Origin: Mobula hypostoma
Lineage: Eukaryota
Direction: 5' to 3'
Assembly (NCBI RefSeq): GCF_963921235.1
Contig: NC_086108.1
Span: 93,374,001-93,438,000, forward strand
Length of the DNA: 64,000 nt
Positions 1 to 64,000 of this stretch are shown piece by piece (position 1 is the first letter of the stretch; every line of letters begins with the position of its first letter). The position numbers were made by a program, and so were the translations under genes. The notes below the pieces were generated by a model. The model was given only the letters and a program-made list of their open reading frames with translations, was not told where the DNA came from and ran no database searches.

Positions 1-254
1 AATGGTACTCAAAACACAATGCAGCCAGTGAACGGCAGTTCTGTGGGCACAAACATTTTGTTAAGGAGAAAGTCCAGACTGGTTCAAGTTGACAGGAAGG
101 CAACATGAACTCAAAGAACCATGCATTACAACAATGGCATGCATAAGAATATCTCTGAACACACAGGTCGAACTTTGAGGTCGATGGGCTACAGCAGCAG
201 AAGACTATGAACATATACTCTGTGGCCACTTTATCATAATGCAGCCACTGAGTA
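1..254 (+). mobile_element. Non-autonomous Tc1 derivative, right part (same family as 8706 and 25086)
   Basis: Aligns by eye with 25440-25707; ends in a TIR-derived mini hairpin at 216-254. Confidence 0.75.
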
Positions 255-459
255 AATCCCTATAACTGGAGAAGAGAAATATGCATTGATTTATACTGGC
301 ATCAAAATCAGCACATCACAGGCTGAATGGCCTGTACAATGCTGTACTGTTCTATGTTCAGGTAGTGGTTGCAACACAAGCCTTAGGATAAATTATTAGT
401 GGTAAATGCATTGAACAGTGAAACTTCACTAAAACAATGAAAATAAATCCTAAATCAGG

Positions 460-1090
460 TGCTCCTGATGCAGCCTCCCCTACGTTGCTGAGACCTGACA
501 CAGATTGGGCGACTGCTCTGTCCAGCACCTTCACTCCTTTTGCAAAAAGCAGGATGTTCCGGTGGCTAACCATTTAGTTTCAATCCCCATTCCCATTCTG
601 ACATGTCAGTCCATGGCCTCCTCTACTGCCATGATGAGGCCATTCTTCAGGTTGGAGGAACAATACCTCATATTCCATCTGTGTAGCCTCCAGCCAGATG
701 GCATGAATATCGATTTCTACAACTTCTGGTAATTTTTCCACCTCCTTCCCACTTCTTCAATTCTCCATTTTTGCTCCCCTCTTACCTCTTCCCTTCTCCT
801 CACCTGCTTATTACCTCCCTCTGATGTCCCTCGCCCTTTCCTTTCTCTAGTCCACCCTCTCCCATCAGATTCCTTCACCTTTTTCACCTACCACCTTCCA
901 GTTTGCACTTCCTTGCCCTCCCACCACCTTCTTATTTTGGCTTCTTCCTCTTTCTTTTCAGTGCTGAAGGGTCCCGGCCCAAATCTGGACTGTTTATTCA
1001 ATTCCATAGATGTTGCCTGTCCTGCTGAGTTCCTCCAGCATTTTGTGTGTATTGCTCTGGATTTCCAGCATCTACAGAATCTCTTGTGTC
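460..1090 (+). mobile_element. Penelope-like element 3' fragment (GIY-YIG C-terminus, pyrimidine-rich UTR, decayed hammerhead tail)
   Basis: ORF 505..732 DVPVANH...RLEEQYLIFHLCSLQPDGMNIDF; tail gatgttgcctgtcctgctgagttcctccagcattttgtgtg shared with other PLE copies. Confidence 0.8.
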
Positions 1091-1537
1091 CTGAATTGCA
1101 TCATTTAGTTCACTGTTTACAATTTAGAAAAATTTGAATGCACAGTCTAAGAAAGTCTGACACACGATAATAAGACATGTTCATGAACTCATCTAAAGAT
1201 TAGGTTTATTTGTCAGGCGAGCATCATAACATACAGTGAAATTCCTCCAGCATTTTGGGTGTGTTGCTTTAGATTTCCAGCATCTGCAAACTTTCTGGTT
1301 TTAATTATATAGTGAAATTCGTTATTTGCATCAAATCAAATCAGCAAGGATTGTGGTAGGCAGCCGCAAGTATTATCACATTTTTGGCACAAAAAAACTC
1401 ATAGAAACTCAAAGGGTCACCGGGAGAGCATACAGGCTGCGGCAGGAATTGAATCCTGATCCATAATCACAGGTGCTATAAACTGATGCACTAACCTCTA
1501 TGCTACTGTCCAAGTCAACAGAAGAACATTAAGTAAG

Positions 1538-2782
1538 CTGGACAAAAAAGACACGTACGTTCGAATACCATTCATAGATTTCAGCTCAGCATTCAACACA
1601 ATCATTCCTCAGAAATTGATTGGAAAACTGAGCCTACTGGGCCTGAACACCTCCCTCTGCAACTGGATCCTAGACTTCCTGACTGGGAGACCTCAGTCAG
1701 TCCGGACTGGAAGCAGCATCTCCAACACCATCACACTGAGCATGGGGGCCCCCCAGGCCTGTGTGCTCAGTCCACTGCTGTTCACTCTGCTGACCCACAA
1801 CTGTGCTGCAATACACAACTCGAACCACATCATCAAATCCGCCGATGACATGACCGTGGTGGGTCTCATCAGCAAGAACGATGAGTCAGCATACAGAAAG
1901 GAGATGCAGCGGCTAATGGACTGGTGTAGAGCCAACAACCTGTCTCTGAATGTGAACAAAACAAAGGAGATAGTTGTTGACTTCAGGAGGACACGGAACG
2001 ACCACTCTCTGCTGAACATCAACGACTCCTCCGTAGTGATCGTTAAGAGCACCAAACTTCTTGGTGTTCACCTGACGGAGAATCTCACCTGGTCCCTCAA
2101 CACCAGCTCCATAGCAAAGAAAGCCCAGCAGCATCTCTACTTTCTGCGAAGACTGAGAAAAGTCCATCTCCCAACCCCCCATCCTCACCACATTCTACAG
2201 AGGTTGTATTGAGAGCATCCTGAGCAGCTGCATCACTGCCTGGTTTGGAAATTGCACCATCTCGGATTGCAAGATCCTGCAGTGGATAGTGAGGTCAGCT
2301 GAGAAGATCGTCGGGGTCTCTCTTCCCGCCATTAGAGACATTTACACCACACGCTGCATCCGTAAAGCAAACAGCATTATGAAGGATCCCACGCACCCCT
2401 CATACAAACTCTTCTCCCTCCTGCCATCTGGCAAAAGGCACCGAAGCATTTGTGCTTTCACGACCAGACTGTGCAACAGTTTCTTCCCCCAAGCCATCAG
2501 AGTCCTCAATACCCAGAGCCTGGACTGACAGCAACCTACTGCCCTCTACTGTGCATATTGTCTTGTTTATTATTTATTGTAATGCCTACACTGCTTTGTG
2601 CACTTTATGCAGTCCTGGGTAGGTCTGTAGTCTAGTGTAGTTTTGTGTTGTTTTACGTAGTTCAGTGTAGTTTTTGTATTGTTCATGTCGCACCATGGTC
2701 CTGAAAAACGTCTCGTTTTTACTGTGTACTGTACCAGCAGTTATGGTCGAAATGACAATAAAAGTGACTTGACTTGACTTGA
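1538..2782 (+). mobile_element. Rex1/Babar-type LINE, 5'-truncated, RT C-terminal half plus 3' UTR
   Basis: ORF 1616..2212 [38 protein letters not shown]; tail aataaaaagtgacttgacttgacttga. Confidence 0.85.
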
Positions 2783-4254
2783 TCAATCATTTCCACAAGA
2801 TGAAGGAAATGAACGGTGGCAAATGTAGGTGTTCAATATGTCATCCTCTGGCATTCGGTAGATAACAGTAAATGCATGAAACATCTTGTTTGTGCAATAT
2901 GAGACTGCGATGCAGGAGGACAGAACATCAAAGCAAAGATATTCACATCAAGAAGGGAAGAATTAAGTGAAGCAAATATAAGTTAATAAAATTCTCCCTT
3001 TAAATTCATTAAGGCATAGATTATCCATCAACAAAACACAGATAAGTAATAAATTTATAACCCTCTATCCATGCTGCTAGCCGACTTATGAGAATCCGGT
3101 TCTTGGATGATCAGTTTTCAGGCGGGAGGATGGGGAAGAAAGTCAAATTAATGCATTTGTACAAGATACTTAAATGTTCCTGAGAATTATCTAAAAGGCA
3201 AGCCAGTGTGGATTTCATAGACAAAGGCTGTTAGACATGGGAGAAGTAATGGAGATGATGTCAAACAATCCTAACGAAATCACAGATATTTCTTCCAAAG
3301 CTCATGTGGGAACAATTTAAGGCACAGAGGCTGGATATAGGCTGATCCCACTTCAGGTCATTTCCACAGAGATAATGAAATTAGTGGTGAGATTTCAGAT
3401 TTTTTTTAACCATGGATTTGGTCCTTGTGGCATTTTACTTTAAGGAGATTTAGATGCATCGAAGTGGTGGTGAGGGCTTTTGCTTGTGGAAACTGATGCT
3501 GTTTTCTTGAGAAACAACCTGGAGATAAGAGTTTGAAGTGGGCTACCAAAGGTATGGTGGGTTAGGGTTATTATGATGGGAGTGTTGAAAGAAAAACTGT
3601 GCAGTTAATTCTCTGATTGTGCAGAGTCCAGTCACACTCAGCTGGAGAAGATGGAGAGATGGTGCAGAAGAAGGTAATGCTTTGCCAACATGATGAAAAG
3701 CTACAGGCTAAAGAGGGAAACATTATCTGAGTTGTAAATGATGTCATCTGGAACTCTGATGCAAACCATTTACTACTGACACACTGCTGAAAACCTGATT
3801 GAACGGTTCAAACAAGGGAGACCTGGCTAATCCGATGGACATTCGTTTAAAGACTTTGAAGAAGAAATACAAGTTAGAAATAAGGCAGTAACTTGAAGAA
3901 TGAATGGGCTCTGGCAAAATTTTTTTAAAGAACATGGATGACAATGGCAGAAATGATGAAGTGGGAGACAGTACCTGAAAAAAGAGAACCATTAATATTA
4001 TGTGCTTACAAGTGAACTAGGGAGAGAAGATGGATGCTGGCAATTTAATGGGAATGAAGGGATGATTAAGGCTTTTAGGAAACAGAAGTTTAGCTTAATT
4101 GGGGCTGAAGAAAGGGGAAAGGCATGGGTAACTAACCAATGTTCTCAATCATAGTGACTGAAATCCCTTAACTTCTTGCATTTGATAGTGAACAGAAAGG
4201 GTTAAAGAAGACACTTGCAATAGTGCAAAGAATGCAAGGGCAATTTCTGCATTT

Positions 4255-4497
4255 GACAATAGACAATAGGTGCAGGAGTAGGCCATTTGGCCCTTCGAGC
4301 CAGCACCGCCATTCACTGTGATCATGGCTGATCATCCACCATCAGTATCCAGTTGCTGCCTTATCCCCATAACCTTTGATTCCACTATCTTTAAGAGCTC
4401 TATCCATCTCTTTCTTGAAAGCATCCAGAGACTTGGCCTCCACAGCCTTCTGGGGCAGAGCATTCCATATATCTACCACTCTCTGGGTGAAAAAGTA
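4255..4497 (-). mobile_element. CR1 LINE 3' end
   Basis: Reverse complement of the CR1 tail at 42680-42925 (gacaatagacaataggtgcagg). Confidence 0.85.
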
Positions 4498-5690
4498 ATT
4501 TGAAATTACTTTTGAAGAATGAAAATTCTTTTCACATGAGAAGAGAGCTCAATTGTTCTTTATTTGGTCAAGCCAGATTTTCTGGTGAATAAGTAAATCA
4601 GTTTTTCTTTCTTACCTATTCAAGTCTGACTCTTGGACAGGAAAAAGTAACCTTAAGTTTTTAACAACAAGAAGTGGCAGCATATAATAACAGGAGAATG
4701 ACCTTTAGAGGAATGACCTTTAAGGGTTGAATTAGTTAGACTTCTCTGACAAAACAAATTGTAATAACAACATGGGTTGAACTCACTCCACTATTTCTAA
4801 AGTAGGGGGAATTGTACCTCTTAAAGAAAAGGCACATCACGCCTACATATGGTGGCAGATCTCAGTGAGGGCTTCTCTGCAGATGTCTCATATACTGTTT
4901 TCACTGATTTCAGATGGGGGAAACTGCTAAATGACAATTCTGCACAGATACACTGCCCTTCTCCTCCTCTTCCAGCAAAGTTATCCTGATCTACACGGCC
5001 TTCGTCCATTCTCCTCTTTGTGTTGTATTTTAGATGTAACTGAGTTGAAGTAGAAAGATTCCCATGGACACCCATGTCTGGGCAAATGGTAGGTCCAGAA
5101 TACTTAGAATTCAGGGGCAAGTCCTGTAGCATCTAATACATCACTGTCTGTAGTCTTTAAGAAAGGCCAAGGAACTGCACAAAGCACCAAACACATGTAG
5201 AATAAACAACAATCTTGAAAGTAATTGCTGATCCTTTAAATACCACCTACAGGGGATCTTTCATTTCAGTGAATGCCTGGTCAGTCTTGCGTGACTGAAG
5301 GCGTTATCCACAGTGGCGAGCTCTAAGATGGCAGTGCTGACATAAAAAATGCACTGATGATGCTCAGCACCATAATCTGTCTACTCCTCATACTACGGAG
5401 TAGTACCTCAGTATTTCTGATACAACCACTTAAAAAAAATGTGCATATACTGGATGCCATTTTGGAGCTAAAACAACATGTCTGGCATGAAAATACACCG
5501 TGATATGAATGTCACACCCATACATTGTATACCTTTTCAAGGCTAAATTATAAACCAGCCAAAACGTAATGTTTTTTGATATTCAAGCATTTAAAAAAGG
5601 ATATATTTAAAATCATTATGGGACTGTTCTACATTTATTTCTGGTGATGCGAACTTTAGGAATGAAACAATATCTGAATATTGAACATAC

Positions 5691-5810
5691 AGCCATTCGT
5701 TGCTTTTCCCCTCCGCTGAGCACATCCATCCAGTCCTGAATGCAGTCCCATCCTCCCTCACGTTCCAGAATATGGCCAAGTTGAACATTGTCCAGATACT
5801 CCTTCAGAAC
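5691..5810 (-). CDS. ABCD3: ABCD3 exon 20 equivalent (120 nt), ABC signature
   Basis: [44 protein letters not shown] flanks. Confidence 0.97.
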
Positions 5811-6000
5811 CTATTGACAAATACAATCAAATTAGATCCACTAGTTATTAATTTCCATGAGAAACATCGCAGATGTACATGCAAATTATAAATAATTTAC
5901 TTCTAATTTTGAGTGCAATTCTGTGCCCTAATATATTTTATTAAACATGTATAACTTGATGACATTCCAAATAAAGAAAAAAAAATCTTTTTCATTAGAG

Positions 6001-6209
6001 CAAACAACAGGAATTCTGCAGATGCTGGAAATTCAAGCAACACACATAAAAGTTGCTGGTGAACACAGCAGGCCAGGCAGCATCTCTAGGAAGAGGTGCA
6101 GTCGACGTTTCAGGCCAAGACCCTTCGTCAGGCCTGAAACGTCGACTGCACCTCTTCCTAGAGATGCTGCCTGGCCTGCTGTGTTCACCAGCAACTTTTA
6201 TGTGTGTTG
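6001..6209. mobile_element. Short fold-back Penelope-like insertion with hammerhead core
   Basis: 82-bp perfect inverted arms 6035-6116/6131-6212; 14-bp direct repeat ctttttcattagag at 5987-6000 and 6210-6223. Confidence 0.88.
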
Positions 6210-6531
6210 CTTTTTCATTAGAGAACAGCTTAGTATGATTGAGAAGTTAAGAATAAAACAAAATGCTGATGCTTAAAGGCTGAAGGAAAAACAATATATA
6301 GTTGAAACACATCGGCATCTCTACAAAGAATAAACAAATTTAACACTTCAGGTCATGAACCCTTCATCAGAACCTCTTCTAGGTGTCTGATATCCACAGC
6401 CTACAGTACATTGTCTTCAATCCTTCATAATCCATCTTAATCCAACATTAATACGTGATACATAAAGACAATGGAAGCAAGACAGTAGGAGGAAAACAGC
6501 TAACATTATAATATAGTAATACTTGATATAC

Positions 6532-6621
6532 CAGATCAGATACTCCTTTCTGTCTCTGATCTTCCCGTGTGTCAGGGTAGATCACCTGATCTCTTAGAGT
6601 TCCAAGAGTCATATATGGTCG
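6532..6621 (-). CDS. ABCD3: ABCD3 exon 19 equivalent (90 nt)
   Basis: [34 protein letters not shown] flanks. Confidence 0.96.
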
Positions 6622-7237
6622 CTGCAAGATAAATAAATATTTGATGTTTTAAAATAAGAATCAAAATTGATTCATTCGAATCTTTACCAAACCAGTTTTT
6701 AGACAATAACACAGTAATTCATGATTCAAAAGTTACTTTAAAATATAACAACTTAGGTTTAAGTTTTATATTTTGTAGTTACATGCACACACTTCTCGAA
6801 CTTGATGATGAGTTCTGAACAATACATTAAAACATTTTAAACATATTACCTGAAACTTAATGCCAGATAACAAAGAAAACTTGAACTAATGAGGTGCATT
6901 TTTATTAATCTGTAACTTAATATTTGATTATCACATTATCATCTATAACTTATCATCCGCAACTTTCCGTAATATGTAAAAAAGCACTATAACATAGGCT
7001 AACTACAGTTAAAGTAGGCAAGATATAAAATATATGGCATTTACTTATAGCTTTTTATTTATGTTTCTCTGTCACTCTTTTTTATAGAGGATCTGTTTAT
7101 TTTATCAAAATGAGACATACATGACCAGTAGGATAGAAATCGATGATTAGAAATTTGTATTAAGTGACATCATGCTAATTCAGAGTGCAAGTTATCAGAT
7201 ATTATGTGCTATTTGATACTGAGCTGTTACTCTACTT

Positions 7238-7402
7238 CGGGGTGGCCAACCTTTTACATTCCATGCGTCAATTTTTTCACGCATGAGTTCTATACTAACA
7301 TATTTTTACAAGAATTGAATAGGGGTACAAGAGTTGTATGGTGCAATTGAACTTGTGAGTGAAAAAACTGACGCATAGAACGTAAAAGGTTGGCCACCCC
7401 TG
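7238..7402. mobile_element. hAT-type MITE (165 bp)
   Basis: TIR c(a)ggggtggccaaccttttac..; perfect 8-bp TSD ctctactt at 7230-7237 and 7403-7410. Confidence 0.88.
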
Positions 7403-8563
7403 CTCTACTTGATGCTAGTCGAGTGAATTGGTTAGACGTTAGGTACCACTGGTTCTGAAGACACAAGATAAGCACAGTAAGTAGTTTAAAGTACACTATT
7501 TTATGAAACAACAGTCATCAGCTCTGAACTATGTTAAACTATTGTTCACAAATAATTCAAATTATTTTGATTTGAATCTGAAAACTCAATGCTAACTGGT
7601 GAAAATAACAAAATACTAAGTGCATTGTTTTCATTATCCTGTACAATGAATTTTTAGAGATTCTGATACTTTCACTCAACAATCTCTGCCATGCACTTGA
7701 ATATTTGACTAAAATTTGCTAAGCTTAAATCGCAATTCATGTTGACTTTTGGATCCACCCATTTATGGAAAATTATGGAACACCTGCATAGCACAATTAG
7801 ATGAAACTCAGTCCTGATGTTTAAAATTTTGACTCAACAATTCCTGATGTTTAAAATTTTGACTTTCATTTAAAGTTGATCACGTATTCTTTCTGAAATA
7901 AACAGAAATTGGCAGAGATTTGAGGATTCGAAGTGCAAACCTTGAAAGATTATGAAACATAACAGGGAGCCTTGTGTCAAGATAGGAAATATTGTTTTGG
8001 TTCTGTGGAGCCAATGGAGGAATGCCAGAAAAAAAATCCAGTAAATTGTGACAACTGCTCATACCACAGTTGGAGTGTTACCACAACCTGCAGCTTTGCC
8101 TTTGAAAAAACTTCAGACATTGTGAGCGCACCATCTTTCCTTTATTTCCTGGGCTAATCATTTGCAGTTGTCTGCATCAGAACATCAATGATTCTCCTTT
8201 ATGTTCAGCAGCAATTCTGACATTTTGAAAAAAAACATGAAGCAGGCCAAAGAGAACATGGAAATATTTCACCTCCATTTACTATCATTAAGAGACAAAA
8301 GCCTTTGGAGATATTTTCAAGGATCAAGAACTCATCCTTAAATATCATTTGAAATGAATGACCAGAATGTTACGCAAAATTAGTTTTTTAAATTTGTATT
8401 TAAGAATAATTATACTAATAAAATCTGAAGGGCAACAGTATTACGTACATTGTAAGAGGTGACAGGTCAATAATCTACTGAGCTGGATGGAAATTATTCC
8501 GAGAAAGCAAAAGATCTACATAGTTAAAATGTGCCAAGATTGAAAAGAATAAGTCAGTCCTAC

Positions 8564-8629
8564 CTGAGGTACATAAAACAGCTTCCCTCTGTCTGGTTTT
8601 GTTAGACGTCCTCCGAAAAGAGGCCATAG
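8564..8629 (-). CDS. ABCD3: ABCD3 exon 18 equivalent (66 nt)
   Basis: LWPLFGGRLTKPDRGKLFYVPQ (Q-loop); AG/GT flanks. Confidence 0.96.
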
Positions 8630-8705
8630 CTATCAAAATGAAAAATGATAGTTCAATTTACCAACTTATTGCTACTTGGAAACAGATGTTTTAACATTCA
8701 ATATA

Positions 8706-9269
8706 CACTCAATGGGCCACTTTATTAGGTACACAGGTTCCTAACAAAGTGGCCACTAAGTGTACGTTCGTGGACTTATTTGTTGTAGCTTAGCCACTTC
8801 AAGGTTTGATATGATGTGAGTTCAGAGATGCTCTCCTACACACCACTGTTGTAACGAGTGGTTATTTGAGGTACTGTTACCTTCCTGTCAGCTTGAACCT
8901 GTCTAGCCATTCTCCTCTGACCTCTCACATTAACAAGTCGCTTTCACCCACAGAAATGCTGCTTACAAGGCTGTTTATTTTTGTTTTTTGCACCATTCTT
9001 GGTAAACTCTAGAGACTGTTATGTATGAAAATCCCAGGAGATCAGCAGTTTCTGAGATACTCAAACCATGGTCAACAATCATTCCATGGTCAAAGTCACT
9101 TAGATCACATTTTCTTCCCCATTCTGATGTTTGAACTGAACAATAACTTAACCTCTTGATCATGCCTGCATGTTTTTATGCATTGAGTTGTTGCTGCATG
9201 ATTGGCTGATAAGATATTTGCATTAACGACTAGGGGTACAGGTATACCTAATAAAGTGGCCACTGAGTA
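8706..9269 (-). mobile_element. Non-autonomous Tc1 derivative retaining the N-terminal HTH region
   Basis: TA-flanked TIR CACTCAGTGGCCACTTTATTAGGTA; ORF 8975..9163 KCDLSDFDHGMIV..SISETADLLGFS..VSRVYQEW. Confidence 0.85.
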
Positions 9270-9287
9270 TATATTATCTGCACTTAC

Positions 9288-9365
9288 CTCTCCTAAGCAA
9301 CGGAAGAGTGAGCTCTTTCCACACCCATTTGGTCCACAGACGAGAACATTTGCTCCTGACTTGAC
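9288..9365 (-). CDS. ABCD3: ABCD3 exon 17 equivalent (78 nt), Walker A
   Basis: VKSGANVLVCGPNGCGKSSLFRCLGE, also in ORF 9105..9395; AG/GT flanks. Confidence 0.97.
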
Positions 9366-9461
9366 CTGAACAATAATAGTTAATAGAAATTGCACTTAAA
9401 AGCAGTTCATAGAAGCATTTGTATAGTCCATCTGAGTACAACTCTAGTTACTTTTCACAAT

Positions 9462-9832
9462 ATTTGTCCTTCCCAGGTTACACACGCCTGACTTATCAAC
9501 TCTCTGTACATATGAATGAGCACTTGGGAGACCAGTGGGAGGAATTTGCTGGCTGTTGCAGGCACTTTCTGACAGTGGGAATGGGGGATTTCTGGGTGGC
9601 TTTGCTCCCCATACCTAGCTTTCCAGAACCACCACAAACGGAACGTCAAGTCAAGCCGGAAGAGCTCAAAGCTGAACAGACCCGAGTCAGTGAAGCCAGC
9701 TCTTCCTACTCCTATCACTGTTTCTGCTCTCCTCTCCCATACACTGACTTCTGTTCATTTCCAATTTGCGAACAGTTCAGGTTACAAACAGTTCTCAGAG
9801 CCAGAACCCTTTCACGACCTGGAAATCCCTGT
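9462..9832. mobile_element. Probable old Tigger/pogo-like MITE
   Basis: Ends (cccaggttacacacgcctgacttat ... gttacaaacagttctcagagccagaacc..acctggaaatccctg) resemble Tigger termini; degraded. Confidence 0.4.
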
Positions 9833-10305
9833 GGAATGATTCCTTAAAAATTATGACATTTTCAAATTTAAATTTTCAACATGTACTTGAAATTTCAAAC
9901 AATTCTACTGCCAAAGAACAGGACTTAAACAACTGATTAGTTTAGAGACAACAGTTTACAACTACAGATTTATGTAACTTATTATGCAACATGTTGTTTG
10001 TTCTGCATTTATTTCCTGGCTAATAACTAGCCCTTTATGCTCTTTCTCAATGCAATTATTCTTTCTTTCACTAGCATGACATGTGTGACCTGTCCACCCA
10101 TCCCCTTAATTATTTTCAACAATAATTGTTGATTTTCACTCCATCTGCCAATATGACTGCATAGTATGTTTGTGTAAGTCAGACAGCAGACCAAGTATTA
10201 GAAGGTTTAGACTGGTCCCAGTTTAAATGAAAAGGACTAAAGAACACAGTGACAGAAAGGTAACATAGCACAATGAAGGGAAAGTATAACAGATATATTC
10301 TTTAC

Positions 10306-10369
10306 CTCAAAAGAAAGATCTGGAATCAAGACATCTCCATTTGGAGTCACCAATGGCACATGCTCAAAT
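10306..10369 (-). CDS. ABCD3: ABCD3 exon 16 equivalent (64 nt)
   Basis: FEHVPLVTPNGDVLIPDLSFE; AG/GT flanks. Confidence 0.95.
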
Positions 10370-10707
10370 CTGACAAGAAAAATCATTTCAGTTTACCATT
10401 AAATGGTAAAGGAAAACCAGAGAAGCCAAAAAAAAAATTATTTTTGATCAACCTTCTCTGCCTCAATATCGTGCAAACTTCAACAATATCAACAAGCCTA
10501 GAGACTTCAAGAAGGTTATGTTCCTGGTGGAAAAAAATATTTAGGTCTGTATATTTGTAAATGAGGTGTAGATTAAAGGATTTCCACAAGCAAATGTATA
10601 AAACAACTGTTAATAACCAAGTGGAAAAAGGCCAGTATTGGTCTGAAGTGGTGAGTGGTTAAATTTGTACTGTTGTCTACAAATTAAGTATACAGCTTTA
10701 CACTTAC

Positions 10708-10771
10708 TTGATAATATGATCCATAATAATGATTTCCCCACTCCCTGGTATCAAAGGCTGACTTTCTGAAC
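10708..10771 (-). CDS. ABCD3: ABCD3 exon 15 equivalent (64 nt; acceptor could be 6 nt further in)
   Basis: GSESQPLIPGSGEIIIMDHIIK; donor GTAAGT clear, two in-frame AG acceptors. Confidence 0.85.
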
Positions 10772-11298
10772 CTTAATAGGAAAATTAGAGATTGTGTATA
10801 AACTTTATGTGACTAAATACAATATATCTTGCAAGTGCATATTTCAGGGAAAATACATGGAAGAATTAGGGTACTTTGCGTTCCTCTCCGAGAATCAGCA
10901 ACTTATATGGTTCTAGAGGGGTCAGCGGTGACTTATACTTGGCGCAAGAGGTCATTGTACGCAAAATGGCAGTGGGGAGACTGTTCCCCTGTGGAAGCTG
11001 ATCTCTTCCTTGCCTGGTGTTTATAAAGAAACACATTCTTTGGCAGCAATTGTAGTATTACAAACAGAAATGTAAACCTTAGCTAATTGTTTCTTTCCCC
11101 AAGACTGAAAAGTTACCAAAGCCACCATGGTTAGTCTCAGCCAATAGAGCGTAGATCAGGTATCCAGAACCACAGAGTTCTCAAATACTAATCACGCAAA
11201 TCAAACTACAAAGCTAATTACAGGGTATAGTTCATACCCAAGGATAAGTTTACATAAACCGGTTCTCCAGGAAATTCTCTACCTGCTGCATTACTTAC

Positions 11299-11390
11299 CC
11301 TTATCCTGTGTAGAAACCATTGTGCGTTCATACTTTCCACAATTCAGATCTTTCAAAACTTGCATTAATTCTGTGATTCGAGCTGTGAAA
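11299..11390 (-). CDS. ABCD3: ABCD3 exon 14 equivalent (92 nt)
   Basis: FTARITELMQVLKDLNCGKYERTMVSTQDK; AG/GT flanks. Confidence 0.95.
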
Positions 11391-11920
11391 CTAAAATGAA
11401 TTCAGAACAAGTTTTAAAGATTTGGTGAGATTTTTACAGGGACCTAAAAGCTGCCAGGAATAAAAATGTGAAAGCGGAACTAGTATTATTAAATATAAAA
11501 TACAAGATTATTACCAGTCCCAGGGGAAAAAATCCTCAATCCAATGCACTTCATTTAGAGTACATTTTAGTATTTGACCAGCAGTCTTGTTTATTAACAC
11601 TAACGGAAGAAAACAGCACACCAAAAAGTGGAGAGTCTGGACCTCTTATATCAACATTTCTAGTCTGATTTCTAATCTAGACTGATAGCTAGAAACTTAC
11701 TCTTGTAAGTGTTTTCATACAACGTTTTCCACTACCTGTATGATACTTAGTGAACCTGGTGTTGGACAATGAACTTGAAAATGATGTTCATTAGATCTCT
11801 GAAGGTGGAAGCACAGATAGGTAAAATGGTGAAAAAGACATACGGATCTTGTGCAGGATTCCTTAAAGGTTAACTTTCGAATTGAGTGGGTAATAAGGCA
11901 GGCAAACAGAACATTAGCAC

Positions 11921-14467
11921 TCAAATCAAATCAAATTTCAAATTCAAGTTTAATTATCACTCAACCATACATGAATACAGCCGAATGAAACAGCATTCCA
12001 CTGGGACCAAGGTGCAAAACGTACACAGCACATTCAAAACAGTCACACAAAAAAACAGATATATAGCCCAAGTCCCTGAGCGACATGTCCTGCAAATCGA
12101 TGGTGCAGTTCCTGGCAGTGCGCTGACAAACATATGCACACAATCCAGCCTGTCATTCCAATGACCAAACACTGGAAGACAGTGCCATCAGGAGAGGCCG
12201 CCTCCCCCCCCCAACCCCCCAACCGAGCAGAAACACCACGCTAGACCCCACCTCCGGTATCTCCTCTCCTGGCCTCGACACCACGCTAGACCCACCTCCG
12301 GCAGCTCCTCTCCTGGCCTGCAGCAGCAGGCAAACCCAGGCCTTGAGGCCCAGTCCTCGCTACAAACAAGGCCACACAACGTCTTCTCACACCACCAAAC
12401 AATAGACCATAGACAATAGACAATAGGTGCAGAAGTAGACCATTCGGCCCTTCGAGCCTGCACCGCCATTCTGAAATCATGGCTGATCATCTACTATCAA
12501 TACCCGCTTCCTGCCTTGTCCCCATAACCCTTGATTCCCCTATCCATAAGATACTTATCTAGCTCCTTCTTGAAAGCATCCAGAGAATTGGCCTCCACTG
12601 CCTTCTGAGGCAGCGCGTTCCACACCTCCACAATTCTCTGGGAGAAGAAGTTCCTCCTCAACTCTGTCCTAAATGACCTACCCCTTATTCTTAAGCCATG
12701 CCCTCTGGTACTGGACTCTCCCAGCATCTGGAACATATTTCCTGCCTCTATCTTGTCCAATCCCTTAATAATCTTATATGTCTCAATCAGATCCCCCCTC
12801 AATCTCCCTAATTCCAGTGTGTACAAGCCCAGTCTCTCTAACCTCTCTGCGTAAAACAGTCTGGACATCCCAGGAATTAACCTAGTGAACCTACGCTGCA
12901 CCTCCTCCACAGCCAGGATGTCCTTCCTTAACCCTGGAGACCAAAACTGCACACAGTACTCCAGGTGTGGTCTCACCAGGGCCCTGTACAAATGCAAAAG
13001 GATTTCCTTGCTCTTGTACTCAATTCCCTTTGTAATAAAGGCCAACATTCCATTAGCCTTCTTCACTGCCTGCTGCACTTGCTCATTCGCCTTCAGAGAC
13101 TGATGAACAAGTACTCCTAGATCTCTTTGTATTTCTCCCTTACCTAACTCCACACCGTTCAGATAATAATCTGCCTTCCTGTTCTTGCTCCCAAAGTGAA
13201 TAACCTCACACTTATTCACATTAAACACCATCTGCCAAGTTTCTGCCCACTCACCCAGTCTATCCAAGTCACCTTGAATTCTCCTAACATCCTCATCACG
13301 TCACACTGCCACCCAGCTTAGTATCATCAGCAAACTTGCTGATGTTATTCACAATGCTTTCCTCAAAATCACTGACATAAATCGTAAACAGCTGTGGTCC
13401 CAATACCGAGTCCTGTGGCACCCCACTAGTCACCACCTGCCATTCCGAGAAACACCCATTCACTGCTACCCTTTGCTTTCTATTTGCCAACCAGTTTTCT
13501 ATCCATGTCAATATCCTCCCCCCAATGCCATGAGCTCTGATTTTACCCACCAATCTCCTATGTAGTACCTTATCAAATGCCTTCTGAAAGTCAAGGTACA
13601 CCACATCCACTGGATCTCCCATGTCTATCTTCCTGGTTACATCCTCGAAAAACAATAGATTAGTCAAGCATGATTTCCCCTTGGTAAATCCATGCTGGCT
13701 CAGCCCAATCCTATCACTGCTATCAAGATATGCTGCTATTTCATCTTTAATAATGGACTTCAGCATCTTCCCCACTACTGATGTTAGGCTAACAGGGCGA
13801 TAGTTCTCTGTTTTCTCCCTCGCTCCTTTCTTAAAAAGTGGGATAACATTAGCCATTCGCCAATCCTCAGGAACTGATCCTGAATCTAAGGAACATTGGA
13901 AAATGATCAACAATGCATCCGCAATTTCCAGAGCCACCTCCTTTAGTACCCTAGGATGCAGACCATCTGGACCTGGGGATTTGTTAGCCTTCAGTCCCAT
14001 CAGTCTACTCATCACCGTTTCCTTCCAAATGTCAATCTGTTTCAGTTCCTCTGTTACCCTATGTCCTTGGCCCATCCATACATCTGGGAGATTGCTTGTG
14101 TCTTCCCTAGTGAAGACAGATCCAAAGTACTTATTAAATTCGTCAAACAAGGGTAACCAGCCTGCGGCAATGTCCAACAGGGTCTTGTGATCACCTGGGA
14201 AACATCCAAGACAATCATCCACGGTTACACTGTACACAGCCTTTGGCTCCGACTCCGATGCTTTTGACACCTTCCTACAGCAGGCAGCAACACGGGCTGC
14301 AACCAGCCCAGCAGCTCACTGATCTGGTAGACCTGCAGAACCTGACGTTCATGGAGTCTAGCACTGTCTTGCGATCGTAAAAAAGACACTTAACAAAGAA
14401 AAAATGCACCTTTGGTTGGCCTGTGAGAGGCCACTGTGCTCAAACAAGCCGCCATCTTACCAGAAGT
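11921..14467 (-). mobile_element. About 800-bp non-coding retroposon-like element split by a CR1 insertion (11921-12402 plus 14144-14467)
   Basis: Minus-strand start acttctggtaagatggcggc, end ataattaaacttga(tttga)n tail; no ORF homology seen. Confidence 0.55.
12403..14143 (-). mobile_element. CR1 LINE, 5'-truncated (RT domain plus tail)
   Basis: ORFs 13296..14270 and 12497..13267 ([43 protein letters not shown]); (tctattg)n tail; candidate TSD caaacaa. Confidence 0.93.
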
Positions 14468-14479
14468 CTGGAAACTCAT

Positions 14480-14955
14480 TTTGAGAGGACTAGAGTATAA
14501 AAGCAAGGATGTAATGCTCAGGCTTTCAGGCAATGGTCAGCTCGTAATTAGAGTACTGCAAGCAGTTTTGGGCCCCTTATCTAACAATAGATGTGCTGCT
14601 ACTGGAGAGAGTCCAAAGGAAATTCATGCTGATGATTCCAGGAATGAAAGGGTTAACGTATCAGAAAGGCCTAGATAAGAGGGTCATCCATTTACAACAG
14701 AGATGAGAAGGATTTTCTTTAGTCAGAGGGCGGTGAACTTGTAGAATTCACTGCCACATCCGGCTTTGGGGGCCAAGTCATTGGGTATATTTAAAGTGGA
14801 GGTTGATAGGTTCTTGATTAGTCAAGGCATCTAAGATTACAGGGAGAAGGCAGGGGAATGGGGTTGAGAGGGGATAATAAATCAGCCACGATAGAATAGT
14901 GGAGCAGTCTCAATGGGCGAAATGGCCTAATTCTGCTCCTACATCTTATAGGCTT
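14480..14955 (+). mobile_element. Older CR1 3' fragment with internal deletion
   Basis: RGLEYKSKDVMLRL and CR1 3' UTR (aatggcctaattctgctcct). Confidence 0.75.
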
Positions 14956-15115
14956 ATGGATGCTGGCCATCGTTAGGCATAAGAGCATGCAGATTATGAT
15001 ACAATTTTTTTGAAATTGCCACAGTTGGATCCAGTATTGCTTGCCACACGATAGGAAGTGACTGAATGCACTAGACGGAGTGCAAAATAGTAAGTATGCA
15101 GCCTGAGATGATGGA

Positions 15116-18100
15116 AAGACCACAAGACAAAGGAGCAGAAGTCGGCCATTCGGCCCATCGAGTCTGCTCTGCCATTTTATCATGAGCTGATCCATTCCCC
15201 CATTTAGTCCCACTCCCCCGCCTTCTCACCATAACCTTTGATGCCCTGGCTACTCAGATACCTATCAATCTCTGCCTTAAATACACCCAATGACTTGGCC
15301 TCCACTGCCACCTGTGGCAACAAATTCCATAGATTCACCACCCTCTGACTAAAAAATTTCTTCGCATTTCTGTTCTGAATGGGCGCCCTTCAATCCTTAA
15401 GTCATGCCCTCTCGTACTAGACTCCCCCATCATGGGAAACAACTTTGCCACATCCACTCTGTCCATGCCTTTCAACATTCGAAATGTTTCTGTGAGGTCT
15501 CCCCTCATTCTTCTAAACTCCAAGGAATACAGTCCAAGAGCGGACAAACGTTCCTCATATGTTAACCCTCTCATTCCTGGAATCATTCTAGTGAATCTTC
15601 TCTGTTCCCTCTCCAACGTCAGCACATCCTTTCTTAAATAAGGAGACCAAAACTGCCCACAGTACTCCAAGTGAGGTCTCACCAGCGCCTTATAAAGCCT
15701 CAACATCACATCCCTGCTCCTATACTCTATTCCTCTAAAAATGAATGCCAACATTGCATTCGCCTTCTTCACTACTGACTCAACCTGGAAGTTAACTTTA
15801 AGGGTATCCTGTACGAGGACTCCCAAGTCCCGTTGCGTCTCAGAACTTTGAATTCTTTCCCCATTTAAATAATAGTCTGCCCGTTTATTTTTTCTGCCAA
15901 AGTGCATAACCATACACTTTCCAACATTGTACTCCATTTGCCACTTCTCTGCCCATTCTTCCAATCTATCCAAGTCTCTCTGCAGACTCTCCGTTTCCTC
16001 AGCACTACCGGCCCCTCCACCTATCTTCGTATCGTCAGCAAACTTAGCCACAAAGCCATCTATTCCATAATCCAAATCGTTGATGTACAATGTAAAAAGA
16101 AGCGGCCCCAACACGGACCCCTGTGGAAAATCACTGGTAACCGGCAGCCAACCAGAATAGGACCCCTTTATTCCCACTCTCTGTTTCCTGCCAATCAGCC
16201 AACGCTCTATCCACGTATGTAACTTTCCTGTAATTCCATGGGCTCTTAACTTGTTAAGTAGCTTCATGTGTGGCACCTTGTCAAAGGCCTTCTGAAAATC
16301 CAAATATACAACATCCACTGCATCTCCCTTGTCTAGCCTACTGGTAATTTCCTCAAAAAATTGAAATAGGTTTGTCAGGCAGGATTTTCCTTTAAAGAAT
16401 CCATGCTGAGTTCTGCCTATCTTGTCATATGCCTCCAGGTACTCTGTAACCTCATCCTTGACAATCAACTCCAACAACTTCCCAACCACCAACGTCAAGC
16501 TAACAGGTCCATAATTTCCTTTTTGCTTCCTTGCTCCCTTCTTAAATAGCGGAGTGACATCTGCAATCTTCCAGTCCTCCAGAACCATGCCAGAATCTAT
16601 CGACTTTTGAAAGATCATCGCTAATGCCTCCACAATCTCCACAGCTACTTGCTTCAGAACACGCAGGTGCATTTCATCTGGTCCAGGAGATTTATCTACC
16701 TTTAGACTATTCAGCTTCTTGAGTACTTTCTCTGTCGTAATTGTGACTGCGCACACTTCTCTTCCCTGCCACCCTTGAGTGTCCGGTATACTGCTGATGC
16801 CTTCCTCAGTGAAGACTGATGCAAAATACTCGTTCAGTTCCTCTGCCATCTCCTTATCTCCCATTACAATTTCTCCAGCATCATTTTCTATCGGTCCTAT
16901 ATCTACTCTCACCTGTCTTTTACTCTTTATATACTTGAAAAAGCTTTTAGTATCCTCTTTGATATTATTTGCTAGCTTCCTTTCATAGTTAATCTTTTCC
17001 CTCTTAATGACCTTCCTGGTTTCCTTTTGTAAGGTTTTAAAAACTTCCCAATCCTCTGTCTTCCCACTAATTTTTGCTTCCTTGTATGCCCTCTCCTTTG
17101 CTTTAACTTTGGCTTTGACTTCGCTTGTCAACCACAGTTGCATCCTTTTTCCACTCGAAAATTTCTTCTTTTTTGGAATATACCTGTCTTGCACCTTCCT
17201 CATTTCTCGCATGAACTCCAGCCACTGCTGCTCTGCTGTCTTTCCCGCCAGTGTCCCTTTCCAGTCAACTTTGACCAGTTCCTCTCTCACGCCACTGTAA
17301 TTTCCCTTACTCCACTGAAATACGGACACATCAGATTTCGGCTTCTCTTTTTCAAATTTCACAGTGAACTCAATCATGTTATGATCACTGCCTCCTAAGG
17401 GTTCCTTCACCTCAATCTCTCTAATCACCTCTGGTTCATTACACAATACCCAATGCAGTACAGCCGATCCCCTAGCGGGCTCAACAACAAGCTGTTCCAA
17501 AAAGCCATCTCGCAGACATTCTACAAATTCTTTCTCTTGAGATCCAGTGCCAACCCAATTTTCCCAATCCACTCGCATGTTAAAATCCCCCACAATTATC
17601 ATAACACTGCCCTTCTGACAAACCTTTTCTATTTCCAGTTGTAATTTGTAGTCCACATCCCTGCAGCTGTTTGGAGGCCTATAAATAACTGCCATCAGGG
17701 TCCTTTTACCCCTGCTATTTCTTAGCTCAACCCATAAAGATTCTGCACTTTCCGATCCTATATCACCTCTTTCTAATGATTTAATATCATTTCTTACCAA
17801 TAAAGCCACGCCTCCCCCTCTGCCTACCCTCCTATCCTTCCGATACACCGTGTATCCTTGGACGTTCAGCTCCCAGAGACATGCATCCTTTAGCTAGGTC
17901 TCAGTGATGGCCACAATATCATACCTGCCACTCTGTAGCTGTACAACAAGATCATCCAGCTTATTCCTTATGCTGCGTGCATTTAAGTACAACACCTTAA
18001 GACCAGTATTTGATACTTTTCGCTTTGATTTCACTGCAACTTTATTGCACTGCAACTCATCCCAATGGCTACAAATTTGCCCCATCACCTGCCTGTCTTT

Positions 18101-19000
18101 CCTGACATCTTTACTGCTCACTATCTTAGATTTATTTCTGTTTTCCCCTTCCTCCACTCTGTCATTCCAGTTCCCATCCCCCTGCCAAATTAGTTTAAAC
18201 CCTCCCTAACAGCTCTATTAAACTTTCCCACCAGGATATCGGTCCCCTTTGGGTTCAGGTGTAACCTGTCCTTTTTGAACAGGTCATACTTCCCCCAGAA
18301 GAGATCCCAATTATCCAAGAATCTGAAGCCCTGCCCCCTACACCAGTCTCTCAGCTACGCATTCATCTGCCTGATCCGACTATTGTTGCCCTCGCTAGCA
18401 CGTGGCACAGGTAGCAATCCTGAGGTTACAGATGCCCTGCTTCTCAGCTTCCTTCCTAACTCCTGGAAATCTCTCTTCAGGACCTCCTCCTTTGTCCTAT
18501 CTATGTCACTGGTACCAACATGTACCAAGTCAACTGGCTGCTCACCCTCCCCCTTCAGAATATTCAGGACCTGATCCGAGACATCCCGTACCCTGGCACC
18601 TGGGAGGCAACACACCATGCGGGTATCTCTATCAGGCTCACAGAATCTCCTGTCCGTTCCCCTGACTATGGAATCCCCTATGACTACCGCATTCCTCTTC
18701 TCCCTCCTTCCCTCCTGCGCAACAGCGCCAGGCTCAGTGCCAGAGACCCAGTCACCGTGGGCGTCCCCTGTCAGGTCATCCCCCTCAACAGCATCCAGAA
18801 CAAGATATTTGTTGCTGAGGGGCACAGCCACAGGTGTGCCCTCCACTATCCGGGCATTTTCCTTCCCTCTCCTGACAGTGACCCAGTTTTCTGACCCCTG
18901 TAGCCTAGGGATGACTACCTCCCTGTAGTCTGAATAGACTGATTTGCTTTCCTTGGAGCAGAGGAAGCTGAGGGAACATAGAACTTCAAACGGTACAACA
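15116..19000 (-). mobile_element. Near full-length CR1 LINE: ORF1 SGNH esterase plus ORF2 APE endonuclease-RT, few disabling lesions
   Basis: ORF1 VVIGDSIVRG..CLPGARV..VHVGTSD; ORF2 KVLYLNARSIRNK..ITET, 837-aa stretch 15335..17848 with VGDFN, SDHN, FADD; stop at about 17894 and frameshift near 15340. Confidence 0.95.
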
Positions 19001-19710
19001 CAGGAACAGGCTCCAGCCAATGAAGCCTGTGCTGACCGTGATGTCACATTCATAAGATATGACTTCCTCTGCATAAAGCCATGCTGACTATTTTTAATTA
19101 GTCGGTGCCTTTTCAGCTGTGAGTAGATCCTATCCGGAATAATCTTCCTTACTATTGATGCAAGGCTCACCAACCTACAATTTCCTGTTTTGTCTCTATC
19201 GCCCTTCTTAAACAGATGAACAGCAGTGGCTATTCTCCAGTCCTCTGGGACACTGTCTAGATACAAAATATTTTCAAAGATTCAGTAATCTCCTCTGTTA
19301 CCTCTCTCAATAAACCAGAGTATATCCCTGGGAAGTCCTAACAGACCTATACAAAATGTCGAGGGACACAGGCAAGTGTTAAGGAGAAACTTTCCCCCTA
19401 GAGGTGTAAAAATCTGGAGTGCAATGCCTGAGGTGGCACTGGAAACAGGTACTCTAAAAATCGTTTGAAAGATACTTTCTATGGCGTTTGAATCTCTAAG
19501 GCATTTAAGGCTATGGGTGGTGCTGGGAAATGGGATTAGCACAGATGTGCACTTGATAGTCATTGTTGACTAGGTGGGCTGAAGAGTCTTATTCCTTGTT
19601 GAATGACTCAATAAAATGGACTAAGATTAAGACATTAAAAGAACACAAAGACTTAGGGAGGTATTGTAATTTATTCATGAAAGTAGCAAATAGGTTACAG
19701 ACTGACTTGG

Positions 19711-22082
19711 ACATAGAAACATAGAAAATAGGTGCAGGAGTAGGCCATTCGGCCCTTCGAGCCTGCACCGCCATTCAGTATGATCATGGCTGATCATCCA
19801 ACTCAGAACCCTGTACCAGCCTTCCCCCCATACCCCCTGATCCCTTTAGCCACAAGGGCCATATCTAACTCCCTCTTAAATATAGCCAATGAACTGGCCT
19901 CAACTGCTTCCTGTGGCAGAGAATTCCACAGATTCACCACTCTCTGTGTGAAGAAGTTTTTCCTCATCTCGGTCCTAAAAGGCTTCCCCTTTATCCTCAA
20001 ACTGTGACCCCTCGTTCTGGACTTCCCCAACATCGGGAACAATCTTCCTGCATCTAGCCTGTCCAATCCCTTTAGGATTTTATATGTTTCAATAAGATCC
20101 CCCCTCAATCTTCTAAATTCCAACAAGTATAAGCCCAGTCGATCCAGTCTTTCATCATATGAAAGTCCTGCCATCCCAGGAATCAACCTGGTGAACCTTC
20201 TTTGTAGTCCCTCTATGGCAAGGATGTCTTTCCTCAGATTAGGGGACCAAAACTGCACACAATACTCCAGGTGTGGTCTCACCAAGGCCTCGTACAACTG
20301 CAGTAGTACCTCCCTGCTCCTGTACTCGAATCCTCTTGCTATGAATGCCAGCATACCATTCACCTTTTTCACCACCTGCTGTACCTGCATGCCCACTTTC
20401 AATGACTGGTGTATAATGACACCCAGGTCTCATTGCACCTCCCCTTTTCCTAATCGGCCACCATTCAGATAATAATCTGTTTTCCTGTTTTTGCCACCAA
20501 AGTGGATAACCTCACATTTATCCACATTAAATTGCATCTGCCATGAATTTGCCCACTCACCTAACCTATCCAAGTCACCCTGCATTCACTTAGCATCCTC
20601 CTAACAGCTAACACTGCCGCCTAGCTTCGTGTCATCTACAAACTTGGAGATGCTGCATTTAATTCCCTCATCTAAGTCATTAATATATATTGTAAACAAC
20701 TGGGGTCCCAGCACTGAGCCTTGCGGTACCCCACTAGTCACTGCCTGCCATTCTGAAAAAGTCCCATTTATTCCCACTCTTTGCTTCCTGTCTGCCAACC
20801 AATTCTCTATCCACATCAATACCTTACCCCCAATACCGTGTGCTTTAAGTTTGCACACTAATCTCCTGTGTGGGACCTTGTCAAAAGCCTTTTGAAAATC
20901 CAAATATACCACATCCACTGGTTCTCCCCTATCCATCCTACTAGTTACATCCTCAAAAAATTCTATGAGATTCATCAGACATGATTTTCCTTTCACAAAT
21001 CCATGCTGACTTTGTCTGATGATTTCACCGCTTTCCAAATGTGCTGTTATCACATCTTTGATAACTGACTCTAGCATTTTCCCCACCACCGATGTCAGGC
21101 TAACCGGTCTATAATTCCCCAGTTTCTCTCTCCCTCCTTTTTTAAAGTGGGGTTACATTAGCCACCCTCCAATCCTCAGGAATCTAAAGAGTTTTGAAAA
21201 ATTATCACTAATGCATCCACTATTTCTTGGGCTACTTCCTTAAGCACTCTGGGATGCAGACCATCTGGCCCTGGGGATTTATCTGCCTTTAATCCCTTCA
21301 ATTTACCTAACACCACTTCCCTACTAACATGTATTTCTCTCAGTTCCTCCATCTCACTGGACCCTCTGTCCCCTACTATTTCCGGAAGATTATTTATGTC
21401 CTCCTTAGTGAAGACAGAACCAAAGTAGTTATTCAATTGGTCTGCCATGTCCTTGCTCCCCTTAATCAATTCACCTGTTTCTGTCTGTAGGGGACCTACA
21501 TTTGTCTTAACCAATCTTTTTCTTTTCACATATCTATAAAAGCTTTTACAGTCAGTTTTTATGTTCCCTGCCAGTTTTCTCTCATAGTCTTTTTTCCCCT
21601 TCCTAATTAAGCCCTTTGTCCTCCTCTGCTGGACTCTGAATTTCTCCCAGTCCTCAGGTGAGCCACTTTCTCTGGCTAATTTGTATGCTTCTTCTTTGGA
21701 ATTGATACTATCCCTAATTTTCCTTGTCAGCCACGGGTGCACTACCTTCCTTGATTTATTCTTTTGCCAAACTGGGATGAACAATTGTTGTAGTTCATCC
21801 ATGCGATCTTTAAATGCTTGCCATTGCATATCCACCGTCAACCCTTTAAGTGTCATTTGCCAGTCTATCTTGGCTAATTCACGTCTCATACCTTCAAAGT
21901 TACCCTTCTTTAAGTTCAGAACCTTTGTTTCTGAATTAACTATGTCACTCTCCATCTTAATAAAGAATTCCACCATATTATAGTCACTCTTACCCAAGGG
22001 GCCTCTCACGACAAGATTCCTAATTAACCCTTCCCCATTGCTCAATACCCAGTCTAGAAGAGCCTGCTCTCTAGTTGGTTCC
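19711..22082 (-). mobile_element. CR1 LINE, 5'-truncated (end of EN, RT, tail)
   Basis: ORFs 21176..22045, 20601..21089, 19803..20402; (tttctatg)n tail. Confidence 0.93.
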
Positions 22083-22452
22083 TGGGCAGATTACATCAGT
22101 AACAGATGGAAATGAATGTGAAGTATTAGGTGATAATAGTCTGGATTCAAGGAAAACAAACAGAAATATTTCTTAAATGTGTGGAATGGAAAATCCAGAT
22201 GAAGTAAAGGAATTGATTATCTATGTAAAAAAATTTAAAATCTAATAGACACATAGGCTACCAAAACATTGAGCATCATTTCAAGAGAGCTAGCGTAACA
22301 TCAAGAAACTGATTCTTTCCTTGTATAGAGCTCAATCTGATGGACCCTGTTCAGTTATGATATTGAAGAGCTTGGAAGGGAAACAGCCCAAATTCATCAG
22401 AATGATACTTCTGTGTTACAAAGAGGATAAAGCTATATATTACATATACATA

Positions 22453-24027
22453 CAGTGGCATGCAAAAGTTTGGGCACCCCGGTCAAAATTTCTGTTACTG
22501 TGAATAGCTATGCGAGTAAGATTAACTGATTTCCAAAAGGCATAAAGTTAAAGGTGACACATTTCTTCCAATATTCTTCAATAAGCAAGAAAACTTTTTT
22601 TATTTCCATCTTTTACAGTTTCAAAATAACAAAAAGTAAAAGGGCCCCAAGCAAAAGTTTGGGCACCCTGCATGGCAGTACTTAGTAACATCCCCTTTGG
22701 CAAGTATCACAGCTTGTAAACGCTTTTTGTAGCCAGCAAAGAGTCTTTCAATTCTTGTTTGGGGGATTTTCGCCCATTTTTCCTTGCAAAAGGATTCTAG
22801 TTCTGAGAGATTCTTGGGCCATCTTGCATGCACTGCTCTTTTGAGGTCTATCCACAGATTCTCGATGATGTTTAGGTCGAGGGACTGTGAGGACCATTGC
22901 AAAACCTTCAGCTTGCACCTCTTGAGGTAGGTCATTGTGGATTTTGAGGTCTGTTTAGGTTCATTATCCTGTTGTAGAAACCATCCTCTTTTCATCTTTG
23001 GCTTTTTTTTTACAGTGTGATGTTTGCTTCCAGAATTTGCTGGTATTTGATTGAATTCATTCTTCCCTCTACCAATATATGTTCCCCATGCCACTGGTTG
23101 GAGAGGGGTTCTTTTCATGAAATTCTGCACCCTTTTTTCTCCAAACATACCTTTGCTCATTGCGGCCAAAAAGTTCTATTCAAAAGGTTCAAAGGATCAT
23201 CTAAACAAGCCTGATGCATTTTGGAAACAAGTCCTGTGGACTGATGAAGTTAAAATAGAACCTGTTGGCCTCAATGAGCAAAGGTATGTTTGGAGAAAAA
23301 AGGGTGCAGAATTTCATGAAAAGAACCCCTCTCCAACTGTTAAGCACGGGGGTGGATCGATCATGCTTTGGGCTTGTGTTGCAGCCAGTGGCATGGGGAA
23401 CATTTACTGGTAGAGGAAAGAATGAATTCAATTAAATACCAGCAAATTCTGGAAGCAAACATCACACTGTCTGTAAGAAAGCCGAAGATGAAAAGAGGAT
23501 GGCTTCTACAACAGGATAATGATCCTAAACAGACCTCAAAATCCACAATGGACTACCTCAAGAGGTGCAAGCTGAAGGTTTTGCCATGGCCCTCACAGTC
23601 CCCCGACCTAAACATCATCGAGAATCTGTGGATAGACCTCAAAAGAGCAGTGCATGCAAGACAGCCCAAGAATCTCACAGAGCTAGACGCCTTTTGCAAG
23701 GAAGAATGGGCGAAAATCCCCCAAACAAGAATTGAAAGACTCTTTGCTGGCTACAAAAAGCACTTACAAGCTATGATACTTGCCAAAGGGGGTGTTACTA
23801 AGTACTGACCATGCAGGGTGCCCAAACTTTTGATTCAAGCCCTTTTACTTTTTTGTTATTTTGAAACCGTAAAAGATGGAAATAAAAAACTTTTCTTGCT
23901 TAAAATATTAAAGAAATGTGTCATCTTTAACTTTATGCCTTTCGGATATCAGTTCACCTTTTACTCCCTTAGGTATTTACAGTAACAGAAATTTTGACCT
24001 GGATGCCCAAACTTTTGCATGCCACTA
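22453..24027. mobile_element. Palindromic IR/DR-type Tc1 (DD34E) element built from two 3' halves
   Basis: TA-flanked TIR CAGTGGCATGCAAAAGTTTGGGCA; VLWTDE, QQDNDPK, SPDLNIIENLW on + and a mirror copy of the latter two on -. Confidence 0.93.
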
Positions 24028-24276
24028 TAAACAGGCTATTGCTCACCATGGGATCTGAATTGATATGTTACTATCTCAAGATATTGACTGACCTACTTCC
24101 AAAAAGTGGATTTTCCAATATGCTGTCACTGAACAATTGCATTCTCAGATTATTACATATACACTTCCTCTGAAAATGTAAAACAACATACCAATTTCAA
24201 TTTCGAATTAAAAGTCATTCAATGGAAAAGACACAGAAATAAGATTTATACATCTAGCTAGAAACACTGATCTTAC

Positions 24277-24368
24277 CCAGATAGTCTTGTCATCTCACGA
24301 CCAGCCAGCACAATTCTCCCAAGAGCCTGAGACATTCTGAGTAACATCCGACCACTTTGATAGTAATC
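24277..24368 (-). CDS. ABCD3: ABCD3 exon 13 equivalent (92 nt)
   Basis: DYYQSGRMLLRMSQALGRIVLAGREMTRLSG; AG/GT flanks. Confidence 0.96.
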
Positions 24369-24490
24369 CTAGGAAGAAGGCAGACTCGATTTTACCAGAA
24401 TGAATAAAAACTATTTTTATGTCCTTTTTTCGAGCAATAAACCATCTTTTCTGGCTTTATCGACAATTGGGAAATCTAAACTACAATTAC

Positions 24491-24588
24491 CTCCAGTAGT
24501 TCCGCATGGCTGCTTTTCTGATGGCGAGAATGTGACAGATTCAAGAAAGGTCGACTTACTACTAGATAACCCACGACAGTAGCAAGAT
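24491..24588 (-). CDS. ABCD3: ABCD3 exon 12 equivalent (98 nt)
   Basis: (Y)LATVVGYLVVSRPFLNLSHSRHQKSSHAELLE, also in ORF 24476..24670; AG/GT flanks. Confidence 0.96.
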
Positions 24589-25085
24589 CTATATTAAAAA
24601 AAAGGAAACAAACCACTTTATAAAATCCAGTCAATACTTCAATAGTTTGTAAACATATTTGATTAACCAACTAAGATGATAAGAAAATCCAACAATAATT
24701 CAAAAACGAACATCTTACATACTAACATCTTCATTCCTGGTTTACATACATGCCTTAAAAGAAACCCAAAAAAGGACAACCACGATTAAAGACTGGCAGC
24801 AAAGCTTTGTTAGGGGAGATCACGTCTGATTAATTTGATTGAATTTTTTGAAGAATATTGATGAGGGTACTATTATTGATGCTGATTTCCAGAGACTTCA
24901 ATAGGCTTTGATAAAGCATCCACATGGTTAGATCCCTAGAGATTCAAGGCAATTTGACAAACTGGATCCAAAATTGGTATTATAATAGGACGTGTGGGGT
25001 GATGACGGGGAGTTCTTTTTAAGATCAGAAGCTGGTGACCAGTGGTGTACATATGGATCAATATTGGGATCTTTGTTGTTATATA

Positions 25086-25707
25086 CACTCAGTGGCCACT
25101 TTATTAGGTACACCTGCACACCCACTCATTAATGCAATTACCTAATCAGCCAATCATGTGGCAGCAACTCAATGCATAAAAGCATGCAGAAACGGTCAAG
25201 AGGTTCAGTTGTTGTTCAGACCAAACATCAGAATTGACCCAAGTGATCTTGACCGTGAAATGATTCTTGGTGCCAGATGGAGGAGTTTGAGTATCTCAGA
25301 AACTGCTGATCTCCTGGGATTTTTACACACAACAATCTTGAGAACAGGGGTTCCCAACCTTTTTTTATGCCATGGATAAACAGCATTAAGCAAGGGGTCT
25401 GCGGTTGGGAATCCCTGCTGTAGAGTTACAGGGAACAGTGTGAGAAACAAAAAACATCCAGGAAACAGCGGCTCTGTGGACAAAAATGCCTTGTTAATGA
25501 GAAGAATAGTCAGACTGGTTCAAGCTGACAGGGAAGTGGCAATAACTCAAAGAACTGTGTTACAACAGTGGCGTGCAGAGCAGCATCTCCGAATGCACCA
25601 CACGTTGAACCTGAAATGAATGGGCTGAGCTACGGCAGCAGAAGACCATGAACATATACTCAGTAGACACTTTGTTAGTTACAGCAGGTACCTAATACAG
25701 AGACCAC
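25086..25707 (+). mobile_element. Non-autonomous Tc1 derivative (family of 8706) with nested hAT MITE
   Basis: TA-CACTCAGTGGCCACTTTATTAGGTACACCTG start; ORF 25158..25379 SISETADLLGF. Confidence 0.85.
25345..25417. mobile_element. Tiny hAT-type MITE (73 bp)
   Basis: CAGGGGTTCCCAACC...GGTTGGGAATCCCTG; interrupts Tc1 at a site reading ctctagag in the 8706 copy. Confidence 0.75.
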
Positions 25708-26326
25708 ATTAAAGCACATTAAGTACATTAAAGATTTGGATATGAATGCAGAATGTATGATTAGTAAGTTCACTGATGACATAAAAAATGATGGATATGC
25801 TGATAGTGAAGAGGGTAGTTTTCACTAAGAAGCTACAGAATTATAGTTGATGAGATTGCCAGAGATGGAATTTAACCACTTCACTAGGACATAATACAAA
25901 GGGGCGTCCTGTATTTTGAGGCTGTCCCTGCCTGCTGGCCTTAGACTCTCCCACTGTTGGAAAAATCCTCTCCATGTCCATTCTATAAGCCTTCAAATAT
26001 TCAGTAATTTTCAAAGAGATCTTCCCTCATTTTTCTAAACTCCAGCCATTACAAGCTCAGAACAATCAAATGCTCCTCATATGTTAGCCCTTTCATTCTT
26101 AGGGTCACTCTCATGAACTCCTGGACCTTCGCCAATACTAGCACATCCTTTCTTAGATAAAGGTACCTAAAGCAGCTCACAATACTCCAAGTTTGGTCTG
26201 ATCGATGCATTACAAAGCCCTAGCATTGCATCCTTTTCTTTTAATATTCTAGTTCTCTTGAAATGAATGCTAACATTGCATTTGCTCTCCTTAATACTGA
26301 TTCATCCCACAGGTTAACCTCTAGGG

Positions 26327-26407
26327 CAAGGGTTCCAAACATGGGGTCCATGGACCCCTCGGTAAATGGTAGGAATCCATGGCATAAAAAAAGGTTGGGA
26401 ATCCCTA
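26327..26407. mobile_element. Tiny hAT-type MITE (81 bp), same family as 25345, opposite orientation
   Basis: caagggttccaaac...ccatggcataaaaaaaggttgggaatcccta; imperfect TSD ctctaggg/ctctaaag. Confidence 0.75.
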
Positions 26408-27293
26408 CTCTAAAGAAATCTGCACCTGGACACCCAAGATCCTTTGCACTTTGATTCTGAATTTGGTCTCCATTTAGAAAATAGTCTATGCCTTTACGCC
26501 TCTACTAAAGTGCATGACCATATATTTCCCTACAATGTATGCCATTTACCATAGATGTAGGGAGTACTGAAGAGCAGAAAGAAGTTGGTGTCCAAAGGGG
26601 GTAGCAGAGATCATTGAGAAGGCATATGAGGAAATTGCCTTCATTATCTGGGGTACAGAACATAAGAGCAGAACATTAAGGTTAAACCCTATAAAACATT
26701 GGTAAACTCACAGCTGGATTACAGTGCACAACTCTGGTCGCCATGTTGTAGGAAGCACAGCAGAGGGCAAAGAGAAGATTCACCATGTTGGTGCCTGCTA
26801 TGGAGCATCTCCGACACAAGAGACAGGATTTGCTTTGTTTGGAGCAGGGAAGACTAAAGTATATACAATTATGAGCATACATTGGCAGTAGAGAGTAAAA
26901 AAAAATTCCCCACTACATGGTTGTACAAAATCAGAAGATATAAGTTTTAAGTTAAGGGACAGGTGATTAATTGGGGGGGGGGGTATAAGGAAGAATTTTT
27001 AAATCTAGAGTGTGATTGAAACCTGGAATGAACTGCCTGGATGATTAACGAAGGGATGAGTGCCCACAATATTTAGAAAGTATCAAGACAAGCTTTTGAA
27101 TTGGCATAAAATGGATGGTTATGGATGGTGATGGAGAAAGGGCCTTGTATAAATGGGTATTCATTGGTCACCGTGGATACAGTAGGCCAAAGGATCTGTT
27201 TCTGTGCTATGCCAGTCCATCTGCAACCCCGATTTAACACTACACGTCATTTGTTTAATTATATGCTGTAAAATACATGGTGAACATGGTATT

Positions 27294-28235
27294 CCTCTTT
27301 TCGTGATTTTTATTAACGACCTGGATATGGGGGTAGAAGGGTGGGTTGGCAAGTTTGCAGACGACACAAAGGTTGCTGGTGTTGTAGATAGTGTAGAGGA
27401 TTGTCGAAGTTTGCAGAGGGACATTGATAGGATGCAGAAGTGGGCTGAGAAGTAGCAGATGGAGTTCAACCCAGAGAAGTGTGAAGTGGTACACTTTGGA
27501 AGGACAAACTCCAAGGCAGAGTACAAAGTAAATGGCAGGATACTTGGTAGTCTGGAGGAGCAGAGAGATCCGGGGGTACATGTCCACAGATCCCTGAAAG
27601 TTGCCTCACAGGTGGATAGGGTAGTTAAGAAAACTTATGGGGTGTTAGCTTTCATAAGTCGATGGATAGAGTTTTTAAGAGTCGCAATGTAATGATGCAG
27701 CTCTATAAAACTCTGGTTAGGCCACATTTGGAGTACTGTGTCCAGTTCTGGTCGCCTCACTGTAGGAAGGATGTGGAAGCATTGGAAAGGGTACAGAGGA
27801 GATTTACCAGGATGCTGCCTGGTTTAGAGAGTATGCATTATGATCAGAGATTAAGGGAGTTAGGGCTTTACTCTTTGGAGAGAAGGAGGATGAGAGGAGA
27901 CATGATAGAGGTGTACAAGATAATAAGAGGAATAGATAGAGTGGATAGCCAGCACCTCTTCCCCAGGGCACCACTGCTCAGTACAAGAGGTCATGGCTTT
28001 AAGGTAAGGGGTGGGAAGTTCAAGGGGGATACTGGAGGAAGGTTTTTTACTCAGAGAGTGGTTGGGCGTGGAATGCACTGCCTGAGTCAGTGGTGGAGGC
28101 AGATACACTAGTGAAGTTTAAGAGACTACTAGACAGGTATATGGAGGAATTTAAGGTGGGGGGTTATATGGGAGGTAGGGTTTGAGGGTCGGCACAACAT
28201 TGTGGGCCGAAGGGCCTGTACTGTACTATTCTATG
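27294..28235 (+). mobile_element. CR1 LINE 3' part, second subfamily
   Basis: ORFs 27204.., 27459.., 27662.. (KFADDTKV, LVRPHLEYCVQFWSP); nearly identical to 59210-60155. Confidence 0.92.
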
Positions 28236-28403
28236 AATCTGTGAACAGTCTCCAGCAAAAGCTTCATAAATTGAGTTTGCATATTTTCTGCACATGGTGG
28301 CATCTAGATCCTGCACTCTACCAACGGCAGCAGAGGGAACAAACAAAGCCAACTTTAAAAAGTTGAAGGAGGGGAGATCTTATATTGGCTACTCTCCATA
28401 CCC

Positions 28404-29780
28404 CCACAAAATGCTGGAGGAACTCAGCAGGGCACGCAGCATCTGTGGAAAAGAATACGGTCGGTGTTTCAGGCCGAGACCCTTCATCAGGACTGGAGGA
28501 AAAAAACCTGAAAAGTCAGAGTAAGAAAATGGGGGGAGGGGAAAGAGAAACACAAGGTGATGGTGAAACCGGGAGGGGGAGGGGTGAAGTAAAGAGCTGG
28601 GAAGTTGGTTGGTAAAAGAGATACAGGGCTGGAGAAGGCAGAGTCTGATAGGAGATGACAGAAGGCCATGGAAGAAAGAAAAGGGGAGAGGAGCACCAGA
28701 GGGAGGCGATGGACAGGCAAGGAGGTAAGACGAAAAAGGGAAATGGAGATGGGGACTGGTGAAGTAGTGGGGGACGTTACTGGAAGTTCGCGAAATTGAT
28801 GTTCATGCCATCAGGTTGGAGGCTACCCAGATGGAATACAAGGTGTTGTTCCTCCAAACTGAGTGTGGTCTTGGTGCAACAGTAGAGGAGGCCATGGACT
28901 GACATGTCGGGATGGGAATGGGAAGTGGAATTAAAATGGGTGGCTACTGGGAGATCCCACTTTTTCTGGCGGACGTTTCAATGCACCATAGGTGTTCAGC
29001 GAAGCGGTCTCCCAATCTACGTCAGGTCTCATCGATATACAGGAGGCCACACGGGGAGCACCAGACATAGAATATGACCCCAACAAACTCACAGGTGCAG
29101 TGTCGCCTCACCTAGAAGGACTGTTTGTGGCCCTGAAAGATAGTGAGGGAGGAGGTGCATGGGCAGGTGTAGCACTTGTTCTGCTTGCAAGGATAAGTGC
29201 CAAAAGGGATCTCCCAGTGGCCACTCATTTTAATTCCACTTCCCTTTCCCATTCCAATATGTCTATCCATGGCCTCCTCTACACTGTTGTTACAAGGCCA
29301 CACTCAGTTTGGAGGAACAACACCTTGTATTCCATCTGGGTAGCATCCAACCTGATGGCATGAACATTGATATCTCAAACTTCTAGTAATGGCCTCCCCA
29401 CCCACCAGTTCCCATCCACTTTTTCCTCTCTCACCTCATCTCTTTGCCTCCCTCTGGTGCTCCTTCCCCTTTTCTTTCTTCCATGGCCTTCTGTCCTCTC
29501 CTATTAGATTCCCTCTCTACAGCCCTGTATCTCTTCCACCAATCAACTTCCCAGCTCTTTACTTCACCCCTCCCGCTCCCGGTTTCACCTATCACCTTGT
29601 TTCTCCCTCCCCTACCCCCACCTTCTAACTCTTCATCCTTTTCTCCAGTCCTGATGAAAGGTCTCAGCCCAAAACGTCGACTGTAGTCTTTTCCATAGAT
29701 GCTGCCTGGCCTGCTGAGTTCCTCCAGCATTTCATGTGTGATGCTTGGATTTCCAGCACTGTAGATCTGCTATTGTTTTT
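28404..29780. mobile_element. Penelope-like insertion of two 3' ends in inverted, tails-out orientation
   Basis: Left arm minus to about 29200, right arm plus; both have GIY-YIG C-terminus, UTR and hammerhead-like tail; TSD tactctcYataccc at 28390-28403 and 29781-29794. Confidence 0.85.
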
Positions 29781-29839
29781 TACTCTCTATACCCATTCAC
29801 ATGTATTTTAAATTTATAATGAGTCCACAGGTTGGTCCC

Positions 29840-30768
29840 ATGAAGAGTCCTTGAAAGTGAGTCCATAGCTTGTGGGAACAGTTCAGTGATGGGGCGAATG
29901 AAGTTATCTTTTTTGGTTCAACAGCCTGATGCTTGAGGGGTAATAACTGTTCCTAAACCTGATGGTGTGAGTCCTGAGGCTCCTGTAACTTCTTCCTGAT
30001 GGCAGCAGTAAGAAGAGAGCATGATGCGGGTAGCAGGCGTTCCTGATGACAGATGCTGCTTTCCAGCGACAACGCTCCCTGTGGATGTGCTCAGTGGTGG
30101 AGAGGGCTTTACTCATGATTGCTGGGCCATATCCTGGGAACATATCTTTGCTGCCAGCTTGTACCAAATGGCTTCTAGATCCATTTTCAAGCCTCTGAAT
30201 TTGGACCCTCTAAGGGACCCCAGGTACTCACATTCAAGTCACTGCTCGTCACACCACATTCTAGGCGTCACACTTTTCACCATGAGAAGGTTCCTGGGGT
30301 CACTATCCCATCCACTTCCACAACTCCAGGATACTCTCTCTGCCGCCTGCAACAGACCAGTCCGCTACTTTATCCTCCGCTGGATCCATGCTTTCAATCG
30401 CTGGTTTTTCGACTTTCTCACATCCTGCAGGATTGGAAGATCACCTATCTACAGACTACAGAAGCTGCTGTCTCCATCGCCGGCAGGCATGGACATCTCC
30501 AGACAGCGACCCCTGCTGTCAACTTCAACAGTTGACTAATCTCATGTTTTTGATATTTATTGTTTATTTATTTTCTTTCTTTTTGTATTTACACTTCTTT
30601 TTGTCTTTTGCACGCTGTTTGTTCACCCTGTTCATGTAGCCTTTCATTGATTCTATTATGGTTATTGTATTTATTGAGTATACCCACAAGAAAATGATTC
30701 TCAGGGTTGTGTATGGTGACTTATATGTACTTCGAGCTTTGAGTGAATCTGCTTTGCTTACCACACTT
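29840..30768. repeat. Rearranged local copy of 32316-33251
   Basis: 29840-30533 matches 32546-33251 directly; 30539-30768 is the reverse complement of 32316-32547. Confidence 0.9.
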
Positions 30769-30864
30769 TACAAGCAAAGTCAGCTGCCAGCAGCTTGGAA
30801 CATGGACTGAAGCTCAATAACATTTTCCCAAAGGAGTCAATTATCTAAGTCATCATTTTTCATT

Positions 30865-31640
30865 AGGTGTTGCACTTTGGTAGGAACAACTGGTTCTTAC
30901 ACAGTGAATGGTAGGGCACTGTGGAGTGCATAGAACAAAGGGATCTGGGAATTACAGGTCCATAATTCACTGAAAGTGGCAGCACAGGTAGGTAGGGTCA
31001 TAAAGAAAGCTTTTGGCACACCAGCCTTCATAAATCAAAGTATTGAGTACGGGAGTTTTGATGTTATGTTGTAGTTGTAAAAGACGTTGGTGAAGCCTAA
31101 TTTGGAGTATTGTGTGCAGTTTTGGTCACCTAGCTACAGGAAAGATGCAAGTAAGGTTGAAAGAAACAGAGAAAATTAACAAGAATGTTGTTGGGACTGG
31201 AGAACCTGCATTATAAAGAAAGACTGAATAGGTTAGGACTTTATTCCTTGGAATGTAGAAGATTGAGGGGAGAGTTGATAGAGGTATACAAAATTATGAG
31301 GAATATAGATAGGGTAAATACAAGTAGACTGAGACTGAGGTGACTTTTTGTACACCTGGAGATCATGGTTAAGGGTGAAAGGTGAAAAGTTTAAGGGGAA
31401 CATGAAGGGAAACTTCCTCACCCAAAGGGTCGCGTGAGTGTGGAACAAGATGCCAGCACAAGTGGTGCATGTGAGCTCAATTTCATTGCTTTAGAGAACT
31501 TTGGATAGGTACGTGGATGGTAGGGGTATGGAGTGCTATGGTCCTGGTGCAGGCCGATGGGAGTAGGCAGTTTAAATGGTTCGACACAGTCCAGATGGGT
31601 CAAAAGGCCTGTTTCTGTGCTGTACTTTTCTTCGACTCTA
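30865..31640 (+). mobile_element. Older CR1 3' fragment
   Basis: ttggagtattgtgtgcagttttggtcacc (LEYCVQFWSP) and CR1 3' UTR. Confidence 0.8.
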
Positions 31641-33604
31641 TTAAGAACCAAATCAGCTTGTTCTTTGATCACTGAGCTAGGATCAGGCACACAATAAGAA
31701 TATTCTGGAGCCAACTTAACTGTTTTAGAAATTCATACAATTTTGGTTAAATGGTTTTTTCATTCTCCTTTATCAGAAGCTCAAGTCTACCTTTGACCCT
31801 TCAAATTCTCCAAGCTTTAATTCTCAATGAAAAAGTCACCAGCATAATATGTAAAAGACTGAAAACCAATCACTCTGAAACAGCTGAAATTACATTCAAG
31901 AAAGTATAGCTTTCTTCAAGAATTCAAAAATATTGTCCATAAATTACTCCAGACCATGTTTTAACAATAGAACAATGTTGTGTTTCCCTACACCACTGCT
32001 GTGGTGAATCCCAATGAGAGAAGGAAGTTAAATTGCGAGGCTAATAGAACAATGTTGCCACGTTTCCCTGTGTAAGACCCTGTTGAAATTAGCACAATTG
32101 GTTTCATTATAGCATTTCCCTTTACAAGTTTTCAGACTCAAATTGTTACTGACAAATCTTACCATACAAGAAACGTTTTTGCAAGTACAGGGAAATGTTG
32201 TCAGAGTATGAATGGAAAGAACTACGTAAGGTTTCTTAATTTTCAAAATCTTCCTGCAGACAACTTGTGTGATGCACTACATGTGATATAATTTGGGAGC
32301 GCTTTACGTCAGCGCAAGTGTGGTAAGCAAAGCAGATTATCACTCAAAGCTCGAAGTACATATCAGTCACCAAACACAACCCTGAGATTCATTTTCTTGT
32401 GGACATACTCAATAAATACAATAACCATAATAAAATCAATGAAAGACTGCACCAACAGGGTGAACAAACAGTGTGAAAAAGACAAAAAAGGGTGTAAATA
32501 CAAAAAGAAAGAAAATAAATAAACAATAAATATCGAAAACATGAGATGAAGAGTCCTTGAAAGGGAGTCCATAGGTTGTGGGAACAGTTCAGTGATGGGG
32601 CGAGTGAAATTATCCTTTTTGGTTCAACAGCCTGATGGTCGAGGGGTAATAACTGTTCCTAAACCTGATGACGTGAGTCCTGAGGCTCCTGTAACTTCTT
32701 CCCGATGGCAGCAACGAGAAGAGAGCATGATCTGGGTAGCAGGCGTTCCTGATGACAGATGCTGCTTTCCAGCGACAACGCTCCGTGTAGATGTGCTCAA
32801 TGGTGGAGAGGGCTTTACCCATGATTGTTGGGCCGTATCCTGGGAACAAATCTTCACTGTCAGCTTGTACCAAATGGCTTCCAGATCCATTTTCAAGCCT
32901 CTGAATTTGGACCCTCTAAGGGACCCCAGGTATTCACGTTCAATTCACTACTTCTCCCACTGCTCCTCACACCACGTCCTAGGTGCCACACTTTTCACCA
33001 TGAGAAGGTTCCTGGGGTCACTATCCCATCCACTTCTACAACTCCAGGATACTCTCTCTGCCGCCTGCAACAGACCAGTCCGCTACTTTATCCTCCGCTG
33101 GATCCATGCTTTCAATCGCTGGTTTTTCGACTTTCTCACATCCTGCAGGATTGGAAGATCACCCATCTACAAACTATAGAACCTGCTGTGTCCATCACCG
33201 GCAGGCATGGACTTCTCCAGACAGCGACCCCTGCTGCCAACTTCAACAGTTCTGATCAACAGCAGATTCAGAACCCGGACTTCACCGCCTTCAATGTGGG
33301 TTCCAACTACCTCACACACCCGCAAAGTGCCGATTGCGCAACCTCCAACTCCCAACTCCAGCCTTGACCGACAGTACCTCCAGGCCGGGACTTTATGCAC
33401 TGCTCCTGGAACCCTCATCTGGCCTTCCCCAAAACCACTCTGCATTCCCTTGTCTCTCAGTCCCACCAACAGCTCTCGAGTCCTCAGAGACTCCATCTTC
33501 CTCTTACACCACCATCCCTGAACACCCCAACCCTCCCTTCTCCTCAGACACTACCAATCCCACGACCCTAGTTCTTATCCACAACGGGTCTTCAACATCC
33601 CCTC

Positions 33605-34211
33605 GTCGAGCACCTCCGCTCCATCCGACACAACAGACAGGATCTCCCAGTAGCCACCCACTTCAACTCTGCTTCCCATTCCCATTCAGATATGTCCATA
33701 CATGGCCTCCTCTACTGCCATGATAAGGCTAAACTCAGGTTGAAGGAGCAACACCTCATATACCGTCTAGGTAGTCTCCAGCCCCTTGGTACAGACATAG
33801 AATTCTCCAACTTCCGGTAATTCCCTCCCCCTCCCTTCCTCTATCCCTATTTCACTCTGCCCCCTCCTCCAGCTGCCTATCACCTCCCTCATGGTTCCAC
33901 CTCCTTCTACTACCCACTGTGTTTTCCCCTATTCCTTCTTCACCTTTCCTGCCTATCACCTCCCGGCTTCCCCTCCCCCACCCCTTTATCTTTCCCCTTA
34001 CTGGTTTTTCAACTGGACCTACCAGCCTTCTCCTTCTCACCCTCCCCCACCTTCTTTAAAGGGCCTCTGCCCCCTCCCTCTTCAGTCCTGACGAAGGGTT
34101 CCGGCCCGAAACGTCGACTCATCGTTTCCACGGATGCTGCCTGACCTGCTGAGTTCCGCCAGCAAGTTGTGAGTGTTGCTTTGATCCCAGCATCTGCAGA
34201 TTATTTTGTGT
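33605..34211 (+). mobile_element. Younger PLE 3' fragment nested in the older PLE
   Basis: VEHLRSIRHNRQDLPVA..LKEQHLIYRLGSLQP; 7-bp TSD tcccctc at 33598-33604 and 34212-34218. Confidence 0.85.
34083..34119 (+). ncRNA. Minimal type I hammerhead ribozyme motif (PLE-associated)
   Basis: cAGTC CTGACGA aGGGttccggCCC GAAAC GTC|GACT: conserved core boxes, stem I AGTC/GACT, stem II GGG/CCC, palindromic ACGT in place of stem III. Confidence 0.75.
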
Positions 34212-37200
34212 TCCCCTCAGATCTTCCCCTCTCTGAGGCAGAATGTTCTGTCCTCAGTAAGGGTCTCACTTTTGTCCCCCTATGACACCGCACACCAATG
34301 ACCCCTTCTCCCATCTTCAACCCTTCTCCTCTTCCTGGACACTCCATTCTGGTCTTCAGCCTGCTCTGGATCATTTCATTGCTAACTGCCGATGGGACTT
34401 CAGTCATCTCAATTTCACTCTTCTCTCCAATTCCAACCTCACTCCTTCCAACCGCACTGCTCTCCACTCTCTCCACACTAACCCTAACCTCACCATCAAA
34501 TCTGCAGATAAGGAAGCTGCTGTAGAAGTTTGGTCTACAGACCTCTACCTTGCTGAGGCCAGGTGACAACTCTCAGACACCTCCCCTTACTTATCCCTCG
34601 AACAGTACCCCACTAAGGGTCACCAGGCCATTGTTACCGGCACCATCACTGACCTTATTAGCTCTGGGGATCTCCCATTCACTGCCACCAACCTCTTAGT
34701 TTTTGCACCCTGCACCTCACGTTTCTAGCTCCTGCCCAGATACACAAACCCGCCTGTCCACGTAGACCCATTGTTTCTGCTTGTTCCTGACCCACTGAAC
34801 TTGTATCTGCATACCTCAACTGAATTTTATCCTCCCGGTTCAGTCCCTTACTATCTATTTCCATGACACTTCACACGATCTTGATCTTTTCAATGATTTC
34901 AAGTTCCCTGGCCCTGAGTATCTTATTTTGTCTATGGATGTCCAGTCCCTATACATCTCATCCCCCACCAGGAAGGCCTCAAAGCTCTCCATTTCCTTCA
35001 GACCCAACCAGTTTCCCTGCACTACCACCCTCCTCTGCCTGATGGAACTTGTCCTCACACTCAATAATTTCTCTCCTCCCACTTCCTTCAAACAAAAGGT
35101 GTAGCCACGGGCACTCACATGGGTCCCAGCTGTGCCTGCCTTTTTGTTGGCTACGTGGAAAAATCTATGTTCCAAGTCTACACTGGCATCACTCACCAAC
35201 TTTTCCTACACTACATCGACGACTGCTTAGGCGCTGCTTCCTGCACCCATGCAGAGTTCATTGATTTCATCAACTTTGCCACCAATTTCCACCCTGCCCT
35301 CAAATTTAGCTGGTCCATTCCTAACACCTCCTTCCCCTTTCTTGATCCCAGTATCTCTACCCTCTGGAGACAGCTTATCTGCTGATGTCTATTATAAATC
35401 CACCGATTCTCACAGCTACTTGGACTATACCTCTACCCACCATCAATGCTGCCCTCAGCTGCATCTCTTCCATTTCACGCATGTCTGCCCTCAACCCATC
35501 CTCGTGCCACCTCACCACGGATAGAGTTCCTCTTGTCCTTACCTAACACCCCACCAGCCTCCACATCCAGCACATAATTCTCCACAACTTCCACCATCTC
35601 CAACAGGCTTCCATCACGAAGCACATTTTTCCCTGCCCCCCACTTTCTGCTTTCCGTAGGGATTACTCCCTACACGACTCCCTTATCCATTCATCCCTCC
35701 ACACTGATCTCCCTCCCGGCACTTATCCTTGCAAGCAGAACAAGTGCTACACCTGCCCCTACACCTCTTCCCTCACCCCAAACAGTCCTTCCAGTTGAGG
35801 TAACACTTCACCTCTGAATCTGTTGGGGTCATCCACTATATTCGGTACTCCCAGTGCGGCCTCCTGTATATCGGTGAGACCCGATGTAGACTGGGAGACC
35901 ACTTCACCGAGCACCCACACTCCATCCACCAGAAAAAGTGGGATCTCCCAGTGGCCACCCATTTTAATTTCATTTCCCGTTCCCATTCTCCCATTCTGAC
36001 ATGTCACTCCATGGCCTTCTCTACTGTTGCGACGAGGCCACACTCAGGTTGGAGAAGTAACACCTTATATTCTGTGTGGATAGCCTCCTACCTGATGGCA
36101 CGAACATTGATTTCTCGAACTTCTGGTAATGCGCGCCCCCCCTTCACCATTCCCCATCCCCCTTTCCCTCTCTCACTTCATCTCCTTACCTGCCCAACAT
36201 TTTCCTCTGGTGTTCCTCCCCCTTTTCTTTATTCCATGGCCTTCTGTCCTCTCGTATTAGATTCCCCCTTCTCCAGCTCTGTACCTCTTTCATCAATCAA
36301 CTTCCCAGCTCTTTACTTCACCATTCCCCTCATGATTTCATCAATCACCTGAAATGTCGACTGTACTCTTTTCCATCGACGCTGCCTGACCTGCTGAGTT
36401 TCTCCAGTATTTTGTGTGTTTAGCCTCGATTTCCAGCACTGCAGTTGTTCTCTTGTTTGTGATCGGGCCATAACCACTACTTTTTGTAGGGATTTTCCAT
36501 TCAAGGGCATTGGTGTTTCCAAATGAGGCTGTGATGTAGCCAATCAATAGACTCTCCACCACACATCTATTGAAGTTTGTCAAAGTTTTAGATGTCATGC
36601 CGAATCTCACAAACTCCGAAGGAAGTAGAGGTGCTGCTGTGCTTTCTTCATAATTGCACTTACATGCTGGGCCCAGGACAGGTCCTCTGAAATGATAACA
36701 CTGAGGAATTTAAAGATGCTGACCCTCCGATCCTCCAGTGAGGACCTCCAGTTTCCTCCTCCTGAAGTCAATAATCAGCTCCTTGATCTTGCTGATTTTG
36801 AGTAAGAGGTTGTTGTAGTGGCACCACTCAGCCAGATTTTCAATCTCCTTTCTATATGCTCAAAAATATTACACCAACAGATTTCCCAACAAATACCAAT
36901 GCACCGAAAGTTATACACAAAATTGCTCTATACCATGTTAGAATGATTTTCAATAGTACAGTTCCGTTTTCTTTGGAGAGACATTAATAAATTTCTAGCC
37001 CACAACCTGCTGCAGCTACTGGCATTGTTTCACATTCCACCACTGCAAAACAACAACAAGTCTTAACTGTGAAACAAACAAACCAGGTTCAAATTTAAAA
37101 GTTGCATTAGAAGGGTTTCTAATCTAGTTTTTTTAACTTTGCTCAGACTTAAAAGTTAAAATAGAAGGCAGGGGAGTAGAGGTGACTGGAAGAATTAGAT

Positions 37201-37270
37201 CAGCCCATGATTGAATGGCGGAGCAGACTCAATGAGCCGAACGGCCTACTTCTGCTTCCATATCTTATAG

Positions 37271-37459
37271 CAGGGGAAGGCAACCTTAAGCACAAATGAT
37301 TTTCTAGCATGCGTTATTCATTAATTTGAGGCAAAACATAACTAGATGCATTTAAATGGATAATTCCCATATTTCAAGTTTTTTATGGCATCTACCTGGC
37401 CCACCGTCCGCTCATTAATACGTGATCCAGCCCACAGAGGCAAAAAGGTTGCCAACCCG
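37271..37459. mobile_element. hAT-type MITE (189 bp) at the end of a CR1 tail (about 37180-37270)
   Basis: caggggaaggcaacct...aggttgccaacccg; TSD tcttatag/tcttacag. Confidence 0.7.
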
Positions 37460-38222
37460 TCTTACAGTTTTGCTTGATATTTAGCACATCTTTCAGAAGT
37501 ACTGATATAAAAGGCTGTTCATCAAATATATTTTCTCACCACAGTGTCACAGTGAGCATGTTTTAAAGGTTTTCAGAAGCATATTAAAACAGTCAAATTT
37601 ACAATATGTATGAATACAAGATAACTAATCTCTAATAGATTATAATGCACTATTACAAAGTACAACTTCAATGCCAAAGTCTTTCCGGATACTGTGTTTC
37701 AAAGTTAGCAGCATAAAATTTGAACAATGTTGTTTAGTTTCTCTGTGTGACAATATGTTGAGTTTCTTAACCAGTAATCCTATTTTGTGGAATGCCAAAC
37801 TACTGAACCCACACTTAAAGGCATGAGACTTCCACATGTAACATTTCCCTGTTCTACAAAGGATATTCATTTCAGCTCATGAGAAAATCACCATCTAAAA
37901 TAGTGAGCAGTGTATGATTTTAGATTCTATAGTGAAAATCACAGTTAATGTAAAAGATGTTTTAAATTTTAGACCATAAGATATAGGAGCAGAAGTAGGC
38001 TATTCAGCCCATCGAGTCCGCTCCACATTCAATCATGGGCTGATCCAATTCTTCCAGTCATCCCCACTCCTCTGCCTTCTCCCCATACCCTTTGATGCCC
38101 TCGCTAATCATGAACCATTTTGAAATGGCAGAATACTTTTGGGAAAATTCTCTGGAATAGAATTGGAATCAGGATGCCCATATTAAAAAAAGATCATAAT
38201 TTCTGACAATGTATATACTTAC

Positions 38223-38292
38223 ATTTGGCAATTATACTGTCCACAAATCCCATGGTGAAACGAAAGACGATGAAATTATGCAGGTGATCCAC
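38223..38292 (-). CDS. ABCD3: ABCD3 exon 11 equivalent (70 nt)
   Basis: VDHLHNFIVFRFTMGFVDSIIAK; AG/GT flanks. Confidence 0.95.
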
Positions 38293-39309
38293 CTAAATGA
38301 GAAAAAGGCAATGTAAAATTCCTTCTGTACCGGTTAAAGAAAAAGATGCAACAATGCTCAGTAATAGATTCAGGAAGTGAGATGATATAAAGTACACGAT
38401 CAAACTTGCAAACAATTTTTTAAAAAGATGAATTAATGGAACAATACTAATTAGTGGGAAACCTAACAGGGGCAGGGGCAATCAAACCATAACTATTGTC
38501 TATGTGAGTAAAAGATCATACAAATGGTCAGCATGTCCAACCTAAGTTTTTAAGCAGTACAAATAGGTCACTTATCATTCTATGAAATTAGTGTGTGAAG
38601 AATAAGCAAAAATCACAAAGATCACATATTTCATAACTATCAGAAATAATTTACATACAATTTGTCTAACTCTCAAAAGTAGCATTATGGTAGTAATTTG
38701 TTATGTTGATGTATCTGTATTAACAAAATAACGTGTTTAATTTGAATGGGTTAACGTAATTATTATGTACATAAGAAGGTATGGACTGGACCACTTGGCC
38801 CCTTGTGCATACTCTGTCATTTAATAAGGTCAAAATGCTAGATTTCTGCACTAATACCGTATCTATTGATTCCTATTTTATCTAACATATCTAAAAGTTA
38901 GCCTCTAATTTTTATTTTAAAAACAGAATTACTAAATGGCATTGGTATTAACATGTAATTATGGAGCTGAGTTTTACGCACAGATCAGCCATGATCTTAT
39001 TGAATGGCGGGGCAGGCTCAATGGGCCGGATGGCCTACTCCTGCTCCTATTTCTTATGTTCTTACAGATGCGTTGCCAGCACAAACAAGATGGGCTGAAA
39101 TATCTACAACTGTGCCAAAAATTTCAAAGAGGAGCCTGGTTTGAACTAAATAATGACATGGAGAAGGGTAACATTTAACTGAAAGCCAAATCTTTAACCT
39201 AATAAAATTGACACATAAACTGATATGAACCAAATAAGAATTTCTGGAACCTGACTACAGATTCAATAGAAAATGACTGCAGATTACACTAGTGTACAAC
39301 TTGAACAAA

Positions 39310-39590
39310 GAACATAGAATATCACAACACAGATGTTGTACCGATCTTTTAACCTACTCAGTCCACCTACCTACTGAATCTAAACCTTCCCTCCCACACA
39401 GCCACCTCATTTTTCTATCATCTGTTTGCCTATCCAAAGGTCTCTTATATTTCCCTAAAGTATCTGCCTCCATCACCATCCATGGCAGGGTGCTCCAGAC
39501 ACCCACTGCTCTCTGTGTAAAAATCTTACCTCTGACATCCTGTTTATACTTTGCTCCAAACACCTTAAAATCATGTCCCCTCATATTGGC
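39310..39590 (-). mobile_element. Old CR1 3' end
   Basis: ORF 39354..39584 RGHDFKV..KIFTQRAVGVW. Confidence 0.7.
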
Positions 39591-39734
39591 CTTTATGACT
39601 TTAATTGGCGATTTTTAATGAAAAATATTGAAATACATAACCTTGAAGGCCAATCTGAAAAAATGTTTGGAATTTCTTCACCAATAAACTGCATGCTAAA
39701 AGTAAATGTCAATCATGCAAATGTTACGCTTTCT

Positions 39735-40445
39735 ATGGAGGGAAATAAACTGTCAATGTTTTGTGTTGAGACCCTTCAGTTTGACTGAAAATGAAGCCAG
39801 AATAAGGAGGTAGGGGGAGCAGAAGTAGAAGTCTGTAGGTGATAAGTGAGACCAGGTGAGAGTAAAGATGGGTGGGTGGGGAAAGAGGGATGAAGTGAGA
39901 AACTGGAGGGAATAGCTAGAAGAGGTAAAGGGCTGTAGAAGAAGGAATCTAATAAGAGACACTGGATCATTGAAGAATGGGAAGGAGGAGGGAATCATAG
40001 GTTGATGGGCTAGCTGAGAAGAGAAGGAGTGAAAGTGTAATTAGAATGGGGAATGGAAAAAGATAGGAGGGGAGAAATTACTGTAAAAGGAATCAATGTG
40101 CATGCCATCAGGTTGAAGACTACCCAGATGGAAAATGAGGTATTGCTCCACCAAGCAAAGTCTGGCATCATCGTTGTAGTAAGCATAGATACGTCAGAAC
40201 ATGAATGGGAGGTTGAATTGAAATGGGTAACCACTGGGAGATCTGGCCTTCCACAGCACACAAAGTGAATAGTTTGACAAAGCAGTCCTCCAAGTTGCAC
40301 TGATGTAGAGGATGTCGCACCGGAAGCACTGGATACAGGAGATGACCAGGATGGACACGCAAGTGAAGTGTTGCCTCACCTGGAAGGACTGTTTGGGGCC
40401 CCAAATGGTAGTAACGAAGAAGGTCTAGGGGCAAGGCTCTCACTT
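39735..40445 (-). mobile_element. Penelope-like 3' fragment
   Basis: ORF 40010..40300 PDLPVVTHFNSTSHS; purine-rich UTR on +; decayed hammerhead tail. Confidence 0.78.
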
Positions 40446-40524
40446 CATAAAGTTAAAATTAACTAGGTAACCTACTGAAACACAACTTTAGTAAATATTT
40501 ATATGGAATAAAAGAGATGCTTAC

Positions 40525-40594
40525 CAATTTTTTGAAACTGGTACGTATTGTCTGTTTTTCTCGACTATTTCCATTGTAAAAAGCAATTTCTTCG
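40525..40594 (-). CDS. ABCD3: ABCD3 exon 10 equivalent (70 nt)
   Basis: EEIAFYNGNSREKQTIRTSFKKL (EAA-like motif); AG/GT flanks. Confidence 0.95.
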
Positions 40595-40623
40595 CTGTAA
40601 AATATAAGTGCCAATAGTTTTAT

Positions 40624-40680
40624 TCTCTCTCTCTCTCTCTCTCCTCTCCTTTCTCCCTTTCCCCTCCTTCTATCTCTCTC
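40624..40680 (+). repeat. (CT)n / pyrimidine-rich simple repeat near exon 10 acceptor
   Basis: tctctctctctctctctctcctctcctttctccc. Confidence 0.8.
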
Positions 40681-42285
40681 ACAATACTGAGCACCTCCCT
40701 GTCAGTAAACAGGAAAGTGTTACAAATAGCAAACAGGAAATTCAATCGGCCATCATTTTACCAAGGACAGTTTTCCTAGTTGTCCAAGTGTCATGCTATG
40801 GAAAGGCAGAACAACTTCACTGCAAATTAAAATCAGTGCCAATTTAAATTTTCTGGTTGACCTGCAAGTCTTTCAGGGTCAAGAAACATGGCACTGCGAG
40901 GGAAGTAGGAACTTCCTTTGTCAACAGCCTACATAGGCCAGGAGTACTAATCTTGTTCTTTTTTGTTTCAAAAGGAAGTATTCAGCTTCTCCTCTATCTT
41001 TCATACCCTTCCCTTGTCATAGCTATCACCTCCTTCCTGCTCTCCCCACTGGCCATCCACTGCCCGATTTAACTTAGTGAACTACAGTTAAGATAATGGA
41101 AACAAGAGGGAAAAAAAATTGAGAGCTAGATAGCCAGCTACTCTCAAAGGCCATTTAGACTTGAGATGATCCTCAAGCTTCTCCTTAGCAAGATGGTGCC
41201 AGAGTGTGGTAACTCGTTCAAGCTGCTTTCAGTAGATCTACTCATTACTATTATAATTGCTCTATGCTTTTAAGTCTAAATTCTATGGCTCTAAGAATTA
41301 CACTTTATTATCCTATTACTAGTCCTCAATGTACTGGTGTGATGGTATGATCTGTAAGGATGGTATGCAGTAAAGCTTTCCACTGTACCTCGGTACAGGT
41401 GACAATAACAAATCAATTTACTGAACATATTCTCTTACTGGGCAACTACCAACTGTCCAAGTGCAGTCCAGGGCTCTTACAGTCACTATGGCGAAACCAG
41501 AAAGATAATCTACCCACTATTAATGACTTCAATTAAGTTGCACTTTATAGAAAGTGAAAGATAATGCATCTAACTTAAAATTTAAAGCAGGAAAATTCTA
41601 ATAGATATATTTCTTGTAACAATTTTAATTAGTAGCAGAAATCAAATTATTGCACAATATTTTGAGAACACACCTGCTTTTTGCTTTTCCAGCACAATAA
41701 ACACAATAATTCAGGTGGCAAACTCTATACCCAGTATTTCTTCAATTCCAGACTTAAAAGGCAATACAAGGCAGCAACATACAACAGCATTTTTTAAATC
41801 ATTAAACATTTTTAAAGGAGTAAAAATAGTTGAAACATGTAGAACACTAGGAAACAACTAAGTACACTTAAATCATTTCAATTTTATATAAGAGAAATTG
41901 AAGGAAGTGCAGATACTGGAAATATGAAACAAAACAGAAATATGAGGGGGCATAATTTTAAGGTGATTGGAGGAAACTATGGGGGGGATGTCAGGGGTGT
42001 GACACGTCATTTTTCACAGAGAGTGGTGTGTGTGCAGAACGCCCTATCTGAGGTGGTGGTAGAGACAGATATATTCGAGCATTTAAGAAACTCGTATATA
42101 GGCACAAATAGGCTATGTAAGAAGGAAGGGTTAGATTGACCTTAGAGTACACTTAAGGTCATACAAAATCATGAGCCGATGGGTCTATGCTCTGCTGTAA
42201 TGTTCTATGCTGCTAGATAGAGACACAGGAGGCTGCGTATGCTGGAAGCTACAGCAAGAGACAAGATGCTGGAGGAACTCAGCAG

Positions 42286-42925
42286 CATGCTGGCCTTCAT
42301 AACAAGGGGAATTGAGTATAGGAGCAAAAAGGTCCTTCTGCAGCTGTACAGGGCCCTGGTGAGACCACACCTGGAGTACTGTGTGCAGTTTCATTCTCCA
42401 AATTTGAGGAAGGACATTCTTGCTATTGAGGGAGTGCAGCTTAGGTTCACAAGGTTAATTCCCGGGATGGAGGGACTGCCATATGTTGAAAGATTGTAAC
42501 GACTGGGCTTGTATACACTGGAATTTAGAAGGCTGAGAGGGGATCTTATTGAAACATATAAGATTATTAAGGGATTGGACACGCTGGAGGCAGGAAGCAT
42601 GTTCCCGCTGATGGGTGAGTCCAGAACCAGAGGCCACAGTTTAAGAATAAGGGGTAGGCCATTTAGAACAGAGTTGAGTAAAAACTTTTTCACCCAGAGA
42701 GTGGTGGATATGTGCAATGCTCTGCCCCAGAAGGCTGTGGAGGCCAAGTCTCTGGATGTTTTCAAGAAAGAGATGGATAGAGCTCTTAAAGATAGCAGAA
42801 TCAAAGGTAATGGGGAAAAGGCAGGAACTGGATACTGATTGTGGATGATCAGCCATGATCATAGTGAATGGTGTTGCTGGCTCGAAGGGCCGAATGGCCT
42901 ACTACTGCACCTATTGTCTATTGTC
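42286..42925 (+). mobile_element. CR1 3' end inserted in a PLE tail fragment; older CR1 tail at about 41935-42210
   Basis: ORFs 42239..42499 and 42509..42838; cctattgtctattgtc tail. Confidence 0.9.
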
Positions 42926-43397
42926 ATCATCAACAGTTCCGGGGCAAATGTGAAGAGAGAAACAGGTCAATGACTTTTTTTTTTAAATGTTTCCTGCATG
43001 TGCTATTTTTATTATATTAATAATCAAAACAATTTGTACTTGTGCTTCTCTCTACAGTCATTTTTTGCTGATAAAATAAATGGGTCTGTTGGACCTGCTG
43101 CAGACATATTTCTCAGCTCAGCTGTTGAGAATGTCCCAGCTAGACACCATGAGAAGTCAAACAAAGTACAGATGTCTTATAAGCAGTTGTAGAAAATTCT
43201 GGACATTCCTTCACTTAGAAGTCTACAATTTCCACATGGTCACATGAGTAAAAGTTGATAGTTCCAACATAAGCCAAAGTATGACAAGATTTCTGCATTT
43301 ACAACTTTGCAAGGTTATCTGACTTTATCCTGTCTTTTATGCTCCCATTCCCCACCCATAAATAGCAAGGCTTATAAAAAAATTTAGCTTTAAACAT

Positions 43398-44245
43398 ATG
43401 CCAACTAGTGGAGTGGTGCCGCAGCAACAGCCTAGCACTCAACATCAGAAAGATGAAAGAGCTCATTGTGGGCTTCAGGAAGGGTAAGACAAAGGAACAC
43501 ATACCAATTCTCATACAGGTATCAGAAGTGGAGAGAGTGAGCAGTTTCAAGTTCCTGGGTGTCAAGATCTTTGAGTATCTAACCTGGTTCCAATGCATCA
43601 ATGTAGTTATAAAAAAGGCAAGACAGCGGCTATACTTTATTAGGAATTTGAAGAGTTTTGGCATGTCAACAAATACACTCATAAACTTCTATAGATGTAC
43701 CGTGGAAAGCATTCTGACAGGCTGCATCACTGTCTGGTATGGGGAGGAGCTACTGCACAGGACAGAAAGAAGCTGCAGAGAGTAATAAATCTAGTCAGCT
43801 CCATCTTGGGTACTAGCCTACAACATACCCAGGACATCTTCAGGGAGTGGTGTCTCAGAAAGGCAGCGTTCATTATTAAGGACCTCCGGCACCCAGGGCA
43901 TGCCCTTTTCTCACAGCTACCATCAGGTAGATCAAGTAGGAGGTACAGAAGCCTGAAGGCACTCAGCGATTCAGGAACAGCTTCTTCCCCTCTGCCATTC
44001 GATTCCTAAATGGACATTGAACCTTTGGACACTACCTCACTTTTTTTTAAATATACAGTATTTCTGTTTTTTGCACATTTTTTTAATCTATTGAATATAC
44101 ATGTACTGTAATTGATTTACTTATTTATTTATTTTATCCCTCTTCTATATTATGTATAGCATTGAACTACTGCTGCTAAGTTAACAATTTCACGTCACAG
44201 GCGGGTGATAATAAACCTGATTCTGACTCTAATTCTGATTCTGAT
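43398..44245 (+). mobile_element. Rex1/Babar LINE 3' part
   Basis: ORF 43408..43785 EWCRSNSLALNIRKMKELIV..KARQRLYF; aataaacctgattctga tail. Confidence 0.85.
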
Positions 44246-44449
44246 TTTCACACTTCACTTCAACTGCTAATCCATTCTGGAGAAGAGCATAGACTATGCC
44301 CTGGACAACATGCCACTGGACAAGCACAACAAATATTTAATAGCGATACAATATTCCAGTACACATCACTAACATAACTCTCAGACTTCGTTCAAGAACA
44401 CCAACGAAAACAGTTAAGTGACAGTGGGATAAGGAGGCAAAGACATCTA

Positions 44450-46057
44450 CAGCTGTCCCCCGCTTTTCGAACGTTCGCTTTACAAAACCTCACTGCTACG
44501 AAAGACCTACATTAGTACCCTGTTTTCGCTTTCAGAAGGTGTTTTCACTGTTACGAAGAAAGACAGCGCGCGATAAAAGGCAGCACGCGTCCCGAGCAGC
44601 TGCTCTCCCCCGGATTCGGAACGGCATTGCTTAAACACGTTGCATTGAGCAGCCGTTAGCAAAATGAGTTCTAAGGTGTCGGAAGAGCCTGAAAGAGCTC
44701 GTAAGGGTGTTACACATAGCGTAAAACTAGACATAATTAAGTGTTTCCATCGTGGTGAATGAAGCAAGGACAAAGTGAGTTTGGCTTGTGGAAGCTGACG
44801 AAGATGATGTTGAAGAGGTTTTGGCATCCCATGACCAAGAACTGATAGATGAAGTGCTGATGCAACTGGAAGAGGAAAGGATAACAATTGAAACCAAATG
44901 CAGCAGCGAAAGTGAAGTCATCCAAGAACTGAACGTGAAGCAAATCCATGAGATTTTCGCTGCAATGATAAAGTACGACTTTAATTTTGAAAGGGTACGT
45001 AGGTTTACGGGATATTTGCAAGATGGCTTGAGTCCTTAAAAAGAACTGTGTGATATAAAAATGCTCAAGGCTCAGCAGTCAAGCAAGCCTTCCACATCAG
45101 CCACAGCTTATGACGAACCTCGACCTTCGACATCGAGGCGGGCAGTCATAGAAGAAGATGAGCTGCCTGCCTTGATTGACGATGAGATGACACCCCACTG
45201 TCCCACCACCCCAACCCCCGGGCCCCGGACAGATACTGTACCGATTCGCGGAGAATGCAGCGGTAGCCAGGAGGGACACAGCACATCTTTAAGAAAAAAG
45301 CCGAAATAAACATGCTAATTAATTAGGTGCCGCCTAGCACGTAATTGTCGGCCCAGATCAGTGCCGATGCAATCGGCAATCGCCTCTGATCTGCGCCGAC
45401 ATTTACATGCCGGGCAGCACCTAATTAATTAGCATGTTTATTTCGGCTTTTTTCTTAAAGATGTGCTGTGTGCCTCCCAGCTACCCCTGCGTGCTTCGTG
45501 GCAATGTATCAGTCGGCGGCCTGGAGGGTGGGGGCCACTGCACTACCCCAACCTGCGACGACTCAGTCTAACACACCATCATCAGTGTGCTCGATGTCTT
45601 CCCAATTCCCGTAAGTGATACTACACTGTACATACATTATTTCTACTTTATACAGGCTGTGTATTTTTACGTGTTATTTGGTAGATTTGGCAGCTTCATA
45701 GTTTAAAGGTTACTGGAGAGTGCATTTATGCCAACAGCGCTTGCGTGAGATTTTCTGCCGACAGCGCTTGCGTAAGATTTTCGCCAAGGAGATCTGTGCA
45801 GGCAATCGTTGTAGAGAAGTATTTCTACTTTATATAGGCTGTGTATTTATCATATCATTACTGCTTTTACTATATGTTACTGTTATTTTAGGTTTTATGG
45901 GTTATTTGGCATGATTTGGTAGGTTATTTTTGGGTCTGCGAACACTCACAAAATTTTCCCATATAAATAAATGGTAATTGCTTCTTCGCTTTACGACATT
46001 TCGGCTTACGAACCGTTTCATAGGAACGCTCTACCTTCGGATGGTGGGGGAAACCTG
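44450..46057 (+). mobile_element. Tigger/pogo-like internally deleted DNA transposon with internal palindrome
   Basis: TA-flanked imperfect TIR CAG(CTG/GTT)TCCCCC; MSSKVSEEPERARKGVTHSVKLDIIK joined to EDDVEEVLASHDQELIDEVLMQLEEE; DDE domain absent; CpG-rich. Confidence 0.8.
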
Positions 46058-46097
46058 TATAGTCTTGCACTGAAAAGAAGCAGCTCCACTGAAAACA

Positions 46098-46805
46098 GTT
46101 AAAGCAATTCTTTATAAGAAAAGGACATAAGAGAGTGTGTCATTTATCTCTTCATGACTGCTCAGGAATTTAATATGATCATGGTAAAACATTCAAGGCC
46201 TCACTACTTTTTTTCTACTAACGCCCTATTCCAAGATGCCACTAATATCAAAAAAAATTAAATATTTAAAAGTTAATACCTAAAAATATTAAAAGTTAAA
46301 AGTAAATGGTACTGTTTTACATAATATCTTCTCACCTATTTGTAATAAGCCGAGAGTTGACGTATCTGTATTCACCTTCAAATCTTTGCTCCGATACTGT
46401 CATTTTACCAATTGGTCTCCTGAGTCGTGTTAGGATCAGACCTGAAACAATCAGGTAAGCCACCATGCTTGCAGGACCCTAAAGAGAAAATAATTAATCA
46501 ATGTTAAAATAATAATATTTTAACATTTCTAAAGTTATTCAATTAATTTACTAACCTTTCTGCTTAAAAATCTTAAATATTTTACCAATTCTACTTAATT
46601 CTATAAAAAAAATGTTAAAGCAATTCTTCATAACGAGTGGACATAAGAGAGGATCATTTGGTTCCTCATGACTGCTCAGTAATTTAATATGATCATGGTA
46701 AAATGTTCAATGCATCACTACTTTTCATATACTCACCCTATATCCCAAGATGCCCCTAATATCAAAAAACATCTAAATATTTAAAAGTTAATATCTAAAA
46801 TATTT
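46098..46805 (+). repeat. About 190-bp imperfect direct repeat (46098-46290 and 46614-46805) flanking exon 9
   Basis: Shared gttaaagcaattct..ggacataagagag..catgactgctcagKaatttaatatgatcatggtaaaa..aaatatttaaaagttaata. Confidence 0.85.
46336..46478 (-). CDS. ABCD3: ABCD3 exon 9 equivalent (143 nt)
   Basis: GPASMVAYLIVSGLILTRLRRPIGKMTVSEQRFEGEYRYVNSRLITNS; AG/GT flanks. Confidence 0.96.
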
Positions 46806-46932
46806 GACATTTTGATTGTGCTTTTTCGCAAATATGTCCTAAAAAGAAATTTCTCATAGTTCTAAGCCAAATACAATAATTATTTAAAATGAATAGTGTC
46901 AAGCAATCAAAATTAATTCATACTCAACTTAC

Positions 46933-46989
46933 CTGAGCACCTATTGCACTTGTCAATTTACATATGTAGAGAATTATGTCCAAAAGTGG
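46933..46989 (-). CDS. ABCD3: ABCD3 exon 8 equivalent (57 nt)
   Basis: PLLDIILYICKLTSAIGAQ; AG/GT flanks. Confidence 0.95.
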
Positions 46990-48805
46990 CTAGGAAGGAG
47001 ATAGAACAAAAATCAGTTTGTGAAATAGTGTGAAAAGAGCACAATGAATCAGCATTAAAAACACAATATTATATTGCAGATACTGGAGCTAAAGCCAAAA
47101 CACACAAACAAATTTGTTTCTGCCTGTGGAGAGGTCAAGTTTATACTCTGAACATATTGCCTTCCTCGGAATACAAAATTACTTGTGGATCAGGCTTTTC
47201 TCAAAGATCTGAATGAAAACCCCTGGACTATATTTAACAACAAAGAGGCAGTGGAAATTCACATCAGATGAAGTTTATAGCAGTGGAAAATGAAAGCTAG
47301 TAACGTCAGTGTAACTGAAGTCAAAAGCTGGAAACATCAGTTACATCTGAAGTTCTTGGCAGCAGACCAAGGCAGTGAAAGGTGATTCAAGTTTAGGTAT
47401 ATAGATGATAGGTAAATGGAGGGCTACTTAGGAGGGAAGAGTTAGATTAATCTTAGAGTAGGTTATCAGGTTGACATAACATTGTGGGACGAAGGGTCTG
47501 TACTATACTGTACTGTTCAATGTTCCATGTTGACAATTTTTGCGGAGAAGTCTCAGAATCAAGTTGATTTGGACACTGAAATTGCAAGCATGACCAATCA
47601 TCCTAAAATAAAGGAGCTGAATAAAGGAAAATGAAATCAAAGGCAAATATATGAAGTTATGGCAAAACAATGGCTTCTGGTTTCGGTTTCAGCAAAGAAT
47701 GGATATTGCACAAACACTCTGGCAACGTAAGCCAGACTACATGTGCAATATACATTTTTCATTGAGAAAATGCAAGCAAAATTAATTTTGAGGTCCTAAA
47801 CATTCTTTGAAAGCTGACCATATATCAGAATATGATGTGACATTTAGATAGAGTAATATAGATACATGAGGAATTAGCACACACGGTCATGAACACATAA
47901 AAGGAACATTTTTGGAGATAACCTTGCCTTGATTGGATAATGGAACAAGGAACAGGTAAACAGATATTAAAAGAAGTTTAATCATCTGACCACCACAGAG
48001 AAAATAAGGATGGACCATTGAAGAAAGGATGGGGATAGACCATTGTAAAGAGCATCAACCTTGACTTTGATTAGTGTCATTTCAGTGCTCTGACATTTTA
48101 TTTGTATTTTTATATGCTAACAGTCAACACTCTGAATGGGAGAGAATAGGTAGAGGTGATATTTTCTGTTTGAACTACTGCCTGTTCTATTTTATGTGAT
48201 ACATCTTGTCATTCAATGAAATTTGAAAAGGACAGTGTGAGTCTGGGAGTCTGGATACATTGGCAGAATTCTGAATGAGTCTAATTACAGACACCAGGTG
48301 AAAACTCAATCATGGGAACACTAGAACAGCCTGTTATATAAGAAGTAACAAAAGGCTGTGTGGAATCTACAACACTGCTGTTTCCAGTCCAATGTAATTG
48401 CTCTGGAACTAACTGTGACCTCTGTTGCTGTGTCAGGTTAAATCCAGTCACTAGCTTTCATGACAATCATGTTTAAATAAACAGATGTCTAACTGCATAA
48501 TTAATTATTAAAAGTTTATCTTTTATATTGATTTAATTATTGACATAAGGTAAGTATGTTACTGGTGGTAGAGTTAACCGAATAGGTTTAGAATCATGAT
48601 TTTATCTACAATTTATGTGAATTCCGAGGGGATGTTAAGAGAAGTGTTAATACAAATGGGTTCCTAGTGAAATGATATTGACTTGATATATTCACTTTGT
48701 CTGTTCACTACACTCGATGCCTGACATTGAGCATTTCCAGCACTTTCAGCTTTTATTTCAGATTTCCAAAGTAAACAGTATTATGTACTACTGAGTATAA
48801 CTCAC

Positions 48806-48929
48806 CTTGCTGAGATTTGAATACAAGTCCACTACACTGTTGCAAAATTTCTCCACATCCTGTGTTAAAAGCTGATCGGCATTTGCTATTCTGTTGTCAA
48901 GATTACCCATTTTATAATATGTATAACTT
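48806..48929 (-). CDS. ABCD3: ABCD3 exon 7 equivalent (124 nt)
   Basis: [45 protein letters not shown] flanks. Confidence 0.96.
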
Positions 48930-50599
48930 CTGTCAAGAGAAAACAATGTATGTGGTTAATAATCAATGAAAACATTTCATGGAAATATTAATTATACAGA
49001 TTGCCAATATGATAACTTTAAAATAGCTAATTAAATTCATTCAACAAAACAAATTGCACCACATATTACTGGGCTCAGCTATTGTTTATAAGACATTGAT
49101 CAAGGGTGACATGTCAAAATATGCTACTTCCCCAAGGAAGAAATTAGTCTTCAGATCCTGCATTAAACACGTCATAAATTAATCTATATGTAAACATACA
49201 GGACAATTAGGAGTAGGACTCAAACCTGTTTACTTAATAAGATCTGACTATAATCTCAATTTTATATTGCCGACTTCCAGTGATTACACCCCTTGGCTTA
49301 CCAGTACTTCTGCCTTAAAAATATTCTAAGTTTCTGCTTCCAAGATTCCGCTTTTTTTTCTCTCTCATAAGTGACGCCTTGTTTTAGATTCTCAAGTAAC
49401 AAGAAACATTACCTCCACATCCATCAAGTCGAGACCTCTCAAAATCTTATACATCTCAATTCCACCCCTCGGCCCCCCCCCACCCTCGCCATTCTTCTAA
49501 CCTCCAGCTGAATGAGCCTTGCCTGTCCTGATGAGTACTCAGCTATTCTGGATTTCAATATACTAAATCTCTTTGCAAGTGCTTCCAATATATTAACACC
49601 CCTCTGTACACAAAAAGACTAAAACATTTATACAACAGTCTGGGATCTCACTAATGTCTTATGCAATTGACACAAAATCTCTCTCCTTTTGTAACAAAAT
49701 ACAAACTATTGGAGCAACCCAGCAGGTGAAGCAGCATACATAGAGCTAGAGAGCTAGCCAAGGGTTTGGGTCGTGATCCTGTATCAGGGCTCTTATCTTA
49801 CCCTCAATAACTTTAAAAACATATATTTTTCCGGAGAGTCGGAGGGCCCTCTTCTTCTTTCTGAGACAAAATCCCAACCAATCCTATCCACTAACACCCT
49901 CATTCACCCGGCAGAAATTGTTTTTACTATCTATGACTTTTTTAAAAATTGCTCCAGATTCTAGCATCTGCGTTCCTCTTCTTTTGTATGTATTCCCTTT
50001 CAATAAATATTGACCTTGTTAGCCTTCTTAATTATTCAATGTACCTTCATAGTAACTTTTGTAAATCATGCTCAAGGACATCCAAATCCTTCTGCATCTC
50101 AGATCTCTGTAACCCTTCCACACTTAAATAAACACGCCTTTCCATTCTTCCTGCCAAAATGATAATACTCATTTTGTAGGTTTTAGTCACTCTCTGAACC
50201 CATCTATATCCTTTTCTCTCCATCTTTTATCTTCTTCACAGCTTACTTTCCTGCCTATATTTTTGTCAAGTGCAAAATTAGCAACCATATCTCATGGTCT
50301 GCAACATACTGTATGGACAAATGGATTGCTTGGCATATATGTCAAAGACTTATTTCTACTTTATTATGTTTTTGCAAATCAAATGCACAATGCACCAATA
50401 GTTATAGAAAGCAATTTTAGGGCTCCAACTCCAGCTTCTACTTGTTAGTCTGGAAGTAAAGATAGTCATTCAAACTTTGGTCATCTAATTGCGGATGTCA
50501 CCGGCACATTAAATTTAGACATATTTGAAAGGAGTGCTGAAGAGAGCCACTGATAATTTATCTCAAAGTGTGATCTCCATTACCTTTATCTGTATTGTA

Positions 50600-50910
50600 C
50601 TCCTCAACCATCAGGTTCTTGAACCAGAGGGGATAAGTTCATTCAATTTCACTTGACCCATAACTAAACTGTTCCCACAACCAAAGGGCTCACTTTCAAG
50701 GACTCATCATCTCATGTTCTCGATAGTTATTGCTTATTTTTTTTCTTTTTGTATTTCCACAGTCTTTTGCCTTTTACACACTGGTTGTCCACCTTGTTGA
50801 TGCAGTCTTTCATTGATTCTAATATGGTTATTGTATTTATTGAGTGTGCCCACAAGAAAATGAATCTCAGGCTTGTATATGGTGGCGTATGTGTACTTAG
50901 ATAATAAATT
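50600..50910 (+). mobile_element. Rex1/Babar 3' UTR
   Basis: Matches 60880-61195 and the reverse complement of 32350-32650. Confidence 0.8.
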
Positions 50911-51894
50911 TTCTCTTTTTTTGGCATCTACACTTTTAATAAAGGATGATTTTAAAGACAAAATATTGATTTGTCTTACCTTCTGAAGAAGAGCCACCAG
51001 CTGTTATTTTTTTAAAAATTAGGAGTGCCTACAAGACTCTGAGCTATCATGTTGCATAACATTTCTGCTAAGAATACAATTTTTACAGCTGGATACAACT
51101 TCCCAAGAACATCTGCAAAGTATGCTGAATGTCATCATCACTCGGCTTTTCGGGAACCCACATTAAACTAGTACAAGTTATAGTGACCTCAAGCCTATTA
51201 GTTTCCCATAAATATTTCTCTGTTCACTGATTTTCTTCAGGTAAAGGAATATGCTATCCTTAGCTCATCCTGCTTGTACTGACGCCAAACAAGTACTGTC
51301 AAAAGAAGTGGAACAGATTATGGTTGGGAGCTGTGGTGGTCAGATGGGGGCAGGATTTAGAGTGCAAATGGTGCCACAATTGGCTCAAATGTGTAACAGA
51401 AGAACCAAGAGCAGCAAAGGCTCCATGGCAACAGTGCAAAGGCAGGCACTGTTTGAAAGAGGGAAAATATAACACAGGCAGCCTGATCCTGAAACCTGAC
51501 AGTTGTATTCTAAAGATTATACTTCAGACTATTTGAAAATGCACTTGCTGTAATGAAGTGATCTGTATGGATGGCATGTAAAACAAAGTTCCTTACTGTA
51601 CTTCAGTACATGTGACTATAATAATAAACCAATTTACTGTAAAGCTACTGCATGTCTGTAACCGCGATTTTAAATTGCAATTAACTGTTGGAAGAGACCT
51701 GTTCCAGGCTGGTCTCTGATGCCAAATCCCAAAATGGTCCTACATACAGATTAAAATTAATCGTTTGTAAAGTATTCTAAAACACAAGCAGTAATAGAAA
51801 AGTCATTTTTTTGGTCTTATTTTTGACTCTGATCTCTGACTACCTATACAAATATAACATATGCAATACACTGTTACAAATGCCGGAAACTTAC

Positions 51895-51992
51895 TTTAAG
51901 TACTCCTCATACAGGTAATCTGTAAGCCGTACTCGGAACCGAAGTTTCAGTTGATTCAAGCCCAATTTCAGGAAGTTATTTACCAAAGATAT
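51895..51992 (-). CDS. ABCD3: ABCD3 exon 6 equivalent (98 nt)
   Basis: ISLVNNFLKLGLNQLKLRFRVRLTDYLYEEYLK; AG/GT flanks. Confidence 0.95.
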
Positions 51993-52225
51993 CTGAAGTA
52001 ACAGAAATAGGGAACTAATCACTACAAAAGCAGAATTTTAAAAAACCACTAGCACTAATAAAAACTACTAGACCTAATTTAGAACAAGGATATCATAAAA
52101 GTCCTATCATTGTAACCCTTAAAATTTGTGGGTCAAAATTAGAGTCAGATTCAGGTTCAACATCACTGGCATATATCATGAAATTTGTTATTTTACACCA
52201 GTAAGGGGTGGGTGGGTATGTGTGT

Positions 52226-52239
52226 GAGAGTGAGTGAGT

Positions 52240-52277
<38 letters not shown>

Positions 52278-52286
52278 AAGAAAGAG
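52226..52286 (+). repeat. (GA)n microsatellite with GAGT/GAAA variants
   Basis: gagagagagagagagagagagagaaagaaagaaag. Confidence 0.9.
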
Positions 52287-52307
52287 TTAGTTTTTACTGT
52301 TTTCTTC

Positions 52308-52640
52308 AATAGCAATAGTTGTGGCAATCCCGCATCACAGTAACATCAGGAAGAAAGAATATGAGAAGCTGGAGAAATAGCAGGACTTGAAAAAGCAGAC
52401 AGAAAGGACACGGAAGGTTAAAGCCAGAGTAATCCTGATGGTGATAGGTGTACTCGGAACTGTAACACCTGGACTGGGAGAGTGGCTCCCACAAATCCCG
52501 GGAACAACATCTGAGATCTCGGTCCAGAAGAGAGCATTACTAGGAAAAGCAACGATACTGTGCCAAACCCTCAAGCTGCCAGGCCTCTGGTAGAGGGCCT
52601 AAGATTGAGGGAAAAATACACACACTCACCACCCATAAAG
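52308..52640 (+). mobile_element. R4/Dong-clade non-LTR retrotransposon 3' end (restriction-like endonuclease C-terminus)
   Basis: One frame reads VVAIPHHSNIRKKEYEKLEK*QDLKK..VKARVILMVIGVLGTVTP..EWLPQIPGTTSEISVQKRALLG..LKLPGLW*. Confidence 0.75.
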
Positions 52641-52701
52641 GGTGAGTAAAAAAAATATATAAAATAAATAAGTAGTGGGAAAAAAGAGGAACGATATAAT
52701 A

Positions 52702-52912
52702 ACACACACAAAATGCTGGAGGAACTTAGGTCAGGCAGCATCTATGAAAAAAGAGTGAATAGTGGACGTTTCAAGGCAGGACCCTTTAACGGGACTGTCA
52801 GCCCAAAAGGTTGACTGTTTACTCTTTTCCATAGATGCTACTTGGCCAGCTGAGTTCATCCAGCATTTTGTGTGTGTTGCCTGGATTTCCAGTATATGCA
52901 GATTTTCTCCTG
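52702..52912. mobile_element. Older short fold-back PLE tail insertion
   Basis: acacacacaaaatgctgga..gcatctatgaaaaaagagt mirrored by actcttttccatagatgc..tccagcattttgtgtgtgt. Confidence 0.78.
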
Positions 52913-52924
52913 TTTTTTAAAAAA

Positions 52925-54015
52925 TATAGTGAAGGAGTTTTCATGTGTTCACTGTCCATTCAGAAATCTGATGGTAGAGGGGAAGAAGTTGGTCCTAAAA
53001 TGCTGAGTGTGTGTTTTCAGACTCCTGCACCTCGTCCTTGACGGTAGTAATGAGAAAATGGCATGCCCTGGGTGATGAGGGTCCTTAATGATGGATGCTG
53101 CCATTTGAAGGTGTCCTTGATACTGGGAAAGTTACTGCTCATGAGTTTACAACTTTCTGCTGCTTTTTCTGATGTTTGTAGTGGCCCCTCCATACCAGAT
53201 GGTGTTGCAACCTGTTAGAATGTTCTGCATGGTACATCTGTAGAAACTTGCAAGTGTCATTGGTGGCATACCAAATCTCCTCAAACGCCGAATAAAATAT
53301 AGCCAGCGTTGTGCCTTCTTTGTGATTGCATCAATATGCTAAGCCCAGGATAAATCTGATCCCTTGATTAGGACTGGTGTGTATTCCCTTGACCTCCCCT
53401 TCCCGAAGAAGTCCATAATCAATTCCTTGGTCTTACTGACGTTGAATGCAAAATTGTTGTTGCAACATCATTCTATCAGCTGATCTATCTCACTCCTGTA
53501 CTCCTACTTGTCACCATCTGAAATTCTGCTAACAATGGTTGTGTCATCAGCAAATTTATAGATGGTGTTTGAGCTGTGCCTAGCAACACAGTTGTGGCTG
53601 TTGAGGGAGTACAGCAGTTGGCTAAGTACGCATCCTTGAGGTGCAGCTGTGTTTATTGTCAACAAGAAGGAGATGTTATTTCTGATCTGCTGTGACTGTG
53701 GTCTCCCAGTGAGGAGGATGTCAAGGATCCAGTTGCAGAGGGAGGTACAGAGGCCAAGGTTTGAGCTTGTTGATTAGAACTGAGGGTATGATTGCGTTGA
53801 ATGCTGAGCTATAGTTAATAAACAGCTGCCTAATGTCCATATTACAATTGTCAAGGTGATCCAAGGCCAAGTGGAGAGCCAGTGAGATTGCATCTGCTGT
53901 AGACCTACTGTGGTGATAGACATATTACAACGGGTCCAGGTTCTTGATTCTAGCCAGGAAACAACCTCTCAAAGTACTTCATCACAGTAGATACGAATGA
54001 CACTGGGCAATAGTC
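52925..54015 (-). mobile_element. Old Rex1/Babar LINE (RT region)
   Basis: gttgtgtcatcagcaaatttata (YKFADDTT on -), aggatccagttgcagagggagg (SLCNWIL), tgaatgctgagct (SSAFN). Confidence 0.8.
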
Positions 54016-54130
54016 GACTACAAGGTATATTGAACAATGATTGGAATGTAGACAGAGTTATGCATGTATTCAATTATGACCCATTAGCTATAGACCACTA
54101 CTGATATAAAAATTACAAAAATATACTTAC

Positions 54131-54200
54131 AGCTGGCATTGTTGCAACAAAGTTGAGTAGATATCTCTTGAAATCTTTGTTGCTCCGACCAATAATTGCA
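54131..54200 (-). CDS. ABCD3: ABCD3 exon 5 equivalent (70 nt)
   Basis: AIIGRSNKDFKRYLLNFVATMPA; AG/GT flanks. Confidence 0.95.
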
Positions 54201-54404
54201 CTGCAAACCATGACATGCATAGAGACTTAGAGCAAAAGTTACATAATCCAAATATAAACTATACAATTCAAACATAAGATTAAAACACTGTACGCATTTT
54301 CATAAAGTCTATACAACTGCCATGAAGATATTCAATTATTATCAGTGTCAGCACTGCTTTTCCATTAATAGCATATATTTTGCATCATATCAAATCATAA
54401 GGCC

Positions 54405-54975
54405 ATAAGACATAGAGCAAATATTCGGCCATTCAGCCCATCGAGTCTGCTCCACCATTTCATCATGGCTGATATATTAATCCTTCTCACTCTTATTCTC
54501 CTGCCTTCTCCCTGTAACCTTTGACGTCCTGACTTATCAAGAACCTATCAACCCAAATTACTCGGCCTCCACAGCCTTCTGTGGCAATGAATTCCACAGA
54601 TTCACTACCCTTTACTAAGAAAATCTTCCTAATCTTCCCTTTATTCTGAGCCTGTGCCTTCCGGGGTCCTAGACTCCCCCACTATAGGAAACATCCTCTC
54701 CACATCCATTCTATCTAAGCCTTTCAATATTCAATAGGTTTCGATGAGATTCCCCCTCATTCTTCTAAACTCCAGAGCCATCAAACTCTCCTCACACACT
54801 AGCCTTTCATTCCCGGAATTATTCTTGTGAACCTCCTCTGCACCATCTCCAATACTACATGTTCTCTTAGAAAAGGGGCCCAAAGCAGCTCACATTACTC
54901 CAAGTGCAGTTGACCAATGCCTTACAAAGCCTCAGCATTACATCTTTGCTTTTATATTCAAGTCTTCTCGAAATG
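54405..54975 (-). mobile_element. CR1 3' part
   Basis: ccataagacatag tail; similar to 15120-15750. Confidence 0.8.
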
Positions 54976-55289
54976 ACATGATCCACATCAAAATCCTGCA
55001 CAATAATATGCAGTGAATCTTAACCATTATTGCTAATAATATTACAAGTTTACACTTTCTTAAGTTCATCCACATAAGTCTTTGGAGTGAAATTGTCAAA
55101 TGAGAGCAATTTCTTTTAAGTAAAATAAAAAATGTCATTTCATAAAGAAATTATACCCATGTACAAAATATTTATGCAAACACAAGAATTCCAGAAAACA
55201 TCACTCAAAATCATTATATCTGCTTCTGTGTAATACAACCCCTTCTTGCTAAAGCCCAGACAGTTGCTGAAGATCATGGCCACATTAAG

Positions 55290-56610
55290 AGTTGATACAG
55301 TTTTACACTCCATGATCCACTCTCCACTCCTACTAGATTCTTCCTTCTTCAGCTTTTTAATTTTTCCACCTATCACCTCCCAACTTCATACTCTCACTCT
55401 CCCACCCACCCACCATTCCCTCATTTGGCTTCACATATCACCTTCTAGATTGTACTCCATCCCCTTCCCTAAATCTTCTTTTCCTGGTTTCTTCCCTCTT
55501 CTTTTCCTGGTTTCTTCCCTCTTCCTTTCCTCTCCTGATGAAGAAGGGTCTTAGCCCTAAATGTCAACTGCTTATTCCTCTCAATAGATGCCGCCTGACT
55601 GGCTGAGTTCCTCCAGCATTTTGTGCGTTATTCTGAGTTGCAAGTAGACAATCTTAGAGGTAGCACCTCTCAATTCTTAGAGAAGACTCTGGTAAATGTG
55701 TCACTGAAGTTGTGACTGCCATCGTTCAGCTTCAGACAACTCATAGAAACTGTCAGTGGCAAGAGTGTAACTTTTACATAAACCCAATGATAATGGCTCC
55801 AGTCTTCCTAACAATTAATTTAAGAGAAATAGCTCATTCAGTCTTAAATTTTGTACAACATTCTGATAATCTAGTGACAGTGAAATCATCAAACGGGTTC
55901 CTCTCTGAATTTATGGAGGCACATAAGAAAACAGATGCTCAAATCTACAGCAAAGAAATAAACTGCTGGAAGAAACTCATTGTGTTAAGCAGGAAGGCAA
56001 ATCCACAGACCTAATGGATATGGATGTGGATGTGGTCTCCTCGACATAGTTGAAACTAAGCATAGACTAGGTAACCGTTTTGTGGAGCACCTGTTCTCTC
56101 TCCATAATAGCCAGATTGAGCTTCCAACTGCATGTCATTTCAACTCCTCTTGCCACTCTCATACCAAATTATCTGTCCTCATCTTTCTCCATTCCCATGA
56201 TGAAGGTCAAGTGCAAACGAAAAAAATATTAGTTCATATTCTGCTTGGCTAACCTGCAGCCCAACCGTATGAGTACTGAATTTCAGGTCACTCAGTCCAT
56301 GCTCCTTTTGCACGTTCATCAGTCCACCCAGGATCTCTCTCCTTTTATTCACTTACCCCATACCCCCTCGTTACCTAGACTCTTCATCCACCCCACCTTG
56401 TTCCATTGACTCAATATTGCTTCCTTATCTGTTTTCACCTATCAACTGCCTGCCTCCACCACAACAGTCCCTCTCACTTCTATATATTGGCTAACTTCCC
56501 TCTATGATCTCAGTTCTGATGCAGGGTTTTGATTTGAAACATCAACCATCCCTTTCCTCCATAGATCCTGTTTTTGACTCGCAGAGTTCACCGGTGTATT
56601 TTTTTTTTCT
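55290..56610 (+). mobile_element. Two decayed PLE 3' fragments (about 55290-55630 and 56040-56610)
   Basis: cctgatgaagaagggtcttagcc tail; gtggagcacctg..catttcaactc..aacctgcagccc GIY-YIG remnants. Confidence 0.65.
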
Positions 56611-56685
56611 GTCTCTTTCCATATAATTCCAGTTTATAGCACCCATATGCAAGTACTGATCAAGTCACAGAGTCTCCAAACATAC

Positions 56686-56774
56686 CTTTCAATCATGGTT
56701 CCATTCTGAATCATCCAGACGTCACAGTAGGTTCGAGCAACAAGCATTACCGCAATGAGTAACAGGTAGGCAGA
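56686..56774 (-). CDS. ABCD3: ABCD3 exon 4 equivalent (89 nt)
   Basis: SAYLLLIAVMLVARTYCDVWMIQNGTMIES; AG/GT flanks. Confidence 0.95.
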
Positions 56775-58457
56775 CTAGAATGAGTAAAATAGGCATCCAA
56801 GTAAACTTACAACTGGTCAAATAAACCAACCCCCCCCCCCCACGTATCTATTGGTTTCAAAGATTCACATCCTCTTTTGCTACTTGCATCAGGTTAATAA
56901 GCGATAAAGTAATACAATAATACTAGATACAAAACAGTTTATTTTCCTGATCCCACAGGGTAATCAACATGATACCAAACAGAGAGTGATCATTTAAGAG
57001 GAAGAGGGAGAGAAAGGAATGAAACAAAACTTATCACAGTCAACCAACTAGATTGAGGACCACATGAATAAGTAACTTGGAATATTCTTTATTCATTTTC
57101 TTTCTGGGTTAGAAAATACACACTATACGATTTGGAAGAAAACACAGGGAAAGTAATTTGCATTCTATCAAAATTTGGGAATAGATGGTAAATTAAATTT
57201 TCTAATCCTTCGCATTTTAACAGGGTATGTATGTAGACTACAGGTAATGGAATTTCGATATGATCCTGAGTACTCCTTTGTGGGTTTGGTAAGTAAAATT
57301 CTGTATTGAACTAACTATACTAAAAGATCTCACAATTTAGTTCTTGGTTTAGTCATAGTCATAGTATGTCCTGAGACAGCTCCTGGTAATGAAAGAGTAA
57401 GTATGAAGGCTGTGGCTTGGGAGAGGGAGAAGTTGATACTCCCAAGTCAGTTTTCAATAATTATGTTGGAAGTTGCAAATGAGCAGCTTAAGTGCTTCAT
57501 CTACTTGATCACTATATATAAGCTGTTTAGTTCAAGATATATGTCAGCTTTATAAGAGTGAAAAGGATAGAAATCAATTGAACAAGCTGGAATATGAATA
57601 CAGCAAGACGTGTGAATCATAACTGCCTGGATTTCTTTGGTTTTAAATGGGCAAACTATTGGACACAACTCTAACAAAAAATTCATTATCTAACGACTGT
57701 CCAAGATCCCTACAGTTCTGCTTAATTTCCTATTCAAGACAATAAATTTCCTTCAACGGCACAAATTCAGCTTTTGCCATGAAGAATCTTCTCAAATGCC
57801 TTCTCAAAGTTCATATAAATAATATCCATAGACAACATCCAGTTCATTACTTCAATCGTCAAAACAAAGACATGTGACATGACACTTCAACACCCTTAAC
57901 AAACCAAAGTAGCCCTATAATTAACTCAAAATTTTCAAAGAATTAATGCACTGTAACATTAATAAGAGGTTTGGTAATTTCTTGACATTAGCTAACAGGT
58001 CCAGAATTGTTTGGTTTTGCTGTTCCTTTCTTGAGTAGTGGAGTGACACAGCAACTTTTCCAAATTGTTTCAGAATTTAAGAGAATTCCAAAAAAATTCC
58101 AAGGAAAGAGCGAGTCTTTAAAGGGATAATATACGTGATGAGCTAGGCAATGTGGGCAGGATCCTAAATTACTACTTCTCATCTGTATTCACCAAGGCGG
58201 CCACATAAGATAATGAGTTCAGAAAGAAGCATGTGGATAATCTGGAGCAGGTCTGTAATAAGCAGGTGTTAAAAATCATGGGGTGCATAAGGACTGATTA
58301 ATCCATCATGCCAGATGGGATCTATCTCAGGTAGATTTGGAAAGAAAGGAAGGAGATAACTGGGACCCCGCTGGAGAAATTTGCACATCTTCATTAGATG
58401 CAGGAGAGGTGCCAGAAGACTGAAGGATAGCTAATGTTGTTCCTTTACTTATAAAGG

Positions 58458-58758
58458 CATCCGTTAGTCTCATGAGACCATGGATTTGCGCCTTGGAAGG
58501 TTTCCAGGGTGCAGGCCTGGGCAAGGTTGTATGGAAGACCAGCAGTTGCCAATACTGCAAGTCTCCCCTCTCCATGCCACTGATATTGTCCAAGGGAAGG
58601 GCATTAGGACCCATACAGCTTGGCACCAGTGTTGTCACAGAGCAATGTGTGGTTAAGTGCCTTGCTCAGGGACACACGCGCTGCCTCAGCCAAGGCTTGA
58701 ACTAGCGACCTTCAGATCACTAGACGAACGCCTTAACCACTTGGCCACGCGCCAACAC
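58458..58758 (-). mobile_element. tRNA-derived SINE with CORE-like central domain
   Basis: Minus strand GGCGCGTGGCCAAGTGGTTAAGGC (A box)..GTTCAAGCC (B box)..GTGTCCCTGAGCAAGGCACTTAACC; TSD acttataRagg at 58447-58457 and 58759-58769; sits in an old CR1. Confidence 0.85.
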
Positions 58759-59040
58759 ACTTATAGAGGACAGCAGGCGTAAACCAGGTAATTACAGGCC
58801 TTACATTTGTAGTAGGGTAAGTATTGTAGAAAATCTGAAAGAATATGATTTAGATGCATTTAGAAGGGCAGAGGCTGATCAGTGTCAATCAGCATGACCA
58901 TGTGTAGGGGGAATTTTGCCTTGAGCTTTTTGGGGAGAAAGGATGTTTTTCTAAGGCAGAAGGTAGTGGTGGTTGGATGCTTTTGTGATTGGAAATCTGC
59001 AACCAGTGGTGTACTGCAGGATCCAGTGGGATCCTTGCTC

Positions 59041-60160
59041 TCGTGGTAGGCTTATTCAGAAAGTCAGAAGGCATGGGATCCAGGGAAGTTTGGTCAGGTG
59101 GATTCAGAATTGGCTTGCCTGCAGAAGGCAGAGGGTCATGGTGGACGGAGTACATTCAGATTGGAGGATTGTAACTAGTGGTGTCCCACAAGGATCTGTT
59201 CTGGGACCTCTACTTTTCGTGATTTTTATTAACGACCTGGATGTGGGGGTAGAAGGGTGGGTTGGCAAGTTTGCAGACGACGCAAAGGTTGGTGGTGTTG
59301 TAGATAGTGTAGGGGATTGTCGAAGATTGCAGAGAGACATTGATAGGATGCAGAAGTGGGCTGAGAAGTGGCAGATGGAGTTCAACCCGGAGAAGTGTGA
59401 GGTGGTACACTTTGGAAGGACAAACTCCAAGGCAGAGTACAAAGTAAATGGCAGGATACTTGGTAGTGTGGAGGAGCAGAGGGATCTGGGGGTACATGTC
59501 CACAGATCCCTGAAAGTTGCCTCACAGGTAGATAGGGTAGTTAAGAAAGCAGATGGGGTGTTAGCTTTCATAAGTCGAGGGATAGAGTTTAAGAGTCGCG
59601 ATGTAATGATGCGGCTCTATAAAACTCTGGTTAGGCCACAATTGGAGTACTGTGTCCAGTTCTGGTTGCTTCACTATAGGAAGGATGTGGAAGCATTGGA
59701 AAGGGTACAGAGGAGATTTACCAGGATGCTGCCTGGTTTAGAGAGTATGCATTATGATCAGAGATTAAGGGAGCTAGGGCTTTACTCTTTGGAAAGGAGG
59801 AGGATGAGAGGAGACATGATAGAGGTGTACAAGATAACAAGAGGAATAGATAGAGTGGATAGCCAGCACCTCTTTCCCAGGGCACCACTGCTCAATACAA
59901 GAGGACATGGCTTTAAGGTAAGGGGTGGGAAGTTCAAGGGGGATATTAGATGAAGGTTTTTCACTCAGAGAGTGGTTGGTGCATGGAGTGCACTGCCTGA
60001 GTCAGTGGTGGAGGCAGATACACTTGTGAAGTTTAAGCGACTACTAGACAGGTATTTGGAGGAAATTAAGGTGGGGGGTTATATGGGAGGCAGGATTTGA
60101 GGTTTGGCACAACATTGTGGGCCGAAGGGCCTGTAATGCGCTGTACTATTCTATGTTCTC
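59041..60160 (+). mobile_element. Young CR1 3' part, second subfamily
   Basis: ORF 58973..59953 ([26 protein letters not shown]). Confidence 0.93.
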
Positions 60161-60224
60161 TTGTGTCATATATTATCAATTTGGATTTGAATGTTGCCAC
60201 TTGCTCTATTTGCTTTACATTTAT

Positions 60225-61195
60225 TATTGTGTGGCTAAGCACAGCTCCAATGCCATATTCAAGTTTGCTGATGACACCACTGTCATAGGCCAAGTCACAG
60301 GTGCAAATCGGCATATTAGGAGAGAAATTGAAAATTCTGGCTCAGTGGTGCCATAACAACAACCTCTTACTCAATGTCAGCAAGGCCAAGGAGCTGATTA
60401 CTGACTTCGGAACGGGGACACCAGAGATCCATGAGCCAGTCATCATTGCAGGACCAGAGGGTCAGCAACTTTAAATTTCTCTGTGTTATTATTTTGTAGG
60501 ACCGGTTCTGGGCCCAGCAGGCAAGTGCAATTACAAAGAAAGCACGGCAGCACTTCCACTTCCTTAGGAGCTTGAGTAGTTTTGGCATGACATCTAAAAC
60601 TTTGACAAACATCTACAGATGTGTAGTGGAGAGTATAATGACTGGCTGTATCACAGCCTGGTATGCAAATTCCAATGCTCTTGAACAGAAAATCCTACAA
60701 AATGTAGTAGACACAGCCCAGTCCATCACGGGTAAAGCCCGACCATTAATCAACATCAACTGCATCCATCATCAGGGTTGCCATCACCCAGGACATACTC
60801 TCTTCTTGCTCTTTCCATCAGTAGGAAGGTACAGGAGCCTCAGGACTCACACCACTATATTCAGGAACAGTTATTACCCCTCAACCATCAGGCTCTTGAA
60901 CCAAAGGGGATAACTTCACGCACCCCGTAATTGAAATGTTCCCACAACCTATGAACTTACTGTCAAGGATTCTTCATCTCATGTTCTCGATATTTATTGC
61001 TTATTTATTTCTTACTATTATTTCTTCCTTTTTACATTTGCAGTTTGTTGTCTTTTGCATACTAGTTGAATGCCCAAGTCTTTCACTGATTCTATTATGG
61101 CTATTATATTATGGATTTACTAAGTATACCCGCAAGGAAATGAATCTCACGGTTGTATATGGTGACATGTATGTACTTTGATAATATATTTACTT
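60225..61195 (+). mobile_element. Rex1/Babar LINE 3' part
   Basis: NAIFKFADDTTVIG; ORF 60572..60913; 3' UTR. Confidence 0.85.
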
Positions 61196-61199
61196 TGCT

Positions 61200-61870
61200 G
61201 GTAAATTAAGCTGGTGATGTTATGGATAGGGAGGAAAATTACCTAAAGCTACATCAGAATTTAAAGCAGATTAGTTGGGCCAAATCTTGGCTGATGAAAC
61301 TTAATCGCAAAATGGCTAGATAGAGTGGGGAGGAAGGTACCCTTCCTTCATCAGGAAGGACATAGAATATAAAATGAGATGCTTTACAACTTTATAAAAC
61401 ACTAGTTAGACTGCATTTGAAATACTGTGTGCAAATCTGGTGGCCATACTACAGTAAGGATGTGATTGCACTGAACAGAATGCTGAGGAGATTCACTACA
61501 ATGTTGCTTGGATTGAAGGATTTAGTTATGGGGGAGATCAAACAGCCTAGCCTTGTTTTCCTTAGAGCAAAGGAAGTTGAGGGGTATCCTTCTGGATATA
61601 TAAAATGATAATAGACAACAGGTAGGGTAGATAGTCAGAATCTTTATCCCCAAGGTAAAGGCATTAAAAACAAGAGAGCATATCTTTAAGCTGAGATGTT
61701 TTAAAGGTGACCTGAGGCAAGCTGCTTTTTTTTTAATATATACAGAGTAGTTGATATCTGGAGCTCACGACCAGAGGAAGTAATAAAATCAGATAAAGTC
61801 ATTAAGTTTAAGAGACATTTGCAGAGGCACTAAAATAAGAAAGGGTTGATCAGGGACAGTGAACATGAAT
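61200..61870 (+). mobile_element. Old CR1 3' fragment
   Basis: ORF 61417..61608 KYCVQIWWPYYSKDVIALNRMLRRFT. Confidence 0.7.
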
Positions 61871-61889
61871 TGACTGAGAGATCCTGTCT

Positions 61890-63480
61890 GACTAGTTCGA
61901 AGTAAAATTTATTATCCAAGTGGATACACGTCACTACATACTGAGACTCTTTTTCTGAGGGCATACTCAGCAAATCTACAGAAGTTACTATACACATCAG
62001 GAACTGTAAACTGTAAACAAACTGTGCAAATACAGATACGAATAAATAGCAATAAATAACAAGCATGAAATAACAATATAACAGAGTCCTTAAATAAGAG
62101 TAGCTATCCCTTTCTATTCAAGAGCCTGGTGGTTGAGAGGTAGTAACTGTTCTTGGACCTGGTGGTGTGAGTCCTGTGGCAACTGTACCTTCTACCTCAC
62201 GGCAGCAGCCAGAAAAGAGTATGGGCTGGGTCATGACGATCTTTGATGATGGGCGCTGCTTTTCTACGGCAATGTTTCATGTAGATGTACTCAAAGGTTG
62301 GGAGGGCTTTACCCATGATATACTGAGCCGAATCCACTACTTTTTGTAGGATTTTCCACTCAAAGGCATTGGTGGTCCCATACCAGGCCGTAATACAGCC
62401 AGCCAGCACACTTTCCACCACACATCTATAGAAGTTTGCCACAGTTTTTGATGACATGCCGAACCTCTGCAGACTCCTGAGGAAGTAGAGGCACTGCCGT
62501 GCTTTCTTCGCAATAATATACATATAATGGATTCAGGACAGGTCCTCTGAGATGGTGACACTCTGGAATTTAAAGTTACTGACCTTCTCCATCTCTGATC
62601 CTCCAATGACTGCTGGCCTATGGACCTCTAGTTTACCTCTCCTGAAGACTACAATCAGTTCTGACTGCATTCAGAGAGGCTGTTGTTATTACACCACTCA
62701 GTCAAGTTTTCAATCTCCCTCCTGTATGCTGGTTCATCACCCTTTTTGATACAGCCCACAACAGTGGTGTCATCAGCAAGCTTGTATATGGTATTGGAGC
62801 TGTACTTTGTCACACAGTCATAGGTGTAAAGCGAGTAGAGCAGGGGGCTAAGAACACATCCCTGCAGTGCTCCTGTGCTGACGGAGATTGTGGAGGAGAT
62901 GTTTTTGCCAATCAGAACTTACTAGCATCTACAAGTGAGGAAATCTAGATCCAATTGCACAAGGGGGTATTGTAGCCCAGGTCATGGAGTTTACTGATTA
63001 GTTTTGAGGGGATGATGGTGCTAAATGCTGACCTGTAATTGATGAAGAGCATCCTGATGTATGCGTCTTTGCTGTTCTGATTTTCCAGGATTGTGAGAAG
63101 AGCCAATAAGATAGCATCTGCTTAGATCTGTTGCTTCAGTAGGCAAATTGGAGAACATCCAAGTCGCCATTCAGACAGGAGCCTATATGCTTCAACATGA
63201 GCCTCTCAAAACACTTCATCACTGTGGACGTAAATGTCACTGGGCAACAGTAATTCAGACAGGTTACCACGCTCTTCTTGGGCACCGGTACAATTGAAGT
63301 CTGCTTGAAGCAGGTGGGTAGCACATACTGCTGGAGCGAGAGGATGAAGATGCCTGTAAAGCTACTTGCCAATTAGTCATCATAGGTCTTCAGTACTCGG
63401 CCAGGAACTCTGTCCGGACCAGATGGTTATCTTGGATTCACTCTCTTGAAGACAGCCCACAAGTCATCTTCAGATGCTGA
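61890..63480 (-). mobile_element. Rex1/Babar LINE, RT to tail
   Basis: ORFs 63136..63372 (PTCFKQTSIVPVPKK..MKCFERL..LQFAY) and 62197..62523. Confidence 0.87.
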
Positions 63481-63539
63481 GACCAAAGTATCATCAGGAG
63501 ACATGGGAGTGCATGATAGTTCCTCCCTGTTTGAGTTTT

Positions 63540-64000
63540 GATCGAGTTTTTTTTGAGCTAAATATATTTACTGATGAAGGCAGTGCAATTGATCTGGTTT
63601 GCATGAACTTAAATAAGGTCTTAGACAAGGTCCCACATGTTTAACTGGTCCCAAAGTTTAGAACCCTTGGCATCAAGACAAGTTGGCAAATTGGATTCAA
63701 CGTTGGCTTGGTACAGAGGGTGACGGTGAGTTTCTTTGTGCAACTGGAACTGATGTTGCTTGTTGTATACATTAGGAGGATCAGTTAGCAAGTTTTCAGA
63801 TGGGATAAAAATTGGTGGTGCTGTTGTTAGCAAAGATATTTTTAGATTACAGACAATATTGATCAGTTGGTAAACAGAGCAGAACAATTATCAGGATTAA
63901 ATTCCATCTGATAATGTATAGTGATGCATTTGAGGGGGAGGGGAGATTTGAAATAAGGGGAGAGCATGTATCATGAACAGTAGAGTGTTAGGGAATAATG
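63540..64000 (+). mobile_element. Old CR1 RT fragment
   Basis: gacaaggtcccacat (DKVPH), aattggattcaacgttggcttg (NWIQRWL), aagttttcagatggg; degraded. Confidence 0.6.

Follow-up and report, generated by a model that had tools for sequence, protein, structure and literature searches.

A probably inert minimal hammerhead motif of a Neptune-type Penelope-like retrotransposon lies antisense in an ABCD3 intron of Mobula hypostoma

The DNA analysed here (the window) is a 64-kb stretch of the Mobula hypostoma genome that contains ABCD3, the exons of which run from 56774 to 5676 on the minus strand. In the intron between the ABCD3 exons ending near 38224 and 24586, sequence inspection and a strict descriptor identified a structurally intact minimal type I hammerhead of the G10.1-C11.1 class at 34084-34119 (+), antisense to ABCD3 as the original prediction had it. 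The motif is part of a 607-bp, 5'-truncated insertion of a Penelope-like retrotransposon (PLE). Over 33598-34218, this young PLE, flanked by a 7-bp duplication, interrupts the ORF of an older member of its own family in the same orientation; the older ORF breaks off near 33600 and continues near 34205.

Table 1. Features of the hammerhead locus and further copies of the family in the window
Feature	Position	Strand	Evidence or remarks
Decayed copy	962..1050	+	3' of endonuclease remnant at 454-726
Head-to-head fold-back pair of young subfamily A ends	6000..6212
Weak remnant	6313..6375	-	Profile search, E 0.16; not among the 423 copies of the tile survey
ABCD3 intron holding 34084-34119	24587..38223	-	tblastn; borders approximate
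Decayed copy, gene-sense	28403..28497	-	U11.1, G16.2 to A, U16.1 to C
Decayed copy	29645..29740	+	G10.1 to A, G12 to A
Older decayed PLE, same family and orientation, host of the insertion	32820..36430 (about)	+	blastn, tblastn
Left target-site duplication	33598..33604		7 bp
5'-truncated Neptune-type PLE insertion, sister subfamily B	33605..34211	+	607 bp; GIY-YIG C-terminus, 3' UTR, hammerhead, tail; tblastn, blastn, tree
C-terminal piece of GIY-YIG endonuclease frame	33605..33820	+	Stop TAA 33818-33820
Stem I, 5' strand	34084-87	+	AGTC
Core	34088-94	+	CTGACGA
Single extra A (after A9)	34095	+
Stem II	34096-99 with 34104-07	+	GGGT/GCCC, loop TCCG
GAAA	34108-11	+	Followed by C-G-T
C17	34115	+	Predicted cut after 34115
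Stem I, 3' strand	34116-19	+	GACT
Element sequence past the predicted cut	34116..34211	+	96 nt, including optional 30-40-nt PLE tail
Right target-site duplication	34212..34218		7 bp
Hammerhead remnant of older host element	36347..36419	+	Without CUGANGA; substrate strand retained
Weak remnant	39732..39788	-	Profile search, E 0.24
Strongly decayed copy	49699..49792	-	Absent from the original list
Older head-to-head pair	52703..52876		Both arms decayed
Decayed copy	55539..55627	+
Strongly decayed copy	56510..56601	+

A minimal type I PLE hammerhead had been predicted at 34083-34119, and all its elements were found at the positions given for them, with CUGANGA, GAAA and UH in type I order. Stem II, described as GGG/CCC, is present but comprises four pairs, one of them U·G. 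Stem III is a loopless ACGU palindrome that is invariant in the subfamily alignment, which supports the proposal that a second copy is needed. Moreover, the extra base after A9 and the G10.1-C11.1 pair are both present. A scan with curated covariance models (Rfam) did not recover the motif, no hammerhead being among five matches at E<=10; such a miss would be expected for a motif without stem III. A version of the pattern with a 7-base spacer has only 42 copies in the genome, indicating that the spacer length is fixed.

The class had been regarded as already known, and minimal hammerheads have indeed been published from the pseudo-LTRs of metazoan PLEs, including Xena, Poseidon and Neptune of fish (Cervera and De la Pena 2014, PMC4209133). 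The motif shares with them the type I topology, a stem III that is only a palindrome, the extra base after A9, G10.1-C11.1, a short stem I and, at about 270-290 nt 3' of the endonuclease stop, a location within the pseudo-LTR; as in that class, copies are mostly solitary. By contrast, stem II has four pairs in M. hypostoma and 7-8 in Schistosoma, a minimal hammerhead of which showed no cleavage as a monomer and low cleavage as a dimer (PMC4209133). Judged by every sequence feature tested, the motif at 34084-34119 is a member of this published class.

The insertion matches the full-length element L068 at 74% over 74 amino acids in tblastn and at 75-76% in blastn, and it matches L021 at 93.5% over 573 nt in blastn. 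Longer family copies encode a reverse transcriptase (RT), the sequence CKRNKCYTC and a GIY-YIG endonuclease. In L068 and L003, CKRNKCYTC lies between RT and endonuclease as a CX2-5CxxC linker; the definition of this linker and the Neptune clade of endonuclease-containing (EN+) PLEs follow Craig et al. (2021, PMC8557442). Pfam RVT_1 and GIY-YIG were found on close homologues, and eight broken family fragments searched alone gave no Pfam match. The closest named proteins are from stingray and carpet sharks, in keeping with a cartilaginous fish as host. Apparently through an annotation artefact, a PLE fragment with RT and GIY-YIG is listed as a public stingray protein (P0121) under the name 'divergent protein kinase domain 1C isoform X2'.

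The family resembles EN+ PLEs of the Neptune clade in the order of RT and C-terminal GIY-YIG, the linker, the pseudo-LTRs, 5' truncation, an inverted 5' copy and a one-sided tail, and differs from them in that the insertion at 33605-34211 sits in another PLE with its 7-bp duplication (PMC8557442). Penelope and Poseidon have no CxxC linker, which sets the clade apart from Poseidon of Anolis; Nematis has the same linker as Neptune (PMC8557442), and the vertebrate PLE clades given in a recent preprint are Neptune and Poseidon only (Li et al. 2026 preprint, 10.64898/2026.07.22.740005). In total, linker and domain features, rather than a tree with reference elements, point to Neptune (or Nematis) and away from Penelope/Poseidon.

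Non-LTR retrozymes also have a type I hammerhead of PLE origin and are reported from one cartilaginous fish, but they are short non-coding tandem repeats, whereas 33605-34211 is a truncated coding element without a tandem unit (10.64898/2026.07.22.740005). A retrozyme array was rejected at this locus, where a single insertion retains part of an endonuclease and is bordered by a target-site duplication. We conclude that the 37 bases are very likely the minimal hammerhead motif of a Neptune-type PLE, in a solitary truncated copy that is antisense to ABCD3 and probably inert.

A profile built from 30 genomic copies gave 14 matches at E<=1 in the window and 0 in the reversed window. It recovered all relatives named in the original prediction, two of them weakly (6313-6375, E 0.16; 39740-39777, E 0.24), as well as copies beyond that list at 6131-6204 (+) and 49699-49792 (-). 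The copy at 29646 has the G12 to A change ascribed to it but G10.1 to A as well, and the copy at 6099-6135 has the intact core described, yet its stem I is broken (AGGC) and it carries U11.1. The latter copy is the minus, gene-sense arm of the pair at 6000-6212; the plus arm (6131-6212) begins inside stem II, and the junction hairpin is predicted at -17.6 kcal/mol. This pair and that at 52703-52876 are short head-to-head fold-backs with both arms ending in the ribozyme and, typically, the tail on one arm only.

Searches of the genome with three exact patterns gave 11,829, 13,291 and 46,382 matches, and each reversed pattern gave 0, on which grounds a chance match was rejected. The last two counts are copies with intact core and stems and with C11.1 or U11.1, respectively, and bring the intact exact-pattern copies to 59,673 (reversed control, 0), in agreement with the very large ribozyme-motif family that had been proposed. 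We found 423 copies in 1.664 Mb (160 tiles and the window; reversed control, 0); if these regions are typical, the genome total is roughly 0.9 million copies. The ~60,000 intact copies in M. hypostoma compare with ~4,000 in coelacanth and ~9,000 in Xenopus, counted under different search rules (PMC4209133). The text of that report and the portions of its supplement examined name no cartilaginous fish. Moreover, literature searches outside Repbase, one supplement of PMC4209133 and most subscription papers returned no description of this family in sharks or rays.

Of 126 intact motifs listed on C1:0-5.55 Mb, 24 belong to head-to-head pairs, and eight lie within 4 kb of another intact motif on the same strand, which indicates that most motifs are solitary. 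Full-length elements were sought by a protein search of the genome, in which 68 of 105,119 candidates were scored and the best 30 loci examined. A frame of 1043 codons, encoding RT and GIY-YIG as a single ORF, is open in 10 of these 30 loci. An upstream pseudo-LTR is present in 12 of the 30, and in 10 of the 30 two whole hammerheads flank the ORF in tandem about 3.5 kb apart; the distance between the two predicted cuts of L068 is 3,516 nt. Separately, G000:C90:7173248-7203228 has four identical variant motifs, and the spacing of three of them, 2,342 bp on a single strand, points to a tandem array or a duplication in place.

Within the genome, we detected no covariation of the stems, departures being mostly CpG transitions (251 of the 423 copies cover the motif). 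A directed search for a covarying stem II subfamily gave 97 matches and 19 in controls, nearly all of which resemble double decay of the main family. By contrast, in 80 metagenome loci that encode related PLE proteins, a descriptor gave 13 motifs in 10 loci (control, 0). Seven of these were omitted from the alignment as near-duplicates, as one base shorter (L256) or as a different form (L259). In the resulting alignment of nine sequences (six outside motifs from about four families and three of our own), six of eight pairs change on both sides, and the covariation score is 0.83 versus 0.29 after shuffling and at most 0.16 after sliding, a result that leans towards structure as the descriptor demands pairing. 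The covariation expected across subfamilies is thus absent within the genome but present across distant PLE relatives. G10.1-C11.1 is retained in all six outside rows.

Subfamily B, to which the copy at 34084-34119 belongs, and young subfamily A are 77% identical in the endonuclease (23% differ), and the C11.1 form of A differs from this copy by two loop bases over 36 nt. In the youngest subfamily, G10.1·U11.1 replaces the conserved G10.1-C11.1 pair, and 78% of the intact copies in M. hypostoma are G·U, unlike the G10.1-C11.1 of published PLE motifs (PMC4209133). All 30 best-ORF loci carry U11.1 in their 3' motif, as do 22 of 22 tree rows with an endonuclease at least 95.6% identical to that of L068 (six of them drawn from the best-ORF loci); among the next rows (90-95.6%), four of five have C11.1. 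Moreover, decay at other CpGs is 9% in 45 U11.1 copies versus 26% in 20 C11.1 copies. Thus, U11.1 is shared by rows near L068 and accompanied by less CpG decay, indicating that it was inherited from young source elements rather than produced by decay. From the conservation of G10.1-C11.1 (PMC4209133), U11.1 would be expected to lower ribozyme activity. Nothing was found in the literature on G10.1 with U11.1, and the parts consulted of PMC2837043 and PMC544870 give no rate for the wobble. In the U11.1 subfamily (L041-L070), the extra A could pair with U11.1 instead, a shifted register with similar predicted energy in the dimer fold.

The original prediction held that gene-sense copies in the window are mutated or locked in a hairpin and suggested selection against them. 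If gene-sense intact motifs cut host pre-mRNA, alone or paired in cis or in trans, selection would remove or disable sense copies. In the window, all five sense copies are indeed broken, one being locked in a hairpin, but so are seven of the eight antisense copies. The strand sample comprised six genes (1.66 Mb), namely ABCD3 and five large CUB-domain genes that, with their strands, were found from exon clusters only and that we infer to be CSMD- or cubilin-like. These genes contain 202 sense and 221 antisense copies (p=0.38), of which 18 and 17, respectively, are structurally intact (Fisher p=0.72), and the 95% interval for the sense share among intact copies is 0.34-0.69. The whole catalytic core is present in 38 sense and 40 antisense copies, and core mismatches per copy are alike on both strands (p=0.70). 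As 31 of the 35 intact copies have U11.1, the test is weak for the intact G10.1-C11.1 class, in which the four copies (one sense, three antisense) lean towards selection; tandem retrozymes are likewise reported to be depleted from Xenopus introns (10.64898/2026.07.22.740005, preprint).

Decay is CpG-driven on both strands. In 249 copies covering core and tail, mismatch rates are 0.085-0.15 at non-CpG core positions, 0.08-0.14 in the tail and 0.33-0.41 at CpGs, with both strands alike. In the U11.1 family genome-wide, G8 to A occurs in 1,795 copies, G to A at the loop CpG in 2,657 and G16.2 to A in 2,479. The G8 to A knock-out is therefore not in excess, at 0.68 times the frequency of the loop change; its shortfall may reflect context or slight selection keeping the core. 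Furthermore, one large CUB-domain gene contains two intact gene-sense U11.1 motifs (L204:3854 and 7304), which are separate insertions 3.45 kb apart. Altogether, the intron strand bias of intact motifs that had been anticipated is not seen in the six genes, and we regard selection against gene-sense intact copies as highly improbable. From the negative outcome of the strand comparison, solitary minimal hammerheads would seem to do no harm in pre-mRNA. Intact copies in introns face both ways equally often, and the copy at 34084-34119 is thus likely inert, ordinary debris. Host exaptation of the motif was considered and rejected. As a single locus, this copy is unimportant, being one among ~60,000 intact copies and ~0.9 million remnants of a known motif.

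In the fold predicted for the monomer, G5-G8 are paired to C15.2-C17 (-12.5 kcal/mol). For two strands, the predicted energies are -15.9 kcal/mol for the active dimer fold and -30.1 kcal/mol for the best fold, in a nearest-neighbour model that leaves out tertiary contacts and help by protein. The active dimer fold lies far above the best two-strand fold, which suggests that help would be needed. A lone copy without stem III, with its core predicted to be sequestered, would probably be inert. On an antisense transcript, a hetero-dimer of the motif with the substrate strand of the older host element 2.2 kb downstream is formally possible.

Copy ends were examined in 66 young copies chosen because they extend 55 nt or more beyond the cut; 64 of them have a usable 5' end (two at tile edges were dropped). 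The 3' ends fall into two clusters, at +55-74 (36 copies) and +85-114 (30 copies). Among the 5' ends, 33 lie 5-60 nt before the cut and a single one lies exactly at the cut; thus, the pile-up at the predicted cut site that we looked for in these copies was not found. Instead, 5' ends concentrate at -27 to -39, with a stop rate of 0.024 per base (15 of 48 copies at risk) versus 0.001-0.002 beyond -60. No shared upstream exon was seen before the copies truncated at -27 to -39, and many of these are joined to an inverted copy. The few starts at the cut and the pile-up before it suggest that templates were mostly uncut or re-sealed RNA. A pyrimidine tract and CAG adjoin stem I in the subfamilies seen; they lie in the truncation zone 27-39 nt before the cut (L068:640-650; subfamily A in L071-L230), where some copies also have what we take to be a branch-point-like word (TACTAAC) and initiator-like words. 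Copying is probably ended by a feature at the front edge of the ribozyme, be it an RNA start, a splice acceptor (pyrimidine tract and CAG) or the fold itself. Among contigs of five sequencing runs, no splice junction to this CAG was listed, an observation without weight for or against a splice acceptor.

The hammerhead of an Anolis PLE cleaves only with protein and is dispensable for insertion in vitro, and reverse transcription of this PLE has two internal start sites, by which the tail is delimited (Frangieh et al. 2024, PMC11167929). As in Anolis carolinensis Poseidon, the M. hypostoma family has two 3' ends 30-40 nt apart past the hammerhead, and its copies cross the cut site. By contrast, the start codon of Anolis Poseidon is within the ribozyme, whereas about 55 nt separate the cut from the beginning of the open frame in M. 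hypostoma; for Anolis Poseidon, activity was measured (PMC11167929).

From published work, the two ACGU palindromes would pair as stem III only in full-length elements or between two RNAs, probably helped by the protein of the element. The copy ends described here suggest that uncut RNA would be the template of most new copies, that reverse transcription would start about 55-75 or 95-110 nt beyond the cut, and that it would often stop during or just after crossing the ribozyme. Such early stops would scatter solitary motifs that then decay neutrally, mainly at CpGs, and conservation of the motif would act at active source elements and not by the host at insertion sites.

Two other accounts of the role of the motif have to be weighed against this scheme. 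The ribozyme pair might excise the 3.5-kb unit RNA in vivo, with the re-ligated circle as the main template and the solitary motifs as by-products of copying over the re-sealed junction. Such a model has been proposed (PMC4209133), the tandem hammerhead arrangement it needs exists, and the stems covary across distant relatives; moreover, upstream pseudo-LTRs of 370-780 nt or more join the ORF seamlessly in 10 of 12 loci, as a circle would give. However, linear cut RNA would leave copies that start at the cut, as only one of the 64 does, and a circle alone offers no explanation for the excess of 5' ends 27-39 nt upstream. In addition, the G10.1-C11.1 pair was lost in the most amplified wave, and the Anolis work found insertion by catalytic mutants and not a single read ending at the cut (PMC11167929). 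We therefore consider a circular main template unlikely.

Alternatively, the motif might no longer be a ribozyme in this lineage and survive only as a protein-binding, promoter or splice signal. The prevalence of U11.1 in the 3' motif of all 30 best-ORF loci would fit a loss of this kind, as would the inactive fold predicted to be favoured by C7, the pyrimidine tract and CAG beside stem I, and the lack of a covarying subfamily in the genome. Yet, despite four CpGs, the subfamilies have all retained every catalytic residue, the extra A and the palindromic ACGU, and the motif matches those of distant animal PLEs with covarying stems. Complete loss of the ribozyme role thus appears distinctly unlikely.

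For the most successful recent wave, we tentatively propose, as a possible rather than the expected outcome, that it spread with uncut RNA as its template and with a ribozyme detuned by G10.1·U11.1 and by sequestration of the core by C7. The position 27-39 nt before the cut, where 5' ends are ~20-fold enriched, would then be the RNA start of the element, a 3' splice site or a structure that blocks RT, and the hammerhead would act mainly as a brake or boundary and not as a processing enzyme. If this reading is true, tens of thousands of datable copies make it testable. Because a conserved stem II pair distinguishes its successive waves and its copy ends record where copying started and stopped, the family offers a natural experiment on the role of PLE hammerheads.

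The window also contains LINE-type RT elements at 12400-22100, 27100-28200, 42280-42930 and 58960-60000, mostly on the minus (gene-sense) strand and including an 852-codon open frame at 15335-17893. Transposase-like frames at 22621-23808, which we take to be of Tc1/mariner type, form a 333-nt inverted repeat. A duplication (29840-30533 and 32546-33251), the units of which are 93-95% identical and about 2.7 kb apart, includes the 5' part of a PLE ORF. Finally, short palindromic elements at 7240-7397 and 8701-8767 have sub-threshold matches to miRNA families and are probably miniature inverted repeats.
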